Positions 1 to 64,000 of a stretch of 64,000 bases of DNA are shown here, one piece after another; position 1 is the first letter of the stretch, and each line of letters opens with the position of its first letter. Both the position numbers and the translations under genes were made by a program. Below the pieces are notes generated by a model. That model worked only from the letters and a program-made list of their open reading frames with translations. It did no database searches and had not been told where the DNA came from. Where the stretch lies: positions 1 to 64,000 of the IMG/VR virus record IMGVR_UViG_3300029984_000001; one strand, given 5' to 3'.

Positions 1-2
1 GT

Positions 3-218
3 AATATCTTTTCCATCTGTTAAAATTTTAAAAGCTGAACTTTTTTCACTATAACCTGTAATCCCTTTATCATTAGTAACAGTATACCAATAATCATTTA
101 CAACTGTAACATCAACAGTTGTACCTGATGTACATACTCCTAAAAATTTAGTTCTATTATCTGAATTCATATTATTATATATATTTATATCACTTTGCAT
201 CATAGCTTGTACACTCAC
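3..218 (-). CDS. Partial CDS (runs off window start), SH3b-like domain protein, probably virion/cell-wall associated
   Basis: Not in ORF track. GTG at 218 with GGAGG RBS; open frame MSVQAMMQSDINIYNN...TSGTTVDVTVVNDYWYTVTNDKGITGYSEKS resembles the bacterial SH3 pattern (G..V.V....WY.V....GY). Confidence 0.6.
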   Translation of the reverse strand, partial: MSVQAMMQSDINIYNNMNSDNRTKFLGVCTSGTTVDVTVVNDYWYTVTNDKGITGYSEKSSAFKILTDGKDI

Positions 219-237
219 ATTAATCGCCTCCCTTATA

Positions 238-249
238 TAATAAAATGTT
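238..249 (-). promoter_or_regulatory. Late-type promoter AACA-N6-TA
   Basis: Minus strand AACAttttatTA about 20 nt upstream of GTG 218. Confidence 0.55.
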
Positions 250-281
250 CAGATGGTATAAACCACCTGAACCGTTTTATC

Positions 282-3200
282 TTAATTTCCTAATGCTAAG
301 TTTTCCATATCTTTCATTATTTCAGAAAGAGATATATCCTGATTGCTTTGAGTAGCCTTTTGAATTTTATTTAAAATGTTTTGTTTCTTCGATTGGATAT
401 CATTATTAGAACTAGTTTGTTTATTATCATTACCATTATCTGATAATAGTTTAACCATATCAGATATTGGTGTAGTATTTACACAAATATTAGTTAAAAT
501 AGTAATAACACTTTGTAAAAACTTCCCAATCTCAGGATTATCTTTAAGTGAAGATTGCGATTGGGTTTTAGTTATATTAGAATTATCTTCATTTTCTCCA
601 CCAATCCCATTATTATTTATTTCAAAAGTTCTTCTCATATAGGTATCTGGATTTACAGGAACTCCATTTTGTCTAGTTTCATAATGTAAATGTGGACCTG
701 TACTATTTCCTGTAGAACCAATATTTCCTATACCTTGACCTTCTTTTATACTATCTCCTGGTTTGAGATTGCTAGATTCATTCATGTGTCCAAAATAATG
801 TTCTCCACCAATAGCATCTTTCACAACTAATAAATTACCTAACCCGTTACTATCTTTAGTCGATTTATTTTGGACTACTGTTCCTGATATCGGAGATTTA
901 ATCGATGTGCCTTTAGCAGCTCCAATATCTATTCCAGTATGATTTTTAGGTATAGAACCAGTAGTATCTCTAAGACCAAATCCAGAAGTAACATTACCTT
1001 TTAGACTATTACTAAAGAAATTCTCTATAGCTCCTCCAACACCTTTGTAAACAGCTCCACCTACAGAAGATCCTGTTAATACTCTTCTAATATCATATAT
1101 ATCATTTCTACTTGATAAGTCTGATATTTTCACAACATCTCCTGTTTTGGGTGCATGAATATATTTATCATCTCCAATATAAATACCAACATGAGATGGT
1201 GGTGATGAACTCCCTTTGAATAATACTATATCTCCTGCTTGAATATCTTTTTGATCTACATGAAAACCAGCATTCTTTTGATCGTAAGTTGTTCTACCAA
1301 CATCTATTCCCATTTTATTAAATACATATTGAACAAATCCTGAACAATCAAAACCATTAGGAGTCGTTCCTCCCCATAAATATGGAGTGCCTAAGAAACT
1401 TTGAGCTATCTTTATAACTTCTCCTGGTTTACCTGAAACAGTTGTTCCTGAACTACTATTACCAATAGAAGAACTGTTTGCATCTTTATTAAATCCAAAT
1501 ATATTGTTCATAGAGTTACCGATAGCACCACTTAGATCACTAAAAAATCCTGCAATCCCATTAGAACTACTTGAACTACTATTAGTACTAGATGATATAC
1601 CTGTTGCAGCTGGATTATTTGGTGTAGTATCACCTGTAGCCTTTTTATATAATGAAGTTACTGTTGGAACCCAATCTTTATTTTGACCATTTGGATCATT
1701 GGCTGCTCCTATTGGTGCGTATTTTGAACCTATTTGATCAATAGTAGTTAAACCTTTCTTTATATAATTATCACCCAAATTCTTAATTGCAAAATCTAAT
1801 CCTTCATTTAATGAATCGAAATGTTTTATTGTTTTCCAATTATTATTCCAATCCATTATACCTGCTGGATTATTATCATTGTTTAAAGCAGGACTATTTC
1901 CACCAGTTTCATTTATCATGATAGATGCAGCTAATGATGGATCTACTCCATATTTTTTTCCTAAGTCTATATATGTTTGACCCATTCCTGATAACTTACC
2001 TCTTAATATAGCATTAACACCATCAGAAGTAGATTCTCCTCCAACACCATTAAATAACTTTTTAGATTCATTAGCACCACCTACATTTTGCCATGGTAAA
2101 TTTCCAGTATATTTAGCTGATACACTATTATTATTATTATTATTAGATGATTGTGAATCTGTTGCTATGACTTTATTTTTATTTATATTTTGATAATCAA
2201 TTACACCTGGAGATACAGTTTCAACCTTATTGAATGGATTTACATTTTGAGAAGTAGGTTGGTCTTGTTTATTAATATAATCTTGATATTTATCTATTTT
2301 TGTATCGGTCATAGAATTAACTATATATTTTCCTTTTCCTTTGTTTTTATTAATATAGTCTTCCATAGATATATCAACATTATTTTTCTTTTTATAATCT
2401 TCATATTCTTGTCTAGCTTTTTCACGTTGTTGTTGTAGATCAGTGTTATCTATTCCAAATATAGGTAATAATGTATCGAATATTAAATCTATCAAGAATG
2501 AATCAGGTAAAAATGATAGAATTATAGTCAATCCAGTTAAAGCTTTCATAAGACCACAACCAACTTTTTCTAAGAATGTTGGTTCTTCTGTGATACCCAA
2601 TATAGTTTGAGCATTAGAATAACCCATTACAAAGTCCACAATAGCAAGGGCTATATTTAATACTCCACCAGTAGATAAACCAGCTAATCTAGCAGATACC
2701 TTTGTTATATTCGCTGCTATTTTTTGAGTCAATCCGCTTAAGAATTTAGGAATAAATTTTTCTACAATCTTTACGGTTCTTTCTGTACCTACAAGAGCTT
2801 CGATTTCAGGATTACTAACTAAATTAAATAAGAATTTTTTTATACTTTCCATAGCTCCACTCAATGCTTTATCCATACCAATTCCTTTATATACAGAATT
2901 CATAATTCCACCAGATTTTGCTATGAAATTGGTACTTTTTTCTACTAATGAACCTGCCCCTCTTGTGATATTTCCTAATTTAGATGCAGTATTTGTCCCC
3001 ATTATAGTTTTTAAAGGATGAAGCATATTCTTTCCTAAATCAAAACCTTTACCAATAATTCTAGATGATTTATTAGCTAACCATCCAAATCCTTTTAATG
3101 CTTTGGTTCCTGTAGCTCCACCAGTTAATATATATCTACTAATAGCTTTAGTTCCATTACCAATCTCATTATATTTTTCCCCTGTTATAGAATCTGTATG

Positions 3201-6200
3201 AGATTCACCAAAAATAGAATTAGAAACAGTAGACCCAACATCACTACTATTAGATTTATATATTTTACTGTTATTCTTTAGACTATTATTATCAGAATCT
3301 TTTATAGGACTAAGTCCAGGTAAATGAGCTAATGTAGAATTATAAAATTGAGTTAAGAATCCTTTAAATCCATTTAGAATGAATCCACCTATACCAAGTA
3401 CACCTTCTTTAACAACTGCACCTATACCACTTACAACAGCAGGTATAATTGTTCCAGTAATGAATGGGACTACTTTATCTTTTAAATATGGTATTACTGT
3501 AGATTTAGCAAATCCAATTAATTGTGGAGCGAAGGCAAACCCTAACATTCCTTTCATTAATGTAGATGCTATACCAACGGTTTTTAAATCTGTAGAATTT
3601 GATATAAAATCAGCAGCTTTACCCCTAACTTTTTCAACATTTCTAGATAAAAATGTCATCATTTTATTTTTATAAACTTTATCTTGTTTATTATCTCTTT
3701 CAACTTCTTGAGTTTGTATATCACCTTTATTATAGATTTTATTATTATTACCATCTATATGATATTCCCTACCATCCTCATCTCTTTGATTCTTATTAAC
3801 ATTTCCTTTAAGATTATATTTAGAAGGCATTGATATCAGATTTGGTTTTTTATTAATTTCCTTTGTATCATATGATAATTCATTTGCATCTATCTCTTCT
3901 TTGGTTACATATTCCTTTTCACCTCTCGTATTCATATAATATAATCTATTATCAGAATCTTTCAATATTTTCTTTTTCTCTTTTGAATTATAAGAATCAA
4001 ATGCAGATAAAGCCCTATTTGAATTTGGAGATGGATGAGCTATATCATGTAATGTGGTAATAATTTCTTCCATTTTACTATTTATTTTTTCTCTAAATGT
4101 TTCACTTCTTTCTGATTCTTGTTCTTGTAATACTTCCATTCTTTCTTCTGGAGTTTTAGTTTCATTCTTTTTCTTATTTACATTAATTTCTTTATCTAAT
4201 AGATCTATATACTTCGATAATTTTTCAGGATTATTAAGTACACTATTAGGAATTTTAACACCAGATTTTTTTAATTTATCCATGAAATCCACATAAGATT
4301 CTGTTTGTTTATATCCTTTATCTACAGATGTATTATAATTATTAACTTTACTAGCAAGACTTCTTTTTAATGTTTCTTTTTCACCGTCAGACATATGTTT
4401 AGGATTAATATTATCAATCATTTTAAAGGCTATATCACTCTTGCCGTCCCTAATCAATTTCATAATCTTCTTAGATGTAAAGTATCCAACGTCTTTACTA
4501 ACATGCCCACCCATATCGTCTATCATAGATACTCTATCAGATTTATTCTTCTTATAATCTGTTCTCATATTAGAAAAACTATCTCTCATCATATTAAGTT
4601 TCTTAGAATCACCTTGAGTGAACCCGTCAATTAATTGATCAAATTCAGAGGTTTTATCTCCTAATCCCATTGCATGTTTTCTTCTAAAGTCTAATCTTTC
4701 AGAAGCAGTCATATAATCAGCAGTACCATTTTTTATTTGACGTTTTCTTAAACGATTACCAGCCATATTTATTAATCCTATAGGTGCTCCGATTAATCCC
4801 TTTAATGCCTTACTACTTATCCATGTTAATGCTTTACCTACAGGACCAGCGATTTGTGCTACTAACTTAGATAACGGTACACCTAAACTACTTTCAATTA
4901 TTTTATCAAATATTTTAAGAACACCTTTACCTAGACCTTTAGCCATTAATTCCATTTGTTTAGAGAATGGTTTTACAGATGTAGCTAATTTTTCGAACAC
5001 ATTCTTCTTAAACCACGTTACAGCTCCATCCCTTTTCTCTTTTAAAAAAGCAGACATAGGATCTACAATCTTTTCTCTAAAATGAGGTAATAGTCCACCG
5101 ATATATTTACCATGACCATCTGGTTTACCGAATATAAAGTTTTGGAATTTTTCTGATGTTGTAGCCATACCAATAGCAGAACCAAGAAAAGCATTTCCCA
5201 TAATACCAAATGGTAATGGACTTGCTATAGCAGCAACCAAAGCTCCTGCTCCAATTCTAGGCAACATTGATTTCATCTTTTCTTTCTTTTTACCTAACCA
5301 CGATTCATTATTTTTACCGAATAACCATTCTTTCATTCTACCAGTATCTTTAGCATAAGCAAAAGATGCACCTAACATAACTCCACCTATTGGACCAAAA
5401 GGCATAAATGGTAACAATCCTGCAACTCCACCCACAATTCCATAATTCTTTAAATCTGGCAATAACTTCTTCATTTTATTTACAAATTTACTACTTGTGG
5501 CTTTTGCGACGAATCCACCTTTACGTTGTTTATCCCCATTTTCATCAGTAAATTCCTCACCAAACAACCAGTTTTGCATTGTCTCAGAATGTTTAGTTAT
5601 AGATATTCCTGCTCCAATTGCAGCTCCTAATAATGGTCCACCTAACATTCCTGTGACTAAAGATACACCTGAACCTAGTAATGCTGAACCTATAGCTTCA
5701 GGAGCATAAGTTGTAATTCCTTTAGATGCTTCTGATATAAAATTAGATACTTTCTTCTTTTCTGCTAATATTTTCTCTGGAGTTAATTCTTCATTACCAT
5801 TAGTTAAACCAGAAAAGACTTTAGTAGCAGCATTCTTTAATTCACCTTTCATTTGGTCTAGATAATCTGTAAATATATTACCATCTTTAGAAGGGTTTTT
5901 TAATTCACCTAATACAGTTTTTAATATACCAGCATATTGATTATTTTTTTCTTGAGAAGAGAAAGATTCTTTTATCTTATCATGATTAATCATATTCAAC
6001 ATAGTAGACATTGTATCATTATAATCATCTGAATCTTGTTCTTTCCCTCGAAGCATATTCTTCATTTTTAAATGAGTTCTTTTTGCTATATCTTCATTAG
6101 ATACCTTATCACTATTTACATCATTAACAGAAGTCTTTATAAACTTTTTAAAGTTTCTCCATTGTTCTGCTTCTTTTACTGGAAGTACAGCCTCACCTCT

Positions 6201-9014
6201 ACTTATAACTGCTACAGTATCTTGATCTACATTATCTGTACCTGTTGCATAATGAGGAACTTCATTGTTCATATAATTATTTATAACTGTACCTATATCA
6301 CTAGAAAACGTTTCAGCAGCTCTATCTTCACCTCTATTTAATCCCGAAAATTTACCTTTTATTTTAGATGTAATTGGAGAAAATACTGTACCAAAAGCAT
6401 TTTTAGTAGAATCCCATGCTCCAGAGAATACAGATTTGATTCCTCTTCCTATTTCAGAAAATAAACCATCAACTCCATTTTCTTTACTACCAAATAAATA
6501 TTCTTTTACTTTTGCACCTAAATCTTTCAATCCAGTTCTTTCTAGAATATCATTTAGTTTATCTTTTATTCCAAGATCTTTTATTTTATCTGTTAGAGGA
6601 TCTATAACTCTTTCATCTAACCATGTAGAGAATTTATTGAAATTTTCTTTAAGTTTATCAATCATTACTGTTACAAAACTTCTATCATCAGCTTTTTCTC
6701 CAACACCGTAAATTAAACTATATAATTTATTATCTATTTTATCAAATACTCTAGACATTATTTGATTAGGTTTATCAACAATGGATTTAATTTTATCTGT
6801 CATAGTTTTAATTTTATCATAAGATGTACCCGTCTCATCTAGATCATTCATTATCTCATGTATAAAAGACGTCCTATTTTGTAATAATGAGTTTCTTCTA
6901 AACTCTTCTGTTTCCTTTACATTATAAATTTTACCAGCTACACCTCTTTGTAATTTATCAGAATCGTAATCAGTGGTATTAATAAGACCATGATTATCTT
7001 TAGCTTTTCTTTTAGTAACTTCATATGATGCTTCAGATCTTCTTCTAGTTTCTATTTCTCTTAAATCTTCAGTACTAGTTGAATTATTATCTGGAATATT
7101 ATATGTGTCTATATTTGGTGTTGTTAATGAAGTGCCTCTTCTTCTGCCAGTACTACTTGTATTATTACTTCTAATAAATCTTAACTCTCTTAATATTTGA
7201 TCCAAATACCAGAATCCACTATAACCTTTATCACTATTTACATTTAAAGGACTATTTTTATAGGTTAAAGTAGAATTTTTCTTCACATTTCCTTTTTCAT
7301 CTACTCTATAATCATCTTTACCAAATAGATTATTGTCAATAGTATTATAAACACTATTACCTTTATTCTCTATATCTGTAAGATGATTTTTCTGATCTGC
7401 TCTACTTCTCATTATATTTTGAGATAACATTTTCTTTGTATCTTGATTAGAACCTTCAAATAATCCTTTTATAATTTCATAATTATCCGAATCTTGTATA
7501 TTATAATAACTATGATCTAGATTTTTATTATTATATTCAAATAATATACCTTTATCATAAATAGTATTCAACATACTCTTCATATCTTTAAATAAAGATT
7601 CTTGTTCAGAGTAAGTTAGATTTATATACTTAGACATTTCTTTCATTTCATTTTCTATATCTCTTGTAGCTGAATCAGCATAACCTTGTTTTAGATTATC
7701 AAAATTCTTTTTGATTTGATGTTGTTCTACAAAAGTTCCTTTTTCATGATCAAATATCTGAGCAGGCATACCAGATAATAACGAAATTATTTTTGCTAAT
7801 TGTTGTGGTATTACATCATTTAAAGTTTTATCAGAAATTCCATTCCATTTCATTTCACCTCTATGGTATTTAGCAGGAGATAATGATTTTTTTAAACCAG
7901 TATCAGGAGAGAATATTTTTGTTAATTCTCTAATTTTATCAGTGAATGGATTATCTCCTCTATCTTCATCTGTAAACCCATTTAGTTTAGCTGTTAATGA
8001 TCCGAATAGAGATGACGCAGTTTTATCTATCTTCCCCATACTCTTCTTCAAACCGTTACCTATTATGAATTTACTAACAAAACCCTCCATAAGCATACCT
8101 AAAGGATTAGCTGCCAACATCTTTAATACATTTGTATCATCACCCATAGAGTTTAAAGTAGATGTAATTAGACCTAAATCTGGATTGTTCATAACGTTTT
8201 CTTTTACATGTGAAAAATATTCTTTTATATCTGGAATACCACCAATAGCAATATCAGAATAAGATTTCTTTTTCTTAGATTCTTTCTTTTCTGGACCAAT
8301 AATAGTATTCATTTTAGTAGATATTTCTCTTAATAAAGCCGTTTGATCTTGAAGTAACTTGGTAGACTCTTCATAATATTTCTTTTGATTTTCTGCCATA
8401 CTTTTTGTAATATCAACAACAGGCATCATAGAACCTATATTATCATTTATAACTCCAAGATGTTTAGAAAACATTTGATTCGATTTAGTATTTTGCACAT
8501 ATAATAAATTAGTATTTTCTTTTGATACTTGAGTAGAGTATTCTGTTGATCTAACTATTGCTGAACTTATTGCATTAGCATTTGCTTCTGATGATTGATG
8601 AATGTTACTGGATATCATATTATCATTAGAAGGACTAGGAGAATCATTAAAATCTTCATCATCAAAATTAAAATTATCTAACCCTTCAAATTCATCATCA
8701 AAATTCATTCCTGATTGTTCAGCAGATATTTGATCTATTCTTTTAGTATTATAAAAAGTACCATCTCTTAAATCTTCCATAAGAGATTTTTTTAATTGTT
8801 CACCAGCAGTATATACTTGTGATTTTTTAGTATAATCCATCATCCTTTTATATGTTTGTTTATAATTAATAATATCAGAATAGGCTGATCTGAATAAATC
8901 GGCATTAGTCTCTTTAAAATCTTTGACTGAAGACATATTTTCTGATACATGATTAACAGTAGCATATACTATAGATTTTGCAACATTAGTACTATACCCT
9001 AATAAATTAGCCAT
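282..9014 (-). CDS. Giant tail-associated/tape-measure-like protein with C-terminal glucosaminidase/lysozyme-like (approx 1638-2005), NlpC/P60 (approx 1080-1425) and M23 peptidase (approx 636-1004) domains
   Basis: GTPYLWGG..FDCSGFVQY..HVGIYIG (NlpC/P60); HTGIDIG..HYFGHM..STGPHLHYE (M23); YGVDPSLAASIMINETG..NNPAGI..IGSKYAP (glucosaminidase-like); HYATGT..GEAVLP tape-measure-type motif; GGAGG RBS. Confidence 0.85.
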   Translation of the reverse strand: MANLLGYSTNVAKSIVYATVNHVSENMSSVKDFKETNADLFRSAYSDIINYKQTYKRMMDYTKKSQVYTAGEQLKKSLMEDLRDGTFYNTKRIDQISAEQSGMNFDDEFEGLDNFNFDDEDFNDSPSPSNDNMISSNIHQSSEANANAISSAIVRSTEYSTQVSKENTNLLYVQNTKSNQMFSKHLGVINDNIGSMMPVVDITKSMAENQKKYYEESTKLLQDQTALLREISTKMNTIIGPEKKESKKKKSYSDIAIGGIPDIKEYFSHVKENVMNNPDLGLITSTLNSMGDDTNVLKMLAANPLGMLMEGFVSKFIIGNGLKKSMGKIDKTASSLFGSLTAKLNGFTDEDRGDNPFTDKIRELTKIFSPDTGLKKSLSPAKYHRGEMKWNGISDKTLNDVIPQQLAKIISLLSGMPAQIFDHEKGTFVEQHQIKKNFDNLKQGYADSATRDIENEMKEMSKYINLTYSEQESLFKDMKSMLNTIYDKGILFEYNNKNLDHSYYNIQDSDNYEIIKGLFEGSNQDTKKMLSQNIMRSRADQKNHLTDIENKGNSVYNTIDNNLFGKDDYRVDEKGNVKKNSTLTYKNSPLNVNSDKGYSGFWYLDQILRELRFIRSNNTSSTGRRRGTSLTTPNIDTYNIPDNNSTSTEDLREIETRRRSEASYEVTKRKAKDNHGLINTTDYDSDKLQRGVAGKIYNVKETEEFRRNSLLQNRTSFIHEIMNDLDETGTSYDKIKTMTDKIKSIVDKPNQIMSRVFDKIDNKLYSLIYGVGEKADDRSFVTVMIDKLKENFNKFSTWLDERVIDPLTDKIKDLGIKDKLNDILERTGLKDLGAKVKEYLFGSKENGVDGLFSEIGRGIKSVFSGAWDSTKNAFGTVFSPITSKIKGKFSGLNRGEDRAAETFSSDIGTVINNYMNNEVPHYATGTDNVDQDTVAVISRGEAVLPVKEAEQWRNFKKFIKTSVNDVNSDKVSNEDIAKRTHLKMKNMLRGKEQDSDDYNDTMSTMLNMINHDKIKESFSSQEKNNQYAGILKTVLGELKNPSKDGNIFTDYLDQMKGELKNAATKVFSGLTNGNEELTPEKILAEKKKVSNFISEASKGITTYAPEAIGSALLGSGVSLVTGMLGGPLLGAAIGAGISITKHSETMQNWLFGEEFTDENGDKQRKGGFVAKATSSKFVNKMKKLLPDLKNYGIVGGVAGLLPFMPFGPIGGVMLGASFAYAKDTGRMKEWLFGKNNESWLGKKKEKMKSMLPRIGAGALVAAIASPLPFGIMGNAFLGSAIGMATTSEKFQNFIFGKPDGHGKYIGGLLPHFREKIVDPMSAFLKEKRDGAVTWFKKNVFEKLATSVKPFSKQMELMAKGLGKGVLKIFDKIIESSLGVPLSKLVAQIAGPVGKALTWISSKALKGLIGAPIGLINMAGNRLRKRQIKNGTADYMTASERLDFRRKHAMGLGDKTSEFDQLIDGFTQGDSKKLNMMRDSFSNMRTDYKKNKSDRVSMIDDMGGHVSKDVGYFTSKKIMKLIRDGKSDIAFKMIDNINPKHMSDGEKETLKRSLASKVNNYNTSVDKGYKQTESYVDFMDKLKKSGVKIPNSVLNNPEKLSKYIDLLDKEINVNKKKNETKTPEERMEVLQEQESERSETFREKINSKMEEIITTLHDIAHPSPNSNRALSAFDSYNSKEKKKILKDSDNRLYYMNTRGEKEYVTKEEIDANELSYDTKEINKKPNLISMPSKYNLKGNVNKNQRDEDGREYHIDGNNNKIYNKGDIQTQEVERDNKQDKVYKNKMMTFLSRNVEKVRGKAADFISNSTDLKTVGIASTLMKGMLGFAFAPQLIGFAKSTVIPYLKDKVVPFITGTIIPAVVSGIGAVVKEGVLGIGGFILNGFKGFLTQFYNSTLAHLPGLSPIKDSDNNSLKNNSKIYKSNSSDVGSTVSNSIFGESHTDSITGEKYNEIGNGTKAISRYILTGGATGTKALKGFGWLANKSSRIIGKGFDLGKNMLHPLKTIMGTNTASKLGNITRGAGSLVEKSTNFIAKSGGIMNSVYKGIGMDKALSGAMESIKKFLFNLVSNPEIEALVGTERTVKIVEKFIPKFLSGLTQKIAANITKVSARLAGLSTGGVLNIALAIVDFVMGYSNAQTILGITEEPTFLEKVGCGLMKALTGLTIILSFLPDSFLIDLIFDTLLPIFGIDNTDLQQQREKARQEYEDYKKKNNVDISMEDYINKNKGKGKYIVNSMTDTKIDKYQDYINKQDQPTSQNVNPFNKVETVSPGVIDYQNINKNKVIATDSQSSNNNNNNSVSAKYTGNLPWQNVGGANESKKLFNGVGGESTSDGVNAILRGKLSGMGQTYIDLGKKYGVDPSLAASIMINETGGNSPALNNDNNPAGIMDWNNNWKTIKHFDSLNEGLDFAIKNLGDNYIKKGLTTIDQIGSKYAPIGAANDPNGQNKDWVPTVTSLYKKATGDTTPNNPAATGISSSTNSSSSSSNGIAGFFSDLSGAIGNSMNNIFGFNKDANSSSIGNSSSGTTVSGKPGEVIKIAQSFLGTPYLWGGTTPNGFDCSGFVQYVFNKMGIDVGRTTYDQKNAGFHVDQKDIQAGDIVLFKGSSSPPSHVGIYIGDDKYIHAPKTGDVVKISDLSSRNDIYDIRRVLTGSSVGGAVYKGVGGAIENFFSNSLKGNVTSGFGLRDTTGSIPKNHTGIDIGAAKGTSIKSPISGTVVQNKSTKDSNGLGNLLVVKDAIGGEHYFGHMNESSNLKPGDSIKEGQGIGNIGSTGNSTGPHLHYETRQNGVPVNPDTYMRRTFEINNNGIGGENEDNSNITKTQSQSSLKDNPEIGKFLQSVITILTNICVNTTPISDMVKLLSDNGNDNKQTSSNNDIQSKKQNILNKIQKATQSNQDISLSEIMKDMENLALGN

Positions 9015-9039
9015 CTTAGTACCTCCTTTACTATATAAT

Positions 9040-9051
9040 TATTAGGATGTT
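9040..9051 (-). promoter_or_regulatory. Late-type promoter AACA-N6-TA for the tail protein gene
   Basis: Minus strand AACAtcctaaTA 26 nt upstream of ATG 9014. Confidence 0.6.
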
Positions 9052-9066
9052 AAATTGCGTAAAATA

Positions 9067-9090
9067 TAGATACGGGAAACCCCGTATCTA
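9067..9090 (-). terminator. Intrinsic terminator
   Basis: Perfect 10-bp stem TAGATACGGG/CCCGTATCTA, followed by a T-run on the minus strand. Confidence 0.75.
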
Positions 9091-9107
9091 CAATGTTTAG
9101 AATAATA

Positions 9108-9611
9108 TTATTTAGAAATAACTCTGATACTTTTATGTTCTTTTACATCTACATAGATTGTTTCTCTGATATCTTCACCTTTTTCATCTATTCCGATTTT
9201 CTTTGATACATGTCTCATTCTTGCAGGAACTTCTTTTTGGGCAATAGAGATATCAGAATCTTTTCTTTTTCCTAATGACATTTTTCTACCTGTATCCATA
9301 TAAGTATTGACAAATTCTTTACTTACATTAATCATATGACCTGCATCATTTTTCGTATATTCATATTCGATAGCTAATTTCTCTGCTTCTGGTTGACTTA
9401 TACCTGTAGTCTTAGATATAATTCCTCCTACCATAGAATCCATTTCTTCTGCTGGACATATATAATCTTCTACTCCATCTTTTCCATATACCGCAGCTTT
9501 AAAAGAACGGTCGTTTAATAATTCTTTCATAACCAAATTTTCTTCTTTTACGTTTACAGATCTTTGTGTTCTTCTTCCTTGAACCTCTTGTATAATTTGT
9601 TCTACTGACAT
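9108..9611 (-). CDS. Hypothetical protein, possibly divergent HU/IHF-like DNA-binding protein
   Basis: GGAGG RBS; C-terminal half IISKTTGISQPEAEKL..TGRKMSLG..EVPARMRH..IYVDVKEHKSIRVIS echoes the HU pattern. Confidence 0.4.
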   Translation of the reverse strand: MSVEQIIQEVQGRRTQRSVNVKEENLVMKELLNDRSFKAAVYGKDGVEDYICPAEEMDSMVGGIISKTTGISQPEAEKLAIEYEYTKNDAGHMINVSKEFVNTYMDTGRKMSLGKRKDSDISIAQKEVPARMRHVSKKIGIDEKGEDIRETIYVDVKEHKSIRVISK

Positions 9612-9658
9612 ATTTATTCCTCCTAATTTTTATTTAATATATAGTTTTTATTTTAGAA

Positions 9659-9781
9659 TTATACTCTAAACATAAATCTTTTAAATCTGGATTTCTTTCC
9701 ATTTAGAGATATGAATTTTGCTAGTTCTTCTGGTGTACTATTAGACACAAAATTCAAAAAGTTTTCTTTATAAGAGTTCAT
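9659..9781 (-). CDS. Small 40-aa basic protein (not in ORF track)
   Basis: GAGGAGG RBS then MNSYKENFLNFVSNSTPEELAKFISLNGKKSRFKRFMFRV*; first gene after the promoter at 9807-9818. Confidence 0.7.
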   Translation of the reverse strand: MNSYKENFLNFVSNSTPEELAKFISLNGKKSRFKRFMFRV

Positions 9782-9806
9782 TTGGATACACCTCCTCAAC
9801 ATTCTA

Positions 9807-9818
9807 TACTGCAATGTT
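9807..9818 (-). promoter_or_regulatory. Late-type promoter AACA-N6-TA
   Basis: Minus strand AACAttgcagTA 26 nt upstream of ATG 9781; divergent from the promoter at 9854. Confidence 0.6.
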
Positions 9819-9853
9819 TAGGTTAAGTTAAAAAAATATTTATTGAAAATCGA

Positions 9854-9865
9854 AACATGAGAATA
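9854..9865 (+). promoter_or_regulatory. Late-type promoter AACA-N6-TA for the RNAP beta gene
   Basis: AACAtgagaaTA just upstream of the AAGGAG RBS and ATG 9888. Confidence 0.6.
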
Positions 9866-9887
9866 ATAAGAAAGGAGTGAGTAGTTT

Positions 9888-12800
9888 ATGATATTTATAG
9901 ACGAAATAAAATCTCTTAAGTTGTATAATAAACCTTTTTATCTTCCTATTAATCTAAAAGATAAGAAGAGAGGAAGTTCTGTATTTCTTTTAGGTAGAAA
10001 TACCTATCCAGATGGTAGTGGTTATGCTGCTGCTGATATATTATCATCTAATCCATTACTTAATAAAAAATATTTCGAATCTTATTATATAGAAAAAGAT
10101 GTTACTTTCTATATAAATAATGAAGGTTATGTAATGGTTGATAAAATGTCGAAAGTGTTAAATGAAGATAGTTTAGATAAGTTATCAACTGTATTTGGTA
10201 CTGCATCATCATTAAGTATGAGACATTACAAGAATAATGGGACAGATGATGATCCTAATATCGACAAAGACGATAAAGGACAACCAAAATTAAAAGAAGG
10301 CGAAATAAATCCAGATGACACTAAAGACAACAAATTAAAAGCGGATGTATCTAAATCCGAGGACGCTGAACCAACAAATCCAAATAGTACAGATAGTAGT
10401 AATGATAATATAGATACAAATGAAGATGATAAATCTAAATTAAAACAAGATTCAAGAATAAATATATGGGATGAATTAGATAAGGTAGAAGAAAAAGGTG
10501 GAAATAAACATGAATTAATATTTGAATTAACATTCAAAGATTATGATAATAATTATGAATCTCCACGTTCTAGAAATAGTTTATCTAAATATTCTTCTAT
10601 TAAAATACATGATAGTTCCCAATTTAAACATGTTAGAATAGGTAAGAATTATAACGGAAAAGCTTTTTATGATGGAGATGCTTTAGTGGGATATGTAAAT
10701 GTAAATAAAGATAATAATACTATTCAGGCTATGGAAGTGTCTAAAGAGTATCAAGGAACTGGTTTAGGTTCTCAAATATTAAATTTTGCTATAAAAAACC
10801 TCAATGCGACGAATCTTACTGTAAATAAAAAGAATAAAGTTGCTATTAATATGTACAAAAAAAGTGGTTTTGAAAGTTATGATGAGACTGAATATATGTG
10901 GTTTATGAAATTAAATAATAGTAAAGTTGTAAAAGAACAAGTTATGAATGAGTTTTCTAGTTATGAAATGATAAGTGATTTTATGGGTATGATTAAACAA
11001 GCTAAAATAGATGCTTATAATAAAGAATGTCAAGAAAGAGCTTTACAAAATAGATTGATGTTAGAAAATGGAGTTATATCTGAAGGTAATTTTGAGCAAG
11101 AATTAGTTCCAGACGAATTTATAGGTAAAATAGAAGACTCTCTTACTGGTGGTTTCATAGAGTTTGTAAAAGAAGATTGTTCTGTTGTGTTGGGAATTAA
11201 GAGTGAGTTAGAATATATGAATGAAAATATAAATTCTAGTTATAAAAATAAAATTCATAATCTATTATATAATGATAGATTTAAAACTCCTAAAGAAGTT
11301 TTAAATCAGTATGATACTGTAAAAGAAAAAAATTCTGATATAAAATATACTTATTTAAATTATGATAAATATGTTGGAAAAAACTTGTTTATAGATTTAT
11401 CTTTTTATAATGACTCTTTCTATAAAAATAATTCACTTACAAATGACAAAGCTGTAGATTTCTATATTGATTTTATAAAAAGATTAATATTAGATAAAAG
11501 ATTAGATGGTATTTATAATAAGAGAACTATACTTATACCGTTAGACCATGTTATAGAAGATAAGAGAGATTTAATTTATACTCAAAGTATAAATATATTA
11601 TCTTGTATTATAAGAATGATTAATGATAAACATCCTGATGGTTTATGGGATTTTAAAGGTATAGAATTTTTATTATTATCCAATAATGGATATATGAAAT
11701 TTGAACCTGATAAATTGACTAAAGAAGATATTCCTAAATTTGAAAGTCTATTAATAAAATTTGTCAATAAAGAACCGATAGTTGATGATAGTAACATAAA
11801 AGATTCACCGCAAGCTATAGTCGCTAATATATCGGATAAAATTGAAACTTCACAAGGTATTAAGATACATAATCTTACAGGACAAAGTGGAGATAAGAAT
11901 ATAGATGATATAATTAATAAAGTATCAGATGTAGCATCTAAATCTATGTCAGAGGATGAAACTCTGGATAAATTAAATGATAATGATACAGATGATTTCA
12001 AGAATTTAGTTTTAAAAGCAGCTGTAACAAATGGTGAGGTAAAAATCAATGCAAGTAGACAAGCTAGATTAAATAAAGTACATGAAGAATTTATGAATGT
12101 AAAGATAAAGAATAAAACAGTAAAAGAATTATTATCTAAAGAAGATGAGAATAAGGAGTTACCCACTTTATCTTTAAATAATAAAATAGATACAGTAAAT
12201 GAGGAGTGGAATGATTTAAAATTTGTGAATTTCAATACTGTGTATGATATAAATAAAGATATAGTAGATATTCTAAATTCATTATCTACTAAGAAAAATC
12301 CTATTATGGTTAGGGATATACAAATAGAAGATACATCAACTTCTGAAGATATGGTGGAGACATGGACTGTTAAAATGGAAGATGCACATGGTCAAAGATT
12401 TAGTTTCGTATTTGAATTACCTAAATTTAAAGATAAAAGTTCATTATTTCTAAGAGGTAATAAGAAAAAGATCTCTGGACAATATGTATTAATCCCTATA
12501 TCTAAAACAGATGTTTATACAGCTCAAATTGTATCTAATTATAAAAAGATATTTATTAGAAGATTTGGATTGTCTGCTCCAGGAAAATCTTATCCAACTG
12601 CTGATTTGATTTATAAAACTTTATCTAAAAACGAATTTAAAGGATTAAAAATAACTCCAGGAGATAATACTAAAATATCTAATAAGTATGATCTTCCAAT
12701 GGATTATATAGATTTAGCTACTATATATTCTACAATAGAAACACCTAATACTATTATATATTTTAATCAAGATGAAATTAATAAAAAATATAAAGATAAA

Positions 12801-15116
12801 ATAGATAATAATAAAGGTTTACCATTTGCTGTAAATAAATCTAATAATAATATTATATATTGGAATGATAATGTTGTATTATCTGATATGATTTCTACTC
12901 AAATAAGTGTAGATATAAAAGATTATAAAGAATCTTTTGATTTACAAAAAACTAGTACTAAATACCATTATTCACAAGCAAGTATACTAGCATCAAAAAT
13001 TCCATTAATTGTTGTATTAGGTTACAATGAGGGTTTAACAAAAGTATTAGATAAATCAAAGATAGTATATAATATGCAAGAAAAAAGACCTTCTATAAAT
13101 AATACATTTGAAGATTACATAAAGTTTAAAGATGGATATATCGTCTATACCTTAACTTATGATTCTTCATTATTAATGAATGGGTTGAAAGAATGTAATA
13201 CAGAGGACTATTCTTTAACTGAAATAGATAATCCTACGATGTTTTTAGATTTCTTAGATATTTATGGAGGTAGAATATTAGCCGATGGTCTGGATAACTT
13301 TTATGAGTTAATGATAGATGGGATAACAGAAGATGTATTAGAAAGATATAATTTACCGACAGATTATGTTACACTTTGCTTACTAGCAAATAAATTGTTA
13401 GTGGATAATAAGTATATAGCTCATACTAATCCTGAAAGTAATCGTTATAGAAGTAATGAATTACTAGCTGGTTATGCGTATCAATGTATAGCTACGTCTT
13501 ATGGTGATTATAAGACATTTATTAAAAAGGGTAAGACTAAACCTATGACTATGAAGAGAACAGCTATTATAGATGCTATATTATTAGACTCAACTTGTGG
13601 GGATAAATCTGTATTAAATGAAATAATGGATTGGGAAGATGAATGTGCTTTATCTCATAAAGGTCTATCTGGTATGAACAATGATAGATCATATTCTTTA
13701 GATAAGAGAACTTATAATAAAAATATGATTAATCTTGTAGCTATGTCTACTGGATTTGCTGGTAATGTTGGAGTTAATCGTTCTTGTACAATAGATTCTA
13801 ATGTTCAAGGGAAAAGGGGATATCTTAAAATAGATCATAATGAGGATCAGTATTCTATTACCAAGACATTTTGTCCTACAGAAGCATTGACTCCTTATGG
13901 AACTACTTCTGATGATCCTTTTAGATCAGCTATGACATTTATACAAACAGGTTCTCATAGTATGAGAGTTAAAAAAGGTATGCCTAATTTAGTTACTAAT
14001 GGAGCAGACCAAGCGATGCCTTACTTTACATCAAACACATTCTCTTATAATTGTAAAGCTGATGGTGAGGTTGCAGAATTAACAGATTCATATATGGTGT
14101 TGAGATATAAAGATGGTACTCATGAATTTATAAGTTTAGAAGAAAAGGTAGAAAAGAACTCTAATGGTGGTATTTATATTACTATTAAATTAGACCCTTG
14201 TGTTAAACAAGGTCAAAAAATAAAAGCTAAAGATATAGTTGCTTATGATAAATTATCATACTCTAATAAAGTTGGGGATGGACGTAATCCTGCCTACTCT
14301 GGTTATGTAATATGTAAAATGGCTGTAATGAATACTGAGGAAGGTTATGAAGATAGTACAGTCATTTCTGATTGGTTATCAGATGCAATGGCTTCTGATG
14401 TTGTAATAAAGAAAGAAGTTATAATACCTAAAGATTCTAATATTCTTTCTATGGTAAAGAAAGGTCAACCTATTAAAGAAGGAGATTCTTTAATGGTATT
14501 CCAAAATGCATATGATCAAGAGGATGTAAATATATTATTAAAGAATTTATCCGATGATGAGGATGGTATTTCTGAATTAGGAAGAATTCCAATTAAATCT
14601 CATGTTGAAGGAATTGTACAAGATATAAAGATTTCTAGAACAGTAGAAATAGATCAATTATCTGAATCATTACAAAAAATAGTTAAAGCGTATGAAAAAC
14701 CAATTAGAGATAAAAAACAAATATTAAGTAAATATGATATTCCTAATAATGGTTTATTAGATGCCGATTATAAATTAGATAGTACTGGTAAATTGAAGAA
14801 TGTAGATGAAGGTTTATTAATAGAAATATTCTGTAAGTATGAAGATAAGCTATCTACAGGTGATAAGCAGGTGGCATACTCAGCATTAAAAGGAGTAGTT
14901 AAAGGAATGTATCCAAAAGGGATGGAACCTTTCAGTGAATTTAGACCTGATGAGAAAATACATACAATTACCGCTGTGGAAGGAATTTTAGCTCGTATGA
15001 TTGGCAGCCTTGAAAAAGTAGGTAGTATAAATAAAGGTTTAATAGAATTGGATAGATTGGTTAAAGACAAACTAGGAATTAAATGGAAATATCTAGAAGA
15101 GATGATGGAAAACTAA
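9888..15116 (+). CDS. rpoB: Split multisubunit RNA polymerase beta subunit (likely virion RNAP) with a long N-terminal extension containing a GNAT domain
   Basis: FELPKF..LRGNKKKISGQ; ALTPYGTTSDDPFRSAMTFIQ (cf. [20 protein letters not shown]); VMNTEEGYEDS (cf. GYNFEDS); GDK..LKGVV (cf. GDK..NKGVI). Ends before the bacterial beta C-terminal clamp segment, as in phiKZ/AR9-type split RNAPs. Confidence 0.92.
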   Translation: MIFIDEIKSLKLYNKPFYLPINLKDKKRGSSVFLLGRNTYPDGSGYAAADILSSNPLLNKKYFESYYIEKDVTFYINNEGYVMVDKMSKVLNEDSLDKLSTVFGTASSLSMRHYKNNGTDDDPNIDKDDKGQPKLKEGEINPDDTKDNKLKADVSKSEDAEPTNPNSTDSSNDNIDTNEDDKSKLKQDSRINIWDELDKVEEKGGNKHELIFELTFKDYDNNYESPRSRNSLSKYSSIKIHDSSQFKHVRIGKNYNGKAFYDGDALVGYVNVNKDNNTIQAMEVSKEYQGTGLGSQILNFAIKNLNATNLTVNKKNKVAINMYKKSGFESYDETEYMWFMKLNNSKVVKEQVMNEFSSYEMISDFMGMIKQAKIDAYNKECQERALQNRLMLENGVISEGNFEQELVPDEFIGKIEDSLTGGFIEFVKEDCSVVLGIKSELEYMNENINSSYKNKIHNLLYNDRFKTPKEVLNQYDTVKEKNSDIKYTYLNYDKYVGKNLFIDLSFYNDSFYKNNSLTNDKAVDFYIDFIKRLILDKRLDGIYNKRTILIPLDHVIEDKRDLIYTQSINILSCIIRMINDKHPDGLWDFKGIEFLLLSNNGYMKFEPDKLTKEDIPKFESLLIKFVNKEPIVDDSNIKDSPQAIVANISDKIETSQGIKIHNLTGQSGDKNIDDIINKVSDVASKSMSEDETLDKLNDNDTDDFKNLVLKAAVTNGEVKINASRQARLNKVHEEFMNVKIKNKTVKELLSKEDENKELPTLSLNNKIDTVNEEWNDLKFVNFNTVYDINKDIVDILNSLSTKKNPIMVRDIQIEDTSTSEDMVETWTVKMEDAHGQRFSFVFELPKFKDKSSLFLRGNKKKISGQYVLIPISKTDVYTAQIVSNYKKIFIRRFGLSAPGKSYPTADLIYKTLSKNEFKGLKITPGDNTKISNKYDLPMDYIDLATIYSTIETPNTIIYFNQDEINKKYKDKIDNNKGLPFAVNKSNNNIIYWNDNVVLSDMISTQISVDIKDYKESFDLQKTSTKYHYSQASILASKIPLIVVLGYNEGLTKVLDKSKIVYNMQEKRPSINNTFEDYIKFKDGYIVYTLTYDSSLLMNGLKECNTEDYSLTEIDNPTMFLDFLDIYGGRILADGLDNFYELMIDGITEDVLERYNLPTDYVTLCLLANKLLVDNKYIAHTNPESNRYRSNELLAGYAYQCIATSYGDYKTFIKKGKTKPMTMKRTAIIDAILLDSTCGDKSVLNEIMDWEDECALSHKGLSGMNNDRSYSLDKRTYNKNMINLVAMSTGFAGNVGVNRSCTIDSNVQGKRGYLKIDHNEDQYSITKTFCPTEALTPYGTTSDDPFRSAMTFIQTGSHSMRVKKGMPNLVTNGADQAMPYFTSNTFSYNCKADGEVAELTDSYMVLRYKDGTHEFISLEEKVEKNSNGGIYITIKLDPCVKQGQKIKAKDIVAYDKLSYSNKVGDGRNPAYSGYVICKMAVMNTEEGYEDSTVISDWLSDAMASDVVIKKEVIIPKDSNILSMVKKGQPIKEGDSLMVFQNAYDQEDVNILLKNLSDDEDGISELGRIPIKSHVEGIVQDIKISRTVEIDQLSESLQKIVKAYEKPIRDKKQILSKYDIPNNGLLDADYKLDSTGKLKNVDEGLLIEIFCKYEDKLSTGDKQVAYSALKGVVKGMYPKGMEPFSEFRPDEKIHTITAVEGILARMIGSLEKVGSINKGLIELDRLVKDKLGIKWKYLEEMMEN

Positions 15117-15131
15117 TAATGCAATAACTTA

Positions 15132-15157
15132 ATATAGGAGGGAAAACCCTCCTATAT
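15132..15157 (+). terminator. Intrinsic terminator
   Basis: 11-bp stem ATATAGGAGGG/CCCTCCTATAT with AAAA loop, followed by ATTTT. Confidence 0.8.
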
Positions 15158-15174
15158 ATTTTAACTTTATCTAC

Positions 15175-15187
15175 AATTATATATTAT
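15175..15187 (+). promoter_or_regulatory. Early-type promoter motif RRYTR-TATATTAT
   Basis: AATTATATATTAT between the terminator and the RBS of 15234. Confidence 0.6.
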
Positions 15188-15233
15188 TATATTGAATACA
15201 TATATTATATTTTAGAAGGAGGACTAATATATT

Positions 15234-15464
15234 ATGAACATATTTCAAGTAACAGCTCCATATGATCAATATACAATAATAATAACAGAAGATATGATAA
15301 AAGTTTTAGAACAAGAGGTATTAGATGAATTAGGTGAAACATCTATGATAACTGTTTGGTTAGATGGTAAGGTATTAGAAAAAATTAAAATAGAAAATGA
15401 TGTAGTTTCTTATGATGAAATTTATCTTAAAATAATAAAATATGAGAATAAGAAAGGAGAATGA
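15234..15464 (+). CDS. Hypothetical protein
   Basis: AAGGAGG RBS, 76 aa. Confidence 0.7.
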   Translation: MNIFQVTAPYDQYTIIITEDMIKVLEQEVLDELGETSMITVWLDGKVLEKIKIENDVVSYDEIYLKIIKYENKKGE

Positions 15465-15889
15465 TTAATATGATAAAAGAGGTATTTCCACACAAATTTG
15501 AAATTATAAAAGGTGAGGAGGGTAATTTAAAAATTAAAATTGAAGATAGACATGGTAAAAGAGGAGTATCTAAAATAAAAATGAAAGATGGTACAGATGC
15601 TAATATATTTATTATTAATGAAGATGTTGGAGTACTCAAAAATTTTATAATATGTAAATTAGAAGATGATAATAAAACATGTAATATTATATACAGAATA
15701 AATGTAGATGTAGATAAATTGGTTGAAGATAAAAAAGTTATATACGATTACATAAAAGAAATAAAAGATGATGGTCAAACTGAATTACTCACATTTATGT
15801 TTCATGTTTTAAAACAACATAGAAAATATGAAATGTTTCGTACTGATAGGATTAAAGGAGAATCAGATCACCCTAAATCAAATAAATAA
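15461..15889 (+). CDS. Hypothetical protein, paralog of 16893-17219
   Basis: NIFII..IICKLEDDNKTCNIIYRINV shared with the 16893 ORF. Confidence 0.7.
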   Translation: MINMIKEVFPHKFEIIKGEEGNLKIKIEDRHGKRGVSKIKMKDGTDANIFIINEDVGVLKNFIICKLEDDNKTCNIIYRINVDVDKLVEDKKVIYDYIKEIKDDGQTELLTFMFHVLKQHRKYEMFRTDRIKGESDHPKSNK

Positions 15890-15965
15890 TTTATAATAGA
15901 GGGGAATAGATTCCCTTCTTTATTTTTTGTGTAAAAGCATTAATATATGATTATATATTATATAG

Positions 15966-16703
15966 ATGAGTAAATATATAATATTTAATTTGAAGGGGAG
16001 ATTTAAAATGATAGAAAATAATTTTAAACAAAGTAGAGAAGAAATATTAAAAAGAATTTCAAAAGAACTTAGAGTTCCATTAATACCAATAAAAAGATTA
16101 AAAGTAATTGAAGATGATAATGTATTGGCTAGATTTAAATTAACTATATCTAAGGAATATGTATCTCAAGTAATAGGTGATTTATATAACCTTACATATA
16201 AAGGTTTAAATGATGATATTATAATTGCTTCAAAGAATATAGATAAAGCCTATATAATATTTATCATGAAATATAAACTGAAAGGTAAATTAAAAGAAAT
16301 ATTAAAATCAAAAGTAGGGAGTTATAATTTATCTAATAGTAAATTAGATAGATTAGCTAAAGATAATATTCCAACTAATACAATAGATAGAGTAAGTACT
16401 AAAGAAAAGTATTTAAACAAGATATCTTCTATGATACCAGTTGAGGGTTTAGAAAAAATTTCTAATTTAATAGATGAATTGGGTGAAGGTGAATATTTCC
16501 ATTATAAGGAGATGTTTAATAATTTTTGTAGAATGAAATTACCAGAATTAGAATATTCATGTTTAAGATGTAATGGTAGGGATGTAATTGGATGTAATTG
16601 GAATCGTGATTTTACGATACAAATGATAAGAATTATGATAGATTCATCTGATCTCAGAAAAGAGACTAAAACATTATATTTAAAATTTGTAAATTTATTA
16701 TAA
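15966..16703 (+). CDS. Hypothetical protein (likely start ATG 16008)
   Basis: Long ORF; AAGGGGAG RBS before MIENN. Confidence 0.65.
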   Translation: MSKYIIFNLKGRFKMIENNFKQSREEILKRISKELRVPLIPIKRLKVIEDDNVLARFKLTISKEYVSQVIGDLYNLTYKGLNDDIIIASKNIDKAYIIFIMKYKLKGKLKEILKSKVGSYNLSNSKLDRLAKDNIPTNTIDRVSTKEKYLNKISSMIPVEGLEKISNLIDELGEGEYFHYKEMFNNFCRMKLPELEYSCLRCNGRDVIGCNWNRDFTIQMIRIMIDSSDLRKETKTLYLKFVNLL

Positions 16704-16892
16704 TATTATTACATAGGAGGATTTTATTCTTCCTAATTTTTTTATGATTATATATTATATATATGAGTAGTATATAGAAATTATTATAAAGGAGTGTTTA
16801 TAAATGATTTGCGAGAGACTATTAAAAGATATAAAAAGACAAGATATAGGTATAGGTAAGGTAGTAAACCAGAAGGAGCGTTATTCCACTCT

Positions 16893-17219
16893 ATGATTTT
16901 AGTTGATGGTAAACGAACTGGATTGTTTACTGTTAATATGAATAATCAAACAGATAAAGTTAATATTTTTATAATACCAGAGATAGGAAATAAATTTGAT
17001 GGTAATATCTTGATATGCAAGTTAGAAGAAGACAACCGTTGTTACATATTATATAAAATACATATTTCAATTTTTGATTTATTAGAAAGTGATTACTATA
17101 GATTTTTATACTCTACAGAAATATTAAAAGATAATGAAAAAGGAATAGGAGTTGTATTTTTATCTACATTAAGAGTGAGAAAAAGAATACTTACTAGGTT
17201 TTATAAAGGAGAGATTTAA
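16893..17219 (+). CDS. Hypothetical protein, paralog of 15461; possibly the 3-prime part of a frameshifted gene starting at 16804
   Basis: NIFII..ILICKLEEDNRCYILYKIHI; a 30-codon ORF 16804-16896 with a strong RBS overlaps it by ATGA. Confidence 0.6.
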   Translation: MILVDGKRTGLFTVNMNNQTDKVNIFIIPEIGNKFDGNILICKLEEDNRCYILYKIHISIFDLLESDYYRFLYSTEILKDNEKGIGVVFLSTLRVRKRILTRFYKGEI

Positions 17220-17220
17220 T

Positions 17221-17820
17221 ATGAAAAATAATAAAGAAATTATGACATCAATGACTTTAAGATTATCTTTAGAAACAAAGAATAAATTTTCTAAATGGTG
17301 TAGAGTTGGAAATATAACTCAGGGTGATGGTTTAACTAAGTTGTTTAATAATTATAAGGGAGATAATTCAATTGATGGTATTAATGAAGATACAAATAAT
17401 ATCACTTTATTATTAAGATATCAAGATTATATAAATGATAAACATTTAGAATCAAAAAGATATATATGTAATGATGGTGAGGTTTTATATAAATCTAAAA
17501 TAAATAAAATTTATATAAATAATATTGAGGATAAATGGAAGCATACGTTATCTGAATCTGGTTATGAATTTATGTCTTATGATTTTAAATTAATAAAAGA
17601 GAATGATAAGGATAGATATTTAATTCATCAAAATTTTTATATAGGAAATGAATATAAAGCGGTATTTAATATAATGAATATACATATAGTGAAAGATTAT
17701 ATTGATATTATAAAGATAATAGAAAAATATACTAGAGAAGAAGATAAAGATAAAATTGAAATGTTGCTTGCTAAAGAAATGACCGACGAAGAATTTGAAG
17801 ATTATCTTAATAAAAATTAA
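17221..17820 (+). CDS. Hypothetical protein, possible N-terminal ribbon-helix-helix DNA-binding motif
   Basis: SMTLRLSLETKNKFSKWCRVGNITQGDGLTKL pattern; AAGGAG RBS. Confidence 0.45.
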   Translation: MKNNKEIMTSMTLRLSLETKNKFSKWCRVGNITQGDGLTKLFNNYKGDNSIDGINEDTNNITLLLRYQDYINDKHLESKRYICNDGEVLYKSKINKIYINNIEDKWKHTLSESGYEFMSYDFKLIKENDKDRYLIHQNFYIGNEYKAVFNIMNIHIVKDYIDIIKIIEKYTREEDKDKIEMLLAKEMTDEEFEDYLNKN

Positions 17821-17841
17821 ATTTAAAGGAGAGATTTAAAC

Positions 17842-18063
17842 ATGACTTTATCAACAAACAGATTAAAACTAATCAGAAGTTTTAAACAATTAACACCAGA
17901 TGTTTGTAAAAATGAAACAGATAATATTATCAAAGAAAGAAGATTAAAATGTATAAAGTATTTAGAATCTTTAGATACTGAAAGGATATTGGAAAATGAA
18001 ATAGATAAAGCTTTTGATATAGATAATGGTAAAATCGAATATGAAATTGAGGAGGATGAATAA
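17842..18063 (+). CDS. Hypothetical protein
   Basis: AAGGAG RBS. Confidence 0.65.
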   Translation: MTLSTNRLKLIRSFKQLTPDVCKNETDNIIKERRLKCIKYLESLDTERILENEIDKAFDIDNGKIEYEIEEDE

Positions 18064-18065
18064 AA

Positions 18066-18379
18066 TGGATAAAGATTTATCTATTAAATCTATTTTCGAT
18101 AAATTAAAAATAGTGAAATTACACTCACCATTTGAAGATTATTTGATTAAGAACAATTTACATTATACTAAATATCTTGATACTTATAGTATAAGTAATT
18201 CAAATTCTGATATTAATAAAATAATATTAAATAAATCTTGTGTTAGTATTAATATTATTTCAGATATAAATGATATGGCAGAGGAGATGAAAAGGTTAAA
18301 TGATATAGTGAAATTATTAGAGTATTATTTTAAAGTAGAAATGTATAAGAGTATTAGACCAGAATTTTGGAAAGGATAA
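18066..18379 (+). CDS. Hypothetical protein
   Basis: GAGGAGG RBS before ATG 18066 (track starts at 18026). Confidence 0.6.
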
Positions 18380-18393
18380 AATAAATAAGGAGT

Positions 18394-18927
18394 TTGATTG
18401 GAGAGATGAATAAGAAAAAGTTTATATCGTATCTTAAACATAATGGTTTTAAAGTAATAGATAAAGATAAAGAAATATTTATAGGAACAAATAATCCAGC
18501 TAATATTACTAATGTAGGAGTTACTTATAATTATATTACTCATAAAATATTTATAGAGGAATTTAGAGATATATCTATAGAGGATTTATTAAACATATGT
18601 ATTGTAATAGATGAATATAATCATGTAGAACAATTCTTTGATACTGAAGGAGTAACAGAAAAGTTTAAGAATCCTTTAAGTATATTTATGTGTAAGAAAA
18701 ATAAATATGAGGAGTATGAACAAGAGTTTCAAAAGTTTGTATTGGAATTGGAGTGTTGTAATAATAAATATAGAGAAAGTAATATAAAATTGATTGATGG
18801 GTTATTTATAGATACTAGAGGTTTATCTATAAAGAATAAAATAAAATTTCAAATAAAAAAGTCAGAAGAAATAGATGATAAGACTAAAGAAATTTATGTA
18901 ACTTTAGCAGAAAAGAAATGTAAATAA
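18394..18927 (+). CDS. Hypothetical protein
   Basis: 177-aa ORF within the operon. Confidence 0.6.
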   Translation: MIGEMNKKKFISYLKHNGFKVIDKDKEIFIGTNNPANITNVGVTYNYITHKIFIEEFRDISIEDLLNICIVIDEYNHVEQFFDTEGVTEKFKNPLSIFMCKKNKYEEYEQEFQKFVLELECCNNKYRESNIKLIDGLFIDTRGLSIKNKIKFQIKKSEEIDDKTKEIYVTLAEKKCK

Positions 18928-18944
18928 GAGGGGATGAATTAAAT

Positions 18945-19487
18945 ATGAGTAAAAATTTATGTATATTCTGTGTAAATCAAAAAGAATGTAAATCTTGTAA
19001 AGATGAAGATAAACTTATTCCTAATGATAATATTATTAGTTATTTTAAAATGAGCCATGATTATGTAGATGGAACAGTAGTATATGAATATTATTACGAT
19101 TCTTTGAATAGTAATTTAAAATCCACTAAGTCTGTAATTATGAATGATACTGAGAGATGTCCATATTGTGGTAACATTAAACTTACTATTCAATCTAAAG
19201 AAGATATATACACAACAATAGGATCTTGTTGTTTATGTGAAGGAGCTATCAATGAAATAAAATATAATGAAGATTTGAAGAAGTTGAATGATGAATATAA
19301 TAATAATAAAAATGATTTATTAAATAAATACAAAGACTTATTAAAGTATGATTTACAAACGTTATTTGAGATTAAACAAAGAGTTGAATTAAAAAGATTT
19401 AATTTCTTCAATAAAGATTCAACTTATAATACTTTGAATACATTCGGAGGAAAAGATTCAATGAAAATAGAAGATATATTATTTTAA
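18945..19487 (+). CDS. Cys-rich putative zinc-binding protein
   Basis: CIFC..CKSC, CPYC, CCLC motifs; GAGGGG RBS. Confidence 0.6.
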   Translation: MSKNLCIFCVNQKECKSCKDEDKLIPNDNIISYFKMSHDYVDGTVVYEYYYDSLNSNLKSTKSVIMNDTERCPYCGNIKLTIQSKEDIYTTIGSCCLCEGAINEIKYNEDLKKLNDEYNNNKNDLLNKYKDLLKYDLQTLFEIKQRVELKRFNFFNKDSTYNTLNTFGGKDSMKIEDILF

Positions 19488-19490
19488 CTT

Positions 19491-19513
19491 AATAGGGGAG
19501 TTGTTCCCCTATT
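19491..19513 (+). terminator. Intrinsic terminator
   Basis: AATAGGGGA/TCCCCTATT stem followed by ATTTTTT. Confidence 0.75.
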
Positions 19514-19567
19514 ATTTTTTATATTACATAGACATAAACTTTGTATTAGGGAGAGGAGGGATTTAAT

Positions 19568-20085
19568 ATGTTAATAAATAGAGTTTGGAATATGCCATCT
19601 AAAAATACTTTTGAAATTCTACCTATAAAACAATTAATTTCAAAATATATAATTGGTAAAGAGGTGGTTATAGATCCTTTTGCTAATAAAAATACTATAG
19701 CAAATATAACAAACGATCTAGATCCTCAATATGATACTATATTTAATAAAGATGCTGTAGATTTCTTAAAAATAATACCATCAGATTCAGTTGATATGGT
19801 ACTATACGATCCACCTTATTCATCTAGGCAAGTGTCTGAATCTTACAAGAAATTAGGAATGAGTGTAGATAAAACTACAACTCAATCTAGTTATTGGAGT
19901 GAGCAGAAAAAAGAGATAGCAAGAGTTACAACAAAAGGTGCTATAGTTATTTCTTTTGGTTGGAATAGTTGTGGTGTGGGAAAGGTCAGAGGTTTTGAAA
20001 TTATAGAAATATTAATGGTCAGTCATGGTGTCATGGTGGGAATCATTATGATACAATATGTACAGTAGAACAAAAAATAATATAA
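19568..20085 (+). pseudogene. Compact DNA adenine methyltransferase, frameshifted near its C-terminus by an 8-bp tandem duplication
   Basis: IDPFAN and DPPY motifs; TCATGGTG duplicated at 20023-20038; removing one copy restores [18 protein letters not shown] (stop 20083-20085), like the family C-terminus HGG.HNDTI.TVE. Confidence 0.85.
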
Positions 20086-20102
20086 GAAATGAGGAATTAA
20101 AA

Positions 20103-20894
20103 ATGAAATCATATGAAGAACAATATTTAGAACTATCAGAAAACATTTTAAAAGATGGATATTATGATAATAATAGAACTGGGGTCTCTACATATAAATT
20201 ACCACATCAAATTATACAAGTTAATTTAGAAAATGAATTTCCTATATTAACATCTAAATTCGTTGCATTTAAAACTGCTGTTAAAGAGCTTCTATGGATT
20301 TTTAAAGATCAATCTAATATAGTACAAGAACTAAAAGATCAAAATGTTAATATATGGAATGAGTGGGAAATGGAAGATGGTACTATAGGAGAAAGTTATG
20401 GATGGATTGTTAAGAAATATAATCAAATAGATACACTTATAGATGCTTTAAAAAATAATCCACAAGATAGAAGAATGATGATAAATTTATGGCAAATACC
20501 ACACTTAGATAAAGGTGCTCTATATCCATGCTGTTTCCAAACCTTATGGGATGTTACTGATGGAAGATTAAACTGTATGCTAATACAACGTAGTGCAGAT
20601 ACACCATTAGGTTTACCATTTAACACAACTCAATATGCTGTACTTGTACATATGTTAGCTCAAGTAACAGGTCTAAAAGTTGGATTGTTTACTCACGTAA
20701 TAAATAATGCTCACATTTATGAAAATCAAATAGATGGAATGAATGAGCAATTATCTAGAAAGAATGATTTATATAATAGTCCTACATTTTGGATAAATCC
20801 AGAAATAAAAGATTTTTATGATTTTACATCAGACGATGTAAAACTTATAGATTATAAACATCATAGTGCAATAAAAATGCCAGTATCAGTATAA
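20103..20894 (+). CDS. thyA: Thymidylate synthase ThyA
   Basis: GAGGA RBS before ATG 20103; NRTGV, ELLWIF, LYPCCF (catalytic Cys), QRSAD..LGLPFN, HIYENQ. Confidence 0.97.
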
Positions 20895-20912
20895 AGAAAG
20901 AGGTGTAAAATT

Positions 20913-21368
20913 TTGATAAGAATTGTAGAGGATTCTATATTCAATGCAAAGGAAAATATAATTTGCCATCAAGTAAATACGCAAGCAAAAATGGGTAGTG
21001 GGTTGGCATTAGAAATGAAAGATAGGTATCCAGTGGTGTATAATGATTATATGAGACTATGTGAAAAGCATTATAAAGAGAATAAACCATTATTAGGTAT
21101 ATGTCAATTAGTATCTGTTAATAATACTAAATTTGTAGCTAATTTATTTGGTTAAGATTTTTATGGTAATGATAAAAAATATACTAATTATAATGCATTA
21201 ATAAGAGGTTTTACAAGATTATTTCTAAATGCTAATTGTGATATAGCAATACCTTATCTAATTGGATGTGATAATGGTGGAGGAGATTGGAAGAAGCTAT
21301 ATAATATAATTGAAATATTAGCAGAGGATTTTCCATATAATGTAGTAATATATAAATACCATCCATAA
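20913..21368 (+). pseudogene. Macro domain (Poa1p/DarG-like ADP-ribose hydrolase) with an internal TAA at 21153-21155
   Basis: ICHQVN...MGSGLA; reading through TAA (expected Gln in ANLFGQ) continues in frame DFYGNDKKYTNY..IAIPYLIGCDNGGGDW to stop 21366-21368, 151 codons. Confidence 0.88.
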
Positions 21369-21372
21369 ATAC

Positions 21373-21398
21373 AATATAAGGGATTAATCCCTTATATT
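21373..21398. terminator. 26-bp perfect palindrome, probable terminator of the MTase-thyA-macro operon
   Basis: AATATAAGGGATTAATCCCTTATATT. Confidence 0.65.
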
Positions 21399-21567
21399 TC
21401 ATAAACTGGTTAAATATAATAAAAAATAATTACGTAATTCACATTAATTTAAAAGAAATAAATCCATAATTAGATTCGTAATTATAAATAAGAACTAATA
21501 ATCGTAGATAACTGATAAGAACAGACAAGAAGGGAGTATCAATATAAAATGTAAATGGGGTATATAA

Positions 21568-21981
21568 ATGAATAAAAATGATTTATTAAAATCCATATCA
21601 GAACAAAACAGAATATTACATAAAGTATCAGAAAACAATACTCATGAAATAAAATCTACAAGTAGATTAAAAACATTATCACTTACATTAAAAGTAGAAG
21701 AAACAAGATTACCTAAACCTAATGGAGTAATGCCTATAATAAAAACATTACAAAATATATCAGAAGAACTATATATAAGTACTAAAGAATTAGTAAATAA
21801 GGATAGATATAATCTAAGAAGAGTAACTAAAGAAATACAAGATTACTCATTAGAGATGGTAGAATTAATACAATCTTATAATAATTACATAAGATTTATC
21901 ATGGATAATGATATGAAGATTGAAAAAACAATAGATGAATTTACAGAAGAAGATATAAAAGAATGGTCTAAACCCAAATAA
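21568..21981 (+). CDS. Hypothetical helical protein
   Basis: 137-aa ORF with GGGG RBS and a downstream hairpin. Confidence 0.6.
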   Translation: MNKNDLLKSISEQNRILHKVSENNTHEIKSTSRLKTLSLTLKVEETRLPKPNGVMPIIKTLQNISEELYISTKELVNKDRYNLRRVTKEIQDYSLEMVELIQSYNNYIRFIMDNDMKIEKTIDEFTEEDIKEWSKPK

Positions 21982-22032
21982 CTATATAAAGGAGTATTTA
22001 ACTCCTTTATATTTTATATCAAATTTATTTAT

Positions 22033-22045
22033 AATTGTATATTAT
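22033..22045 (+). promoter_or_regulatory. Early-type promoter motif
   Basis: AATTGTATATTAT upstream of the 22104 operon. Confidence 0.6.
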
Positions 22046-22103
22046 AGTATTGTAAACAGTATATTGTATATAAATAAATTATAATGAAGAGGAGACGATT
22101 AAA

Positions 22104-22706
22104 ATGACAGTAATTTTAGGAGTAGTAGACAAGAGAAGCAAAACGGTACATATCATGGGTGATTCAATGGTTAGTAGAGGCGAAAGTATTGCATATGAAA
22201 TTAATAAAATTTGGACTTCTAATGATTTTGTAATTGGAAGTGCTGGTTCATTAACTATGATACAATCATTAAAAAGACAATTACATTTTCCATCACAAAA
22301 AGATATTGAAGATAATAATTTGACTATTGATATTGATTTTATGGTAAATCAATTATGTCCAGCAATCAAACAATTAGTCAAAAATAATAATTTATCTGAA
22401 AATGATTTAGCTGATATTCTAGTAGGATATAAAGAAGACTTATATTACATAACATCATATTTTAACGTAATAAAAATAAGAGAGTATCAATCTATAGGTT
22501 CTGGTTGTACAAGAGCAGAAGCAGCATTTCAAAATTCAAATATACAAGATATAGAAAAAGCATTATTCCATTCAATATTATATGCTACAAAAAATATAAG
22601 ATCTTGTAGTATGCCTGCTTATTGCATAAACACTAAAGATAAACAATTTAAGAAATACGATTCAAATGGACATTGGACATTAAGTAAGGTTGATGAACAA
22701 TGGTAG
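22104..22706 (+). CDS. Proteasome-beta/HslV-like Ntn threonine protease
   Basis: M-T-V-I start (Thr1 after Met removal), GDS, NKI, IGSAGS, SIGSG motifs. Confidence 0.75.
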   Translation: MTVILGVVDKRSKTVHIMGDSMVSRGESIAYEINKIWTSNDFVIGSAGSLTMIQSLKRQLHFPSQKDIEDNNLTIDIDFMVNQLCPAIKQLVKNNNLSENDLADILVGYKEDLYYITSYFNVIKIREYQSIGSGCTRAEAAFQNSNIQDIEKALFHSILYATKNIRSCSMPAYCINTKDKQFKKYDSNGHWTLSKVDEQW

Positions 22707-23284
22707 GCAATTATATATTCTTAGACATAGATGGAGTACTTAGTACCTTTAGATTTATAGATTATCAAGTAAAAAATCATGAATGTGCTCATGAAGATGC
22801 AGACTTAAATTTTGATCCTATATGTATGAAAAACTTAAAACTATTAATGTCATATATGAATAATCCTAAGATATGTATATCTTCATCATGGAGAAATAGT
22901 AATACTGGTTTAAAAGATATAGAATTAAATTTAGAATTATATAATATCATATTTGATAAACTATATGAAACTCCAGACTTAAGTAAATCATCAAGAGCTG
23001 ATGAGATACATAAATTTATAACAGATAATTATATTGATATTAGATTATCTAATATAATTATACTAGATGACGAAGATATTATTGGACATGACTTAGAAAA
23101 GTTTCATATTAAATGTGATGATTATAATGGTTTTAATAAGGAATGTTTAAAAAAAGCTGCTGAATTAATAGATAAAAATAGAAGATTAATTAAATCAAAT
23201 ATAGAAAAATTAGCACCACCAAAACCTAAAGCACCAGAACCAAAAGCTATTAAAGAAAGTATATTTAAATTAAAATGGAGGTAG
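22700..23284 (+). CDS. HAD-superfamily phosphatase (HAD_SAK_2-like)
   Basis: IFLDIDGVL, ISSSWR, IILDD. Confidence 0.85.
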   Translation: MVGNYIFLDIDGVLSTFRFIDYQVKNHECAHEDADLNFDPICMKNLKLLMSYMNNPKICISSSWRNSNTGLKDIELNLELYNIIFDKLYETPDLSKSSRADEIHKFITDNYIDIRLSNIIILDDEDIIGHDLEKFHIKCDDYNGFNKECLKKAAELIDKNRRLIKSNIEKLAPPKPKAPEPKAIKESIFKLKWR

Positions 23285-23290
23285 ATTATA

Positions 23291-23605
23291 ATGACATTTT
23301 ATGAATTTGGAATTAAAGATTTAGTAAGTAAAGGTATGTTTGATATTCAAGCAACAGAAGTTATGAATAGAGTAGTTATAGATAGTAAAAATAAAGATAG
23401 TGCTAATAATGCAATGAATGGTAGATGGGATGATAAAGTCGAAGATTATCCACCTACAATGTCAGTGGTATTATCTATAGCAATAGAACCAATCGCATTA
23501 GAATGGATAAAAGATACATTACCTGAAGCTTGGTTCAGACCAATGTTTGATAAAGATCATCCTGTAAGAAAACAATTCGAAGAAAATAAGAAGGGGGACA
23601 AATAA
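23291..23605 (+). CDS. Hypothetical protein
   Basis: GGAGG RBS. Confidence 0.65.
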   Translation: MTFYEFGIKDLVSKGMFDIQATEVMNRVVIDSKNKDSANNAMNGRWDDKVEDYPPTMSVVLSIAIEPIALEWIKDTLPEAWFRPMFDKDHPVRKQFEENKKGDK

Positions 23606-23606
23606 T

Positions 23607-24692
23607 ATGTCAGAAGTAAAACAAGTTATGAATCCTGTAGTTAGATATCAATTAGAAGATAGAGAAAACTCAGAATTTTTAACAGATGTAGGTACACCTA
23701 AAGATATATATGAACAATTGTTTACCGAAGAAGAGATAAAAGATCTAAGTTTATCATATTTGTCAATGGACGATGCTATGAGTATTGCAGTTGAAAAGAA
23801 GAATGTAAAATTTATACCTATTCATGAAATAGAAACATGTATTCATGGAAGTACTAGTAATTTATATAATTTCACTTCAACTGAGGTTACTCTAAATAGT
23901 CCAACAAGTGTAAATACAACTAATATATCACCTTTACATATAAATGGTCAATTGATTACTCATATAGAATTCATTGGACCTGATTTAATTACAACACATA
24001 AATATTTCTACAATACTGGAGATGAGTATACACCTAGTGGGTTAGATATATCATTCATACCTAACTGGTATAATTTGGTTGTTAAAGAAAAATTTATCCC
24101 AGAAGACAAAGGTCATATTCAATATGATATTAATGATCGAATAATGAAAATAATATTGGATGGAAAAGAATACGTAGTTCAATATATTATGCATGGAATT
24201 AGAATATTAGATGAATGTAGAGAGATACTTTCTATATCTAAAAGAATATCTAATGAAGATATGTATATTCATTTAAAAGTATTTCTAAAGAATATACAAG
24301 AAAATAATATAGTTGAAGATGAACCTGATCCACAAATAACTAATATACCTTTAATATGTCTTGATGATATGAATGATATAGACTCATCTGTTATAAATTC
24401 AGCTATAAAATTATATTCAGAAAATCGTAATAAATTATGTACTTTTAATAGTAGATATATTTCTGATAACAGAGGCTTTGCTAGTCTAGAAAATAACAGA
24501 ATATTATGTGATATAAATTCATATCATTTTCATAAAGATCAATCTGATGAAGATAATATGATTACTATTACTTTAGAAGATGCTAATAAATTGAATTTTG
24601 ATATAACAGCTTATTCTGCTTATTTTAAATTGAAAAATACAAACGATTCAAAAAAATGGATTGAAGCTATATTCTTGTTAGAGAATAATTAA
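23607..24692 (+). CDS. Hypothetical protein
   Basis: 361-aa ORF with AAGGGGG RBS. Confidence 0.7.
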   Translation: MSEVKQVMNPVVRYQLEDRENSEFLTDVGTPKDIYEQLFTEEEIKDLSLSYLSMDDAMSIAVEKKNVKFIPIHEIETCIHGSTSNLYNFTSTEVTLNSPTSVNTTNISPLHINGQLITHIEFIGPDLITTHKYFYNTGDEYTPSGLDISFIPNWYNLVVKEKFIPEDKGHIQYDINDRIMKIILDGKEYVVQYIMHGIRILDECREILSISKRISNEDMYIHLKVFLKNIQENNIVEDEPDPQITNIPLICLDDMNDIDSSVINSAIKLYSENRNKLCTFNSRYISDNRGFASLENNRILCDINSYHFHKDQSDEDNMITITLEDANKLNFDITAYSAYFKLKNTNDSKKWIEAIFLLENN

Positions 24693-24707
24693 TTGGAGGA
24701 ATGAATT

Positions 24708-24881
24708 ATGAAAAATTTAAATAAAGACAACTTATCATTTTTAGCTGGAGGTATTTTATTAGGGCTAGCTATATCGAAAGGTATTGAAAAAGTCAAAGAG
24801 ATGATTGTTAAAGAGAAAATAGAAGAGGTTAAAGAAGATTTAGATAAATTAGAAAAGCATATAGAAGAAGTAACAAACTAA
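24708..24881 (+). CDS. Small membrane-anchored coiled-coil protein (not in ORF track)
   Basis: GGAGG RBS; MKNLNKDNLSFLAGGILLGLAISKGIEKVKEMIVKEKIEEVKEDLDKLEKHIEEVTN*. Confidence 0.7.
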   Translation: MKNLNKDNLSFLAGGILLGLAISKGIEKVKEMIVKEKIEEVKEDLDKLEKHIEEVTN

Positions 24882-24932
24882 ATATAAAAGAGGACTCTTT
24901 TGTCCTCTTTATTTTTTGAGGAGGAATTTAAT

Positions 24933-25829
24933 ATGAATATTATAAATAAAATAAAAGGTATGTTTAAAAAGGAAAATAATAAGGAAGGTGAAGTTTATTC
25001 TGAAATTATATATATGAACGATCATATATATAATATATCTACAGCTTTAGGGATGGATATAAAATCTACATATGAAGACAGAGTCCAATATATGATCAAT
25101 AATATAAAAGATGAATCTTTATTTTATTTGTCCAATATCATAATGTATGTAAAAGCTTCTTATAATAATACTAATCTTTTAGAATTCATACCATTATGTA
25201 GTAATATGAAATATATATCAGCACAAGCTATAGATATAGAAAAAGGGGAAATTCACTTTTTAATGTGCGGAGATATTTCTCATTATAAAAATTTATTTAG
25301 AAATTCCGATAATGTGAATAATAAAATATTATTATCTGTAAAAGAACAATTATATCAAGTAGAATCAGTTTATTTTAATGACTTTATAAAAGATGGATTA
25401 ATGAAATATGATTCGTTCTTAAATTATAACCCTACAGAAAAAATAAACATGACATTTAGACAAAATGGGTTTACTATCTTAGATATAGACAACTATGATA
25501 AGATTCAATATATATTGAGACAAAAAGAAATATTTAAAGATATACAATTCAGATCAATATTAGACCTACTAACCATAACATTCAAAAGTCAATCTGAGGT
25601 TCTTAATATTCCTTATAAGGAGATATATAAAGAGTTTAATGAAGATCTACTTGATACTATTAAGGATAGTGTTTTAGATTATATTAATCATCCTGATAAT
25701 AGCACAAGGGAGACTATAGAAACAATATTACAACCATCATATAAAAAAATGATAGAATATGCTGATAAAAATGTAGAGCAAAAAGAATTTTATGAAGATG
25801 TAGATGAAGTAGTAAACTATATAGATTAA
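24933..25829 (+). CDS. Hypothetical protein
   Basis: GAGGAGG RBS before ATG 24933. Confidence 0.7.
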   Translation: MNIINKIKGMFKKENNKEGEVYSEIIYMNDHIYNISTALGMDIKSTYEDRVQYMINNIKDESLFYLSNIIMYVKASYNNTNLLEFIPLCSNMKYISAQAIDIEKGEIHFLMCGDISHYKNLFRNSDNVNNKILLSVKEQLYQVESVYFNDFIKDGLMKYDSFLNYNPTEKINMTFRQNGFTILDIDNYDKIQYILRQKEIFKDIQFRSILDLLTITFKSQSEVLNIPYKEIYKEFNEDLLDTIKDSVLDYINHPDNSTRETIETILQPSYKKMIEYADKNVEQKEFYEDVDEVVNYID

Positions 25830-25877
25830 AATATAAATATAATTGTATATTATAATAATGTAAAGGAGAACCATAAT

Positions 25878-26174
25878 ATGAAAAAGTTTATGAATAGAGA
25901 ACCAAATATAATAAAGGAGGATATATTAACAAATTTAGAATTAAGAAAAAACATAATAAGTTTAAATGAAATTAAACCTGTTGAAATACCATTAAATTCT
26001 ATTAATAGTGAATATATTGGGTCTGATTTTTATAATATAATGTCACTACTAGGTCCATATATTAAACTCATGATAAATACTAACAATATAACAAAAGAAA
26101 CTTTATTGGAATTAAAAGATACTGGAAAATTAACTCAATATGATTATGATAAATTAATTTATTATGTAAAATAA
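25878..26174 (+). CDS. Hypothetical protein
   Basis: Early motif at 25841-25853 and AAGGAG RBS. Confidence 0.65.
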   Translation: MKKFMNREPNIIKEDILTNLELRKNIISLNEIKPVEIPLNSINSEYIGSDFYNIMSLLGPYIKLMINTNNITKETLLELKDTGKLTQYDYDKLIYYVK

Positions 26175-26191
26175 ATTTATGGGGGATTTAT

Positions 26192-26437
26192 ATGAATAAA
26201 CGGTTAAATAATTTAAAGGTTTTTAGGTCCTGTATAGGAGTTTGGTTTATAGCAGGATGTATCGCATTGATTATGGTTATTATAATATCAATAATAAGTA
26301 AACCTACCATAAACAGAGGTTTAATTAAATTTTACAGTCTATACATAGCAAATATAATATTTGCATCTCTATCACTTATACTTATAAATAAAAAGATACA
26401 TAATTTTTATAAAAATTTATTTAAGGAGGTAAGTTAA
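26192..26437 (+). CDS. Small membrane protein with two hydrophobic segments
   Basis: CIGVWFIAGCIALIMVIIISII and YIANIIFASLSLILI. Confidence 0.65.
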   Translation: MNKRLNNLKVFRSCIGVWFIAGCIALIMVIIISIISKPTINRGLIKFYSLYIANIIFASLSLILINKKIHNFYKNLFKEVS

Positions 26438-26439
26438 GG

Positions 26440-27216
26440 TTGGATTATATTTACTTATATCACAACTTTATACAAGAAGTTTTTACATATCTGAAGAAAA
26501 CCATATTAGTAGACTTTCCATCAATGAAATTGGATATTAATTATGATACGGTGTTTGAAAGTAAATATGCTGGTAATATATTTAATAAAATAACAGTTTA
26601 TATGGGAGTAAGAATGAAAGACCAAAACTTTTATAATGTAATATATATGAAGAATCAAATATTATATAGTCTATTTCATGAATCCATACATCAATTAGAA
26701 TTTACAGATCCTCAAAGATATGTAAGTGATAGAAAATATAAAATGAATGTGGAACGAAATGTTGACTATACCACGATGCATTATATAAATGATAACAATC
26801 TAGAATTACAAAGAATATTTAATATAATAGTGTATGAATATAATATTGATACTTTATCTAATCATTATGATAAAGGTGGAGTGATTATCAATAGAAACAA
26901 TATTGATATGAAGTATTTTAATAAGCTTATTAACAAATTTATAGATATATCTAATATTCAAATATATAACATGTTTATGAAATACGGTAGGATAAGGATA
27001 CATTTTGTATTAAATAATGAATCTCTAGTAGATCAATATACAATTAGAGATGACTTTGTATTGGATTTTGAAAAAATGAATACTATTATGGTCAAATATA
27101 TGTATCAGGGTTATGTGCAAAGAATATACAGAGGCACATTATTAGAAAAGAAAGATGAAGTTATATTTAGTATATTCATGAATAATGATAATATAAAATT
27201 TATGGAAAGAGGTTGA
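26440..27216 (+). CDS. Putative zinc metallopeptidase-like protein (HExxH)
   Basis: SLFHESIHQLE; TTG start with AAGGAGG RBS. Confidence 0.55.
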   Translation: MDYIYLYHNFIQEVFTYLKKTILVDFPSMKLDINYDTVFESKYAGNIFNKITVYMGVRMKDQNFYNVIYMKNQILYSLFHESIHQLEFTDPQRYVSDRKYKMNVERNVDYTTMHYINDNNLELQRIFNIIVYEYNIDTLSNHYDKGGVIINRNNIDMKYFNKLINKFIDISNIQIYNMFMKYGRIRIHFVLNNESLVDQYTIRDDFVLDFEKMNTIMVKYMYQGYVQRIYRGTLLEKKDEVIFSIFMNNDNIKFMERG

Positions 27217-27575
27217 TTAAAATGAAATTTTTAGAATGGAGTGAAAAGGTAAAAATTGATATTAAAAAAGAAATAAGATTAATGTTTATAAGTAATAATA
27301 TGGGATATTATTTAGAGAATGAATTAGATATGATAATGACGTCTAATATATATTCTATACATTCTAGTTGTTTATTTGGAATAAAAGAAAGTGATATTGG
27401 TGTACAAATATCCATCCCAGAGATAAAGAATATAAGAATAATAAAAGATTATGTTCAAAATTATATAATATCAGAATTGATACTTATAGATATTCCTATA
27501 ACTACTATTGAGCTTAGAGAATTAACTAAAAATATAAGAGTAATAATAGAAAAAACAAATTTAGAATTAATTTAA
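27213..27575 (+). CDS. Hypothetical protein
   Basis: Overlaps the previous stop; GAGG RBS. Confidence 0.6.
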   Translation: MIKMKFLEWSEKVKIDIKKEIRLMFISNNMGYYLENELDMIMTSNIYSIHSSCLFGIKESDIGVQISIPEIKNIRIIKDYVQNYIISELILIDIPITTIELRELTKNIRVIIEKTNLELI

Positions 27576-27580
27576 TAGTA

Positions 27581-27610
27581 AAGAGAGGATTAGTTTCCTC
27601 TCTTTATTTT
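27581..27610 (+). repeat. 30-bp direct repeat copy 1 (terminator hairpin)
   Basis: AAGAGAGGATTAGTTTCCTCTCTTTATTTT, identical to 28608-28637. Confidence 0.9.
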
Positions 27611-27623
27611 AAAGGAGATTATT

Positions 27624-28620
27624 ATGATAAAAATTGATGAAAAACACACTAGTTTAGATTATATGAAATTTATATATAATATTATAACTACATTTAAAAT
27701 GAATGATAAATCTATAAAACATTTTAGAATAAATGTTCAGTTAGGTGAAGATGTAGATATGAGAGTATCTTATGTATATGGAGATTATATGTTATTTGAT
27801 GTGATAGATATAATAATAGATAAGGATATAAATAAACTTGTAGAAAATATAGAAAAATCATCTCCTGATTTTATAAAATTTATAAGTTCTTTAATTAAAG
27901 AACCTACAGTTTTTGATTTATTGATTATTACTATTTTACATGAAATCGGACATTTAAAATTATCATTAAAATTATCTAATAACGACAAATGAGATTATAT
28001 GAACAAGATTAACCATACCTTAGAAGTTTCTATAGAAAATATATTCAATTCATCAGAAAAAAAATATAGATTATTGGTACAGACTATTACCAAAAGAGGT
28101 ATACAGTGATATGTATGCTTATTCTAATTTTATAAAAGTACATAAGATGTTAAATAAAGAAAAAATAGTAGATAGTATAATAGAATTACCACACTTATTA
28201 GAAGACAGATCTGATGTTAATATAGTAAATAAAATAATATCACAAAAATTAAATTTTAATAAATATATTATTACATATGGTAAAGAAAATATAATAAACA
28301 CAAAAGAAAAATCTATTAAGATAAATTTGAAAGGAAATTTAAAATATAAAAAAGAATTAGATAATTTTATAAATAGTTTTGGTAATCAAAAAAGAGTAAT
28401 TCAAAGTCTTATATATAAATTATCAATATTACAAGAATATATATTCCTTGAAAGTGATTTATATTATATTTATAGAAATTTATTAAACAATATTGGAACA
28501 TGTTTTGATTTGGAAGTAATTGATATGAATAGATATGCTGAATTGATGGCAGTAATAAATTTATTTGAGTATATTGATAAAATAAACAAAGTAGATATAT
28601 CTGATTTAAGAGAGGATTAG
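27624..28620 (+). pseudogene. HExxH metallopeptidase gene broken by TGA (27990-27992) and a +1 frameshift in an A8 run (28057-28064)
   Basis: ILHEIGHL in the first ORF; repair gives ..DK*DYMNKINH..SEKNIDYWYRLLPKEVYSDMYAY.. joining the 28111 ORF, with the YRxxPxE..D..A third-ligand pattern; 331 aa repaired. Confidence 0.7.
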
Positions 28621-28637
28621 TTTCCTCTCTTTATTTT
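28608..28637 (+). repeat. 30-bp direct repeat copy 2 (terminator hairpin)
   Basis: Identical to 27581-27610. Confidence 0.9.
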
Positions 28638-29336
28638 TTACATTTAATATAAAATAATTATAGTTATCTGTTTAGAAAATAACAATATAGGTATATACAT
28701 ATCATTTGGTATATGGTTTATATGTTTTCACAGCTATCCCAAATAGGTACTAAAAAGTAGTTGTAACTTTCTATTGTTAGATTCACATAAATGTAAAAGA
28801 TAAAACACAAATAGAAAAGTAAATAGATTAATAAATAAATCATTAGAAAAATATATTATTAGATAATAAAATTCATTATTATAGATACAAATAAATAAGA
28901 AAATCATAAACCACATTTATTAATCAGAATGATTAATAAATAAAATTGAACTTGAATATAGCATAATACAACAGTTCAACTGAAATACAAGCAAAGATAC
29001 TGACTTGGTCTTCAGACCAAGTAAAATGAAGAACGATACTGATATTCCATAGAAAGTTTTAGTATAGATAATAAGAATGAGAAAACAATAACTTATCATA
29101 TTGTATTGGCTTATGACGATTTCAATATAGAAGAATATTTAAATAAAAAGATGAAAACTGAAGGAATAACATCATTTGAGATATCTAGAATAGTATCTAA
29201 CAAAGAACAATAATTATACTATTACGAATAATTGATAAGGGTTTACACTCTTATCTTTTATTTTTTATATATTTAGTATATTATCTATACTTATCAAATA
29301 GATAAGCTGAATAATATATTTATATACATAAGGACA

Positions 29337-29348
29337 AACATTAGATTA
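29337..29348 (+). promoter_or_regulatory. Late-type promoter AACA-N6-TA for nrdD
   Basis: AACAttagatTA upstream of the AAGGGAG RBS. Confidence 0.55.
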
Positions 29349-29379
29349 CAATATATAGAAGAAAAGGGAGATGTGTATT

Positions 29380-30012
29380 ATGAATATTATAAAAAGAGAT
29401 GGAAGAAAAGAAGTAGCAGTATCGCATAAAATAATAAATGCAATGATAATGTCTACTAATGGTCAAAAAGGATATGATCATTATAAATTAACATGTTTGG
29501 GAATGAGTTGTTTAGATGAAATAATAGAAAAGTATGGAAATGATTCTACAATAGAAGTAGACACAATTCATGATGAAGTAATAGATTTTTTAAAGAAAAA
29601 TCATTTATATGAATTAGCAATAAACTATTCTGAATATAGAGATGATAGATCTAAATGTAGGATGAAGAATAGTGAATTAATGAAAATGGTATCAGGTTTA
29701 TCAAAAGAAACTAATCGTGGAAATGCAAATGTGGGTAATAATTTTAGTTCGAAATTATTAATGATTGCATCTGGTGCAAATAAATGTAGTGTACTAGGAG
29801 AAATGCCAAAAGAAATAGCAAGACTTCATGAAGTAGGAGATCTATATTATCACGATTTAGATAGTTTTAACCTTACCACAAATTGTTTACATATACCAGC
29901 AGCTAAGACACTTAGTAAAGGCTTTAACACTGGTTATGGATACATTAAACCTCCCCAAAGGATAGAATCAGCATCAGATTTAATCTGTATACTAATACAA
30001 TCCGTACAGAAT
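29380..30012 (+). CDS. nrdD: Anaerobic ribonucleoside-triphosphate reductase, exon 1 (ATP cone)
   Basis: MNIIKRDGRKE ATP cone; GDLYYHDLD..NCLHIP; ends IQSVQN. Confidence 0.92.
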
Positions 30013-30508
30013 AATTGAATTGTTCCCTCATATGGTAACATATGTTGAATAACCCTGTGAACCTAGATATCTAGGGTGTGTATATAAGTCTAGAGATATA
30101 TGCTAACGGTAGAAGTGAAATAAGATTGATTGCACGACAATTGTAATCCTTTGAGAAATAAGCGAATAAGCTTCGTAAGAGAGCCTGAAGATCCTTTGAT
30201 AACTTCTAAGGATAGCTGGTAATAGCCGTGCTAAATTACATAATTAATATTATGTATAAATGTGAAACGAGTATCTGAAATCTATACACTAAGAGTTGTC
30301 TTAGTTGAAAATAAGGTATTAGAAATAATACACGAAGAAAGTAAGAGTAGGGATAAGTTTAGAGACTTATATGGTATATAATAATTGGTTTTATTATATG
30401 TCACCGAAGTGCAGGGTATCCTATAACAAATACTTATAGGATAATGATATAGTCTAGTCCGATAATTTTAAATTATGTTAAAGTATCACGAAAGTGACGG
30501 TATAATAG
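30013..30508 (+). mobile_element. Group I intron 1 in nrdD (496 nt, no ORF)
   Basis: Splicing joins QSVQN to DQYGGVSIPDLD in frame; exon ends in U with U-G at G30022 (P1 GAAU/GUUC); terminal G30508; ATGATATAGTCT S element; GAAA-capped P9. Confidence 0.9.
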
Positions 30509-31018
30509 GATCAATACGGTGGAGTAAGTATTCCTGATCTAGATAATACGTTAGGATTCTTTGTAAATCTAACAAAAGCAGAAATTCTAGAAGAAATGAA
30601 TGAAGATGAAACAGAAGTAACAAAAGACAAATTAGATAGAAAAGTAAGAAAGAAAACTAGACAAGCTATGCAAGGTATTTGTTATAATCTTAATACAATG
30701 CATTCAAGAGCTGGTTCACAAGTTCCTTTCTCTTCAGTTAATTTAGGATTACCTTTAGATGATGACGCTGCATTAGTGTGTGAGTTATTTTTAGAAGAAT
30801 TTGATAAAGGAATGGGAAAAGGAAGTCCTCTAATTTTTCCTAATGTTGTCTTTACTGTTAAAGATGGTGTAAATAGGAAAGAAGGAGACCCTTATTATTA
30901 TCTATATAAATTAGCATGTAAAGTTGCATCTAAGAAGATGAATCCAACTTTCTTAAATATAGATGCTGATTTTAATTTAGAATATTATAATAAAGGTATT
31001 GTTGCACAAACTATGGGT
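30509..31018 (+). CDS. nrdD: NrdD exon 2
   Basis: DQYGG..NLNTMHSRAGSQVPFSS..IFPN..AQTMG. Confidence 0.92.
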
Positions 31019-31464
31019 TAGGTTACGAGCAGCCCATATAAAACCTCATGAACCTAGAAATCTAGGGTGTATATACGAGTCTAGAAGTATATGCTAACGG
31101 TAGAAGTTGAATAAGATTGGTTATAGAAAAGTGATTATAACCCTACTAGAAATAGTAGTCCATAAACGAAGTAGCTTCGTAAGAGAGCCTAAGGTCCTTT
31201 TTTAATAAGGATAGCTAGGGAATACCGTGTCTGTTAATATAATTTTTATTATAAAAATGAGATGTAACGACTAGTTGAAATCTATATATCAGAGAGAAAT
31301 ACTTTGATTGAAAATAAGGTATAATTAACATTATACACGAAGAAAGTAGACGTAGCAAGAAACTCGGTGAAAGTCCGTAATGCGAAGTATGAGGCTTATT
31401 ATATATGGTAACAGTATATAATAATGAAGAGATAGTCTGTTTAATATTAAAATATTATTAAGCG
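31019..31464 (+). mobile_element. Group I intron 2 in nrdD (446 nt, no ORF)
   Basis: Splicing joins TMG to CRTQVLS; perfect P1 AUGGGU/GCCCAU (G31032); P7 AACGACUA/UAGUCU; terminal G31464. Confidence 0.93.
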
Positions 31465-32433
31465 TGTCGTACTCAAGTATTGTCGAATATAAACGGGTCT
31501 GCTGGACCTACAGGTAGGGGGAATATTGGAAATACAACGATGAATCTACCAAGATTAGGAATCTTATCTAATAATGATATAGATAAATTCTTTGAATTAT
31601 TAACAAATTTATTAGAAGAATGTAAGAATTCCTTACTATATAGAAAAGATGTATTATCAAATCTAAAAGTAAAAGATCTACCATTTATAGCAGGGCAAGA
31701 ATTATTCTTAGGATCTGAAGGATTAAAAGAAACAGATTCTATATTACCTATATTAGAACAAGGAACTTATGGTATGGGATTTGTAGGGTTAGCAGAAACT
31801 CTAGTAGCTTTATTAGGAGTGCATCATGGACAAACATTAGAAGCTAGAGAATTAGGTGAAAAAATAAATGGTTTTATAAGAGAGAAAGCAGATTATTATA
31901 CTACTAAATACTCCTTAAATTTCAGTGCATATGCTTCTCCAGCTGAGGAAGTATCTGGGAAACTTTGTAAAAGTGATATAAAGAAATTTGGTATTATAGA
32001 GGGTGTAAATGATAAAGAATTCTATACAAATGGATTTCATATACCTGTAGATTTCCCTATATCAATTATGAATAAAATACAAATAGAAGCACCTTATCAT
32101 AAAATGTGTAATGGTGGTCATATATCATATATAGAGGTAGATGATTATCCAACTCCAAAATTAGTTGAAAAGGTTGTAACAAAATCATTCACTGAAACTA
32201 ATATAGCTTATATAGGAATCAACTTTCATATAAGATATTGTAAAGAATGTGGAACTCTTTTACATGGAGAATCAAAATGTGATTGTGGGTCTACTAGTAT
32301 TCAAGGTATTTCTAGACTTACAGGATATTTAGGTCTTGATGAAAGATTTGGAGAGACAAAATCAAAAGAAAGATCTTTAAGAATTAATCATAATTCAGAT
32401 CATGCAAAAGTATATAATAATGTAAAGAAATAA
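31465..32433 (+). CDS. nrdD: NrdD exon 3 (spliced product about 703 aa)
   Basis: CRT thiyl Cys, GRGN, GFVGLAE, YTNGFH, GGHISY, CKEC..CDC zinc site, SRLTGYLG glycyl-radical loop. Confidence 0.93.
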   Translation, partial: CRTQVLSNINGSAGPTGRGNIGNTTMNLPRLGILSNNDIDKFFELLTNLLEECKNSLLYRKDVLSNLKVKDLPFIAGQELFLGSEGLKETDSILPILEQGTYGMGFVGLAETLVALLGVHHGQTLEARELGEKINGFIREKADYYTTKYSLNFSAYASPAEEVSGKLCKSDIKKFGIIEGVNDKEFYTNGFHIPVDFPISIMNKIQIEAPYHKMCNGGHISYIEVDDYPTPKLVEKVVTKSFTETNIAYIGINFHIRYCKECGTLLHGESKCDCGSTSIQGISRLTGYLGLDERFGETKSKERSLRINHNSDHAKVYNNVKK

Positions 32434-32487
32434 TCTAATAGAAACAGGAGAAATCCTGTTTCCTTTTTTGTAAATAAAAAATATTAT

Positions 32488-32500
32488 AGTTATATATTAT
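32488..32500 (+). promoter_or_regulatory. Early-type promoter motif
   Basis: AGTTATATATTAT downstream of the nrdD terminator. Confidence 0.6.
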
Positions 32501-32532
32501 ATCTATGAAGAAAGGGGATTAAAAGAAATAAA

Positions 32533-32835
32533 ATGATAGAAGAAATTATAAACGGAGATTCAGACCCCAGAGATTTATCATTAAATAATTTAAAGGAGGA
32601 TTTAGTATTAGAAATAAATTATGAATTTTATAGTGAAAAATTAAATAAACTTAAACTTATAATTGGATATGAAAAATTATTTATTAATAAAAATCTATCT
32701 AATACTAATAACGATTTGTTATCTATTAGAAGAAAACAAAATATGATAAACGGGTTGAATTTTGTTATAGACAAAATCGACAGTAGATTACGACGTCTTA
32801 AATACATACAATACGAATATGTAGAAGAAAATTAA
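32533..32835 (+). CDS. Hypothetical protein, paralog of 32917
   Basis: 100 aa; D..DLS and RKQ..LN..I.KID..L..L.YI shared. Confidence 0.65.
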   Translation: MIEEIINGDSDPRDLSLNNLKEDLVLEINYEFYSEKLNKLKLIIGYEKLFINKNLSNTNNDLLSIRRKQNMINGLNFVIDKIDSRLRRLKYIQYEYVEEN

Positions 32836-32916
32836 AATAAAAGGGCAATTATTGCCCTTTTATTTTTAATGAGATAAACAAAGGAGGGTAATAAAATTAT
32901 AAAAGAGGTGTGAAGA

Positions 32917-33219
32917 ATGCTTGAAAAATTATTAAAAAACAAAATTGATATTCATGATTTATCAGATAAGCAAATGAAAATACTTGTAGAGGATATATGT
33001 AAAGTAGATTGCATATTAACTCTAATACATATCAAATGTATATTTACTTTTGAGAAAAATAATATTAAGAAAAGGTTAGATTATTTATCTAATTATATTG
33101 GATATGATGGTTTTTTAGAAGAGAAGAGAAAACAAAAAAGATTTATATTATTAAATCAAATCATACATAAAATTGATTTAAGTTTAGATAACTTAGAATA
33201 CATAGAAGAATTAAATTAA
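32917..33219 (+). CDS. Hypothetical protein, paralog of 32533
   Basis: 100 aa; GAGGTG RBS. Confidence 0.65.
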   Translation: MLEKLLKNKIDIHDLSDKQMKILVEDICKVDCILTLIHIKCIFTFEKNNIKKRLDYLSNYIGYDGFLEEKRKQKRFILLNQIIHKIDLSLDNLEYIEELN

Positions 33220-33222
33220 AAA

Positions 33223-34518
33223 ATGAGGGAGAGATTTATTATGTGTAAACAAAAAGACTTAGTACAACAATCAATTGAGGATAAAACATATTCAAATTTT
33301 CATGAGGCTATTAGAAAAATATTTACAAAAGAATACTTCTATAAAGATTATGTTGATAATTTTACTGAACATGAAAAAACTTTTTTAATTAATCTTAAAG
33401 ATTTAAGAGTAAGACTTAGAGAATTCAATTATCCAGTACATAATATAAGTAGGCTTGGTGAATATAATGATTATAAAGATATTTTTGTAGTATATCATGA
33501 AGCTGATATAGATGGTCATAGTGTAAAAATAATCAACGGTCTATTAAATAATGGTGATATGTCTAATACTTTTGGTTGTGATGTAAGAGCTGATGAAGCT
33601 TTTGATATTATAAAAGAAAAATTAGATGAAGGTATGTTTGTAATAGTTGCAGATTTAAACTTTACAGAAGAATATGCTGAAAGAGTAGAAAATGAATTAG
33701 ATACTTCAAGATTTATATTATTAGATCATCATGGACATGCTATGTATTTAAATCAATATGATTGGGCTTTTGTGTTATCTCATGATGAAGAAAGTTTATA
33801 TTTATCTTCTGGTACTTTATTGTATTCTATGTTTTGTGTTGCTAACTTTAATTGCAATTTAATATTAGATACAATAATAGATTTAGCAATGAATACTGCT
33901 TTGTATGATACTTGGTTCTGGTCTTCTAATTTTGATTATACTAGAGAATTATCTGAAAAGTATTTTGGTAATAGACCAGAAGATATATGTATGTTATTTA
34001 AATCTATGAGTAAAGATAAATATGCTCAACATGTTTTAAATAATATTAATAATTTTCATGATATATTTGATAATGATGATAAATTAAAAATAAAATTTAT
34101 GAGAGATATGACTAGAAAAACTATTTATAGATATTACCATAATATGAGAATAGTAAACATTGATGATAAAAAGATTGGAATAGTATTTGGAGATAATGAA
34201 GTTTCTGCTGTTGGTAATTTTATTTTAAGAGCTAATAGAGAATTATCTTATTTTGCTATGGTAAATTTAAATAGTAATCAAATATATCTTAGATGTAGAA
34301 ATGATTATGATGTAAAAGAAATTGCTATTAGGAATGGTGGAGGAGGTCATACTCAAGCTGCTGGATTCCCTATGATTGATATATTATTTAATGATAAATT
34401 CTTAATAGATTTATTATCAAAAACACATCAAGTAGAAGAAGATTGTTTAGCATCTATTAAAATGATAAAAGATTGTGCAGAATTTGATGAAGATACTAAA
34501 GTATATAGATTAAGATAA
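33223..34518 (+). CDS. DHH/DHHA1 phosphoesterase (nanoRNase/NrnB-like)
   Basis: YHEADIDG, ADLNF, LDHH, GGGHTQAAG. Confidence 0.88.
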   Translation: MRERFIMCKQKDLVQQSIEDKTYSNFHEAIRKIFTKEYFYKDYVDNFTEHEKTFLINLKDLRVRLREFNYPVHNISRLGEYNDYKDIFVVYHEADIDGHSVKIINGLLNNGDMSNTFGCDVRADEAFDIIKEKLDEGMFVIVADLNFTEEYAERVENELDTSRFILLDHHGHAMYLNQYDWAFVLSHDEESLYLSSGTLLYSMFCVANFNCNLILDTIIDLAMNTALYDTWFWSSNFDYTRELSEKYFGNRPEDICMLFKSMSKDKYAQHVLNNINNFHDIFDNDDKLKIKFMRDMTRKTIYRYYHNMRIVNIDDKKIGIVFGDNEVSAVGNFILRANRELSYFAMVNLNSNQIYLRCRNDYDVKEIAIRNGGGGHTQAAGFPMIDILFNDKFLIDLLSKTHQVEEDCLASIKMIKDCAEFDEDTKVYRLR

Positions 34519-34593
34519 TTAGTTATTTATTCTAGGAGGATTTCTATCTTCCTAGATTTTATATGAATAAATTTTTAAGAAGAGGTGTATTAA

Positions 34594-35692
34594 ATGAAAA
34601 AATTATTAAAAAATATTAACAAACAAGAAATTAAAAAGAAAGCTATTATGGGTGCAAAAGCAATGATTGTTAGAACAGTAGTAAGAGCTGTTACTAATAA
34701 ACAAAATAGAAAGAGATTATATGAACTATGTATTAGATAATACAGCCGAAGGTCTATATATAAATCAATATAATCATAGAGAAGATTATAATAATATCAT
34801 TGTATGGTTATATAGTTTAAATAATAAAAATCTAAATAATAATATAAATACAACTGTAACTTCATATGGAAATAATAGTACTATTAAAGATGGTACTTAT
34901 AAAATAATACATAATAAATGTTTGATAATAGTAGAGGCAGGTCATCTTGGTCTTGATCAAGAGACTTCTATATATAAAGAAATTAAAATAAATATATTAG
35001 GTTCTAATAATAAAACCATTATAAAAGATGCTTATAAAACTATTAAAATAGATAGTGAATCTTGTATCCAATTAGAAAGAAGAAATGGACAACCTGTATC
35101 CATTGCTAAAAGAAAATTAGATACTATATTTAGTGATCAATTTGATGAAATAAATAATCTAATAATAAAATGGAAGGATCAACAAGATGTATTTAGAGAA
35201 CATGGTATGGCATTTAAAACAGGTATATTGTTACATGGGGTTCCAGGAACAGGAAAGACTTCTATAGTTAGAGCTATAGCTACAGAATTTAATATGAATA
35301 TAATGTATGTTAATGTAGCTACAATAAAAGCTCAAGATATAGACTATATCAATATTAGAAATAACAGTATTTTACTATTAGAAGAAATAGATTTAATGAA
35401 AGATGACGAAGATTATAAAAAGAAAGTAAGTTCTTTATTATCTTTATTAGATGGAATTACAAGTCCTAATAATTGTATCATAATAGCAACAAGTAATTAC
35501 ATAGATGCAATTGATGAAAGACTAGTGAGAAAAGGTAGATTTGATAATATAATAGAGGTTACTAATATTTGTAGACATACCGCTATTAGAATGTGTGAAA
35601 GTTTCAATATAGATCCTGTACTTGTATTAGAAGAGGGTAAAAAATCTTTTAATCCTAGTGAATTACAAGATAAAATATTAAAAATAATATAA
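34594..35692 (+). pseudogene. BCS1-like AAA+ ATPase copy 1; probable +1 frameshift near 34721 (ORF 34721-35692 retains the whole AAA domain)
   Basis: GILLHGVPGTGKTS, LLEEID, LLDG, ATSN..D..L.RKGRFD; strong AAGAGGTG RBS lies before ATG 34594 (48-codon ORF), weak before 34721. Confidence 0.7.
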
Positions 35693-35710
35693 TCATAATG
35701 GGGTGTTAAA

Positions 35711-37064
35711 ATGAATAAAACTGTAATAAAAGAATTTTTAATTAAAGAAGCGAAGAAAGAAATCAAAAAACAATTAGTGAATACTATATTTAGTAATAAT
35801 AATAAAAAGAAAGTAAAAGATTTAATATTCTCGAAAATATCATCATCTTATAAAGTATCTACAGTTAAAAATACTATATCATTAGAATATAAATTCTTAA
35901 TACACTGGATTAGAGATATAAAAAATAAAGAACTTTATAAAAATTTAAAACAATTCGAAAATAATGATGTCATGTTATTAGAAAATGGGGAATATAAAAT
36001 ATTATATGAAAATAATTTAATATTAATAAAATCATATACAGATGATATGTACATATAATATAATAATAGATGTTATTGGTAAAACAGGTAAAGAAATTGT
36101 TGAAGACATCATAGAATACATAGTTTCTAGTATTAAGAATGTTAGAAACACTAAAAAAGATCCAGACAGTATATACATAGATTATAAAAGATTTCCTACA
36201 GACGATTATTATATTTCAATATTAGGAAGAAAATTAGAAACTATATATTCTGAACAAATTGATGATATAATAAATATTATATGCAATTGGTCTAATGATA
36301 GTGATATATATCATAAACATGGACTAGCATTTAAAACTGGTATTATATTACATGGTGTTCCAGGAACAGGAAAAACCTCGATAGTTAAAGCCTTATCAAC
36401 ATATTTCGCCATGAATATGATTACATTAAATATAGCTTCTATATCTGCTAAAGATTTAATAAAATTTTCTCAACAAATAAGAACAGATGAAAATAAGATA
36501 GTATTATTAGAAGAAATAGATTTAAGAGATTCTGATGAAAAAGATAAAAAAATGCAAGAACTACTAACTCTATTAGATGGGGTTGATGGAGTAAATAATA
36601 TAATATTTATAGCTACTACTAATGATATTGATGGGGTTGATGTACGATTAAAAAGACCAGGAAGGTTTGATAATATAATCGAGATTACAAATATAAATAT
36701 AGATTTAGCTACTAAAATGTGTGAAAGTTTTAAAGTTGATTCTAATATAGTATTAGAAAATTATAATATTAAATTTCCTAATTCAGAAAAATACAATCCA
36801 GCTACATTGCAAGCAGAAATATTAAATGAATATCATAAACAAAAATCAAATATAAATAATATTGTAAATATAGACAATATTAACCTTAAAAATAAATCTA
36901 ATAATAAAACTTCATGTAAAGCTGAATATACACCATCATCTTATATAGGGGAGGTAAATTCGTTTAATATAAATAAGGGAGTAGATAATAAGTGGAATTC
37001 AAACGGACACCGTATTTATGGTTCTGAACCAATATATGATGAAAAGATAATAGCAACTAATTAA
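35711..37064 (+). pseudogene. BCS1-like AAA+ ATPase copy 2, split by a frameshift at about 36050-36060
   Basis: ORF 35711-36058 aligns with the N-domains of copies 1 and 3 (W..GEYKILYENNLILI); ORF 36042-37064 has no RBS but carries GVPGTGKTS/LEEID/RPGRFD. Confidence 0.8.
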
Positions 37065-37091
37065 TTTTAATTTATAGGAGTGTGTATTAAA

Positions 37092-38252
37092 ATGAATAAT
37101 AAAATATTAAATGTTTTGGTAAAAGAATCTAAACAAATGGCTATCCGTATAATAAGAGATAAAACATCAAAATTAATATCAGATAATAAATACAGAAATT
37201 GTGTGAAAAATGATATACTTTCTAAATTTAGTAGAAATTTAAAATTGATGGGTCATGAAGACAAATTTAAAATTAAATATGTTAGGATTATAAGATGGTT
37301 AATAAAAACTTTTAATATAGAGGATGTGTATATGCTGGATAGATTCAAATCCATTCCATACAAATGTTACACTTTCAAATATAATGGCTCTGTGTTGTAT
37401 ATAGATCATAGCAAAGAAGGGGATAATATATTATTAGATATAAAAATAATAACTATCAAAAAAGAAATAGGTGATAATATATATAAAGAATTAGTAGATA
37501 TATCAGCAGGGTCTCTAGAATGTATTTCGGATTCATCAAATAATTTTATAGCTATGTATAAATGTGATGGTGAAGATATATGTGATAGAATGTTGGTACC
37601 AAAAAGATCATTGGATACTATATTCTCTAATGAATTACCATTAATAATTTCCGATTTAGAAAACTTTATGAGTAAAAAATCTATATTCAAAAAACATCAA
37701 CTTCCATTTAAAACTGGTATATTTTTATATGGGGAACCAGGAACAGGTAAGTCTTCTATCGTAAAAGCCATTGCATCTAATTTTAATATGGATATATTTT
37801 ATATCAATTTAACTGAATTGAATTATGGTCAATTAAAGAATACTGTTAATGATATTAACGGTAGAACTCGCAGAATAAGAACTTCAATAATATTATTAGA
37901 AGAAATTGATCTATCAGAAAATGAAGATAACTCATTCAATGAAAAGAATAAAAAATTAAGTTTATTATTGAATTGGTTAGACGGACAAGAATCACCATCA
38001 GATATAATATTTATAGCTACTACCAATTATATAGATAAAGTTGATGAAAGAATAAAAAGATCTGGTAGATTTGATTATAAATATGAAATAAGTCAATTAG
38101 ACGAAGATCAAGCTTCTAAGATGTGTATGAGTTTTGACATAAATCCTAAAGAGATATTAGAATTAGATGAGTTTAAAGATTGTGTTACATATAGTCCCGC
38201 AAAAGTTCAAGAATATATTTTAAAGAAAATAGTGGTGGGTATAAATGAGTAG
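37092..38252 (+). CDS. BCS1-like AAA+ ATPase copy 3 (intact, 386 aa)
   Basis: GIFLYGEPGTGKSS, LLEEID, WLDG, ATTNY.DKVDERIKRSGRFD; AGGAG RBS. Confidence 0.9.
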   Translation: MNNKILNVLVKESKQMAIRIIRDKTSKLISDNKYRNCVKNDILSKFSRNLKLMGHEDKFKIKYVRIIRWLIKTFNIEDVYMLDRFKSIPYKCYTFKYNGSVLYIDHSKEGDNILLDIKIITIKKEIGDNIYKELVDISAGSLECISDSSNNFIAMYKCDGEDICDRMLVPKRSLDTIFSNELPLIISDLENFMSKKSIFKKHQLPFKTGIFLYGEPGTGKSSIVKAIASNFNMDIFYINLTELNYGQLKNTVNDINGRTRRIRTSIILLEEIDLSENEDNSFNEKNKKLSLLLNWLDGQESPSDIIFIATTNYIDKVDERIKRSGRFDYKYEISQLDEDQASKMCMSFDINPKEILELDEFKDCVTYSPAKVQEYILKKIVVGINE

Positions 38253-38565
38253 ATTTGAATCACAAGGAATACATACTAGATTATATTACATAATAGAAAG
38301 AAGTGGAGATGTAGATTATAAACTTAGAATAGAATATCTTATGAAAGAATATAATCTAACTCAAGAACAATCGGAGTTTGTTTCTCCAATAAAATATAAC
38401 TTTGAGAAACTTATCAAATCAAATTCAATAGAAGAAATAATGAATCTTTTAGAAAATGAAATAATAGATGAACTCAAAGCAAAAGAAGCATCTCGTATTA
38501 GGGTGCATAATCTTATGTATAATTTAAGAACTATGAATAGAAATAGTAGATTAGGGATGTTTTAA
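38245..38565 (+). CDS. Hypothetical protein
   Basis: Overlaps the AAA3 stop. Confidence 0.6.
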   Translation: MSRFESQGIHTRLYYIIERSGDVDYKLRIEYLMKEYNLTQEQSEFVSPIKYNFEKLIKSNSIEEIMNLLENEIIDELKAKEASRIRVHNLMYNLRTMNRNSRLGMF

Positions 38566-38623
38566 TTAGAGAGGGACTTAGTTCCCTCTTTTTATTTTAT
38601 ATTTTTAATAAGGGGAGATTAAA

Positions 38624-38887
38624 ATGAATATATTAAAATATAAAAGATTATTAAATCTTAGGAAAAGTGAAGAAACAATGTTATTTTACATGATATTAAC
38701 ACGTGGAGATAAAAGTGTAAGAGAAATAATAAAAATATCTGGAATTAATTATAAAAGAGCATGGTATATATTAGAAAAATGGATTGGTAGAGGGATATAT
38801 AATTGTGGTGTATCCTTGGATATGGGATGGTTAGAATTAGAAAAATTGCCTGCTGATTTTAATATAATAAAGGAGAAAATGATATGA
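38624..38887 (+). CDS. Small putative winged-helix DNA-binding protein
   Basis: SVREIIKISGINYKRAWYILEKWIGRGIY pattern. Confidence 0.45.
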   Translation: MNILKYKRLLNLRKSEETMLFYMILTRGDKSVREIIKISGINYKRAWYILEKWIGRGIYNCGVSLDMGWLELEKLPADFNIIKEKMI

Positions 38888-39753
38888 AATTTAATTTAAA
38901 TTTTGATAATATAATAAAGATTGAAAACTTAAGAGGAGAATTTGAAATTAAACATACTAAATATTTAAGGGATGACAGAAAATTTGAGTATAATGAAGAC
39001 AATGGTGAAGAATCAATATTATTAAATTATGAGGAATATAAAGAAATAACAAAAGATAATAATAAGATTAAAAATATTAAGAAATATAAGACAATAATAG
39101 ATAAATTTGAATTAATTGGCTTTAATAATAATTATATAATAAATATACCAGTTACAAAAGATAAAGAATTATTAATCATTACCATATGGAAATATCCTTT
39201 AAAAAATAATAAAGATGAAATATTTTGTGATAGTCTTATAGTTAAATATTATAATTATAATGGAAAATTTATAATATATATTAAGGATAAATATTTTATG
39301 GATGATAAATCTGAATTTATTATAAAAGATTCTTTAGGGAGAATATATGAATTAAAAATATCTAAAGAAATGGAATATAATAAGAACTCTATATGTAAAA
39401 CAGTAAATGATAATTATGATCCTATATATCTAATATCATCTAACGGTGAACTAGAAGTAGTATCAGTTGATGTATTACATAAAGAAAATAATTTTGTTGA
39501 ATTATATATGATAAATCCAGATCTACCAATGTTTTTATCCCTTATATATACAAATAATGATAAATTATTCTCTAGTTTAATATCATTGAAAATTAAAGAT
39601 ATAACCATAAATTTACCAGATGAATATGAATTAGAAAATGGAGTTAAATATTATTATATAGAATCAGATATCATGTTTGATGATATCTATGTAAATAATT
39701 TACTGAATGAAGAGTTTGTAATATTTAATAAAAATAAACCTAGATTAATATAA
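38884..39753 (+). CDS. Hypothetical protein
   Basis: 289-aa ORF with AAGGAG RBS. Confidence 0.65.
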   Translation: MKFNLNFDNIIKIENLRGEFEIKHTKYLRDDRKFEYNEDNGEESILLNYEEYKEITKDNNKIKNIKKYKTIIDKFELIGFNNNYIINIPVTKDKELLIITIWKYPLKNNKDEIFCDSLIVKYYNYNGKFIIYIKDKYFMDDKSEFIIKDSLGRIYELKISKEMEYNKNSICKTVNDNYDPIYLISSNGELEVVSVDVLHKENNFVELYMINPDLPMFLSLIYTNNDKLFSSLISLKIKDITINLPDEYELENGVKYYYIESDIMFDDIYVNNLLNEEFVIFNKNKPRLI

Positions 39754-39777
39754 CAAAATTAAAAGGAGAATGATAAT

Positions 39778-40587
39778 ATGAAAAACTTTATGAAAAGAGA
39801 TAAAGAAATAAATATTGAAATATCAAATCAATTAGAAAGCAATTCTAACCAATATTTTAACACTCAACCAGTTCAATTTCCAATAACAAATAATCCTTAT
39901 GAATTATGTATGAGTAATATTATATCAACTGAAGATGATATATTAACTGATGTATCTACCAGAAATAGAATGTTAAATAATGATTTTGTAATGACAAAAG
40001 TTAAAAATATTATGACGCTATCACATTTAAATTATTGTAATGTAAAAATGGTTGCAGAATACTTTGAAGTCCCAGAGGATACTATAAATACTGTTATAAA
40101 AAGAAATAGAGATGAACTTCTACAAAATGGAATGAAAATATTATCTGGTTCTGATATTAAAAATATGATTAATTCTGTGTATGAAGATATGGAACCTTTA
40201 GTAGAGTTCGAAATGAACTCTACTAAAATAATTAATATGAAAGGATATTTCATATACAATAATCAAAGATTTGCAAATAATAGCAACATACTTTTAAACA
40301 AAAGATCTATATTAAATATAGCGATGTTGTTAAGAGACTCTATAATAGCTCAACGAATTAGAAAAGAATTATTAGATATAGAAGAAAATCAAAATGATAG
40401 AAGAATAGAACAGGAACAACATGATTATAATAATTATAACAATAAGAGATTATATGATGAGCTTATAGAAAATAGAAAACAAATAAAAGAAATTAGCCTA
40501 GCTCAATCTTATTTAGATTATTTATTTTCTATAAATAAATTAGATATTTCAGATTATGAAAAATATAAAAATAATTATAACAAATAA
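39778..40587 (+). CDS. Phage antirepressor-like DNA-binding protein
   Basis: VAEYFEV..TINTVIKRNRDEL and RSILNIAMLLRDS..AQRIR..LLDIE resemble a widespread Firmicute phage DNA-binding family. Confidence 0.55.
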   Translation: MKNFMKRDKEINIEISNQLESNSNQYFNTQPVQFPITNNPYELCMSNIISTEDDILTDVSTRNRMLNNDFVMTKVKNIMTLSHLNYCNVKMVAEYFEVPEDTINTVIKRNRDELLQNGMKILSGSDIKNMINSVYEDMEPLVEFEMNSTKIINMKGYFIYNNQRFANNSNILLNKRSILNIAMLLRDSIIAQRIRKELLDIEENQNDRRIEQEQHDYNNYNNKRLYDELIENRKQIKEISLAQSYLDYLFSINKLDISDYEKYKNNYNK

Positions 40588-40640
40588 TCAAAGAGAGGGG
40601 ATAATTCTCCTCTTTCTTTTTTGTAAAAATACTTTATTAT

Positions 40641-40653
40641 AATTGTATATTAT
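40641..40653 (+). promoter_or_regulatory. Early-type promoter motif
   Basis: AATTGTATATTAT. Confidence 0.6.
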
Positions 40654-40698
40654 ATTTATGAATAAACAATATAAATTATTTTAAAGGAGCGTATTAAT

Positions 40699-41208
40699 AT
40701 GGTATTTATAAAAACATTAAAACATTATATGAGTAAAAAACCAATAGTAGTAGATGAGAAAGTTACAGAAGATTGTATAGAATTTATAGGTCTTGTACTA
40801 CCAAAGATTAAAGAATATTTAAATATAGAATCAGCCCCATTTATCCAATTATGTACATCATTTGACTTACCTACTGTTTATGGGTTATATAAATTCGATA
40901 CAAAAGAATTGTTTATATGTCCTTATGAATTAGCTAAACTTTTTAAACTCAAAAACTATGGTGAATTATTCCTTAATATTACTGCTGCGATAGTGCATGA
41001 ATTAACCCATTATAAACAAGATATAGAAGGTAGATATTCACAAGAGAAATTCTTAAATGAATATACAACTATAACCAATTTAGAAGGTTACATGGACCAA
41101 GATATAGAGAAAGAAGCCTATAGTAATCAATTTGATTTTACTAAAATTAATAGGATGTATATCTATACATTAGCTGGTATAGTTCTTAATAGAAGATTAA
41201 AAAAGTAA
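40699..41208 (+). CDS. Putative zinc metallopeptidase (HExxH)
   Basis: IVHELTHYKQ..QDIEKEAY. Confidence 0.7.
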   Translation: MVFIKTLKHYMSKKPIVVDEKVTEDCIEFIGLVLPKIKEYLNIESAPFIQLCTSFDLPTVYGLYKFDTKELFICPYELAKLFKLKNYGELFLNITAAIVHELTHYKQDIEGRYSQEKFLNEYTTITNLEGYMDQDIEKEAYSNQFDFTKINRMYIYTLAGIVLNRRLKK

Positions 41209-41221
41209 GGAGTGAAAATAA

Positions 41222-41776
41222 ATGAAAAAATATAAATCAAAAAAGGAATTTAAATCTGATTTATTAAATCTTTCTGCTATAGAAATATATAAAAATGTAT
41301 TAGCAGGTAAATATATAAAAAGATTTCCAACAGATTTTTGGAAAAAACCAGAAGCTTTAGATAACGCTAATAAAATTATTATATATTTAATAGAAGAAAA
41401 ATTAAAACTTACAGATGATGAATTGAAAAAAGAATTATCAGCTGAAATGTTTAAAGATACAAGATTATATAGCATGTTGCATGATAAATTTAATAATTCT
41501 CCATATGATGCTATAAATTCAGCTTATCCAAATAAATTTAAACGATGGGAATTTAATAGAGTAGCTAATAACTATTGGGACAAAGAAACTTCTAAAGAAG
41601 CTGTGATATGGTTAATAGAAGAAAAATTAAAACTTAATATTAAGGATATAAAAAATATTAGCAATTTAGCTAATTTATTTATAGACAATGGTTTAATAGG
41701 AATGGTTTCTTCGGTTTTCAATGGATCTACATATGATGCAATTAATAATGCATATCCAAATACATTTAAAAAATAG
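41222..41776 (+). CDS. DUF4046-like repeat protein
   Basis: EIYKNVLAGK..RFP..FW; FNNSPYDAINSAYP repeated as FNGSTYDAINNAYP. Confidence 0.7.
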   Translation: MKKYKSKKEFKSDLLNLSAIEIYKNVLAGKYIKRFPTDFWKKPEALDNANKIIIYLIEEKLKLTDDELKKELSAEMFKDTRLYSMLHDKFNNSPYDAINSAYPNKFKRWEFNRVANNYWDKETSKEAVIWLIEEKLKLNIKDIKNISNLANLFIDNGLIGMVSSVFNGSTYDAINNAYPNTFKK

Positions 41777-41808
41777 AGGGCTTTAATTAGCCTTTTATTT
41801 TTTATCAA

Positions 41809-41820
41809 AACATATCAATA
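41809..41820 (+). promoter_or_regulatory. Late-type promoter AACA-N6-TA
   Basis: AACAtatcaaTA immediately before the AAGGAG RBS of 41838. Confidence 0.6.
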
Positions 41821-41837
41821 AAAGGAGTTGATATGTT

Positions 41838-42662
41838 ATGCGAGACCCGTATGAAATTAAGGAGATTTTATTTGACAATGATCCTAATCCTTCACATGTT
41901 CATAAAATACCATCTGTACCTAAATTTGACGTAGATGATTATGATTTAATGAATGAAAAAGAATTCTCAAAATACATGGGTAACATAGAAAAAATATGCC
42001 GTGGTTCATTTGAGTATAGACAACTAACTAATTATCTAAGAGATAATATGGATATGAATAAATGTGCTTTCATGCAAAATGTTTCCAATGAGAATAATTA
42101 TAAGATCAAAATCCATATTCATCATGAACCTTTTACTTTATATGATATTACTAGAACAATCTATAATAAACGTGTTAGAATGAGACATTCTATAAATGAG
42201 AATTTAGTAGCAGAAGAAGTAATGTATCTACATTATTCTTTATTAGTGGGATTAGTCCCATTATCAGAAACTGTTCATGAATTGGTACATGGTAATTATT
42301 TATTTGTGCCTATGGATAAAGTATTTGGGAATATAGAAAGATTTATAGGAATGTATGAACCTTATTTTGAACCAGAAACCAGACTACTATTAGATAAAAT
42401 AAGAAAATATACTTCTGTATATAATTCAGACTTAGCAAAGAATATAAGATTAATTGAAAGAAATTATTTATATTTAGATATGACAGATGTGTACCAATTA
42501 CCAACTTATGATTCTATTGTAGAAAAAATGAATCAAAGAATTGATACTTTGAGACAACAAGAATCATCTCCTGTTATAGAATTAAAATTAGGAGATAGAG
42601 ATTTATATGATAGAAAAGTATTTATGGTAAGAGATAAACCAAAGAACTTACAAGTAATTTAA
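41838..42662 (+). CDS. Late protein with HNH-like His pattern; paralog of 52460-53170
   Basis: NKCAFM..IHIHH..TLYDI..LVPLSETVHELVH..VFGN. Confidence 0.6.
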   Translation: MRDPYEIKEILFDNDPNPSHVHKIPSVPKFDVDDYDLMNEKEFSKYMGNIEKICRGSFEYRQLTNYLRDNMDMNKCAFMQNVSNENNYKIKIHIHHEPFTLYDITRTIYNKRVRMRHSINENLVAEEVMYLHYSLLVGLVPLSETVHELVHGNYLFVPMDKVFGNIERFIGMYEPYFEPETRLLLDKIRKYTSVYNSDLAKNIRLIERNYLYLDMTDVYQLPTYDSIVEKMNQRIDTLRQQESSPVIELKLGDRDLYDRKVFMVRDKPKNLQVI

Positions 42663-42681
42663 AATATAAGGAGGACTAAGA

Positions 42682-43191
42682 ATGTTAAATGATAAGACTT
42701 TAAGTATTATGCAAGAATGTGCTAGTATTGATACAAATAACTATAAACATATGTCAGAACAAAGTATTGATTCTGATATAGAACAATTCTTTTCTGAATG
42801 TACAGAAATGCCAGAGGAATTTATATATAGAGTAGAGGATATTCCTGTACAAGAGAGAGTAACTTCAATTGGTACAGAAAATTATGTAGATTATAATGAT
42901 ATATATAATCTATCAGAATATTGTGATTGTACTATTAAAGAAGCTCTAGATAAAGTTTGTCAACTTGAGGAAAATGTATCAGTAGGAATGAATTTGTCTA
43001 ATACTTATCTGGTATTTGATGAAAAAGCTTCTATACTTAAATCTTTAAAGAAAAAAGGTAAAGAAGAAAAAGAGAAGATAAAGAAAACTATTGATGATAT
43101 AAAAGAAAAAGGTATTAAAGTAACAACAAAGAATTCTACATCAAAAACTAAGTGTAAGAAATGTGGTAAGAAGAAATGTGAATGTAAATAA
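42682..43191 (+). CDS. Probable virion head/inner protein with basic Cys-rich C-terminus
   Basis: Acidic N-terminus, C-terminal KCKKCGKKKCECK; co-transcribed with 41838. Confidence 0.45.
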   Translation: MLNDKTLSIMQECASIDTNNYKHMSEQSIDSDIEQFFSECTEMPEEFIYRVEDIPVQERVTSIGTENYVDYNDIYNLSEYCDCTIKEALDKVCQLEENVSVGMNLSNTYLVFDEKASILKSLKKKGKEEKEKIKKTIDDIKEKGIKVTTKNSTSKTKCKKCGKKKCECK

Positions 43192-43313
43192 ATACAACAA
43201 ATATAACTATAAATTGATAAAAAACATCTTAATTTAATACACACTCAATTTGAGATAGCTTAGGCTATCTCTATTTTTTAATGAGAAAGGGATAGGTATA
43301 TAATTATATTTAT

Positions 43314-43326
43314 AGTTATATATTAT
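43314..43326 (+). promoter_or_regulatory. Early-type promoter motif
   Basis: AGTTATATATTAT. Confidence 0.6.
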
Positions 43327-43354
43327 ATAGATGTACAAAGGGGGAATGTATTAT

Positions 43355-44071
43355 ATGAAGGATTTAATTGTAGATGAAATTTTTAATCCTTATACTTTAA
43401 ATGTGTTTACAGATGCTTCTGTAAAAATGGTAGGAAACTATTTTATAGCATGCCCAGGTGCAGTCGCAGTCACCACGTTCAATGGTTTGCCTTATATTTG
43501 TAATCAACAAGCATATTTATCTTATGATTCTACTAATAACTCTGGAGAAATACAAGCAGTAAGATTAGGAATTTTTCTTGCTAATATGTATAAATATAGA
43601 TTTAGAGTTATAAATCTATTTGCCGATTCTAATATATGTATATCAGGATTAAATGTATGGTTAGATTCATGGATAAAGAATGCTAAAAATGGATCATTTG
43701 TAAATAGTTCTAGAAAACCTGTAGAAAATCAAGATACATTTAAAAACATAATCGATGACATAATTACCAATCAACTCTACATAAATTTCTATCATCAAAA
43801 AGGACATGTTGATGTAAAGAATAAAGATTCAGTAGACAACGCTATTAATGTATTTAGAACAATAAACAATATAAACCCTTCTACTAATTTAATAGAAAAT
43901 CTATCTAAGTATAACAATGAAGTAGATATAATGACAAAAGTTTATTTAGATAATGTAGAGAAAAGTTTAATAGGTATGAAAACTGAAAAAATGGTTTATA
44001 GAGACTTCTATAATAATAAACAAGGTTTAGAACAATTTAGAAATATAACAAATCAATTTAAGAAAGGATGA
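43355..44071 (+). CDS. rnhA: Ribonuclease HI
   Basis: VFTDAS, NNSGEIQA, ADS, W..W.KN..KPVENQD, HQKGH, NNEVD; RBS favours ATG 43355. Confidence 0.88.
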   Translation: MKDLIVDEIFNPYTLNVFTDASVKMVGNYFIACPGAVAVTTFNGLPYICNQQAYLSYDSTNNSGEIQAVRLGIFLANMYKYRFRVINLFADSNICISGLNVWLDSWIKNAKNGSFVNSSRKPVENQDTFKNIIDDIITNQLYINFYHQKGHVDVKNKDSVDNAINVFRTINNINPSTNLIENLSKYNNEVDIMTKVYLDNVEKSLIGMKTEKMVYRDFYNNKQGLEQFRNITNQFKKG

Positions 44072-44078
44072 ATAAACA

Positions 44079-44522
44079 ATGTATAATGATAATAATTATC
44101 TACCATCACAATATGACATTGGAATACAACAACCAAATCTAATAAGATTACCATGGCAAGAGGAACAAAACTTACAAGGATTATCTCCAAAATATAATAA
44201 TCATCTAGATGATAATGATTATGTTCCTAGTAAACAAAGATCTGTTAATGTTACAAATTATTCTAATACATATCTAAAGAGATTAAACTTTAGAAAAGAA
44301 CTTACAGATTTTATATCAGCTTTAAATAATTTACCTTCGATTCAATCTAATAATATAATAGAAATAACTGATAAGGTTTTAACTAATATTTACTTTGAAG
44401 AGCAGTTAGACAAATCTAATTCAGATATTTTATCAGAATCAATAAAAATAGAATTGAATAGGTTGAATATAATTGTAGATATTAATTCTATAAAAAACTT
44501 AGTTACTAAATATTTTCAATAA
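44079..44522 (+). CDS. Hypothetical protein
   Basis: AAAGGA RBS. Confidence 0.65.
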   Translation: MYNDNNYLPSQYDIGIQQPNLIRLPWQEEQNLQGLSPKYNNHLDDNDYVPSKQRSVNVTNYSNTYLKRLNFRKELTDFISALNNLPSIQSNNIIEITDKVLTNIYFEEQLDKSNSDILSESIKIELNRLNIIVDINSIKNLVTKYFQ

Positions 44523-44549
44523 AAATTTTATAATAGAGGAGAATGAAAA

Positions 44550-45272
44550 ATGGAAAAAATGATAACATCAGAATTAAAAACATTTATGAGAAGAGACGAC
44601 ATGTTCCCAGGAGCACCAAATGTGAGGACTATATATCAAACTATGAATGATAATTTATGTAGGCAACAGTTCATAGCTGATAGAGTAAACTCACGTAATA
44701 TCGCTGATTTATTTAGAAATAGAACAGAATATTTATTAACAACAACCACAAGACAATTATGTAATTATATCAATTCTGATATTACTAATATTGATAAAAG
44801 AGAAGTTTTAGGTGAAATGTTATTTAATTCACTCTTAAGATCAAATTCAGATGATAGTTCATGTCGCTATAATTGCGAGAAATTATTCCGTATAACCTCA
44901 ATACATATATATAATACATTCTTTGGTGATTTTATAATAGATGGAAAGTTAAAAGATATTAATATAATTTATCAAAATTTCTTTTTAGAAGGAATGACAA
45001 AAGCTGAAACTTTATTTAATATTTACATGCTAGGTGAAGTTAACAACGACCCAATAGATTCTAATCGAATGATACATGTGGTAGGAAGAATAGCTGATGT
45101 GTACACATATACTTTAATGAAACTATTTGTAGAATTAATATGTTTTTATCTTGGACATGTTAAACCAGAGATAGAAATAACTGGTGAATATTTCTTAAGA
45201 ATGATGAAAATATATAATGAAAAATGTGCAACTGTAGAAAAACTTTATGATGAATACGAATTTAAATTATAG
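44550..45272 (+). CDS. Hypothetical protein
   Basis: GAGGAG RBS. Confidence 0.7.
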   Translation: MEKMITSELKTFMRRDDMFPGAPNVRTIYQTMNDNLCRQQFIADRVNSRNIADLFRNRTEYLLTTTTRQLCNYINSDITNIDKREVLGEMLFNSLLRSNSDDSSCRYNCEKLFRITSIHIYNTFFGDFIIDGKLKDINIIYQNFFLEGMTKAETLFNIYMLGEVNNDPIDSNRMIHVVGRIADVYTYTLMKLFVELICFYLGHVKPEIEITGEYFLRMMKIYNEKCATVEKLYDEYEFKL

Positions 45273-45283
45273 TTATATATTAT
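45271..45283 (+). promoter_or_regulatory. Early-type promoter motif
   Basis: AGTTATATATTAT. Confidence 0.55.
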
Positions 45284-45316
45284 AGAACTGATAGATCTTA
45301 GAAGGGAGATAACATT

Positions 45317-46108
45317 ATGCAGTTTTTTAATAACAATAACTATATCCCTCCCAATCCAATTGGTGGTCCATCTTCCGAACCTGCTGGATATAATCATTTA
45401 GGTGAACCAATATCTTCTGCTGGATATAATAATATGGGAGGATATTATACTAACAATTATAATTATTACAATCCATATCTAGAAGAAGAAAAGAAAAAAC
45501 AAGAACAAATACATATGAAAGAACAAATGAGACAACAAGGTGACGTTATGAAAGCTATCAGTATGTCTGCTAGTAAATGTAGTAATGAGACAGTAAACGA
45601 ATCTTTAATGGGAGAATTATATGATCCAGTGTTTGAAGAAGATGTATCTAAAGAAGTAAAAAATCAGATGATGTTATTAAATACATTCTATAACATACCA
45701 GAAAATCAAACATCATCTGCTATATTTGAGGCACAGTCTAAAGTGTATGATTATAGACAAACATTAGTTCCTAAAGATTGTACTTTCAACGAATTCATGG
45801 ATAAGTCTGCCAATCTGGTAGATGATATAATAAGAGATGAAGAGAAACAAAGAAACACAGAGAACTTGGCTAGATTATATAATAAAGATAGTTATAAAAG
45901 TTTAGTAGGAGTACACAAAGGTGATTCATCTGATTATTTCAACAGTATGTATGACAACAATGGACCTATGAATGTATCTATAGATGATTTAGAATCTAAT
46001 CTTCCTCACTATGAAGAAAAATCTGAAAATGTTGCTGCAAGAAAGGATTTTATGAATAGAATCTTGATCGAAATAGAAAAAAGAAATGCAGGAGGATATG
46101 GGGTGTGA
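45317..46108 (+). CDS. Hypothetical protein with N/Y/P/G-rich N-terminus
   Basis: AAGGGAG RBS; GTGA overlap with the next gene. Confidence 0.7.
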   Translation: MQFFNNNNYIPPNPIGGPSSEPAGYNHLGEPISSAGYNNMGGYYTNNYNYYNPYLEEEKKKQEQIHMKEQMRQQGDVMKAISMSASKCSNETVNESLMGELYDPVFEEDVSKEVKNQMMLLNTFYNIPENQTSSAIFEAQSKVYDYRQTLVPKDCTFNEFMDKSANLVDDIIRDEEKQRNTENLARLYNKDSYKSLVGVHKGDSSDYFNSMYDNNGPMNVSIDDLESNLPHYEEKSENVAARKDFMNRILIEIEKRNAGGYGV

Positions 46109-47355
46109 GTAAAGTTAATGTGCTAGATATTCTTTATAATGAAGAACGAAGCCCATTAGAATTCCATTTTGATGCTTTAATGGGTCCAAATGTTTCTAAT
46201 TTCTTTATAGAATCTGAAATATATGAATTATATAATATCGCAAAATCAAATAAGTTAGCAGGAAATGTTAAGGAAAAGAAAAGGTTAATTAATGAAATAG
46301 TATACTCTAAGGGATTTAGAAGATGGTTTTCTGGGACAAATAGGGTCATATATAGATATTTAGAAGACAATTCATTTTGTCTTAAGATAGCATTTGATTC
46401 TGTAGGATTATCTGATTCTTTAAGAGAATATGAAAATCAATTCTATCTAAAACCATTCTGTACAAAAATATTCGATGTACATTCATGTGGTGTAGTATCC
46501 ACTACAGAGGTAGTACAACCAATTAGATTATTTGAAGAATTTGCACAAGTAGCAGAAGATGTTTTTGATTTAATAGTAAATAGAATAATAGGTAAATATG
46601 TTCTAGATGATATTGGTTGTATAGAATTCTTTCAAAATTATGGTGTAAGGAAAGGTTTTGGTCCTGTACTATTAGACTTTCCTTACATGTATAAATTAGA
46701 TGGTAATAAGTTATATTGCACATTAAAGGACAAAGCATCTGGGGTTAATTGTTCTGGTCTTATAGATTATGATAAGACTTTTGATAATATAATATGTACT
46801 AAATGTGGAAAAAGATACTTCGCAAAAGATTTACAATCAAGTATTGATAATAATATAATATATGTAAAAGGAGTGAATGACGTTATGTCAAAAGTATATT
46901 TATATCAAGGAGAAAATTTAGAATCAATTATAGGTGGTAATGAAAGTGATTTTATAGATAGATCATCTAATAGAATAACTCCATCTACTAAGGATCAACA
47001 AATCTATGATGATTTTGTTCCTAATGGAAGAAGAAATAGAATTAAAGAGCAATCTAAATCTGAAACTAATATTCCTAATATCATAGAACAAAAAGTAAGA
47101 GTTAGATCTACTACAGAAATACATAAAGATAAATTAGAAATTCCTTCTAATCTTGGAGAGATAATAAATCAAAATATATTAGACGAAGAAGATGATGAAG
47201 AAAATATACTTAATAAATTTAATTTAAAAGATTCGGATTTTGAAGAAAATAGTCAAATCAATACAGAATACAATCAAGAAGATGATGTAGAATATGTAGA
47301 GAAGATCAGAAAGATGAAACAAAAAGTAGATCAAGATAACGATCATTTATATTAA
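46105..47355 (+). CDS. Protein kinase-like fold protein with Cys cluster and acidic tail
   Basis: SGTNRVIY (Gly loop), CLKIA, LREYEN, DDIG..NYG, VLLDFP; C..C..CTKC downstream. Confidence 0.65.
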   Translation: MSKVNVLDILYNEERSPLEFHFDALMGPNVSNFFIESEIYELYNIAKSNKLAGNVKEKKRLINEIVYSKGFRRWFSGTNRVIYRYLEDNSFCLKIAFDSVGLSDSLREYENQFYLKPFCTKIFDVHSCGVVSTTEVVQPIRLFEEFAQVAEDVFDLIVNRIIGKYVLDDIGCIEFFQNYGVRKGFGPVLLDFPYMYKLDGNKLYCTLKDKASGVNCSGLIDYDKTFDNIICTKCGKRYFAKDLQSSIDNNIIYVKGVNDVMSKVYLYQGENLESIIGGNESDFIDRSSNRITPSTKDQQIYDDFVPNGRRNRIKEQSKSETNIPNIIEQKVRVRSTTEIHKDKLEIPSNLGEIINQNILDEEDDEENILNKFNLKDSDFEENSQINTEYNQEDDVEYVEKIRKMKQKVDQDNDHLY

Positions 47356-47368
47356 GAAAGGAGAATAT

Positions 47369-47710
47369 ATGAGTACTAATTTAATATTATGTAAAGGGAA
47401 TAAAAAAATAGATAATAAATATTGTGATGAATTTGTATCAAGACAATCAAATATATGGTTTAGTGATATTATAGCTTACTTTTTAGACAAAGTACAAGAT
47501 TCTTGTATTTCATTAGAATTATATGATGATGAAAAAGATAAAGAGATAATCAATTATCAAATATTAAATAAAGAAAAGTATGAACAATTAAAACAAATGA
47601 TAGCTTCATATGATCTAAAATCATTATCTAAAGAATATAGACAAAGTTTATTCGATTTTGTAAATATATTAAATGATCCATTTCATGATTTCATATTATT
47701 GGATTATTAA
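47369..47710 (+). CDS. Hypothetical protein
   Basis: AAGGAG RBS. Confidence 0.65.
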   Translation: MSTNLILCKGNKKIDNKYCDEFVSRQSNIWFSDIIAYFLDKVQDSCISLELYDDEKDKEIINYQILNKEKYEQLKQMIASYDLKSLSKEYRQSLFDFVNILNDPFHDFILLDY

Positions 47711-47728
47711 GAAAGGGGAATATATTAT

Positions 47729-48412
47729 ATGATTACTGGTGATATATATTTAACGACTGATCCTAATATTGTTGTACATCAATGCATAGCACCTAATACA
47801 ATTGTTATGTTTTTACAAGATGGTCAAGATATAGATCAGAATCTATTTAGAACAATCAGAGCACAACAAGGGAATATTGCCAGTTCCCTACTTCCAGATT
47901 ATCAATCATTTATGTCTCAAATAGAAGAAGGTAACGAAGCTTTTGAAACTAATTATTTTAGGTATCTTCAAAGTCAAGAACCATTGACTACTTTTATGCT
48001 TATAATAGCATCTCTATGTAAAGGAAACAATATCATATTGTATACCTCAAAAGATCATGCAGATACTTTTGTACCACAATTGATGAAGTTTGCAGGGATC
48101 ACGTTTGGATTGATTATAGGAATTATAGGAACTAATATGGATAGACCTTGTAGTTTTGATTTGAATTATACTAAGAATATAATAGAATTATTATATCTAT
48201 TTAATTTCTATACAATAGAAGATTTATTTATGGATTTCCCTAAATCAGAATGGTTTTCTGATAATGTTATAATTAAATTAAGTATGGATATGAAACCATA
48301 TTTAAAGAATCCTAATCCAACATTAGAAGATTATGCACTATACTTCTATAATTATAAAGAACAAGTGAAAACTATAGGTAAATTTTTAAAACCTATGGTT
48401 CACAGAGGTTAG
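47729..48412 (+). CDS. Hypothetical protein
   Basis: AAGGGGA RBS. Confidence 0.7.
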   Translation: MITGDIYLTTDPNIVVHQCIAPNTIVMFLQDGQDIDQNLFRTIRAQQGNIASSLLPDYQSFMSQIEEGNEAFETNYFRYLQSQEPLTTFMLIIASLCKGNNIILYTSKDHADTFVPQLMKFAGITFGLIIGIIGTNMDRPCSFDLNYTKNIIELLYLFNFYTIEDLFMDFPKSEWFSDNVIIKLSMDMKPYLKNPNPTLEDYALYFYNYKEQVKTIGKFLKPMVHRG

Positions 48413-48417
48413 TTAAT

Positions 48418-48927
48418 ATGGTTACATTTATGACATCAGATACATTGAGTAAATTGTATATAACAAAAGATACATATTTTCTAAATTTAAGTTCTTTTAA
48501 AATGGGATTCCAAAGAGTAAACTTAGCACCTCCATATGAGTGTACATCATTAGAACCAAAGTTATTTGATATGATGTATGCCAAATTTATTCTAGAGAAT
48601 AATATAGTGTTTATGGAATTGATGAATATAATAGTTCCAGTATTTGAAGGTAAAAGTATAGTCATATTAATTACTATGGGAGATGGTTGGGATGTAATTA
48701 CAGAATCATTACAAAAATTTTTACAACAAAGATATAATATTATCTCCACTATTTGTTATAATCCTGAAGACTATGAATATGGTCAAGAAGTTATAATGAA
48801 TAAAAGTTCATTATATAATTTTGAACAAGATAGAAAGAGATTCTTAAATCTATTTGTAATGGAAAATGGTGAGGATATTGTCAAAAAATCAATAATCACA
48901 AATGATAATATTTCAAAATATTTCTAA
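48418..48927 (+). CDS. Hypothetical protein
   Basis: GAGG RBS. Confidence 0.65.
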   Translation: MVTFMTSDTLSKLYITKDTYFLNLSSFKMGFQRVNLAPPYECTSLEPKLFDMMYAKFILENNIVFMELMNIIVPVFEGKSIVILITMGDGWDVITESLQKFLQQRYNIISTICYNPEDYEYGQEVIMNKSSLYNFEQDRKRFLNLFVMENGEDIVKKSIITNDNISKYF

Positions 48928-49024
48928 CATATTACTGATGTTATCATTACCCCTAATTATAAAATTATAGAGTAGGGTTTCCTACTCTATTTTTTAACAA
49001 AAAATATTAAGGAAGTGTTAATTT

Positions 49025-49828
49025 ATGAGCAGTAAATTATACAAACATATAAGATACAAAGCTGAAATACCATTTATAATTTCTCAATTAATAAGAGAGT
49101 ATGATATATCTAAAGCTAATATTAATATATTATTTAAATATGGAATTTTATCAGAGAGTCAATATCAATACTTTTTAAAATGTCCTAGAATGGAAAGACA
49201 AATTACTATAGGTAAAATGGAAAAGAACAATCCTAAGATAATAAAAATAAAACAACAAGGTATTGAGGAATCTAGAAAGTTATTTTTTGAAGCTAATGAT
49301 ATATCAGATACAGATGTATTGTCAATAAGAAATGATGCTATATTCTTGATAAATAAAACAGCCAAAATTACTAAGTTTGAGAATATAGAATTTCTCAATA
49401 ATAACACTTTTTCTTCATTTTATAGTCTAGATCATAAAGATTTAGAAGCATATTATATGTACGATTCATTCTCTCAAAAAGAGAAGATAACAATAAAAGG
49501 AATGAAACCTGAAGAGTTAGTTAAACATGAGAATTTCTTCTTAGATTTTTTATTAGCTGTATTTCAGTCTGCTGAATTGGAAGGTGTAGAAGAGACCATT
49601 AAATTAATAGCATCATTTAATCAACTATACGTAGGATTAGAGTTAGATGTTGAATATTATCGTAATTTCGATAATATGTCTAGATATATTATAAATACCA
49701 AGAATCATTCAAACTATTTACCATATATAGAAAGGGATGATTTAAAACATATAAATACTATATGTAATCTAAATATAATAAGAGAATTGTGGGGATACAT
49801 AGGATCAATAAAATTTAGATATAAATAA
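49025..49828 (+). CDS. Hypothetical protein with possible minimal DNA polymerase palm motifs
   Basis: IREYDISKANINIL and LSIRNDAIFLI. Confidence 0.4.
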   Translation: MSSKLYKHIRYKAEIPFIISQLIREYDISKANINILFKYGILSESQYQYFLKCPRMERQITIGKMEKNNPKIIKIKQQGIEESRKLFFEANDISDTDVLSIRNDAIFLINKTAKITKFENIEFLNNNTFSSFYSLDHKDLEAYYMYDSFSQKEKITIKGMKPEELVKHENFFLDFLLAVFQSAELEGVEETIKLIASFNQLYVGLELDVEYYRNFDNMSRYIINTKNHSNYLPYIERDDLKHINTICNLNIIRELWGYIGSIKFRYK

Positions 49829-49857
49829 AGGATATGGGGTTGACCCATATCCATATT

Positions 49858-50337
49858 TTATCTATCTTCGTCTGCTTCAAAACTAAAATTAAACTCTTTA
49901 GCTTCATCATCTGATTTATATTTTTGTCCATTTATTTCTCTAGCCCATTCTAATACTTTTAAATAACATCTTTCAGCCAATACATCCGTCATACAATTCT
50001 TATTATATACTGTTGACAATCTATTGATTAAAGATGGTGAAATTCTTTCTGATACTGTATTAGATACTAGATTAAGTATTTCTATTTGATTATCTCTGGA
50101 TACAGATTGTAATTTAGCATAATCTATATTTTTAGATATTACATTTATCATACAGTCCTCTACAAATATATCCAACATTGGGATTACATCCATATTATTT
50201 ACAAATTGTCTATCTAATGCGACAACTTCAGCATTAGTCATAATGACATCACATTTATTTTTTACCTGTATACGTCTAGCTAGTAGACTTAATATAATAA
50301 CCGTAACTATAATTATATATCCGTAATAAAATTCCAT
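49858..50337 (-). CDS. Membrane-anchored protein
   Basis: AAGGAG RBS before ATG 50337; N-terminal TM YYGYIIIVTVIILSLLA. Confidence 0.65.
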   Translation of the reverse strand: MEFYYGYIIIVTVIILSLLARRIQVKNKCDVIMTNAEVVALDRQFVNNMDVIPMLDIFVEDCMINVISKNIDYAKLQSVSRDNQIEILNLVSNTVSERISPSLINRLSTVYNKNCMTDVLAERCYLKVLEWAREINGQKYKSDDEAKEFNFSFEADEDR

Positions 50338-50417
50338 AATCAACACTCCTTAATATTTTTTATTATTTAAAAGTTTAAGATATAAAAAATAAGAGTGGAA
50401 TAACCACTCTTATAATT

Positions 50418-51437
50418 TTAATGATCGGAATTATAAACTCCATTTAAACACATTTCAACCCTAGATTCACATCTCTTAGTTAACCCTGAACTTACTACAC
50501 CATTAGCCTTATTCCAACTCATCAATTTAGTTGTTATTAAATCTGAATCACCTGATATAATAGCTTTCCAAGTATTACCTCCTATTACAGCTCCAGTACC
50601 AGCATTATATCCAATATCACATAAACAATCAAATGCTTGTTGTGAGATAGAATTATAATTATCACCTAAAGCAGATTTAATAGTATTTGCTACTAAATTT
50701 ATTTCTTGTTTTAACCAACCTAAGGCTTGGTCTTGTGTACATGTAGAACTCAATCCGTTAGGGAAAGCTTCAGGGATTGCACAATAACATGTACCATAAC
50801 CAATAGTCCAATATCTTTGATCTCCTGGATAATATGGATCTTCATATGCATTCTCTGATTCTGAACTCCATTCTCCCGATTCCCAACCAGCTACATAAGA
50901 AACTAATGAATCGGATACTAACGAATCGCTTGATCTTGAATAATCCAATTGCCACACACCATTCTTATCAAAAGAATAATTTTGACCATTAATTTCTAAT
51001 ATAGTGTTACATACACATGAACCTTTAGAATAAGTCATTCCATTATAATATGTATCTTTCTCTAAAAGATAATACCATTTTTGTTTATCTCCAAGTTTCA
51101 CCCAATTAGTAGCCATAGCTCCTTCTTGATATTTAATTCCATAATTGCCAGTTTCTTGAGGATATAAATAATACCAACTTCCTTTATATTCAATCCATCC
51201 TGTAGACATTTCACCAACATAATGAGTATCTCCATCTTTTTCAGTTTTTTCCGAATAAGAAAAAAACCAATGGTCTTGATTAGTTGCTGTTTGGAAAAAT
51301 CCAGTATCCAATGAACCATCTTTATCATTTAAATGATACCATTTTTCATTATCTTTTTTCCATCCTAGAATATTTACATTATCTTCCGAAGCAAACCATT
51401 TTTTACTATTATCATCCTGTATCCAATTTAATGACAT
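50418..51437 (-). CDS. Endolysin: N-terminal WYY-type cell-wall-binding repeats plus C-terminal GH24 lysozyme
   Basis: GWKKDNEKWYHL, GWIEYKGSWYYL, KWYYL repeats; WES..ED..WTIGYGT, FDCLCDIGYNAG, WNKANG..GLTKR. Confidence 0.88.
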   Translation of the reverse strand: MSLNWIQDDNSKKWFASEDNVNILGWKKDNEKWYHLNDKDGSLDTGFFQTATNQDHWFFSYSEKTEKDGDTHYVGEMSTGWIEYKGSWYYLYPQETGNYGIKYQEGAMATNWVKLGDKQKWYYLLEKDTYYNGMTYSKGSCVCNTILEINGQNYSFDKNGVWQLDYSRSSDSLVSDSLVSYVAGWESGEWSSESENAYEDPYYPGDQRYWTIGYGTCYCAIPEAFPNGLSSTCTQDQALGWLKQEINLVANTIKSALGDNYNSISQQAFDCLCDIGYNAGTGAVIGGNTWKAIISGDSDLITTKLMSWNKANGVVSSGLTKRCESRVEMCLNGVYNSDH

Positions 51438-51464
51438 AAAAACACATCCTTTCTTTATTTTAAT

Positions 51465-51476
51465 TACTTATATGTT
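51465..51476 (-). promoter_or_regulatory. Late-type promoter AACA-N6-TA for endolysin
   Basis: Minus strand AACAtataagTA 28 nt upstream of ATG 51437. Confidence 0.6.
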
Positions 51477-51499
51477 TTTTAGTAAAAGTTCAATATTAT

Positions 51500-51512
51500 A
51501 ACTGTATATTAT
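51500..51512 (+). promoter_or_regulatory. Early-type promoter motif
   Basis: AACTGTATATTAT. Confidence 0.55.
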
Positions 51513-51544
51513 AATAGTGAAATATAATATTATTATTTAGGAGA

Positions 51545-51919
51545 GTGTTGAATATGATGAAAGAAATTATTAATGTAATACAAAGATTAAATAGAGGGAG
51601 TGTTGAATTATTAAAAGAACATGATGTAGTATATGTATTTACTAAAGTAGATAATGAAATGATAAAACATCTATATTCAAATAGAAACCAATTAATAGAA
51701 ACATTAATAAATGACATAAATGAATTAGAAGTATTTACTCAAGAAATAAAAGATATAAATACTTACATATTACAAATGGACAAAATTTATGAAATATATA
51801 ATCTAGAAAAAGGTACAAGTGTGGGCGAAATAAAATGTTTCATTTACACATTAAATGCTTATTATAGATTCTTAAAAAGAATAGATATAAGATTCAAAGA
51901 AAAATTAGGAATAGCTTGA
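51545..51919 (+). CDS. Hypothetical protein
   Basis: AGGAG RBS. Confidence 0.6.
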   Translation: MLNMMKEIINVIQRLNRGSVELLKEHDVVYVFTKVDNEMIKHLYSNRNQLIETLINDINELEVFTQEIKDINTYILQMDKIYEIYNLEKGTSVGEIKCFIYTLNAYYRFLKRIDIRFKEKLGIA

Positions 51920-51944
51920 TACATAAAATAGAGGAGAGATTTAA

Positions 51945-52424
51945 ATGAATAAAGAATTAATTAAAGAAAAAGTTTTAACAGCATTAAAAATTAGAAAAGA
52001 TATTCAAGAAATATATGAGAAGCACAAAGTACTGACAGTGTTGTGTAATGAAAGTCCAAATCAATATTATAATCAGGTAGATGAAAATTCAGAAGGAATA
52101 ATGGTTGAATATTATTATAACACTCCATCAAAAATATATACCCCATTAGGATACATCTCAATTACATCTGGGTATTTATCTCTTGATGAGAATTATTTAG
52201 AAGCTGAAAAAGAAATAAAAGAAAAATTCGGTTTTCAATTAGGCAAAGATTCGTATCAAAATTCTATGGGATGTTTTGGTCCATGGTATTATATAACCAA
52301 ATTACCATGGGGTGATAAAATAGAATTAAAACCATATGTTACAAATAGAGATAAATATATAGAATATAATGAAGCTGGAAAACTTTATGATGAAATATTG
52401 ACTGAATTTAATTTAAAACAATAA
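51945..52424 (+). CDS. Hypothetical protein
   Basis: GAGGAG RBS. Confidence 0.65.
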   Translation: MNKELIKEKVLTALKIRKDIQEIYEKHKVLTVLCNESPNQYYNQVDENSEGIMVEYYYNTPSKIYTPLGYISITSGYLSLDENYLEAEKEIKEKFGFQLGKDSYQNSMGCFGPWYYITKLPWGDKIELKPYVTNRDKYIEYNEAGKLYDEILTEFNLKQ

Positions 52425-52459
52425 AAACAAGGTGGACAATTGTCCACCTTTTATTTTTT

Positions 52460-53170
52460 CTAAAAATTAACTACTGCACCACAATTAGACCAATCCATTA
52501 TTTTATTTCTTAAATCTAACAGTTTATTATCATTAGACAATCCATCTTCATCCATACATCTTTTAAGATAGAATATAATCTTAAATGCAATATCTTGACT
52601 TATTCCCATATAATATTTATTTATAAAATCATACCAATTACCAAATACCATTTTAGGTGATATATAAAAATTATCATCATTATGATATAATTGGTGAGGA
52701 GTTAATGATAAGAAACATAAGGGAACATTATGAAGTATATGTTCTTGTCTAATTAATTCTGATAGTTTAAATGAATTGATTTTACCTTGAGTCTTTAGAG
52801 TATGCTCACAGATCATATAACCTATATCATATATAGTTAATATAGAATGATGCATCTCTAATGTTATAGCATCTCGCTTTGATTTTGAATCAGCATTCAA
52901 ATCTGTTGTTATATTACTCATAAATTGACACCTATTCAAACCCATTTCCATTAAGAATCCTTTGTAATGTTTGTATGTTACTGAGTGTCTGAATCTTTGT
53001 ATAGAATTTTTAAGAAATTGTTTATAGACCTCCGTATCCATAAGAGATTCTTGAGTTTGATAGAAAGCTATCTGATAACAACTATTAGGGCTAGATATTG
53101 TGGGGTTTCCTTCCATATCCAAGAAAAAATCAACCTCTGGGAAAGCATTAAAATCATTCAATTCAATCAC
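52460..53170 (-). CDS. Late protein with HNH-like His pattern; paralog of 41838
   Basis: NRCQFM..LEMHH..TIYDI..LCFLSLTPHQLYH..VFGN; AACA-N6-TG at 53178-53189. Confidence 0.6.
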   Translation of the reverse strand: MIELNDFNAFPEVDFFLDMEGNPTISSPNSCYQIAFYQTQESLMDTEVYKQFLKNSIQRFRHSVTYKHYKGFLMEMGLNRCQFMSNITTDLNADSKSKRDAITLEMHHSILTIYDIGYMICEHTLKTQGKINSFKLSELIRQEHILHNVPLCFLSLTPHQLYHNDDNFYISPKMVFGNWYDFINKYYMGISQDIAFKIIFYLKRCMDEDGLSNDNKLLDLRNKIMDWSNCGAVVNF

Positions 53171-53227
53171 ATCCTTTCATTAAAATGTTTCAACTGTATA
53201 ATAACTATAGATGAAAGGAGAAATATT

Positions 53228-53479
53228 ATGGATTTAATGAATTATATAAATGATAAAACAATTATACTAATACCTGTATTATATTATATAGGTACATTAT
53301 TTAAATCTACTGAAAAGATAGATGATAAATTTATTCCTATTTTATTATTACCTATAGGAATTATAATGTCTATGCTTTTAATGAAAGACTTATCTATCAA
53401 TTCTTTTATACAAGGAATATTAACTGTAGCTTGTTCTACTTATGCCAATCAAATTTATAAACAATTTAAAAATAAATAA
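53228..53479 (+). CDS. Holin (Clostridium-phage type, 83 aa)
   Basis: AAAGGAG RBS before ATG 53228 (track start 52985 is spurious); ILIPVLYYIG..IDDKFIPILL..IQGIL..YANQIYKQ. Confidence 0.88.
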   Translation: MDLMNYINDKTIILIPVLYYIGTLFKSTEKIDDKFIPILLLPIGIIMSMLLMKDLSINSFIQGILTVACSTYANQIYKQFKNK

Positions 53480-53564
53480 TTGGACAAACATAATTATAAT
53501 CTCTTGTCATGAATATGTATAGAGATGGCTAAGGTCATCTCTATATTTTAACAAAAAAGATTAT

Positions 53565-53577
53565 AGTTATATATTAT
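53565..53577 (+). promoter_or_regulatory. Early-type promoter motif
   Basis: AGTTATATATTAT. Confidence 0.6.
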
Positions 53578-53595
53578 ATTATTGAATAAATTTAA

Positions 53596-54435
53596 ATGGG
53601 GGGAATGTTTAAAATGTTACCAATATCAGAAAGTGATAAAAGAAAAATACAAGCATTAAAAAATAGAACTATATCTAATGGAAATACTTTGGAAGAAGTA
53701 AAAGAAGCTCAATTTAAAATTAAAAAGATTATGTTTAAATATGAAGAACCACCAAATCAATCTTCACAATACTCTAATCCAGTAAAAAATAATCCTTATA
53801 CAAATTACAATCCATATACACAACAAACTTCACCTCCACCAGTACAACCACAACGACCACCACAAACTCCACCTTTTAATTCAGCAAATAGTGATATTGT
53901 TGATGAATTTATAAAATATAGAGAAACTAATGATTCTTTTGATATATTTATGAATATTAAAAGAAATGAAAAAAGACATGAAGAAGAAAAGCAAAAGGAA
54001 AAAAGACATGAAGAAGAAAAGCAAAAGGAAAAAAGACATGAAGAAGAAAAGCAAAAGGAAAAAAGACATGAAGAAGAAAAGCAAAAAAGTTATATAACTT
54101 GTCCTAATTGTGGAGGTACTAAATTTTATACTAATAAATATGCTACTAAAATTAATGAAACTCCATTATGTACTGGATGTCTTAAGATTGTAGATGTAGA
54201 TTGTTCAAGCTATATATTCGACAATGGAATTTATGAGTACCGATATTTTACAAGAAATACTACTGTGAAAGAAATAATGGATAATTATGATGTAAATTTT
54301 TGGTTATTACATGCAGTAAATAAGAGTTTAGTAAAAGTTGTATTAAAGAATGAACCTATAAAATCAAGGATAAAATTTTACATAAGACTTACATTACATA
54401 GATTAAATGGTATACTAATAGCTTTAGGTATATAA
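53596..54435 (+). CDS. Modular protein: DUF2786-like N-terminus, P/Q/N-rich linker, EKRHEEEKQK repeats, zinc ribbon
   Basis: KIQALKNR..EEVKEAQFKIKKIMFKY; CPNCG..CTGC. Confidence 0.55.
   Translation: MGGMFKMLPISESDKRKIQALKNRTISNGNTLEEVKEAQFKIKKIMFKYEEPPNQSSQYSNPVKNNPYTNYNPYTQQTSPPPVQPQRPPQTPPFNSANSDIVDEFIKYRETNDSFDIFMNIKRNEKRHEEEKQKEKRHEEEKQKEKRHEEEKQKEKRHEEEKQKSYITCPNCGGTKFYTNKYATKINETPLCTGCLKIVDVDCSSYIFDNGIYEYRYFTRNTTVKEIMDNYDVNFWLLHAVNKSLVKVVLKNEPIKSRIKFYIRLTLHRLNGILIALGI
53968..54087 (+). repeat. Coding tandem repeat, 4 x 30 bp
   Basis: GAAAAAAGACATGAAGAAGAAAAGCAAAAG x4 (last copy ends AAA). Confidence 0.95.
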
Positions 54436-54507
54436 AATAGAGAGTTTTAATACTCTCTTTATTTTTTATCTTTTCACATATAAATAAGATAGAGGAGGTA
54501 TTATATA

Positions 54508-56973
54508 ATGAGTGATATAAAGAAAATTACAAACAGTAATACAATACCATTAGTAGATGAATTGGTTTATTATTCAAAAATTATATGTAGAGATATAGAG
54601 ATAAAAGATCAAACAAGTGCTAATAAATACGAATCATTAGACTCAATCAAAAATTCAGATTTATATATAAAATGTCTAGATTCCAAAGCCAACATATCTA
54701 ATTTTTCATATAGTCGTGATGAATTATTATCATATGGATTAGATTCAATATATATAGATGGTTATTTAGAAAGCCCATTGACTATACCATCGACTATACA
54801 AAAAACAATAATAAACAATAGAACTAATATATATTTAAAATCATATAATGAATTAAATAATTATTATCGAATGCTTAATGGTCTTCCAGATATAGGAGAT
54901 ATAGGTATAACATTGAATGAAAGTTATATAGATACTACTTTATATACTATAAATCTAAATAATAAAATACATGAAATGAGTAAAGATGAACAAGATATTT
55001 TACAAGTATTAGGTATTATTGATATATTAATATTGGAATACCCTAATTCTAAATACCTGAAACATATTGGTTCTAATAAGGTTTCTATATATAAAGCTAG
55101 AAAAGCTTTAGAATTTCAATTGTTATATTTACCTACAGATATCCCAGTAGAAATATCTAAGAGATTTGAATCTAGTTATGAAATAAATAGACAATATACT
55201 ATGAAAAGAGTTTATTCTGATGCATATAAATATAAATCAGATAATTATGATGCCTTTATATCTATATTTATTATTATAACTACTTTATCTGATATATTTG
55301 CTAAAATTCCTGACTTCTTTATAAAAGGAGATATATTTGATTTAAAAACTATAGAATTGATATTTGAATCTAATGGTATAGATTATTTTCCTGATATTCC
55401 AAAGAAGTATCAACTAGCAATGGTACGAAATCTAAATAGATTAAAAAAGTATAGAGCTAGTCATCAGAGTATAGTTGATATTAGTTCTTTATTTGGATTT
55501 GACAATATAGAAGTATTTAAATATTATATATTAAAAGAAAGATTACAAGATTCAGATGGAAATTATACTTTTAATGAAGATGACTCTACGAATTACGATT
55601 TAAAATTTATCAAAGTTCCTATTGATAAAATACCTGATAATTATATAAATCAACCTATTAATCAATTTTCTTATGACGAAATTGTTTCTCAGGATAAATA
55701 TTGGGATGGAGATCAAGACCATGAATATATAAGAAAAAAAATAATCGATTATGAATTTAACATTCTTAGATCTCAGTATATGTCAATAGATAGTGTATAT
55801 TCAATGACTCAATTATCATTTCAAACTACATATTTTTATAATATGCTTTTTGATGATGTATTTATAGAAGATCAATTATTATTAAAAATACCTACAATAA
55901 GTACAATAACATCTTTTAAATTTACCGATATATTAGTATACTTATTTGCTTTAGGTTATATGTATATAGGAGTCACTGATAATATATTATATAAACCAAC
56001 AGAAGTTCTTACTATAAATGGTTTTAATTTTAAAGCTAATTTAGAATTATTGGGAAACTATGTAGCTAATAAAGGTTATACTTTAGAAGAATTAGGAGTA
56101 GCAGATTTTCAAATACCAGATTCATCTATATTGACATATAATCAATTGATGTATATATTCACACAAAATACTAAAGTATATGATCACATATGTAAAGAAA
56201 TGAGAACGGCTGATAATAAAGATATATACGATATTTATAAATCATTATACGATGCATTATTAACAACTGAAGTTAATATGGAATTCTTTAAAAAATCGGA
56301 TGGTACTACTGCAACAGGATATACTGATTTTATAAAAGATAAAAATCCTATTTTATATAAATCTATTCAGGATATAAGAGATATAAAAGATAAAGATGAA
56401 AGGACTTCTAAAATTAGTAATACTATTAATGATATTGTATATATAATAGAATCTTATATGGACTCTGACGATTTTAAATTCTTATGGTATAGAATTCCTA
56501 CAGTATCTTCAGAATCTATAAAAATGTATATGTATGAAGTTATAAATTTCTTTAAATCATATAAGAGTACAATACTTAATATTAATACTATATATAAATT
56601 TGATGATAAATTAGATAACGCTGTTGGTATCATAGATAGAATTAGAATTAATTATGAATTGCATAAAAGTGATATGATTGGAATATTAGATAATATAATT
56701 TTGAATATTTATTTAAATAAAAAAGATAGTATAGATATTAGAGAACAAATATATATTCATGGTTATAATAATAAACCTAGAAATTGTTCAGACCTAATAG
56801 ATATAGTAGATAAAATATCATCAACATATGTTTATCTAAATAAAAAATCAGAAGTTGGTATAAAAGATGTAATAAGAATATATGGTACTTTGACTAAGAG
56901 AACCAATATAGGAATTACTGAAAGATTATTTATAAATGATACTAAGATAGATTTAGAAGAGGAAAACATATAA
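54508..56973 (+). CDS. Putative virion structural protein (baseplate-like), 821 aa
   Basis: CACA-N6-TA late-like site at 54475; NNYYRMLNGLP and LKKYRASHQSIVDISSLFGF recall jumbo-phage structural proteins. Confidence 0.5.
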   Translation: MSDIKKITNSNTIPLVDELVYYSKIICRDIEIKDQTSANKYESLDSIKNSDLYIKCLDSKANISNFSYSRDELLSYGLDSIYIDGYLESPLTIPSTIQKTIINNRTNIYLKSYNELNNYYRMLNGLPDIGDIGITLNESYIDTTLYTINLNNKIHEMSKDEQDILQVLGIIDILILEYPNSKYLKHIGSNKVSIYKARKALEFQLLYLPTDIPVEISKRFESSYEINRQYTMKRVYSDAYKYKSDNYDAFISIFIIITTLSDIFAKIPDFFIKGDIFDLKTIELIFESNGIDYFPDIPKKYQLAMVRNLNRLKKYRASHQSIVDISSLFGFDNIEVFKYYILKERLQDSDGNYTFNEDDSTNYDLKFIKVPIDKIPDNYINQPINQFSYDEIVSQDKYWDGDQDHEYIRKKIIDYEFNILRSQYMSIDSVYSMTQLSFQTTYFYNMLFDDVFIEDQLLLKIPTISTITSFKFTDILVYLFALGYMYIGVTDNILYKPTEVLTINGFNFKANLELLGNYVANKGYTLEELGVADFQIPDSSILTYNQLMYIFTQNTKVYDHICKEMRTADNKDIYDIYKSLYDALLTTEVNMEFFKKSDGTTATGYTDFIKDKNPILYKSIQDIRDIKDKDERTSKISNTINDIVYIIESYMDSDDFKFLWYRIPTVSSESIKMYMYEVINFFKSYKSTILNINTIYKFDDKLDNAVGIIDRIRINYELHKSDMIGILDNIILNIYLNKKDSIDIREQIYIHGYNNKPRNCSDLIDIVDKISSTYVYLNKKSEVGIKDVIRIYGTLTKRTNIGITERLFINDTKIDLEEENI

Positions 56974-56976
56974 ATA
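56965..56976 (+). promoter_or_regulatory. Late-type promoter AACA-N6-TA
   Basis: AACAtataaaTA 24 nt upstream of ATG 57000. Confidence 0.6.
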
Positions 56977-56999
56977 AAGAAAAAGAGGAGGAATAAATA

Positions 57000-57848
57000 A
57001 TGATTATACTTAAAAATGAAATAGTAAAAGTAAGTGATAGGATAAATATAACAGACAAAAATCAAATTGATGAGTTTAGTAGAAAGAATCGTATATTTAT
57101 CAAAGATCATGCAACTGGTAAAGATATTTTTGGTTCAGATCCATTACATAATAAAGTTGTACTCGCAGGTTCTACTTATAATGCTCAAAGAATATGTCCT
57201 GTAATAAAACCTAAGATTTGGACTCCTACATATAATACTGATTTAGTATTAGATAATAGTGTTAATGAACCATATACAGGAGAAGGTGGTAGACCTGGTG
57301 AATACGTATTCTTAATTGCTGTTGGTAAGAATGGTAGTGGTCCAGATTTATCTCAAAAGAAGTTAGTTAAATATGCTTCAAGAATTGAACCTGAAGATCT
57401 AGTGCCATTTAAATATGTACCAGTTGCTAATGATATTACAGTAGCACAAAGAGCTAAATATTTTGGTAGAAAAAAAGGTGATGCTAGAATAGCTTATAAT
57501 TTCAAAACATGGGAAGGTACTCCTGAATATAAACAACAATTCTTAGATGGAACTCCTATAGATGAAAATATATATAGTTCTGAAAGAGCAAAGAAAGAAG
57601 AAGTAGAATCATTTATTCAATACTACTTTAAAATAACAACAGATGATTGTAGAGATTGGTTTAGATATACAACATCTATGGCTGATGCTAGAATATCCCA
57701 AATATCATTATTAACTGCATGGAAGAAGACAATAAATGGTTTTGATTATTTCCAAGATATAAGACCATATACAGTATTAAATCTTACTACAGAATTATTA
57801 ATAGATGAAGATAAAGCATTTGATATAATATATCAAGTACTTCCATAA
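57000..57848 (+). CDS. Putative virion structural protein
   Basis: GAGGAGG RBS, late-type promoter, next to 54508. Confidence 0.5.
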   Translation: MIILKNEIVKVSDRINITDKNQIDEFSRKNRIFIKDHATGKDIFGSDPLHNKVVLAGSTYNAQRICPVIKPKIWTPTYNTDLVLDNSVNEPYTGEGGRPGEYVFLIAVGKNGSGPDLSQKKLVKYASRIEPEDLVPFKYVPVANDITVAQRAKYFGRKKGDARIAYNFKTWEGTPEYKQQFLDGTPIDENIYSSERAKKEEVESFIQYYFKITTDDCRDWFRYTTSMADARISQISLLTAWKKTINGFDYFQDIRPYTVLNLTTELLIDEDKAFDIIYQVLP

Positions 57849-57919
57849 TATTATCTAATACAAATTATGATTATATATTAATGAATACATAATTAATAAT
57901 TTGAAAGAAGGTAATATAA

Positions 57920-58303
57920 ATGGAAAAGAAATTATATGAAGGTGATTTAAAAGTATTAGTATATAATAATATAAATAATGTTGATATACCTTATATATTA
58001 GTAAAATTAAATAATAATTTTTTAAGAAAACCTATATGGACTTTAGAAAAAGATAATTTAAATGGAATATGTATTATATTTGATCATATAAATATAATGA
58101 ATGAAAAACATTTACATAAAGTATGTCAGATTATAGATAATAAAGCATATATATTATATGAGATAGAGATTAATGTAAATTTAGCTTTAAAAGACAAATC
58201 ATATGTATATGGAAAAATGCTTGATATACAAGAAGATGGTTATGAAGAATTATATAGTTTAGTTTCTAATTATATAATGAAATATGCTGAAATATGTAGG
58301 TGA
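57920..58303 (+). CDS. Hypothetical protein
   Basis: Early-like motif at 57869-57881; AAGG RBS. Confidence 0.6.
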   Translation: MEKKLYEGDLKVLVYNNINNVDIPYILVKLNNNFLRKPIWTLEKDNLNGICIIFDHINIMNEKHLHKVCQIIDNKAYILYEIEINVNLALKDKSYVYGKMLDIQEDGYEELYSLVSNYIMKYAEICR

Positions 58304-58364
58304 TTTTAAACATAAAGAGTTATTTAGGTAGCTCTTTATTTTTTTCTGAAAGGAGGTATTATAA

Positions 58365-59588
58365 TTGAGATATCCTAAAATGATTGATAAAGAAGAAGAT
58401 GTAAAATATATATTAAATCTTAAACCTTCTGATGTTACTAAATCAACAGTAATAAAAATGTTTGGAGAGTTTAATGGTAAAGCAAGATTTAATCCTTATG
58501 ATGAAATAATGATTCCTAAGGATGCTTATGGTGAATCTCCTTGGAAGAATAAAAAACCTTTCTTAACAACTGTTGGATTATGGATGTTTAATATCCATTT
58601 TATATCAGAGAAATTTACACATGTATTCGATGGTTATATAAATAAAACTATAAATGGTAAAGAGTTTGGTAAAATGAATTCCAGATTATCTTATGCTTTA
58701 ATGGAAGATGATATTACTACAGATGACATGGATTATTTTTTTATGAGATGTGAAAAGTTCATGCCATTTGTTTCTATAATTTCTCCAACCATGAGTGAAA
58801 AAATGTTAACCTGTGGTACAGTAGCAGCTAAGAAATTAAATGAATTATATAAGAAGAAATATAAAGAGAGAATAGATGCTAAAGATCCTTTTGCTGCTGA
58901 TCAAATGGAACAAGAAGTATTAGATTACATGAGAGTGTATTTAGATGGTGATGAGTCTATGGATTTATTTGATTCTGGTGCAAGAGGAAGCTTTGGTAAT
59001 AACTTTAAAAACATGTTTGTTAGTAAAGGTGCTACAAGAGACCCAGACACTGGTGAATATAATATAATTATGAGTAATTATATGAATGGTATATCTAAAA
59101 AAGACTATGCTCCTATGTCTAATTCATTGGCTAGTGGACCTTATGGTAGAAGCCGTTTAACGGCACTTGGAGGTTACAAAGAGAAGCAAATATCGTCCGC
59201 GTATCAACATGTCGTACTCATGGACGGAGGATCTGATTGTTTAACTAAAAGATATATTGAGGTTTTCTTAACGGATAAAAATGTAGAAGAATATATGTAT
59301 AATTATATAATTGATGGTCCAGATTTAATTGAAATGACAAGTAAAAATATGAAAAAATATATAAATAAAGTTGTTAAAATGAGATTCTCTAATATGTGTG
59401 AATCGAAAAATGGATATTGTAATAAATGTGCTGGAAACATGTTCTTTAGATTAGGATTTAAGAATATAGGTCTAGCCTTATCTATTATAGCAGCAACTCA
59501 AAAACAAAAAACGATGAAGGGTTTCCACGATTCTACAATTAAATTTACTGAGATGAATCCACTTAAAGCTTTTACAGGACATTTTTAA
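58365..59588 (+). CDS. rpoC: Split RNA polymerase beta-prime subunit, C-terminal part (bridge helix and trigger loop)
   Basis: SGARGS, SNYMNGI, TALGGY..SAYQ..SDC, MC..GYCNKCAG zinc site, NIG..QKTMKGFH (cf. QLTMRTFH); TTG start with AAGGAGG RBS. Confidence 0.9.
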   Translation: MRYPKMIDKEEDVKYILNLKPSDVTKSTVIKMFGEFNGKARFNPYDEIMIPKDAYGESPWKNKKPFLTTVGLWMFNIHFISEKFTHVFDGYINKTINGKEFGKMNSRLSYALMEDDITTDDMDYFFMRCEKFMPFVSIISPTMSEKMLTCGTVAAKKLNELYKKKYKERIDAKDPFAADQMEQEVLDYMRVYLDGDESMDLFDSGARGSFGNNFKNMFVSKGATRDPDTGEYNIIMSNYMNGISKKDYAPMSNSLASGPYGRSRLTALGGYKEKQISSAYQHVVLMDGGSDCLTKRYIEVFLTDKNVEEYMYNYIIDGPDLIEMTSKNMKKYINKVVKMRFSNMCESKNGYCNKCAGNMFFRLGFKNIGLALSIIAATQKQKTMKGFHDSTIKFTEMNPLKAFTGHF

Positions 59589-59596
59589 TTATTCAT

Positions 59597-59622
59597 TATA
59601 GAGAGGATAATTCCTCTCTATA
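59597..59622 (+). terminator. Intrinsic terminator
   Basis: TATAGAGAGGA/TCCTCTCTATA stem, T-run. Confidence 0.75.
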
Positions 59623-59672
59623 TTTTATTTTTTTACTATAGGTCGTACATACTGTTAGAGGTGATGATTTAA

Positions 59673-60464
59673 ATGAAAACGTTTATGACTAGAATACCAA
59701 TAATACCCGAATCAACGGAAAGAATAGCTGATTATTTTCCAGAAATTCAAGATATATACACAATAACTAATAAAGGGAAAATATATAGTGAAGTTGCAAA
59801 TAGAAATCTAAAACCAAAAATAAGTAAGAAAGGTTATGAAGAGTTAAAATTAAGATTAAAACCAGAATTTCATGTTGGTAATAGAGAAGAAAAACATTTC
59901 TCTGTTCATAGGGGAGTAAAGTTATGTTTTGACCCAATACCAAACCCAGAAAAATATCAAGTAAATCATGTATTGGGTATTAAAACAATAAATGAAATAG
60001 AAGTATTAGAATATTGTACTAATAGAGAAAATATGGATCACGCAATGAGAATGAATTTGGTCTCTAAATGTGAAACTAAATATAATGCTACTCTGACAAA
60101 TGAACAAGTCCATCAAATATGCAAATACTTACAAATAGGGATGCCGTATAAAGATATATCTAGAATTATGTTGAATAGAGATGTAGATAAAAGTATAAGC
60201 GATATTCTTAGTTCAATTAAACATAATCGTAGTTGGTCTGATATATCCTTACAATATAATTTTGATATCAGTAAACCTCATTATCAAATTTTTAATGATA
60301 ATCAAATAGAAATTATATTAAATCATATCTCTGACGGATTGGATAATAATAACATTTTAAAATCTATGAATTATGATTTAGAAAACATACCATCAGAAGT
60401 TATAAATAAATTAAATAATGATATGAATGCTATTAGAAATGGTGCTAAATCTTCAAGAGGATGA
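59673..60464 (+). CDS. Free-standing NUMOD4/HNH homing endonuclease, possibly degenerate
   Basis: YTITNKGKIYS..LKP..KGY..L; VHR; VNHVLGIKTINEIEVLEYCTNRENMDHA. Confidence 0.8.
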   Translation: MKTFMTRIPIIPESTERIADYFPEIQDIYTITNKGKIYSEVANRNLKPKISKKGYEELKLRLKPEFHVGNREEKHFSVHRGVKLCFDPIPNPEKYQVNHVLGIKTINEIEVLEYCTNRENMDHAMRMNLVSKCETKYNATLTNEQVHQICKYLQIGMPYKDISRIMLNRDVDKSISDILSSIKHNRSWSDISLQYNFDISKPHYQIFNDNQIEIILNHISDGLDNNNILKSMNYDLENIPSEVINKLNNDMNAIRNGAKSSRG

Positions 60465-60488
60465 TAGAGAGGGATTATCCCTCTCTAT
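60464..60488 (+). terminator. Intrinsic terminator
   Basis: ATAGAGAGGGA/TCCCTCTCTAT stem, T-run. Confidence 0.75.
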
Positions 60489-60512
60489 ATTTTAACGAAT
60501 AACATCTCCTAC

Positions 60513-60525
60513 AACTATATATTAT
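60513..60525 (+). promoter_or_regulatory. Early-type promoter motif
   Basis: AACTATATATTAT. Confidence 0.6.
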
Positions 60526-60565
60526 ATAAGTGTATATAAATCAAATTTTAAGGAGATGTTTATAA

Positions 60566-61954
60566 ATGGAAGAGAAAATCAAAGAAAACCAAGTACATAT
60601 TGTAGTATTTGATCAGAATGGATTACCTACGGTAAGAGTTTTTACAGACCTAGACAAATGTTCTGATTATGTTAAATTTATATCATTAAAGACTAATATA
60701 TTCACAAAAGGTATGTTTACAGAAACTCTTGATAGAGGATCGAACGAAATAAAATACACCGATAATAATTTTATAAAAGTATGGAAAGATTCACATCCAG
60801 AACCTACTGAAGAAAACCAATTACATGTAGTATTATTTTCATTGGATGGAAAACCTTTAGTACGAGTTTTTACTGATTTAAGTAAAGGTGCTGAATATCA
60901 AAACTATATATCATTAAATCGTCATATTACGGTTTATATGTTTACAGAAACTATTGATATAGGATTAGAAGAGATGAAATCTATGACTCCTCTTATGTTT
61001 CCTGAAGTATGGGGAAATGCATATCTGGATTCTGATCAAAATTATAAACAAATGAAAGAACTCGATATAGATCAAGAATGTAACAAAATGAATTTAAAAG
61101 ACGATATTAAAGCTAGGGGATTTATTCAAACTAAGAATGAATCTGACATTTCTGAAGAAAAAGAAGAAAGTTCTTTTATAACAATGAAAGTCCCAGAATT
61201 CTTAGGGATAGGTTCGGCATTTAATACAGACTTAGGTAATACTTCTTGTTATTTTATAGAGCTAGATACATTAATATTAATTGATTGTGGTAGTGATGTA
61301 TTTCCTAAAGTAAAGAAAATATTGAATAAATATGATTATATAAAACACGTTAATATATTAATAACACACATGCATTCAGATCATACAGGTTCATTACCTA
61401 CCCTAATAGAATATTGTTATCATACTAAAAAGATAATACCTGAAATAATATATCCTGAACAATCAAAAATGAGAGATATGCTAAATGATCATTTAATTGG
61501 AGAAGAATTATATAGTACGGATTTTCATTCTTCACCAATAAGAGGTGAAAAAGGATATTGTGTAACGTCTACTAATAGTGCTGTTAAATTCAAAATAAAT
61601 ACTATAAAATTAGTACATAATATATATAATGATTGGTATTCGTATGGATATATAATAAATCGTTCTGATAAAACTTTTATATTTGTATGGGATACTTGTG
61701 ATGTACATCCAGAAATACATAGTATCTTTAGATCTGAATGTAATAGATTAGGAAGTGAAAATGTATATTTATTTCATGATGTTTATTTTGAAGATTTTGC
61801 GGGATGTCCACATACCAATTTTAATAAAATTAAAAGTGTTATAACCAAAAATAAAGATAGAGTTTTCTTTGTACATTTAGATAATAAAGAAGAGTTAGAT
61901 AAGATTGCTAAAGAAAGTGGATTTGGTGATATAAATTTATTCTATAAAAAATAA
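60566..61954 (+). CDS. Metallo-beta-lactamase-fold hydrolase fused to a duplicated N-terminal domain
   Basis: FLGIGSAF, LIDCG, ITHMHSDH (THxHxDH), HT, FVHLD; two N-terminal repeats of about 75 aa. Confidence 0.85.
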   Translation: MEEKIKENQVHIVVFDQNGLPTVRVFTDLDKCSDYVKFISLKTNIFTKGMFTETLDRGSNEIKYTDNNFIKVWKDSHPEPTEENQLHVVLFSLDGKPLVRVFTDLSKGAEYQNYISLNRHITVYMFTETIDIGLEEMKSMTPLMFPEVWGNAYLDSDQNYKQMKELDIDQECNKMNLKDDIKARGFIQTKNESDISEEKEESSFITMKVPEFLGIGSAFNTDLGNTSCYFIELDTLILIDCGSDVFPKVKKILNKYDYIKHVNILITHMHSDHTGSLPTLIEYCYHTKKIIPEIIYPEQSKMRDMLNDHLIGEELYSTDFHSSPIRGEKGYCVTSTNSAVKFKINTIKLVHNIYNDWYSYGYIINRSDKTFIFVWDTCDVHPEIHSIFRSECNRLGSENVYLFHDVYFEDFAGCPHTNFNKIKSVITKNKDRVFFVHLDNKEELDKIAKESGFGDINLFYKK

Positions 61955-61966
61955 GGAGGAAATAAT

Positions 61967-62269
61967 GTGACTAATAAAAAAGCTATCCCTAGAGCAGCCA
62001 GATCCTTAAGAGTAGTTCTTGGATTTAAAAATTCTATTAAAGTAGTTAAAAAGTTAATTAATCATGATAGTGAAGAAGAAATATTAAAATTCATTTCAAA
62101 TTGTGATGTATTTATTGAAACTAAAATAACGGGAATATGTGACAGAGATGGAGGTTTAGAAGGATATCATACTCTTAATAAAAATAATAAATCTTGCCGT
62201 ATTTCTTTTTGTTGCACTGGTATGTATATACCAAATTCTGATAATACTAAGGCTGACCCCTTGGTATGA
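61967..62269 (+). CDS. Hypothetical protein
   Basis: GTG start with AAGGAGG RBS. Confidence 0.6.
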   Translation: MTNKKAIPRAARSLRVVLGFKNSIKVVKKLINHDSEEEILKFISNCDVFIETKITGICDRDGGLEGYHTLNKNNKSCRISFCCTGMYIPNSDNTKADPLV

Positions 62270-62294
62270 ATCAATAAATTAGGAGGAATTATAA

Positions 62295-62897
62295 ATGGAT
62301 AAAAAAGGACATATTTGGTATATAAATGAAGAGGGAAAATATTGTAGATTATTTGAGTTTATGGTTTATATAATTAAACCCGTGACAATATCTGATATAA
62401 TTAAATTTGAATTAGATTTTGATAATGGTCAAAAATTAATAAGAGAAGTGAATGAATGTAAAATAGAAGGACCTTATATTTTAGATCAACATTGTTTTGG
62501 TGACAATGAATCTATTGTAATGAAACATCATAAATTAGGTAATTTGCAAGAGATAAATAAAGAAGAAATAATATCTGGTATAAAAGAAAAAATAAATGAA
62601 ATAGAAAGATTAAAAGAACTTATAACATTATCAGAAGAAATCAATATGGGTAATATTTGTACTAATAATATAATTGTTGATTTTGGAATAACTAAATGTG
62701 TATTCACAGATAGCGAAATTTATTATTTACACTCAATTAATAAAATAGGAATTTCTACAGATATAGATTGTACTGGTACAAGTTTTGAATTTGATGATAT
62801 TAAAGAAGGTTATAAAATCATAGTATCATATAAAGATTCAGGTAATGAATCAATATATGATGAACCTCATTTATTAGTAGAATTTATAGAAAAATAA
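62295..62897 (+). CDS. Hypothetical protein
   Basis: AGGAGG RBS. Confidence 0.65.
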   Translation: MDKKGHIWYINEEGKYCRLFEFMVYIIKPVTISDIIKFELDFDNGQKLIREVNECKIEGPYILDQHCFGDNESIVMKHHKLGNLQEINKEEIISGIKEKINEIERLKELITLSEEINMGNICTNNIIVDFGITKCVFTDSEIYYLHSINKIGISTDIDCTGTSFEFDDIKEGYKIIVSYKDSGNESIYDEPHLLVEFIEK

Positions 62898-62993
62898 ATA
62901 TACACAAACTATATAATGTTGAGAGGTTTTCTATATATAATTTATTATTTATAAAGAGGTGTAAAAACCTCTTTATTTTTTAATATCCGTTAT

Positions 62994-63006
62994 AATTATA
63001 TATTAT
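62994..63006 (+). promoter_or_regulatory. Early-type promoter motif for the beta-prime N gene
   Basis: AATTATATATTAT after a terminator hairpin. Confidence 0.6.
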
Positions 63007-63084
63007 AATATTGAGAGGGGATGATTGTATTGTGATAGTTTTATTAAATAAAATATACTTTATACTGGAGGGAGAAAAATATAA

Positions 63085-64000
63085 ATGGGAAATTTTGAGG
63101 TAAAATGCTCGTATCCTAATAATCCGAATTTTACATATGAACCCACACTAGAAGTTATTAATATGGATGAGGACAAGAAATATAATATATTATATGAGGA
63201 TGGTTTTGTTCTTAGTGGAATTCAAAGTTCATTCAAGAAAGATCTGAAGAATCCATCAGGTATTTTCTCTACTAAATTTGGACAAGGTCTAGGAGATATA
63301 AATGCGTTTGATAATAGATACAAATGTACATGTGGTAATGTTAATCAAAGAATTCATAACGGAGCTATATGTCCAGATTGTGGGACTAAAGTAAAATATG
63401 TAGATGATAATTTAAATATATTTGGTTGGATGACTGTTCAAAATTATTGGATTATACATCCTAATCTATTTAAAGCAATAGCATCATATATTTCTCCTAA
63501 GAAATTTGAAAAGATTATAGGATATGAAGAGAAGAAAGATCAAAATGGGCATAAAATAATTGTAGAATATCAACCAGATAAGGAAAAGAAAGAAGAAAGA
63601 TATTTTGGTTTAGGGTTAATAGATTTTAAAGAGAAATTTGACGAGATCATGCAGTTCTATTATACTCCTAAGAAGAAAGAAAAATATGACCACATCATGA
63701 AGAATAGAGATAAAGTATTTACACAATCTATTGCCGTGTTCTCTAGTCTCCTCAGACCTACCGAAACGACGTCTGACAAATTTATATTCGAAAGTTCTAA
63801 TGCTCAGTATCATATGATGACTAAATTAGTTACTTTATTAAACGACAAGTACATAAGGAGTTCTTACGGTAAGAAAACAAAAAATCAATTACTATATGAT
63901 TTGTGTTTAAAATATCAAGAATTATATGGAGAGATTGAAAACATATTATCTTCTAAGAAAGGACAACTAAGACAATGCTTTGGTGGTAGATCTTCTTTTT
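63085..64000 (+). CDS. rpoC: Partial CDS: RNA polymerase beta-prime N-terminal subunit (likely non-virion RNAP); absent from ORF track
   Basis: GGAGGGAG RBS; open frame to window end: GIFSTKFG..YKCTCG..GAICPDCGTKV..GWM..IIHP..SIAVFSSLLRP..SKKGQLRQCFGGRS (cf. GLFC.RIFG, CxC..CxxC, PV.PP.LRP, GK.GR.R.NLLGKR). Confidence 0.93.
   Translation, partial: MGNFEVKCSYPNNPNFTYEPTLEVINMDEDKKYNILYEDGFVLSGIQSSFKKDLKNPSGIFSTKFGQGLGDINAFDNRYKCTCGNVNQRIHNGAICPDCGTKVKYVDDNLNIFGWMTVQNYWIIHPNLFKAIASYISPKKFEKIIGYEEKKDQNGHKIIVEYQPDKEKKEERYFGLGLIDFKEKFDEIMQFYYTPKKKEKYDHIMKNRDKVFTQSIAVFSSLLRPTETTSDKFIFESSNAQYHMMTKLVTLLNDKYIRSSYGKKTKNQLLYDLCLKYQELYGEIENILSSKKGQLRQCFGGRSSF

What the first reader, a model, noticed from the sequence alone, without database searches (positions are those of the whole stretch)
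19537..21398. Self-contained MTase-thyA-macrodomain operon: a possible thymine-DNA module
Seen: one promoter-like site (AACT-N6-TA, 19537), three genes and a palindromic terminator. Known: AR9/PBS1 carry uracil DNA; adenine MTases protect from restriction; DarG-type macrodomains remove ADP-ribose that DarT adds to thymidine in ssDNA. Inference: the cassette couples dTMP synthesis with two protections that matter once the genome contains thymine. It may record a U-DNA/T-DNA switch in this lineage. Both protective genes are now broken and thyA is intact.
Basis: inference. Interest (0 to 1): 0.75.

Follow-up and report, generated by a model that had tools for sequence, protein, structure and literature searches.

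The report
Host-derived thyA between two dead genes
A giant peat-soil phage carries a working thymidylate synthase gene copied from a Clostridium-like bacterium, wedged between a frameshifted DNA methylase gene and a macrodomain gene cut by a stop codon; the three are a chance mosaic rather than a conserved module, though the phage's gene set suggests it builds thymine DNA while its nearest known relatives build uracil DNA.

Summary
At 19537-21398 there is a late-type promoter-like site, three co-oriented genes with no internal hairpins, and flanking hairpins. The MTase carries an 8-bp tandem duplication. The macrodomain gene has a CAA>TAA nonsense codon at its key Gln. thyA is intact and under purifying selection. 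Both lesions recur in 17-24 public contigs.

In favour: the 263.6-kb phage has AR9-type RNA polymerases and both AR9 promoter consensuses. It encodes ThyA and thymidylate kinase. It lacks the dCTP deaminase, dTMPase and dTTPase of dU-DNA phages. Seven dU-type relatives show the opposite pattern for ThyA and the deaminase.

Against:
- thyA is nested among Clostridium chromosomal ThyA (71-80% identity), so it looks like an ordinary host-derived metabolic gene.
- Close relatives carry thyA+macro, MTase+macro, thyA alone or MTase alone at this locus.
- None of 80 other macro loci has thyA or this MTase within 10 kb.
- The macro family also occurs in dU-DNA phage PBS1.
- Two RNAP trees place this lineage as sister to the dU clade, not inside it, so no U-to-T switch is needed.

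Verdict: a mosaic accessory hot spot, not a thymine-DNA module.

The parts
19490..19514 (+). Terminator hairpin with a T-run that ends the upstream gene (18945-19487) and isolates the cassette
   Evidence: Terminator scan (5 found against 0.4 expected) and fold of -14.1 kcal/mol, z -3.6
19537..19548 (+). Promoter-like site AACTTTGTATTA. It is a one-base variant (AACT) of the phage's late-class motif AACA-N6-TA, which matches the AR9 nvRNAP late consensus
   Evidence: positional enrichment genome-wide; AR9 consensus from PMC5312081. No transcript data.
19568..20068 (+). Frameshifted small DNA methyltransferase gene (phrog_11619, DPPY motif). The product is 166 aa with a wrong C-terminal 12 residues.
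   Evidence: All homologues stop aligning at residue 154.
20023..20038 (+). The lesion: an 8-bp tandem duplication (TCATGGTG twice), absent from the intact alleles in L061 and L058
   Evidence: DNA alignment A2; L061 translation is intact
20038..20085 (+). Orphaned +1-frame remnant encoding the conserved MTase C-terminus ([15 protein letters not shown], then stop)
   Evidence: One search compared with homologue C-termini
20103..20894 (+). Intact thymidylate synthase ThyA, 263 aa, of Clostridium chromosomal type
   Evidence: PF00303 E 8e-90; NCBIfam equivalog 349 bits, cut-off 327; catalytic motifs aligned to B. subtilis ThyA 1BKO; tree; dN/dS 0.11-0.14
20913..21369 (+). Macrodomain pseudogene (SCO6735/BT1257-type, ALC1-like class), 151 codons
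   Evidence: phrog_335 E 6.5e-33; AF2 pLDDT 94.9; Foldseek top hits DarG, TARG1, Poa1p; profile against PDB
21153..21155 (+). In-frame TAA at codon 81, replacing the nearly invariant Gln that corresponds to SCO6735 Gln85 / DarG Lys80
   Evidence: CAA in L061; contigs of runs X2 and X9; truncated product on 17+24 contigs; no tRNA genes
21373..21398 (+). Perfect palindromic hairpin closing the cassette; the T-tail on the + strand is weak
   Evidence: Fold -13.4 kcal/mol, z -3.6; the scan flags it on the - strand only

Best explanation
The stretch is a mosaic accessory-gene hot spot in the early-gene region of a roughly 264-kb, 26% GC jumbo phage from peat. The host is probably a Clostridium.

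Only one of the three genes works. thyA is a bona fide thymidylate synthase captured from a Clostridium-type chromosome. It converts dUMP to dTMP during infection, and a phage thymidylate kinase encoded elsewhere (134862-135464) takes dTMP onward.

thyA sits between two recently inactivated genes. One is a small DPPY-motif DNA methyltransferase, killed by an 8-bp tandem duplication. The other is an SCO6735-type macrodomain, killed by a C-to-T nonsense mutation at its essential Gln. The intact relatives of this macrodomain most likely remove ADP-ribose from DNA or protein as a counter-defence.

The three genes came together by recombination among co-occurring related phages, not by co-selection. 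In this arrangement they are probably read as one transcript, from an AR9-late-type promoter to a hairpin.

Shown: gene identities, lesions, mosaic distribution, origin of thyA, and the gene content of relatives.
Inferred: co-transcription, enzyme activities, the host, and that the virion DNA contains thymine.
For: Identity of thyA:
- PF00303 over its full length and above the NCBIfam equivalog cut-off.
- Catalytic PC, RS-D, PFN and H-Y motifs and the C-terminal tail align with B. subtilis ThyA.
- dN/dS is 0.11-0.14 among three phage copies.

Origin of thyA:
- The nearest proteins are Clostridium chromosomal ThyA at 71-80% identity.
- G000, L057 and L043 form a clade (support 100/97) nested inside a Clostridium/Clostridiales clade (100/98).
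- The ThyA of the nearest full-genome relative, G004, is only 41% identical, sits at a different locus, and branches with phage phi3T ThyP3.

Lesions. They are fixed in the population.

The lesions are recent:
- MTase dN/dS against the intact L061 allele is 0.013.
- Macro dN/dS is 0.116.

Mosaic locus:
- L043: thyA, its own terminator, an early promoter, a 68-aa gene, an intact macro; no MTase.
- L061, from the same metagenome as L018, the 100%-identical second record of this phage: intact MTase directly followed by an intact macro; no thyA.
- L057: thyA followed by a Band_7 gene.
- L058: MTase followed by a 96-aa gene.
- The 15-41 kb region of the window has almost no counterpart in G004.
- None of 80 IMG/VR macro loci has thyA or this MTase within 10 kb.

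Macro class. SCO6735 biochemistry is from PMC9411070.

Thymine context:
- ThyA is present only in G000 among nine genomes.
- Dcd is present in 7 of 9 genomes but not in G000.
- Tmk is present in G000.
- No Ham1-type Dtt and no PBS1 Dtm homologue.
Against: - No transcript data: the promoter, terminator and operon are all in silico. The promoter motif is short, and its fourth base departs from the AACA consensus.
- The raw-contig check did not cover the MTase duplication. Support for that lesion comes from assemblies only.
- 'Host-derived' rests on similarity and tree topology. The direction of transfer (bacterium to phage) is inferred from many chromosomal copies against few phage copies.
- The base composition of the virion DNA was not measured. 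A dU pathway built from unknown enzymes cannot be excluded.
- thyA and macro are adjacent in two related phages (G000 and L043). Some linkage by descent therefore exists, and a functional link between those two genes is not strictly excluded.
Confidence: 0.7

Rival explanations
1. One reading: the three genes form a co-adapted 'thymine-DNA module' (dTMP supply plus two protections needed once DNA contains thymine), and the module records a switch from uracil DNA to thymine DNA in this lineage.
For: - The relatives are dU-DNA phages (PMC12697855).
- G000 alone has ThyA and lacks Dcd.
- An SCO6735-type macro can remove thymidine-linked ADP-ribose (PMC9411070).
- thyA and macro are adjacent in G000 and L043.
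Against: - Every gene combination occurs at this locus in close relatives.
- 0 of 80 macro loci show synteny with thyA or this MTase.
- The macro family is also present in dU-DNA phages PBS1 and Goe21.
- In L043, thyA and macro are separate transcription units.
- thyA is of recent Clostridium type, and the G004 thyA has a different origin and locus.
- Two RNAP trees put the lineage outside the Dcd+ clade.
- Both 'protective' genes are dead while the phage is abundant in more than 20 peat samples.
Confidence: 0.1
2. The phage still packages dU-DNA, as its relatives do. On this reading thyA is a neutral or otherwise-used passenger, for example a recent capture not yet purged.
For: - It shares both promoter consensuses with AR9, including the late motif that in AR9 requires template-strand dU (PMC9209446).
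- The gp226 homologue is retained.
- G004 keeps Val at the V206 position.
- None of the genomes has a dUTPase.
Against: - No Dcd, Dtm or Dtt.
- ThyA plus Tmk are present.
- thyA is under purifying selection in three phage lineages.
- G004/G005 independently carry a different thyA.
- In G000, gp226 V206 is Ala and Y210 is Asn.
Confidence: 0.13
3. The two 'breaks' are not loss of function. They could be sequencing or assembly artefacts, or regulated events (a reversible duplication acting as a phase switch, or stop-codon read-through).
For: An 8-bp tandem duplication could in principle revert by slippage. The contig check did not cover that site.
Against: - Identical lesions appear in 17-24 contigs from JGI, ENA and Logan assemblies and in a second IMG/VR record.
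- The TAA is present in contigs of runs X2 and X9 with no differences.
- The genome has no tRNA genes, so no suppressor.
- TAA is the main stop codon: 139 of 192 long ORFs.
Confidence: 0.05

Closest known systems
Phage-borne thymidylate synthases as auxiliary metabolic genes (e.g. Bacillus phage phi3T ThyP3; B. subtilis ThyA, PDB 1BKO)
   Same: Full-length ThyA fold and catalytic motifs. 42% identity to phi3T ThyP3. The best solved match is B. subtilis ThyA. A single gene that in relative L043 has its own promoter and terminator.
   Different: It is of Clostridium chromosomal type (71-80% identity), not the phage ThyP3 type found in its relative G004. Here it lacks its own terminator and is embedded between two pseudogenes.
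SCO6735 / BT1257-type macrodomains of the ALC1-like class (relatives: DarG, TARG1, Poa1p)
   Same: The best profile matches are BT1257 (E 6e-21), M. tuberculosis DarG macro (3e-18) and SCO6735 (6e-17). Foldseek gives TM 0.82 to DarG macro. The family conserves equivalents of SCO6735 His24, Asn27 and Gln85.
   Different: It is a stand-alone 151-aa protein with no DarT partner and no DarG C-terminal domain. The family has Gln where DarG and TARG1 have the catalytic Lys. In this copy that codon is a stop, so the gene is dead.
dU-DNA jumbo phages AR9/PBS1, S6, phiR1-37, LPJP1
   Same: Split virion and non-virion RNAPs and a gp226 homologue. The early motif TATATATTAT-N6-G and the late motif AACA-N6-TA. 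54 shared proteins with PBS1.
   Different: It has ThyA and Tmk. It lacks Dcd, Dtm and Dtt. It is sister to that clade, not a member. gp226 position 206 is Ala rather than the Val conserved in dU phages.
Small orphan phage DNA methyltransferases (phrog_11619; annotated 'adenine-specific DNA methylase' in Staphylococcus phage LSA2311 and Serratia phage BF)
   Same: 52-62% identity over residues 1-154, the same ~170-aa size, and the DPPY motif.
   Different: It is frameshifted before the conserved HGGNHNDT...VE.K C-terminus. The base specificity of the family is annotation only: Pfam, NCBIfam and PDB matches are all below cut-off.

Membership tests
Thymidylate synthase ThyA (EC 2.1.1.45) | Full-length match to the family model above the curated cut-off | tested here: met
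   PF00303 at 301 bits over positions 1-266 of 266; NCBIfam NF002495 equivalog at 349 bits against a cut-off of 327
Thymidylate synthase ThyA (EC 2.1.1.45) | Catalytic Cys in the P-C motif, the Arg/Ser/Asp of QRSxD, the dUMP-specifying Asn in PFN, His/Tyr, and the conserved C-terminal tail | tested here: met
   Alignment to B. subtilis ThyA 1BKO shows YPC, QRSAD, LPFN and AHIY; the protein ends IKMPVSV
Thymidylate synthase ThyA (EC 2.1.1.45) | dUMP to dTMP activity | not testable with these tools
   Needs complementation of a thyA mutant or an enzyme assay
DarG antitoxin (DNA ADP-ribosyl glycohydrolase) | Macrodomain fold of the ALC1-like class | tested here: met
   Foldseek top hits 5M3I and 5M3E, TM 0.82, E 1e-10
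DarG antitoxin (DNA ADP-ribosyl glycohydrolase) | Catalytic Lys (Lys80) | tested here: not met
   The profile alignment puts the family's Gln opposite the DarG Lys. In the window this codon is TAA.
DarG antitoxin (DNA ADP-ribosyl glycohydrolase) | C-terminal DarT-binding domain and an adjacent darT gene; model cut-off | tested here: not met
   Only 151 aa. NCBIfam antitoxin_DarG scores 42.9 bits against a cut-off of 250, matching only the first 147 of 338 positions. The neighbouring genes are thyA and an unknown gene.
SCO6735/BT1257-type macrodomain hydrolase | Equivalents of Gln85, Asn27 and His24 (Gln85 and Asn27 shown necessary for removal of dT-ADP-ribose, PMC9411070) | tested here: inconclusive
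   In the family, H19 and Q81 are at least 90% conserved and N22 is invariant, and all three align to SCO6735. This copy keeps H19 and N22 but has a stop at Q81, so it belongs to the family by descent yet is non-functional.
SCO6735/BT1257-type macrodomain hydrolase | Hydrolysis of thymidine-linked ADP-ribose on ssDNA | not testable with these tools
   Would need an assay of an intact homologue, such as the L061 or L043 protein
dU-DNA phage (thymidine fully replaced by deoxyuridine) | Phage dCTP deaminase (Dcd, PF00383) | tested here: not met
   Absent from G000 and G004/G005; present in AR9, PBS1, BpSp, S6, SA1, phiR1-37 and LPJP1
dU-DNA phage (thymidine fully replaced by deoxyuridine) | A dT-nucleotide-destroying enzyme (PBS1 Dtm or phiR1-37 Dtt) | tested here: not met
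   No tblastn hit to PBS1 Dtm at E up to 10. No PF01725 match, while the phiR1-37 control is positive. The PF06941 model missed even PBS1, so that search says nothing.
dU-DNA phage (thymidine fully replaced by deoxyuridine) | Absence of thymidylate synthase and kinase | tested here: not met
   ThyA is present and Tmk is present; both are absent from PBS1 and phiR1-37
dU-DNA phage (thymidine fully replaced by deoxyuridine) | Uracil in virion DNA | not testable with these tools
   Needs nucleoside LC-MS or UDG/restriction tests
AR9-type two-RNAP transcription system | Split multisubunit RNAP genes, a gp226-like specificity subunit, and the early and late promoter consensuses | tested here: met
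   hhalign probability 98.4% to gp226; motifs compared with PMC5312081
AR9-type two-RNAP transcription system | gp226 Val206, which excludes thymine at template position -10 | tested here: inconclusive
   Ala in G000, Val in G004, Val in all six dU-type homologues. Only V206G was tested in the literature (PMC9209446).
Operon (single transcription unit) | One promoter, no internal terminators, one terminator, short spacers | tested here: inconclusive
   The in-silico features fit. There are no RNA data, and the tail of the downstream hairpin is weak.
N6-adenine DNA methyltransferase | Motif IV (D/N)PP(Y/F) with an AdoMet-binding motif, and a match above family cut-offs | tested here: inconclusive
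   DPPY is present. Pfam matches score 16-17 bits, below cut-offs of 22-27. NCBIfam and PDB matches are weak. The phrog_11619 match is strong. Adenine specificity has not been demonstrated.

The most novel reading that the evidence does not exclude
This phage and its relatives G004/G005 form an undescribed thymine-DNA sister lineage of the dU-DNA jumbo phages. They keep AR9's early and late promoter consensuses. If their DNA contains thymine, their non-virion RNAP must read AACA-N6-TA promoters with thymine in the template strand, which AR9's enzyme cannot do. Consistent with this, gp226 residue 206 is Ala in G000. The two lineages acquired different thyA genes at different loci. That would make them a natural system for dating and dissecting the origin of uracil-dependent promoter recognition.
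Probability: 0.5. Interest if true: 0.65.

Novelty: new member of a known kind. Interest (0 to 1): 0.42.

Why it matters
The cassette itself is ordinary: a host-derived nucleotide-metabolism gene next to two decaying accessory genes in a recombination hot spot. It matters mainly as a caution that adjacency in one genome does not make a module.

The surrounding genome is of more interest. It appears to be a thymine-using sister of the uracil-DNA jumbo phages and shares their transcription signals. That gives a concrete comparison for two questions: when dU-DNA arose, and when the dU-dependent promoter recognition of the AR9 non-virion RNA polymerase arose.

The macrodomain family (about 150 aa, conserved Gln) is widespread in large phages. 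It is a plausible but untested anti-DarT or anti-ADP-ribosylation counter-defence.

Tried and rejected
- Megablast of the region against GenBank phages: no match.
- Pfam on the two macro fragments separately: nothing. Read through with X at the stop, the Macro match was only marginal (E 0.017).
- Rfam over 19000-22200: no RNA family.
- Sigma-70-type promoter scan: at chance level, 29 found against 31 expected.
- tRNA or suppressor search: none in the genome. Recoding was therefore rejected and no alternative genetic code was used.
- PF06941 search for Dtm: uninformative, because it failed on PBS1 itself. It was replaced by tblastn with the PBS1 Dtm, located through the primer-encoded termini given in PMC12697855.
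- Read laying: Logan contigs left holes over the MTase duplication, so that lesion could not be checked at that level.
- DnaB helicase tree: unresolved, so no information on clade order.
- gp226 V206 as a U/T discriminator: inconclusive (Ala in G000, Val in G004).
- Trimeric dUTPase, ThyX and class I RNR: absent from G000, and not discriminating.
- No complex prediction was run, because no binding claim is made.
Full report
**What the window is.** The window is the first 64 kb of a 263,571-bp IMG/VR virus record that is rated complete. GC content is 25.8% and there are no tRNA genes. The record encodes split phage-type multisubunit RNA polymerase subunits. By one RNAP subunit, its nearest GenBank phages (about 30% identity) are:
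- Staphylococcus jumbo phages S6 and SA1
- Yersinia phiR1-37
- Bacillus AR9, PBS1 and BpSp
- Listeria LPJP1
- more distantly, Fusobacterium JD-Fnp phages

More than 20 peat metagenome runs hold the sequence.

Upstream regions genome-wide show two motif classes. One is TATATATTAT-N6-G-like. The other is AACA-N6-TA. They match the published AR9 early and late promoter consensuses (PMC5312081).

**Checking the observation.** The site AACTTTGTATTA is at 19537-19548.
- As a bare pattern it is not enriched in the window: 51 matches against 69.8 expected.
- Its placement is non-random. Of 101 AACAT-N5-TA sites, 40 are intergenic, where 8.5% would be expected, and 33 lie 15-60 nt upstream of a same-strand start. 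Of 77 AACTT-N5-TA sites, 20 are intergenic and 14 are so positioned.
- The site lies between a strong terminator hairpin (19490-19514, -14.1 kcal/mol, followed by a T-run) and the RBS and ATG of the first gene.
- The two internal spacers have no structure. A perfect palindrome (21373-21398, -13.4 kcal/mol) follows the third gene.

The described anatomy is therefore real. Co-transcription remains an inference.

**The methyltransferase.** The ORF at 19568-20068 matches phrog_11619 (E 1.5e-38) and about 2,600 homologues of roughly 170 aa. All of them stop aligning at residue 154.
- Homologues end ...[16 protein letters not shown]. That ending reappears in the +1 frame at 20038-20085.
- A DNA alignment with two relatives shows exactly 8 extra bases, a tandem copy of TCATGGTG at 20023-20038.
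- The L061 allele is 98% identical in protein and intact.
- The exact frameshifted product is on 19 public contigs.
- dN/dS against L061 is 0.013, so the break is recent.
- Family assignment beyond 'DPPY-motif DNA amino-methyltransferase' is weak. Adenine specificity is annotation only.

**thyA.** The gene at 20103-20894 is a full-length ThyA. It scores above the NCBIfam equivalog cut-off and has all the catalytic motifs.
- Its closest relatives are Clostridium chromosomal enzymes of identical length, at 71-80% identity (C. saccharobutylicum, C. beijerinckii, C. cavendishii and others).
- In a maximum-likelihood tree, the window's ThyA and two phage-contig copies (L043, L057) form a clade with 100/97 support. 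That clade is nested in a Clostridium/Clostridiales clade with 100/98 support.
- Among the three phage copies dN/dS is 0.11-0.14.

This is the signature of a host-derived auxiliary metabolic gene that is kept in working order.

**The macrodomain.** Read with X at the stop, 20913-21369 encodes a 151-aa macrodomain (phrog_335, E 6.5e-33).
- The model is confident (pLDDT 94.9).
- By fold, the best solved matches are DarG macrodomains, TARG1 and Poa1p (TM about 0.8).
- By sequence profile, the best matches are BT1257, M. tuberculosis DarG and SCO6735.
- The stop replaces a Gln conserved in at least 90% of 59 homologues. The codon is CAA in L061.
- That Gln aligns with the catalytic Lys of DarG and with Gln85 of SCO6735.
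- SCO6735 has been shown to cleave thymidine-linked ADP-ribose from DNA, and Q85A abolishes that activity (PMC9411070).

The family is thus a reasonable candidate DNA de-ADP-ribosylase. It is not DarG: it has no catalytic Lys, no C-terminal domain and no darT gene, and it scores 42.9 bits against a cut-off of 250. This copy is dead. The truncated product is called on 17+24 contigs. The TAA is present in contigs of independent peat runs. dN/dS of 0.116 against L061 indicates a recent loss.

**Is it a module?** No.

A closer relative, L043 (12.7 kb, about 70-78% nucleotide identity), keeps the flanking genes in order. Its layout is:
- thyA with its own terminator
- an early-type promoter
- a 68-aa Cys-rich gene
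- an intact macro
- no MTase

L061 comes from the same metagenome as the second, 100%-identical record of this phage. It has the intact MTase directly followed by an intact macro, with no thyA. L057 has thyA followed by a Band_7 gene. L058 has the MTase followed by an unrelated 96-aa gene.

The nearest full-genome relatives are G004/G005 (248 kb). G004 shares 103 proteins with this phage at a median identity of 37%, and the shared genes are collinear.
- G004 lacks almost the whole 15-41 kb region of the window.
- It lacks both the MTase and the macro.
- Both carry a different, ThyP3-like thyA at another junction.

Further evidence against linkage:
- Among the 80 best IMG/VR macro loci (1.57 Mb including flanks), none has thyA or this MTase within 10 kb.
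- In GenBank Bacillus phages that have both macro and thyA, the two lie 38-124 kb apart.
- Macro homologues occur in the dU-DNA phages PBS1 and Goe21.

**Thymine or uracil?** The published dU-DNA toolkit consists of a dCTP deaminase (Dcd) plus either a dTMP phosphatase (Dtm) or a dTTP pyrophosphatase (Dtt) (PMC12697855).
- Dcd is found in AR9, PBS1, BpSp, S6, SA1, phiR1-37 and LPJP1. It is not found in this phage, in G004/G005 or in JD-Fnp6.
- ThyA is found only in this phage among the nine genomes.
- ThyX and trimeric dUTPase are found in none.
- This phage also has a thymidylate kinase at 134862-135464.
- It has no Ham1-type Dtt, while the phiR1-37 control is positive. It has no homologue of PBS1 Dtm.

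This gene content argues for thymine DNA. Only chemistry can settle the point.

**Was there a switch?** Two independent RNAP-subunit trees were rooted with phiKZ-like phage EL (plus Phobos in the first tree).
- Both place (G000, G004) as sister to a monophyletic Dcd+ clade.
- Support for the Dcd+ clade is 84/83 and 92/97. Support for the joint clade is 92/95 and 96/95.
- JD-Fnp6 falls outside.
- A helicase tree was unresolved.

One gain of dU-DNA on the sister branch explains the distribution. A U-to-T reversion in this lineage would need an extra step and has no positive evidence.

**A side result.** The phage has a gp226 homologue (hhalign probability 98.4%). AR9 gp226 Val206 sterically excludes thymine at template position -10, and a V206G substitution relaxes this (PMC9209446). 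At that position:
- all six dU-type homologues have Val
- this phage has Ala
- G004 has Val

This is suggestive but inconclusive.

**Conclusion.** The 'thymine-DNA module / U-to-T switch' reading is not. What is there is a recombination hot spot holding one functional, Clostridium-derived thyA between two freshly broken accessory genes. It sits in a phage whose overall gene content points to thymine DNA and whose lineage is sister to the uracil-DNA jumbo phages.

Noticed in passing
window 21436-21555 and genome 139650-139769: A 120-bp intergenic repeat, 96.7% identical between the two copies. It contains CAGACA-17 nt-TAAAAT and lies just upstream of gene 21568-21981. It is also conserved (82%) in relative L061, and a similar AGACAAG...TAAAAT motif occurs twice in L043. 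Its function is unknown; it could be a third promoter class or a regulatory site.
   Followed up: partly
whole genome; examples in the window at 15234, 22104, 25878, 40699 (early-like) and 9040, 9854, 41809 (late-like): Two upstream motif classes match the AR9 early (TATATATTAT-N6-G) and late (AACA-N6-TA) promoter consensuses, even though protein identity to AR9 is only about 29%.
   Followed up: partly
genome 134862-135464 (outside the window): A thymidylate kinase gene (PF02223, E 7e-40). It is absent from PBS1 and phiR1-37 and was not detected in G004.
   Followed up: partly
genome 213978-215510 (outside the window): A homologue of the AR9 gp226 promoter-specificity subunit. It has Ala at the Val206 position and Asn at the Tyr210 position.
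   Followed up: partly
window 9888-15116: A 1742-aa RNAP beta-like protein. Its N-terminal part (residues ~240-337) matches acetyltransferase PHROGs, which is an unusual fusion.
   Followed up: no
window 282-9014 (- strand): A giant 2910-aa ORF preceded by a late-type AACA-N6-TA site. Only 27% identical to its G004 counterpart.
   Followed up: no
window 59673-60464 and genome 64518-65303, 102902-523; also genome 66107, 119594, 167379, 209335: Two multi-copy gene families are scattered through the genome. A homologue of the second family sits directly upstream of the 61%-identical thyA in an unrelated 229-kb IMG/VR virus (L019). This suggests mobile, possibly homing-endonuclease-like, genes travelling with thyA.
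   Followed up: no
window 18945-19487: A Cys-rich 180-aa protein just upstream of the cassette, conserved in L043 (41%). It has only a weak match to Lar-like restriction-alleviation proteins (phrog_599, E 0.003).
   Followed up: no
Listeria phage LPJP1 record, 5336-5764 (L016): The Dcd (dCMP deaminase-family) match in LPJP1 contains two in-frame TAA stops, so the gene may be split or broken in that record.
   Followed up: no
peat run X9, contigs over window 19562-19881: Short contigs 90-91% identical to the MTase gene co-occur in the same sample, indicating several related MTase alleles or strains.
   Followed up: no
whole genome: No tRNA genes were detected in a 264-kb jumbo phage (aragorn).
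   Followed up: yes

What the first reader, a model, noticed from the sequence alone, without database searches (positions are those of the whole stretch)
30013..31464. Two sibling ORF-less group I introns in one nrdD gene
The introns share long blocks (GAACCTAGA.ATCTAGGGTGT, TATGCTAACGGTAGAAGT, GCTTCGTAAGAGAGCCT, TGAAATCTATA, TTGAAAATAAGGTAT, ATACACGAAGAAAGTA) but have different guide sequences matched to their own exons. This suggests one ribozyme re-targeted to a second site, for example by reverse splicing. Intron 2 sits immediately before the catalytic Cys (MG/CRT). Neither encodes an endonuclease, and both have an enlarged P7-P8 region.
Basis: partly seen in the sequence, partly recalled or inferred. 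Interest (0 to 1): 0.6.

Follow-up and report, generated by a model that had tools for sequence, protein, structure and literature searches.

The report
Two related introns splitting phage nrdD
The anaerobic ribonucleotide reductase gene of an uncultured jumbo phage is cut into three pieces by two related self-splicing (group I) introns with no genes of their own; this is a known kind of arrangement in phages, though the introns belong to a structurally unusual family that the standard detection model misses.

Summary
Observation confirmed. nrdD (29380-32433, +) is split by inserts at 30013-30508 (I1, 496 nt) and 31019-31464 (I2, 446 nt). The exon pieces abut exactly on the Pfam NRDD profile and in four relatives with uninterrupted genes. 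Both inserts have the group I hallmarks: U.G at the 5' splice site in a site-specific P1, a terminal G, the P3/P7 pseudoknot, P4-P6, P8, and R and S core elements. Neither holds an ORF over 47 aa.

They are true relatives, about 75% identical over about 290 nt, while their ends are no more similar than chance. They are not recent copies. A second jumbo phage (L145) has homologous introns at the same two sites, and the introns do not group by genome. A third phage (L144) has the site-1 intron with an HNH homing endonuclease.

New points:
- The family (over 50 viral loci) has two covarying hairpins between P3 and P4 and scores below Rfam RF00028's threshold.
- The nrdD subfamily has a three-way-junction P7.1.
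- I1 alone has a C-to-G change in its ancestral P7 5' strand and a private patch with a replacement strand.

Reverse splicing is neither supported nor excluded. This is a new variant of a known kind.

The parts
29380..30012 (+). nrdD exon 1 (ATP-cone plus the start of the NRDD domain; ends ...QSVQN)
   Evidence: Pfam ATP-cone and NRDD profile positions 2-100. Homologues start MNIIKRDG/MKIRKRDG.
30013..30508 (+). Intron 1 (I1), ORF-less group I intron, 496 nt, at site 1 (QN|DQ)
   Evidence: Follows U30012 and ends in G30508. All helices verified. MFE z = -2.9. RF00028 partial hit of 23 bits, E = 0.003. Empty-site alleles.
30022..30025 (+). I1 guide sequence GUUC; pairs with exon GAAU 30009-30012 (P1, with U.G at the splice site)
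   Evidence: The same AAUUGUUCC is found in the site-1 introns of L144 and L145.
30029..30044 (+). I1 P2 hairpin (CAUAUG-GUAA-CAUAUG)
   Evidence: P2 with a GNRA-type loop is shared by the site-1 introns. I2 has no equivalent.
30052..30059 (+). I1 P3 5' strand ACCCUGUG; pairs with 30410-30417 UGCAGGGU
   Evidence: recovered by the unconstrained MFE.
30062..30103 (+). I1 extra hairpins H1 (30062-30075) and H2 (30080-30103), inserted between P3 and P4
   Evidence: a covarying feature of the family. Absent from the P100 and L137 introns.
30106..30229 (+). I1 P4 (30106-30110 / 30225-30229) enclosing P5, P5a and a three-way-junction hairpin (GUAAGAGAGCC ... AAGGAUAGC)
   Evidence: The same junction is in the Listeria phage P100 RNR intron.
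30237..30256 (+). I1 P6 hairpin; its L144 homologue carries the HNH ORF in this loop
30262..30274 (+). I1 relic of the ancestral J6/7-P7 5' strand, R(a): GUGAAACGAGUAU; a C-to-G change gives a G.G clash in the middle of P7
   Evidence: Canonical ACGACUA at the homologous place in I2, L144_i1, L145_i1 and L145_i2. One mismatch. Duplex -3.8 against -7.0 kcal/mol.
30281..30338 (+). I1 elaborated P7.1: closing stem UCU 30281-30283 / AGA 30336-30338, arm hpA 30289-30304, arm hpB 30316-30331 (GAAA loop)
   Evidence: RNAalifold compensatory pairs. In IMG/VR the module is found only in this phage, and elsewhere only in the L144, L145 and L142 nrdD introns.
30354..30417 (+). I1 private patch: replacement P7 5' strand R(b) (UUUAGAGACUUAU, AGACU 30363-30367), 9-bp hairpin 30376-30399, CGAAGUG, P3 3' strand 30410-30417
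   Evidence: No counterpart in I2, L144_i1 or L145_i1, which have the conserved P7.2 motif GGUGAAAGUCC here.
30418..30455 (+). I1 P8 (30418-30442), J8/7 and P7 3' strand (AAUGAUAUAGUCU, 30443-30455)
30459..30508 (+). I1 3' tail: P9 junction (CCG/CGG), P9, P9.1 (UCAC-GAAA-GUGA), terminal G30508
   Evidence: 83-89% identical to the tails of Enterococcus and Staphylococcus phage introns and of L144_i1. The exact 27-mer is in 17 metagenome loci with diverse group I cores.
30509..31018 (+). nrdD exon 2 (DQYGG ... AQTMG)
   Evidence: Pfam NRDD profile positions 101-263.
31019..31464 (+). Intron 2 (I2), ORF-less group I intron, 446 nt, at site 2 (MG|CR, directly before the thiyl-radical Cys codon)
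   Evidence: Follows U31018 and ends in G31464. Helices verified. MFE z = -2.5. RF00028 partial hit of 17 bits.
31032..31037 (+). I2 guide sequence GCCCAU; pairs with exon AUGGGU 31013-31018 (P1, 6 bp including U.G)
31044..31050 (+). I2 P3 5' strand CCUCAUG; pairs with 31388-31394 UAUGAGG
31053..31094 (+). I2 H1 (31053-31066) and H2 (31069-31094), between P3 and P4
31097..31228 (+). I2 P4 (31097-31101 / 31224-31228) with the P5 extension and junction hairpin
31238..31253 (+). I2 P6
31264..31274 (+). I2 functional J6/7-P7 5' strand GUAACGACUAG (GACUA 31269-31273 pairs with UAGUC 31433-31437)
31281..31343 (+). I2 elaborated P7.1 three-way junction (stem UCU/AGA, hpA 31288-31308, hpB 31319-31336)
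31365..31377 (+). I2 P7.2 (CGG-UGAAAGU-CCG, the conserved GGUGAAAGUCC motif)
31396..31464 (+). I2 P8 (31396-31424), J8/7-P7 3' strand (GAAGAGAUAGUC), short P9 (31442-31457), terminal G31464
   Evidence: The tail is shared with L145_i2 and is unrelated to the I1 tail.
31465..32433 (+). nrdD exon 3 (starts CRTQV; contains the Cys-rich zinc site and the glycyl-radical motif ...RLTGYLG; stop at 32431-32433)
   Evidence: Pfam NRDD profile positions 264-562. Aligns with the P. copri and T4 NrdD structures. Cys1 corresponds to T4 Cys290.

Best explanation
Both inserts are self-splicing group I introns of one phage-borne family, closest to the IA2 type of Twort, T4 td and the Listeria phage P100 RNR intron.

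How each should splice: the guide sequence pairs with the last 4-6 exon bases to form P1, with a U.G wobble at the splice site. P3 and P7 form the core pseudoknot around P4-P6 and P8. The terminal G docks for exon ligation, which restores ...QN|DQ... and ...MG|CR... and yields an intact 706-residue NrdD.

Relationship: the two are old paralogues. They share everything from P3 to P7.1, including a three-way-junction P7.1 seen only in nrdD introns of this phage group. They have site-specific P1/P2 regions and 3' tails, and the same pair sits at the same two sites in another jumbo phage (L145).

I1: it is the ORF-less form of an intron that carries an HNH homing endonuclease in P6 in a related phage (L144), so spread at site 1 is probably endonuclease-driven homing.

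I1's core repair: in I1 only, the ancestral P7 5' strand has a C-to-G change that breaks the central P7 pair. A private patch of about 65 nt supplies a second, consensus-like P7 5' strand, a new hairpin and the P3 3' strand. I infer that I1 now builds P7 with this replacement.

Shown here: the boundaries, the helices and their covariation, the homology, the distribution and the endonuclease. Inferred: splicing itself, which P7 strand I1 uses, and the mode of spread.
For: - Exact exon junctions.
- U before and G at the end of both inserts, and all helices complementary.
- Unconstrained folds recover P2, P3, H1, H2, P5a, P6, hpA, hpB, P8 and P9, with z = -2.9 and -2.5.
- Partial RF00028 matches on P8/J8-7/P7/P9.
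- P3 is compensated in at least 10 different sequence versions across the family. H1 and H2 have many distinct complementary stems. 20 of 56 consensus pairs show double compensatory changes among four nrdD introns.
- P5 junction shared with the P100 RNR intron. H1/H2 plus an HNH ORF in Clostridium phage CS266P3.
- I1's tail is shared with Staphylococcus and Enterococcus phage introns and with 17 metagenome introns, including textbook cores.
- L145 has both introns and L144 has the site-1 intron with an HNH ORF (PHROG 2081, E = 6e-52).
- Tree: I1 groups with L144_i1 (90/83), with no grouping by genome.
- R(a) is canonical in four homologues and mutated in I1. P7 duplex -7.0 (R(b)) against -3.8 kcal/mol (R(a)).
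- The gene is otherwise intact, with Cys290 equivalent, zinc site and glycyl-radical motif.
Against: - No RNA data, so splicing is not shown.
- RF00028 reaches only 23 and 17 bits against a gathering score of 50. The same model also misses P100, CS266P3, the Staphylococcus terminase intron and the compact L137 intron.
- P1 of I1 is only 4 bp.
- Hairpins between P3 and P4 are not part of the canonical group I scheme, and their spatial fit is untested.
- In I1 the R(b) bases can alternatively be absorbed into a long local hairpin (MFE), so R(a) with a mismatch cannot be excluded.
- The by-site grouping in the tree is weak (54/42).
Confidence: 0.82

Rival explanations
1. Recent retargeting inside this genome. 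One intron was copied to the second site of the same gene by reverse splicing into nrdD RNA, reverse transcription and recombination, and its guide sequence then adapted.
For: The two introns are homologous over about 290 nt and have different guide sequences. Sibling introns multiplying within one gene recur in this family: three mutually closest introns lie in a phage recA gene (L001). Two Twort orf142 introns are described as highly similar (PMC10136302).
Against: The pair pre-dates this genome. L145 has both at the same sites, and the introns do not group by genome. Core identity is only about 75%. P1/P2 and the 3' tails are unrelated between sites but conserved within a site, which a whole-intron copy does not predict. 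GUUC and GCCCAU target unrelated exon sequences. No reverse transcriptase is seen in the window, and there is no direct experimental support for this pathway in general (PMC3984707).
Confidence: 0.1
2. Core transfer between unrelated resident introns. Each site was first colonised by a different intron, and recombination at conserved core sequences later copied the P3-to-P7.1 interior from one into the other. This is domain shuffling of the kind reported for T4 introns (from memory: Bryk and Belfort 1990).
For: Similarity stops abruptly at structural boundaries, just inside the P3 5' strand and after P7.1, while the ends are at chance level. Site 2 is occupied by a completely different compact intron in L137, so resident introns of other kinds exist there. 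I1 itself shows one clear module replacement. The L142 contig joins an I1-type 5' half to an I2-type 3' half within the shared block.
Against: L145_i1, a site-1 intron, is similar to I2 over I2 positions 33-420, which includes P7.2, P3', P8 and the P7 3' strand. So the homology covers nearly the whole ribozyme, not only an interior patch. The resemblance between the 5' ends of I2 and the L137 intron is explained by the shared target and an A-rich joiner. L142 may be an assembly chimera.
Confidence: 0.2
3. I1 still uses its ancestral P7 5' strand R(a) despite the G.G clash, or splices poorly, and the R(b)-like sequence is only part of a replaced P7.2 hairpin.
For: R(a) keeps 5 of 6 pairs. The MFE fold sequesters the R(b) bases in a long hairpin. 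R(a) lies at the position used by all four homologues.
Against: R(b) matches the family consensus UAGAGACUAAU closely and gives a better duplex, -7.0 against -3.8 kcal/mol. It is followed by the hairpin-CGAAGUG-P3' arrangement typical of the family. The only change in R(a) hits the central pair of P7.
Confidence: 0.3
4. The inserts are not functional introns. On this reading nrdD is a decaying pseudogene interrupted by dead mobile-element remnants.
For: No RNA evidence. Sub-threshold Rfam scores. A relative's contig lacks exon 2.
Against: All three exons keep an open frame, conserved catalytic residues and exact junctions. Helices are maintained by compensatory changes across phages whose NrdD is 55-70% identical. 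The arrangement is conserved in L145.
Confidence: 0.03

Closest known systems
Phage T4 nrdD (sunY) group I intron with I-TevII
   Same: A group I intron of the phage IA type in the same gene, the class III RNR large subunit.
   Different: A single intron at another site: T4's lies upstream of the residue matching exon-2 position 61. It encodes a GIY-YIG endonuclease. No sequence similarity was detected.
Staphylococcus phage Twort orf142 introns 2 and 3, and the two Twort nrdE introns
   Same: Several group I introns in one phage gene. Two of the orf142 introns are described as highly similar IA2 introns (PMC10136302). Twort nrdE has two introns in an RNR gene (listed in PMC3984707). P2 with a GUAA loop and the P4/P6/J6-7/P7 sequences resemble Twort's (from memory of the Twort ribozyme sequence).
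   Different: Here the exon between the introns is 510 nt, not 23 nt. The siblings are about 75% identical, with unrelated ends. The extra helices H1/H2 and the three-way-junction P7.1 are present. Nothing is known about exon skipping.
Listeria phage P100 RNR large-subunit intron (unannotated gap between gp55 and gp56)
   Same: The same P5 three-way junction (GUAAGAGAGCCUAAG ... GGAUAG ... AAUCCCGUGC), R element and S element, in an RNR gene.
   Different: Canonical P3-UAA-P4 without H1/H2. Small, about 250 nt or more. Simple P7.1/P7.2.
Clostridium phage CS266P3 intron with an I-HmuI-like HNH ORF
   Same: The same family: GUGAAC-H1-GGUGU-H2-GCUAACGG, the P5 junction, R GUGUAACGACUAG, GAAGUG before P3', and P3 CGCUUG/CAAGCG. 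It comes from a cultured Clostridium-group phage.
   Different: It carries a homing endonuclease in P6, lacks the three-way-junction P7.1, and sits in a different host gene.
Collaborative homing of ORF-less phage introns with free-standing endonucleases
   Same: ORF-less introns in conserved phage genes that can still spread (PMC3984707).
   Different: No relative of the L144 HNH endonuclease is found in the 64 kb window. The other 200 kb of the phage were not examined.

Membership tests
Group I self-splicing intron | The 5' splice site follows a U that forms a U.G wobble with the internal guide sequence in P1 | tested here: met
   I1 GAAU/GUUC (4 bp) and I2 AUGGGU/GCCCAU (6 bp), each with a terminal U.G.
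Group I self-splicing intron | The intron ends in G (omega G), and exon ligation restores the reading frame | tested here: met
   G30508 and G31464. The junctions reproduce uninterrupted homologues.
Group I self-splicing intron | Core helices in the order P3-P4-P5-P6-P7-P3'-P8-P7', with the P3/P7 pseudoknot | tested here: met
   All helices are complementary. P3 covaries in at least 10 versions. P4, P5a, P8 and others are compensated. Departure from the scheme: two hairpins lie between P3 and P4.
Group I self-splicing intron | Conserved core sequence elements P, Q, R (J6/7-P7) and S (J8/7-P7') | tested here: met
   GCUAACGGUA, AAUA(G)CCGUG, GUAACGACUAG or UAGAGACUUAU, and GAUAUAGUC or GAGAUAGUC.
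Group I self-splicing intron | Match to Rfam RF00028 at the gathering score (50 bits) | tested here: not met
   0 hits at gathering; 23.1 and 17.4 bits on the 3' parts only. The model also misses the homologous or canonical introns of P100, CS266P3, PMBT8, S2G3, L137, L144 and L145, so this is a sensitivity limit of the model for AT-rich phage introns.
Group I self-splicing intron | Guanosine-dependent self-splicing | not testable with these tools
   Needs in vitro transcription and splicing, or RNA data.
Subgroup IA2 (phage type) | P7.1 and P7.2 inserted between the P7 5' strand and the P3 3' strand | tested here: met
   I2: three-way-junction P7.1 plus P7.2 with the GGUGAAAGUCC motif. I1: hairpin(s) after R(b).
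Subgroup IA2 (phage type) | P3 joined to P4 by a short J3/4, as in td, Twort, P100 and the L137 intron | tested here: not met
   About 45 nt with two covarying hairpins lie between P3 and the UAA-P4. P100 and L137 have the short joiner.
Subgroup IA2 (phage type) | Assignment by subgroup-specific covariance models (GISSD) | not tested
Mobile intron with a homing endonuclease | Endonuclease ORF inside the intron | tested here: not met
   Longest ORFs are 40 aa (I1) and 47 aa (I2). The L144 homologue of I1 has a 229-aa HNH ORF in P6.

The most novel reading that the evidence does not exclude
The family may be an undescribed structural subclass of group I introns. A covarying two-hairpin module replaces the short J3/4 linker between P3 and P4. 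The family is widespread in phages of Clostridia-type hosts and is invisible to RF00028.

Within it, I1 would be a natural case of ribozyme core repair: a mutated P7 5' strand functionally replaced by a captured second copy.

The site-1 and site-2 paralogues, present with and without an HNH endonuclease in related jumbo phages, would then be a tractable natural system for testing how a group I intron reaches a new site.
Probability: 0.3. Interest if true: 0.6.

Novelty: new variant of a known kind. Interest (0 to 1): 0.42.

Why it matters
Phage ribonucleotide reductase genes are classic intron targets, so two introns in nrdD are not surprising in themselves. The case adds three things.

1. A documented blind spot. 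A family with more than 50 viral loci, including cultured Clostridium-group phages, falls below the standard group I model. Such genes are therefore annotated as fragments: about 60 exon-1-sized NrdD "proteins" are in the public protein collection.

2. A structural variation at a place normally considered fixed, the P3-P4 joiner that makes base triples in the core, plus a three-way-junction P7.1.

3. A set of related phages carrying zero, one or two of these paralogous introns, one of them with a homing endonuclease. They also include a different intron at the same catalytic-Cys site and a possible intron-intron recombinant. This is useful material for testing ectopic intron movement, for which direct evidence is still lacking.

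Tried and rejected
1. Mosaic reading. My first reading after searches was that the shared block was an interior patch copied between unrelated introns and that I1 was a two-part chimera. I weakened this once L144 and L145 were fetched: L145_i1 matches I2 across nearly the whole ribozyme. It is kept only as a rival.

2. Tandem R units. The idea that I2 also carries tandem R units was rejected. Its 'R(b)-like' stretch lies upstream of the conserved P7.2 motif GGUGAAAGUCC, and the hpA/hpB module is a three-way-junction P7.1.

3. Rfam. The gathering threshold gave nothing on the window or on relatives.

4. Viral-contig scans for the P7.1 module found only this phage.

5. 5'-end resemblance. The similarity between the 5' ends of I2 and the L137 site-2 intron (CAGCYCAURUAAAACCU) was judged explainable by the identical target and an A-rich joiner, so it was not used.

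6. Population variants. Seven contigs of the same phage were searched for informative intron polymorphisms, but all are 100% identical.

7. Closer relatives of I1. P0002 and P0003 have contigs that end inside the shared block, so the R(a)/R(b) state of the nearest relatives is unknown. The metagenome scan with the 3' tail recovered only the same phage and L144 among nrdD introns.

8. No relative of the L144 HNH endonuclease is found in the window.

9. Literature. Searches for helices between P3 and P4 ('P3.1/P3.2', 'between P3 and P4') found nothing relevant. The Twort papers PMC113830 and PMC22036 are not held.

10. The global-alignment '80% identity' for the 3' parts is an artefact of 63 gap columns and was disregarded.
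Full report
**What is there**

The window is the first 64 kb of a 263.6 kb viral contig, IMGVR_UViG_3300029984_000001. It is about 25% G+C. On the + strand, an anaerobic ribonucleotide reductase gene (nrdD) is split into three open pieces: 29380-30012, 30509-31018 and 31465-32433.

The three translations hit the Pfam NRDD profile at positions 2-100, 101-263 and 264-562, so they fit together with no residue missing or repeated. Four related viral contigs (L133-L136, NrdD 44-57% identical) have an uninterrupted gene in which the pieces abut to the codon at both places.

Seven contigs of the same phage from independent assemblies are 100% identical over the whole 3,054 nt gene, so the layout is not an assembly artefact. 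Neither insert has an ORF longer than 47 aa.

Exon 3 begins with the Cys of CRTQV. By position this is Cys290 of T4 NrdD, which from my own knowledge of the T4 enzyme is the thiyl-radical cysteine on the finger loop. Exon 3 also keeps the zinc-site cysteines and the glycyl-radical motif.

**Are they group I introns?**

Rfam's RF00028 gives no hit at its gathering score. It gives only partial matches of 23 and 17 bits over P8, J8/7, P7' and P9. The same model also misses the following:

- the compact, textbook-looking intron of L137;
- the Listeria phage P100 RNR intron;
- the Staphylococcus terminase intron;
- the Clostridium phage CS266P3 intron.

The failure therefore reflects the model and says little about these inserts.

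Direct analysis gives a complete group I scheme for both, and every helix was checked base by base:

- a U before the 5' splice site, paired as U.G with a guide sequence (I1 GAAU/GUUC, I2 AUGGGU/GCCCAU);
- a terminal G;
- a long-range P3 (I1 ACCCUGUG/UGCAGGGU, I2 CCUCAUG/UAUGAGG);
- P4 with a P5 extension, then P6;
- the R element (J6/7 and the P7 5' strand);
- P7.1 and P7.2, then P8;
- the S element (GAUAUAGUC or GAGAUAGUC), then P9.

Unconstrained folding recovers most of these, including the 350 nt-range P3, with z-scores of -2.9 and -2.5.

**The family**

Short conserved blocks led to more than 50 viral loci, four bacterial genome or MAG contigs (Oscillospiraceae, Lachnospiraceae, Clostridiales, Niallia) and several deposited phages with related elements. 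Across 17 compact members plus the nrdD introns:

- The P3 5' strand lies directly upstream of a conserved UGAAC. It is perfectly complemented just before P8 in at least ten different sequence versions.
- Between P3 and the UAA-P4 there are two hairpins, H1 and H2, each with many distinct complementary stems.

The P100 RNR intron and the L137 intron, which share the P5 junction or the td/Twort-like core, lack these hairpins and have the usual short joiner. Clostridium phage CS266P3 has them, together with an I-HmuI-like HNH ORF in P6.

My limited literature search found no description of helices at this position. A 2025 survey notes that phage 'IA2' is heterogeneous and probably extends beyond the current subgroups (PMC11878797).

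**How I1 and I2 are related**

| Comparison | Result |
|---|---|
| Interior, H1 to P6 | local score 152 vs shuffle mean 20; 0 of 300 shuffles reach it |
| Interior, R(a) plus P7.1 | local score 67 vs shuffle mean 18; 0 of 300 |
| Shared core overall | 74.7% identity over 281 aligned columns |
| 5' ends | 52 of 300 shuffles reach the score |
| 3' parts | 28 of 300 shuffles reach the score |

I1's tail (P9 junction, P9, P9.1) is 83-89% identical to the tails of introns in Enterococcus and Staphylococcus phages. Its 27 nt core occurs exactly in 17 metagenome loci attached to very different group I cores. I2 has a short, unrelated tail.

This first suggested a mosaic, so I looked for other nrdD genes interrupted at site 1. 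I searched with exon 1 alone, which finds exon-1-sized fragments. There are about 60 such fragments. The fetched loci changed the picture:

- **L145**, a 218 kb contig with NrdD 55-62% identical, has the same three-exon layout, with homologous introns of 486 and 448 nt at the same two sites.
- **L144** has a 1,191 nt intron at site 1 only. It is homologous to I1 from end to end and has a 229-aa HNH endonuclease ORF in P6 (PHROG 2081, E = 6e-52).
- **L145's site-1 intron** matches I2 over I2 positions 33-420, so the homology covers nearly the whole ribozyme.

Site-specific parts are conserved within a site: the AAUUGUUCC guide, P2 and the long tail at site 1; the CCUCAU P3 and the short tail at site 2.

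A tree of the core groups I1 with L144_i1 (90/83). It is compatible with grouping by site (weak, 54/42) and shows no grouping by genome.

So I1 and I2 are genuine but old paralogues that have not been homogenised by gene conversion. The nrdD introns share a derived feature found nowhere else in the collections searched: an elaborated P7.1. In it, two arms (hpA and hpB, both compensated between introns) are closed by a short stem that switches U-A to G-C in the L145 pair.

**A peculiarity of I1**

At the position where I2, L144_i1, L145_i1 and L145_i2 all have a canonical ACGACUA, I1 has ACGAGUA. The C-to-G change puts a G.G clash in the middle of P7.

Downstream, the other nrdD introns have the widely conserved P7.2 motif GGUGAAAGUCC. 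I1 instead has a private stretch (about 30354-30417) containing:

- UUUAGAGACUUAU, a close match to the other R variant of the family;
- a 9-bp hairpin;
- CGAAGUG;
- the P3 3' strand.

The predicted P7 duplex is -7.0 kcal/mol with this second strand against -3.8 with the damaged one. For I2 the ancestral strand is preferred, at -5.9 against -3.8.

I infer with about 70% confidence that I1 now uses the replacement strand and the old one is a relic. The MFE fold can also bury the replacement in a long hairpin, so this needs an experiment.

**Mechanism of spread**

Nothing here tests reverse splicing. Three points argue against a simple version of it:

- The guide sequences target unrelated exon sequences.
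- The ends differ by site.
- A DNA-level agent, the HNH endonuclease, exists in a close relative.

In its favour as a general tendency, sibling introns multiply within genes in this family. A phage recA gene (L001) is broken by at least four introns, three of which are each other's closest relatives (97/99).

Site 2 is a shared target: L137 has a quite different compact intron at exactly ATGGGT|TGT. T4's own nrdD intron is at another site.

**Comparison with what is known, and verdict**

The following are all documented:

- multiple group I introns in one phage gene;
- similar siblings: Twort orf142 introns 2 and 3, which can skip the short exon between them (PMC10136302);
- two introns in an RNR gene: Twort nrdE (reference list of PMC3984707);
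- introns at codons for catalytic residues;
- ORF-less introns.

The finding is therefore a new instance of a known phenomenon. The structural features (H1/H2 between P3 and P4, the three-way-junction P7.1, the replaced P7 strand) and the invisibility to RF00028 make it a new variant, not a routine member. Interest is moderate.

Noticed in passing
L142 2593-3043 (ENA ERZ27250147 k141_1357480) and L143 2673-2887 (JGI 3300030838): In the closest relative (NrdD 77% identical), exon 1 is followed by a 451 nt hybrid intron and then directly by exon 3, with exon 2 absent. The hybrid is I1-type up to about position 195 and I2-type after that. Its P3 strands (ACCCUG and AUGAGG) do not match. It is either an assembly jump across the shared block or a real intron-intron deletion recombinant. 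L143 and three contigs of another relative (L147-L149) all end inside the shared block.
   Followed up: partly
L137 2900-4049 and 4361-4669 (IMGVR_UViG_3300045988_100350): A related jumbo phage has no intron at site 1. It has a different, compact td/Twort-like intron (309 nt) at exactly site 2, and a third intron of about 1.1 kb after ...MHSRAG|SQVPF with an endonuclease ORF (PHROG 4645; weak LAGLIDADG_3 hit). RF00028 detects neither.
   Followed up: partly
L146 4148-6819 (GCA_902143515.1, 1.1 Mb bacterial contig): A bacterial nrdD carries a group II intron (starts GUGCGAC; 603-aa ORF with RVT_1 and HNH domains) inserted after ...QNDMFGG, 5 codons downstream of site 1. This short stretch of nrdD is a target for both intron classes.
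   Followed up: partly
L001 4500-8200 (IMGVR_UViG_3300043080_000589; the same gene in L010): A phage recA gene is broken into many small exons (RecA profile 1-48, 49-89 and 206-245 on separate ORFs) by at least four introns. One is an RF00028-detected intron. Three are mutually closest members of the H1/H2 family.
   Followed up: partly
L129 2423-2680 (Listeria phage P100, NC_007610 about 55028-55290): The RNR large-subunit gene of P100 is annotated as two separate CDSs (gp55 and gp56). A small group I intron sits between them, is not annotated, and is not detected by RF00028 at gathering.
   Followed up: partly
L157-L173 (metagenome scan): The exact 27-mer GTTAAAGTATCACGAAAGTGACGGTAT (P9.1 region) ends group I introns with otherwise very different cores, including ones with canonical AAUUGCGGGAAA/AAUCCGCA P4 strands. 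It looks like a freely exchanged 3' module.
   Followed up: partly
protein list: About 60 clusters of 205-230-aa 'NrdD' proteins in the public collection cover exactly exon 1. Many lie on long contigs, mostly from Clostridia-like sources. Of the four sampled, three were interrupted at site 1 and one 5 codons downstream, so interruption near site 1 appears widespread and is being annotated as truncated proteins.
   Followed up: partly
window 28621-29370: A 750 nt very AT-rich stretch upstream of nrdD has no ORF of 60 aa or more on the + strand and only short ORFs. It is unusually long for this densely packed genome.
   Followed up: no
window 282-9014 (-) and 9888-15116 (+): Two divergently oriented giant ORFs of 2,910 and 1,742 aa, with the GC-skew sign switching between them.
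   Followed up: no

What the first reader, a model, noticed from the sequence alone, without database searches (positions are those of the whole stretch)
34594..38252. Tandem triplet of BCS1-like AAA+ ATPases, each with a divergent N-terminal domain
Three adjacent paralogs share RKLDTIFS/RKLETIYS/RSLDTIFS, F/H..HG/Q..FKTG..L.G.PGTGK.S, LLEEID, LLDG/WLDG, AT.N and R.GRFD, the clade signature of mitochondrial Bcs1-type unfoldases. The N-domains are homologous but diverged. This may be a hetero-hexamer or a set of substrate-specific unfoldases or translocases, and I know of no characterised phage system like it.
Basis: partly seen in the sequence, partly recalled or inferred. Interest (0 to 1): 0.7.

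Follow-up and report, generated by a model that had tools for sequence, protein, structure and literature searches.

The report
Three tandem Bcs1-like phage ATPases
An uncultivated 264-kb peat phage carries a conserved four-gene operon with three diverged copies of a Bcs1/YjoB-type AAA ATPase (a ring-shaped protein chaperone or translocase); related phages usually have one copy, and two of the three copies here are interrupted by natural one-base insertions.

Summary
Window 34594-38252 holds three adjacent paralogous classical-clade AAA genes (g1, g2, g3). Only g3 (37092-38252, 386 aa) is one continuous frame. g1 and g2 each have a one-base insertion in the N-terminal part, while their orthologues in related phages are intact (366/371 aa and 453 aa).

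The breaks are not assembly errors. Independent assemblies reproduce them, and one run also holds the unbroken g2 allele.

Bcs1 likeness is supported by sequence profile and by fold. The g3 model (pLDDT 90.7) matches only Bcs1 and B. subtilis YjoB over its full length, and its N-terminal part alone also retrieves Bcs1 first. The N-terminal helix is not hydrophobic, so these copies look soluble, like YjoB, rather than membrane-anchored.

The triplication is specific to this phage lineage and older than the split from two relatives. It sits between terminators with a conserved, overlapping 106-aa gene. Of 80 other viral loci, 79 have a single copy.

Bcs1-like genes in jumbo phages were already noted by Iyer et al. 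2021, and no phage member has a tested function in what I searched. I read this as a new variant of a known kind: probably chambered chaperones with different clients. A hetero-oligomer is not excluded.

The parts
34531..34556 (+). Terminator-like hairpin with T-run, between the upstream DHH phosphoesterase gene and g1. It marks the 5' border of the transcription unit.
   Evidence: 8 terminator-like sites against 0.5 expected. The equivalent hairpin sits before g1 in relative L019 at 9934-9961.
34594..34740 (+). g1 N-terminal piece, a 48-aa ORF with a strong Shine-Dalgarno (AGAGGTG). It encodes the N-terminal helix found in intact orthologues.
   Evidence: It matches residues 3-38 of P0122 and 2-38 of P0123.
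34723..34726 (+). g1 frame break: a four-base word GAAC where relative L019 has the codon AAG. This is a one-base insertion not in a homopolymer.
   Evidence: Leaving out any one of these letters gives a 365-aa open frame reading ...NRKRLY-x-YVLDNT..., like the orthologues. No indel was reported at this site in any of the 8 peat runs; contigs without gaps span it in at least six.
34721..35692 (+). g1 main ORF, 323 aa: second helix, Bcs1-type beta domain and AAA module. Its ATG overlaps the end of the 48-aa ORF by 20 nt and has only a weak purine-rich stretch upstream.
   Evidence: It is 62% identical to P0122 (366 aa) and 45% to P0123 (371 aa).
35711..36058 (+). g2 N-terminal piece, a 115-aa ORF with a strong Shine-Dalgarno. 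It holds the N helix and the first strands of the beta domain.
   Evidence: It is 40% identical to residues 1-107 of the intact 453-aa orthologue in L006/L019.
36048..36048 (+). g2 frame break: an extra T, which is polymorphic in the natural population.
   Evidence: In run X5 a contig lacks this letter at depth 4.8 of 9.6. Without it the frame is open for 450 aa and reads ...SYTDDSTYNIIID..., like relative P0007, which reads ...SYTDDSTLNINID....
36042..37064 (+). g2 main ORF, 340 aa: last strand of the beta domain, AAA module, and an Asn-rich C-terminal tail of about 90 aa peculiar to g2 orthologues. There is no Shine-Dalgarno before its ATG.
37092..38252 (+). g3, an intact 386-aa Bcs1/YjoB-like AAA ATPase: N helix 2-46, beta-rich domain 47-170, AAA module about 180-386.
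   Evidence: Shine-Dalgarno AGGAGTG lies before ATG 37092.
38245..38565 (+). orf106, a small gene overlapping the end of g3 by 8 nt. It is conserved in the same position in relatives, and its function is unknown.
   Evidence: 35% identical to the 110-aa gene of L019, which has the same overlap. No Pfam, PHROG or Atlas match.
38568..38591 (+). Terminator-like hairpin with T-run, the 3' border of the transcription unit.
   Evidence: The equivalent in L019 is at 14015-14035.

Best explanation
Shown: the locus is a four-gene unit bounded by terminators (g1, g2, g3, orf106). g1-g3 are paralogues of one phage branch of the Bcs1/YjoB group of classical-clade AAA ATPases. Each has an N-terminal helix, a Bcs1-type beta-rich domain and a single AAA module with all catalytic motifs. 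The triplication arose once, before this phage diverged from at least two related peat phages, and all three copies have been kept since. In this phage population g1 and g2 each carry a natural one-base insertion; g2's is still polymorphic.

Inferred: like Bcs1 (heptamer) and YjoB (hexamer), each protein forms a ring whose N-domains enclose a chamber. ATP-driven movements would then hold, remodel or pass on folded or nearly folded client proteins rather than thread them. The N-domains that would line the chamber are the most diverged part (19-26% identity), so the three copies most likely serve different phage or host clients (subfunctionalised chaperones). They lack a hydrophobic N-helix and so probably work in the cytoplasm, like YjoB, not in a membrane. 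g3 is the fully intact copy. g1 probably still yields a protein lacking only the first helix, by re-initiation at the overlapping ATG. Broken g2 is probably impaired.
For: Identity: PF00004 in all three. Best single-domain PDB sequence matches are Bcs1 (84 bits, residues 123-356) and YjoB. Family profile A1 aligns positions 49-370 to yeast Bcs1 86-429 (191 bits) and 44-372 to mouse Bcs1. The g3 model has pLDDT 90.7. Foldseek top 20 are all Bcs1 or YjoB at E 1e-24 to 1e-16, and the next hit is at 1e-12. VIA-align gives Z 20-24 for Bcs1/YjoB over model residues 1/46-385, while other AAA proteins mostly cover only about 160-386. A model of the N-terminal 172 residues alone retrieves Bcs1 as its top six hits, E 9e-5 to 5e-3. 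All top 30 Swiss-Prot matches are BCS1 or plant BCS1-like.

Short loop where pore loop 1 would be, with no aromatic-hydrophobic-Gly motif in g1 or g2.

Solubility: the highest 19-residue Kyte-Doolittle mean in the N-helix is 0.3-1.1 in this clade, against 1.6 or more in several relatives.

Lineage-specific, old triplication: the three orthogroups are each starred and together form one clade at 98 SH-aLRT. The triplet is intact in L019/L020.

Operon: terminators and the g3/orf106 overlap are conserved.

Rarity: 79 of 80 related viral loci and 5 of 5 other large, mostly (near-)complete phage records hold one copy.

Chamber-chaperone precedent: YjoB (PMC9565160). Phage Bcs1 orthologues: PMC7824862.
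Against: No function has been tested for any phage member. Oligomeric state and clients are inferred only from distant homologues (about 20% identity to Bcs1). The N-domain is not recognisable as Pfam BCS1_N, and its profile alone finds no solved structure by sequence. Two of the three copies are broken in this population, which would also fit the extra copies being dispensable. Hydropathy alone cannot rule out peripheral membrane binding by an amphipathic helix. Nothing links orf106 to the ATPases beyond its position.
Confidence: 0.55

Rival explanations
1. The three paralogues assemble into one hetero-oligomeric Bcs1-type ring, comparable to the six different Rpt subunits of the proteasome. 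orf106 would be a cofactor or client.
For: All three genes are co-transcribed between terminators and retained together in three phage lineages. All keep arginine fingers and Walker motifs, so all could form active sites across subunits. Single-copy relatives must be homomers, so a triplication kept in strict tandem suggests joint use.
Against: The g2 break splits its beta domain and coexists with the intact allele in the population. g1 has lost its first helix in every run looked at. An obligate mixed ring should not tolerate this easily.
Confidence: 0.2
2. In this phage the array is decaying. Only g3 is functional, and g1 and g2 are young pseudogenes.
For: One-base insertions break both genes while their orthologues are intact. 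The internal ATGs lack the strong Shine-Dalgarno seen before every real start nearby. The g2 break lies inside a beta hairpin of the N-domain.
Against: The downstream frames are still open for 323 and 340 codons in a 25% G+C genome. The end branches of win_g1 (0.39) and win_g2 (0.18) are not clearly longer than those of their intact sisters (0.29 and 0.26), so no decay is visible yet. Both internal ATGs sit 14-20 nt before the upstream stop, a layout that allows termination-reinitiation. The broken g1 allele is the only one seen in eight runs.
Confidence: 0.2
3. The two +1 frame changes are programmed, either as ribosomal +1 frameshifts or as regulated production of forms with and without the N-terminal piece.
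For: Both breaks go in the same direction (+1). Both lie in the N-terminal part, and both are followed within about 20 nt by a stop in the old frame.
Against: The two sites share no motif, and neither has a slippery or hungry-codon context. Orthologues in three relatives are unbroken. The g2 site is an ordinary indel polymorphism.
Confidence: 0.04
4. They are membrane-anchored translocases that pass folded proteins to a membrane-proximal assembling head, as Iyer et al. proposed for phage BCS1 orthologues.
For: PMC7824862 proposes this for phage BCS1 orthologues. Some relatives do have a hydrophobic N-helix.
Against: The N-helices of g1-g3 and their orthologues are charged or amphipathic, with a Kyte-Doolittle maximum of 0.3-1.1. 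The operon lies among nucleotide-metabolism and small early-type genes, not next to recognisable head genes.
Confidence: 0.08

Closest known systems
Mitochondrial Bcs1 (yeast P32839, mouse Q9CZP5; PDB 6sh3, 6uks, 8t14, 9gs2)
   Same: The domain order is the same: N helix, Bcs1-specific beta-rich domain, single classical-clade AAA module. It is the best full-length sequence-profile and fold match. Walker B starts with Glu, the loop at the pore-loop-1 position is short, and the arginine fingers are conserved.
   Different: Identity is about 20%. There is no hydrophobic membrane helix and no Pfam BCS1_N hit. Walker B reads EE rather than ED. The host is a phage, with no Rieske protein or bc1 context. 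There are three diverged copies in tandem. The oligomeric state is unknown.
Bacillus subtilis YjoB (PDB 7w42/7w46; PMC9565160)
   Same: It is a soluble bacterial Bcs1-like AAA ATPase with a Bcs1-type N-domain fold. It forms a chambered hexamer that keeps specific folded clients from aggregating. Fold match Z 20.6 over model residues 46-386; AAA sequence match E 4e-21.
   Different: The YjoB N-domain has no sequence similarity to these proteins. YjoB is a single-copy gene of Bacilli under sigma-W control, not a phage gene. Here an N-terminal 45-residue helix is present, as in Bcs1.
Phage 'BCS1' orthologues of jumbo phages (Iyer et al. 2021, PMC7824862) and phrog_7485
   Same: They belong to the same family. 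phrog_7485 matches all three at E 1e-31 to 1e-37, including part of the N-domain. 62 GenBank phage records encode relatives, several annotated as BCS1 or chaperone.
   Different: Those phages carry one copy, and several have a hydrophobic N-helix. The window clade has three diverged copies plus a coupled small gene. Its N-domain profile finds only 14 clusters among 1.84 billion representatives.
Plant BCS1-like AAA-ATPases (Arabidopsis At3g28510-At3g28610 and others)
   Same: They are Bcs1-type proteins multiplied in one genome, in part as neighbouring genes. This is my reading of their consecutive locus numbers and was not tested here. They are full-length fold matches at E about 1e-21.
   Different: They are eukaryotic, mostly membrane-anchored and stress-induced, and they arose by an independent expansion.
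IetA, the ATPase of the Ietis anti-phage system
   Same: It is a classical-clade AAA protein with weak matches extending upstream of the AAA core (PADLOC E 1e-11 to 1e-15).
   Different: The NCBIfam IteA model scores 32-44 bits against a cut-off of 510. No IetS protease partner is nearby, and the genes lie in a phage.

Membership tests
Classical-clade AAA ATPases (Pfam PF00004) | Walker A GxxGxGK[ST], Walker B, sensor-1 Asn, and a second region of homology with two arginines | tested here: met
   PF00004 at 78-89 bits against a cut-off of 21.2 for all three. K220, E270/E271, D273, N312, R323 and R326 of g3 are conserved in g1 and g2.
Bcs1 family (Bcs1/YjoB type) | A Bcs1-specific beta-rich domain directly N-terminal to a single AAA module (fold level) | tested here: met
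   Full-length fold matches go only to Bcs1 and YjoB. A model of the N-terminal 172 residues alone has Bcs1 as its top six hits at modest scores: E 9e-5 to 5e-3, TM 0.40-0.49.
Bcs1 family (Bcs1/YjoB type) | Sequence membership of the N-domain in Pfam BCS1_N (PF08740) | tested here: not met
   There is no PF08740 hit for g1-g3, and it is not among the families that members of A1 match, even at E up to 1. The N-domain profile A4 finds no PDB chain. Only a distant relative, P0050, carries PF08740 in the precomputed list. The full-length profile does align through Bcs1's N-domain.
Bcs1 family (Bcs1/YjoB type) | Walker B with Glu-Asp (ED) instead of the classical Asp-Glu (PMC9565160) | tested here: inconclusive
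   g1-g3 and their orthologues read LLEEID. The first acidic residue is Glu as in Bcs1, and the second is Glu as in classical AAA proteins. Many phage relatives read LLEDID.
Mitochondrial Bcs1 proper | An N-terminal transmembrane helix anchoring the ring in a membrane | tested here: not met
   The maximum 19-residue Kyte-Doolittle mean is 0.35 for g3, 0.48 for g2 and 0.98 for g1, against 1.6 or more in relatives such as P0124, P0150 and P0012. This rests on hydropathy only.
Mitochondrial Bcs1 proper | A homo-heptameric ring that translocates the folded Rieske protein | not testable with these tools
   A ring of six or seven chains of 386 residues exceeds the complex tool's 1000-residue limit. 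No Rieske or bc1 context exists in a phage.
YjoB (Bacillales chaperone) | Sequence-level orthology including the YjoB N-domain, and a cytoplasmic hexamer | tested here: not met
   The PDB sequence match to 7w42 covers only the AAA part (query residues 190-340). The fold is similar (Z 20.6). The hexamer was not testable.
IetA/IteA anti-phage ATPase | A score above the curated NCBIfam cut-off (NF042959, 510 bits) | tested here: not met
   Scores are 32-44 bits. PADLOC IetA gives E 1e-11 to 1e-15 over part of the protein only.
phrog_7485 (phage proteins of unknown function) | A significant match over most of the profile | tested here: met
   E 1.7e-36 (g1, profile 48-378 of 430), 1.1e-30 (g2) and 1.9e-37 (g3). 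PHROGs has no curated cut-off.

The most novel reading that the evidence does not exclude
The three paralogues, perhaps with orf106, build the first heteromeric Bcs1-type ring: a soluble phage machine whose differently shaped N-domains form an asymmetric chamber for moving or remodelling folded proteins during infection. The split g1 and g2 forms would be tolerated or regulatory variants of it.
Probability: 0.15. Interest if true: 0.65.

Novelty: new variant of a known kind. Interest (0 to 1): 0.4.

Why it matters
Bcs1 is the only well-studied AAA machine described as moving a folded protein across a barrier, and YjoB shows that a soluble bacterial cousin works as a chambered chaperone. Phage members of this group are widespread in large phages, yet none has a known role. 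A lineage that has kept three copies with strongly diverged chamber-forming domains is a natural experiment in client specificity, or in hetero-oligomer evolution. It would be a good entry point for finding what phage Bcs1-like proteins act on. The coexisting broken and intact g2 alleles also show selection on copy number at work in a wild phage population.

Tried and rejected
- Megablast of the locus against GenBank phages found no match, so there is no close cultured relative.
- No RNA run could be listed for g3, so expression and trans-frame products could not be examined.
- The complex prediction of g3 with orf106 returned 'no answer' (score 0.01). It is evidence neither for nor against binding.
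- The Atlas search for orf106 gave no usable hit, and its stored model is poor (pLDDT 0.50).
- The N-domain profile against PDB sequences found nothing.
- Rfam at gathering threshold and ARAGORN over the whole window found nothing.
- A defence-system reading (IetA, TRIP13) was considered and rejected on scores and context.
- Sequencing or assembly error as the cause of the frame breaks was rejected. IMG/VR contigs from two other metagenome data sets are 100% identical across the parts they cover. Logan contigs from separate peat runs carry the same breaks. The broken ORFs were called on 11 and 17 contigs.
- An alternative genetic code was not considered, because the breaks are frame changes and not in-frame stops.
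- The Bcs1 structure paper (PMC8482623) is not held. Statements on Bcs1's heptamer and membrane helix are therefore taken from PMC9565160 and PMC7824862.
Full report
**What is in the sequence**

The window is the first 64 kb of a 263,571-bp IMG/VR virus record of about 25% G+C. Many peat metagenome runs hold it. Between 34594 and 38252 there are three adjacent + strand genes with a Pfam AAA domain (PF00004, E 8e-22 to 6e-25). They are the only copies in the record.

All three keep Walker A, Walker B (LLEEID), sensor-1 and the RxGRFD arginine fingers. Their AAA parts are 45-53% identical and their N-terminal parts 19-26%.

**The frame breaks**

Only g3 (37092-38252, 386 aa, with Shine-Dalgarno AGGAGTG) is one continuous frame.
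- g1 is a 48-aa ORF (34594-34740) followed in the +1 frame by a 323-aa ORF (34721-35692).
- g2 is a 115-aa ORF (35711-36058) followed in the +1 frame by a 340-aa ORF (36042-37064).

Related phages have unbroken genes. The g1 orthologues are 366 aa (P0122, 62% identical; L016-L018) and 371 aa (P0123; L019-L021). The g2 orthologue is 453 aa (L006, L019, L020).

At g1 the window has the four letters GAAC (34723-34726) where L019 has the codon AAG. At g2 there is an extra T at 36048.

The breaks are not assembly errors.
- IMG/VR contigs from two other metagenome data sets are 100% identical over the parts they cover; the longer one spans the whole operon.
- Logan contigs from eight separately sequenced peat samples show no indel at the g1 site.
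- Gene callers found the broken ORFs on 11 and 17 contigs.
- In run X5 a second allele without letter 36048 stands at about half the depth (4.8 of 9.6). That allele gives an open 450-aa frame reading ...SYTDDSTYNIIID..., like relative P0007.

The breaks are therefore ordinary one-base insertions in a wild population. g2's is still segregating, and no other g1 allele was seen in the runs examined.

I think programmed frameshifting is unlikely, because the two sites share no motif, neither has a slippery context, and the orthologues are intact.

Both downstream ORFs begin with an ATG 14-20 nt before the upstream stop, which would allow re-initiation. However, they lack the strong Shine-Dalgarno found before every real start nearby. 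On the tree, the end branches of the window's g1 and g2 are not clearly longer than those of their intact sisters, so there is no sign of decay yet.

**What the proteins are**

By sequence they are classical-clade AAA proteins. The best single-domain PDB matches are Bcs1 (84 bits, query residues 123-356) and B. subtilis YjoB. Two-domain proteins such as VAT and Cdc48 rank higher only because they score twice.

A profile of 18 family members aligns positions 49-370 to yeast Bcs1 86-429 in one stretch (191 bits) and 44-372 to mouse Bcs1. That alignment runs through the Bcs1-specific N-domain.

An AlphaFold2 model of g3 built on 148 sequences has mean pLDDT 90.7. It shows a long N-terminal helix (2-46), a beta-rich domain (47-170) and the AAA module.
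- Foldseek against the PDB gives Bcs1 and YjoB as the top 20 (E 1e-24 to 1e-16), with the next hit at 1e-12.
- VIA-align gives Z 20-24 for Bcs1 and YjoB over residues 1/46-385. Other AAA proteins mostly cover only about 160-386.
- All top 30 Swiss-Prot models are BCS1 or plant BCS1-like ATPases.
- A separate model of residues 1-172 alone (pLDDT 79.8) has Bcs1 as its top six PDB hits, at modest scores (E 9e-5 to 5e-3).

At the sequence level the N-domain is highly lineage-specific.
- There is no Pfam BCS1_N hit.
- Its profile alone finds no PDB sequence.
- It finds only 14 clusters among 1.84 billion representatives, mostly this clade itself.

Two Bcs1-family traits described in the YjoB paper (PMC9565160) can be compared.
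- Walker B begins with Glu. It reads EE here and ED in many phage relatives.
- The loop where pore loop 1 lies in threading AAA proteins is short and, in g1 and g2, has no aromatic-hydrophobic-Gly motif.

The N-terminal helix is charged or amphipathic in this clade (Kyte-Doolittle maximum 0.3-1.1). Several relatives have a membrane-like helix at 1.6 or more. By hydropathy alone, then, these copies look soluble, like YjoB, rather than membrane-anchored like Bcs1.

**Anatomy of the unit and its history**

Terminator-like hairpins lie at 34531-34556, just before g1, and at 38568-38591, just after a 106-aa gene (38245-38565) that overlaps the end of g3 by 8 nt. There are none in between (8 sites found against 0.5 expected). 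Relative L019 has the same layout, with hairpins at 9934-9961 and 14015-14035 and the same overlap with a 110-aa homologue (35% identical). So the unit is g1-g2-g3-orf106. orf106 matches nothing known.

Upstream lie a split nrdD gene and a DHH/DHHA1 phosphoesterase. Downstream are small unknown genes. Elsewhere the window encodes multisubunit RNA polymerase pieces, an endolysin and a virion protein.

On a maximum-likelihood tree of 52 relatives, the g1, g2 and g3 orthogroups are each strongly supported and together form one clade (SH-aLRT 98). The triplication therefore happened once, before the window phage split from the L019 and L016-L018 lineages, and all three copies were then kept.

The triplet is unusual. 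Of 80 other IMG/VR loci encoding relatives, each with 8 kb of flank where the contig allowed, 79 have a single copy. Five other large, mostly (near-)complete phage records have exactly one copy each. The exception, L067, is a 527-kb contig with four tandem copies of about 750 aa and a different architecture.

**How it most likely works**

The following steps are inferred, not shown. By analogy with Bcs1, each protein would form a ring of six or seven. Bcs1 is a heptamer with an internal chamber that passes a folded protein through, as summarised in PMC9565160 and PMC7824862. YjoB is a soluble hexamer whose chamber is needed to keep specific clients from aggregating (PMC9565160). In each ring the N-domains would enclose a chamber, and ATP hydrolysis would drive holding, remodelling or release of folded clients rather than threading.

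The chamber-forming N-domains are the most diverged part, and g2 alone has an Asn-rich tail. I therefore think the three copies most likely serve different clients.

The main rival is a single mixed ring. Co-transcription and joint retention fit it, but the tolerated breaks in g1 and g2 argue against an obligate one. A second rival is that g1 and g2 are young pseudogenes here and only g3 works. The membrane-proximal head-assembly role proposed for phage BCS1 orthologues (PMC7824862) fits these copies poorly, because they lack a hydrophobic helix.

**Comparison and novelty**

The proteins work like Bcs1 or YjoB, and they are members of the broader Bcs1-type group by fold and by full-length profile. 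They are not members of mitochondrial Bcs1 proper, since they have no membrane helix and no BCS1_N sequence match. They are not YjoB and not IetA (scores far below cut-off). They fall into phrog_7485, a phage family of unknown function. GenBank phages encode relatives that are variously annotated as BCS1, chaperone or AAA ATPase.

The presence of Bcs1 orthologues in jumbo phages is published (PMC7824862). In the literature I searched, no phage member has a tested function.

What is new here:
- a conserved, lineage-specific triplication with diverged N-domains;
- the apparent loss of the membrane helix;
- the coupled small gene;
- the naturally segregating frame breaks.

I rate it a new variant of a known kind, of moderate interest.

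Noticed in passing
window 29371-32433: The anaerobic ribonucleotide reductase gene nrdD is split into three ORFs (29371-30018, 30596-31021, 31480-32433). Weak, sub-threshold group I intron matches lie in both gaps: 30382-30478 at E 0.003 and 31347-31458 at E 0.16. Relative L019 has a split nrdD too, with an extra 229-aa ORF in a gap. Two introns are likely, as in other phage nrdD genes.
   Followed up: partly
L067:4277-13298 (IMG/VR contig of 526,783 bases): Four tandem paralogues of 732-771 aa, each with a C-terminal AAA module related to the window's genes and a long unmatched N-terminal part. This is an independent tandem expansion in a very large viral contig.
   Followed up: partly
window 9888-15116 (+): A 1742-aa ORF combines an RNA polymerase beta-subunit-like region (residues 640-1727, E 5e-132) with an N-terminal stretch matching acetyltransferase families (residues 240-337, E about 1e-9). 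A second RNA polymerase piece lies at 58365-59588.
   Followed up: no
window 282-9014 (-): A 2910-aa ORF lies on the minus strand. GC skew changes sign near 10 kb, where the coding strand switches. The ORF was not examined.
   Followed up: no
window 33223-34518 (+): A DHH/DHHA1-type phosphoesterase (phrog_4771, E 3e-16) sits directly upstream of the AAA operon. It holds the same position in L016-L021.
   Followed up: no
window 36800-37064 (+) and L019:12280-12503: g2 and its orthologues (L019 g2, P0007) carry an Asn-rich, poorly conserved C-terminal tail of about 70-100 residues that g1 and g3 lack.
   Followed up: no
window 38624-38887 (+): An 87-aa ORF just after the operon's terminator has a weak winged-helix (TrmB-like) match, E 0.005 and below the Pfam cut-off. 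It may be a small DNA-binding regulator.
   Followed up: no
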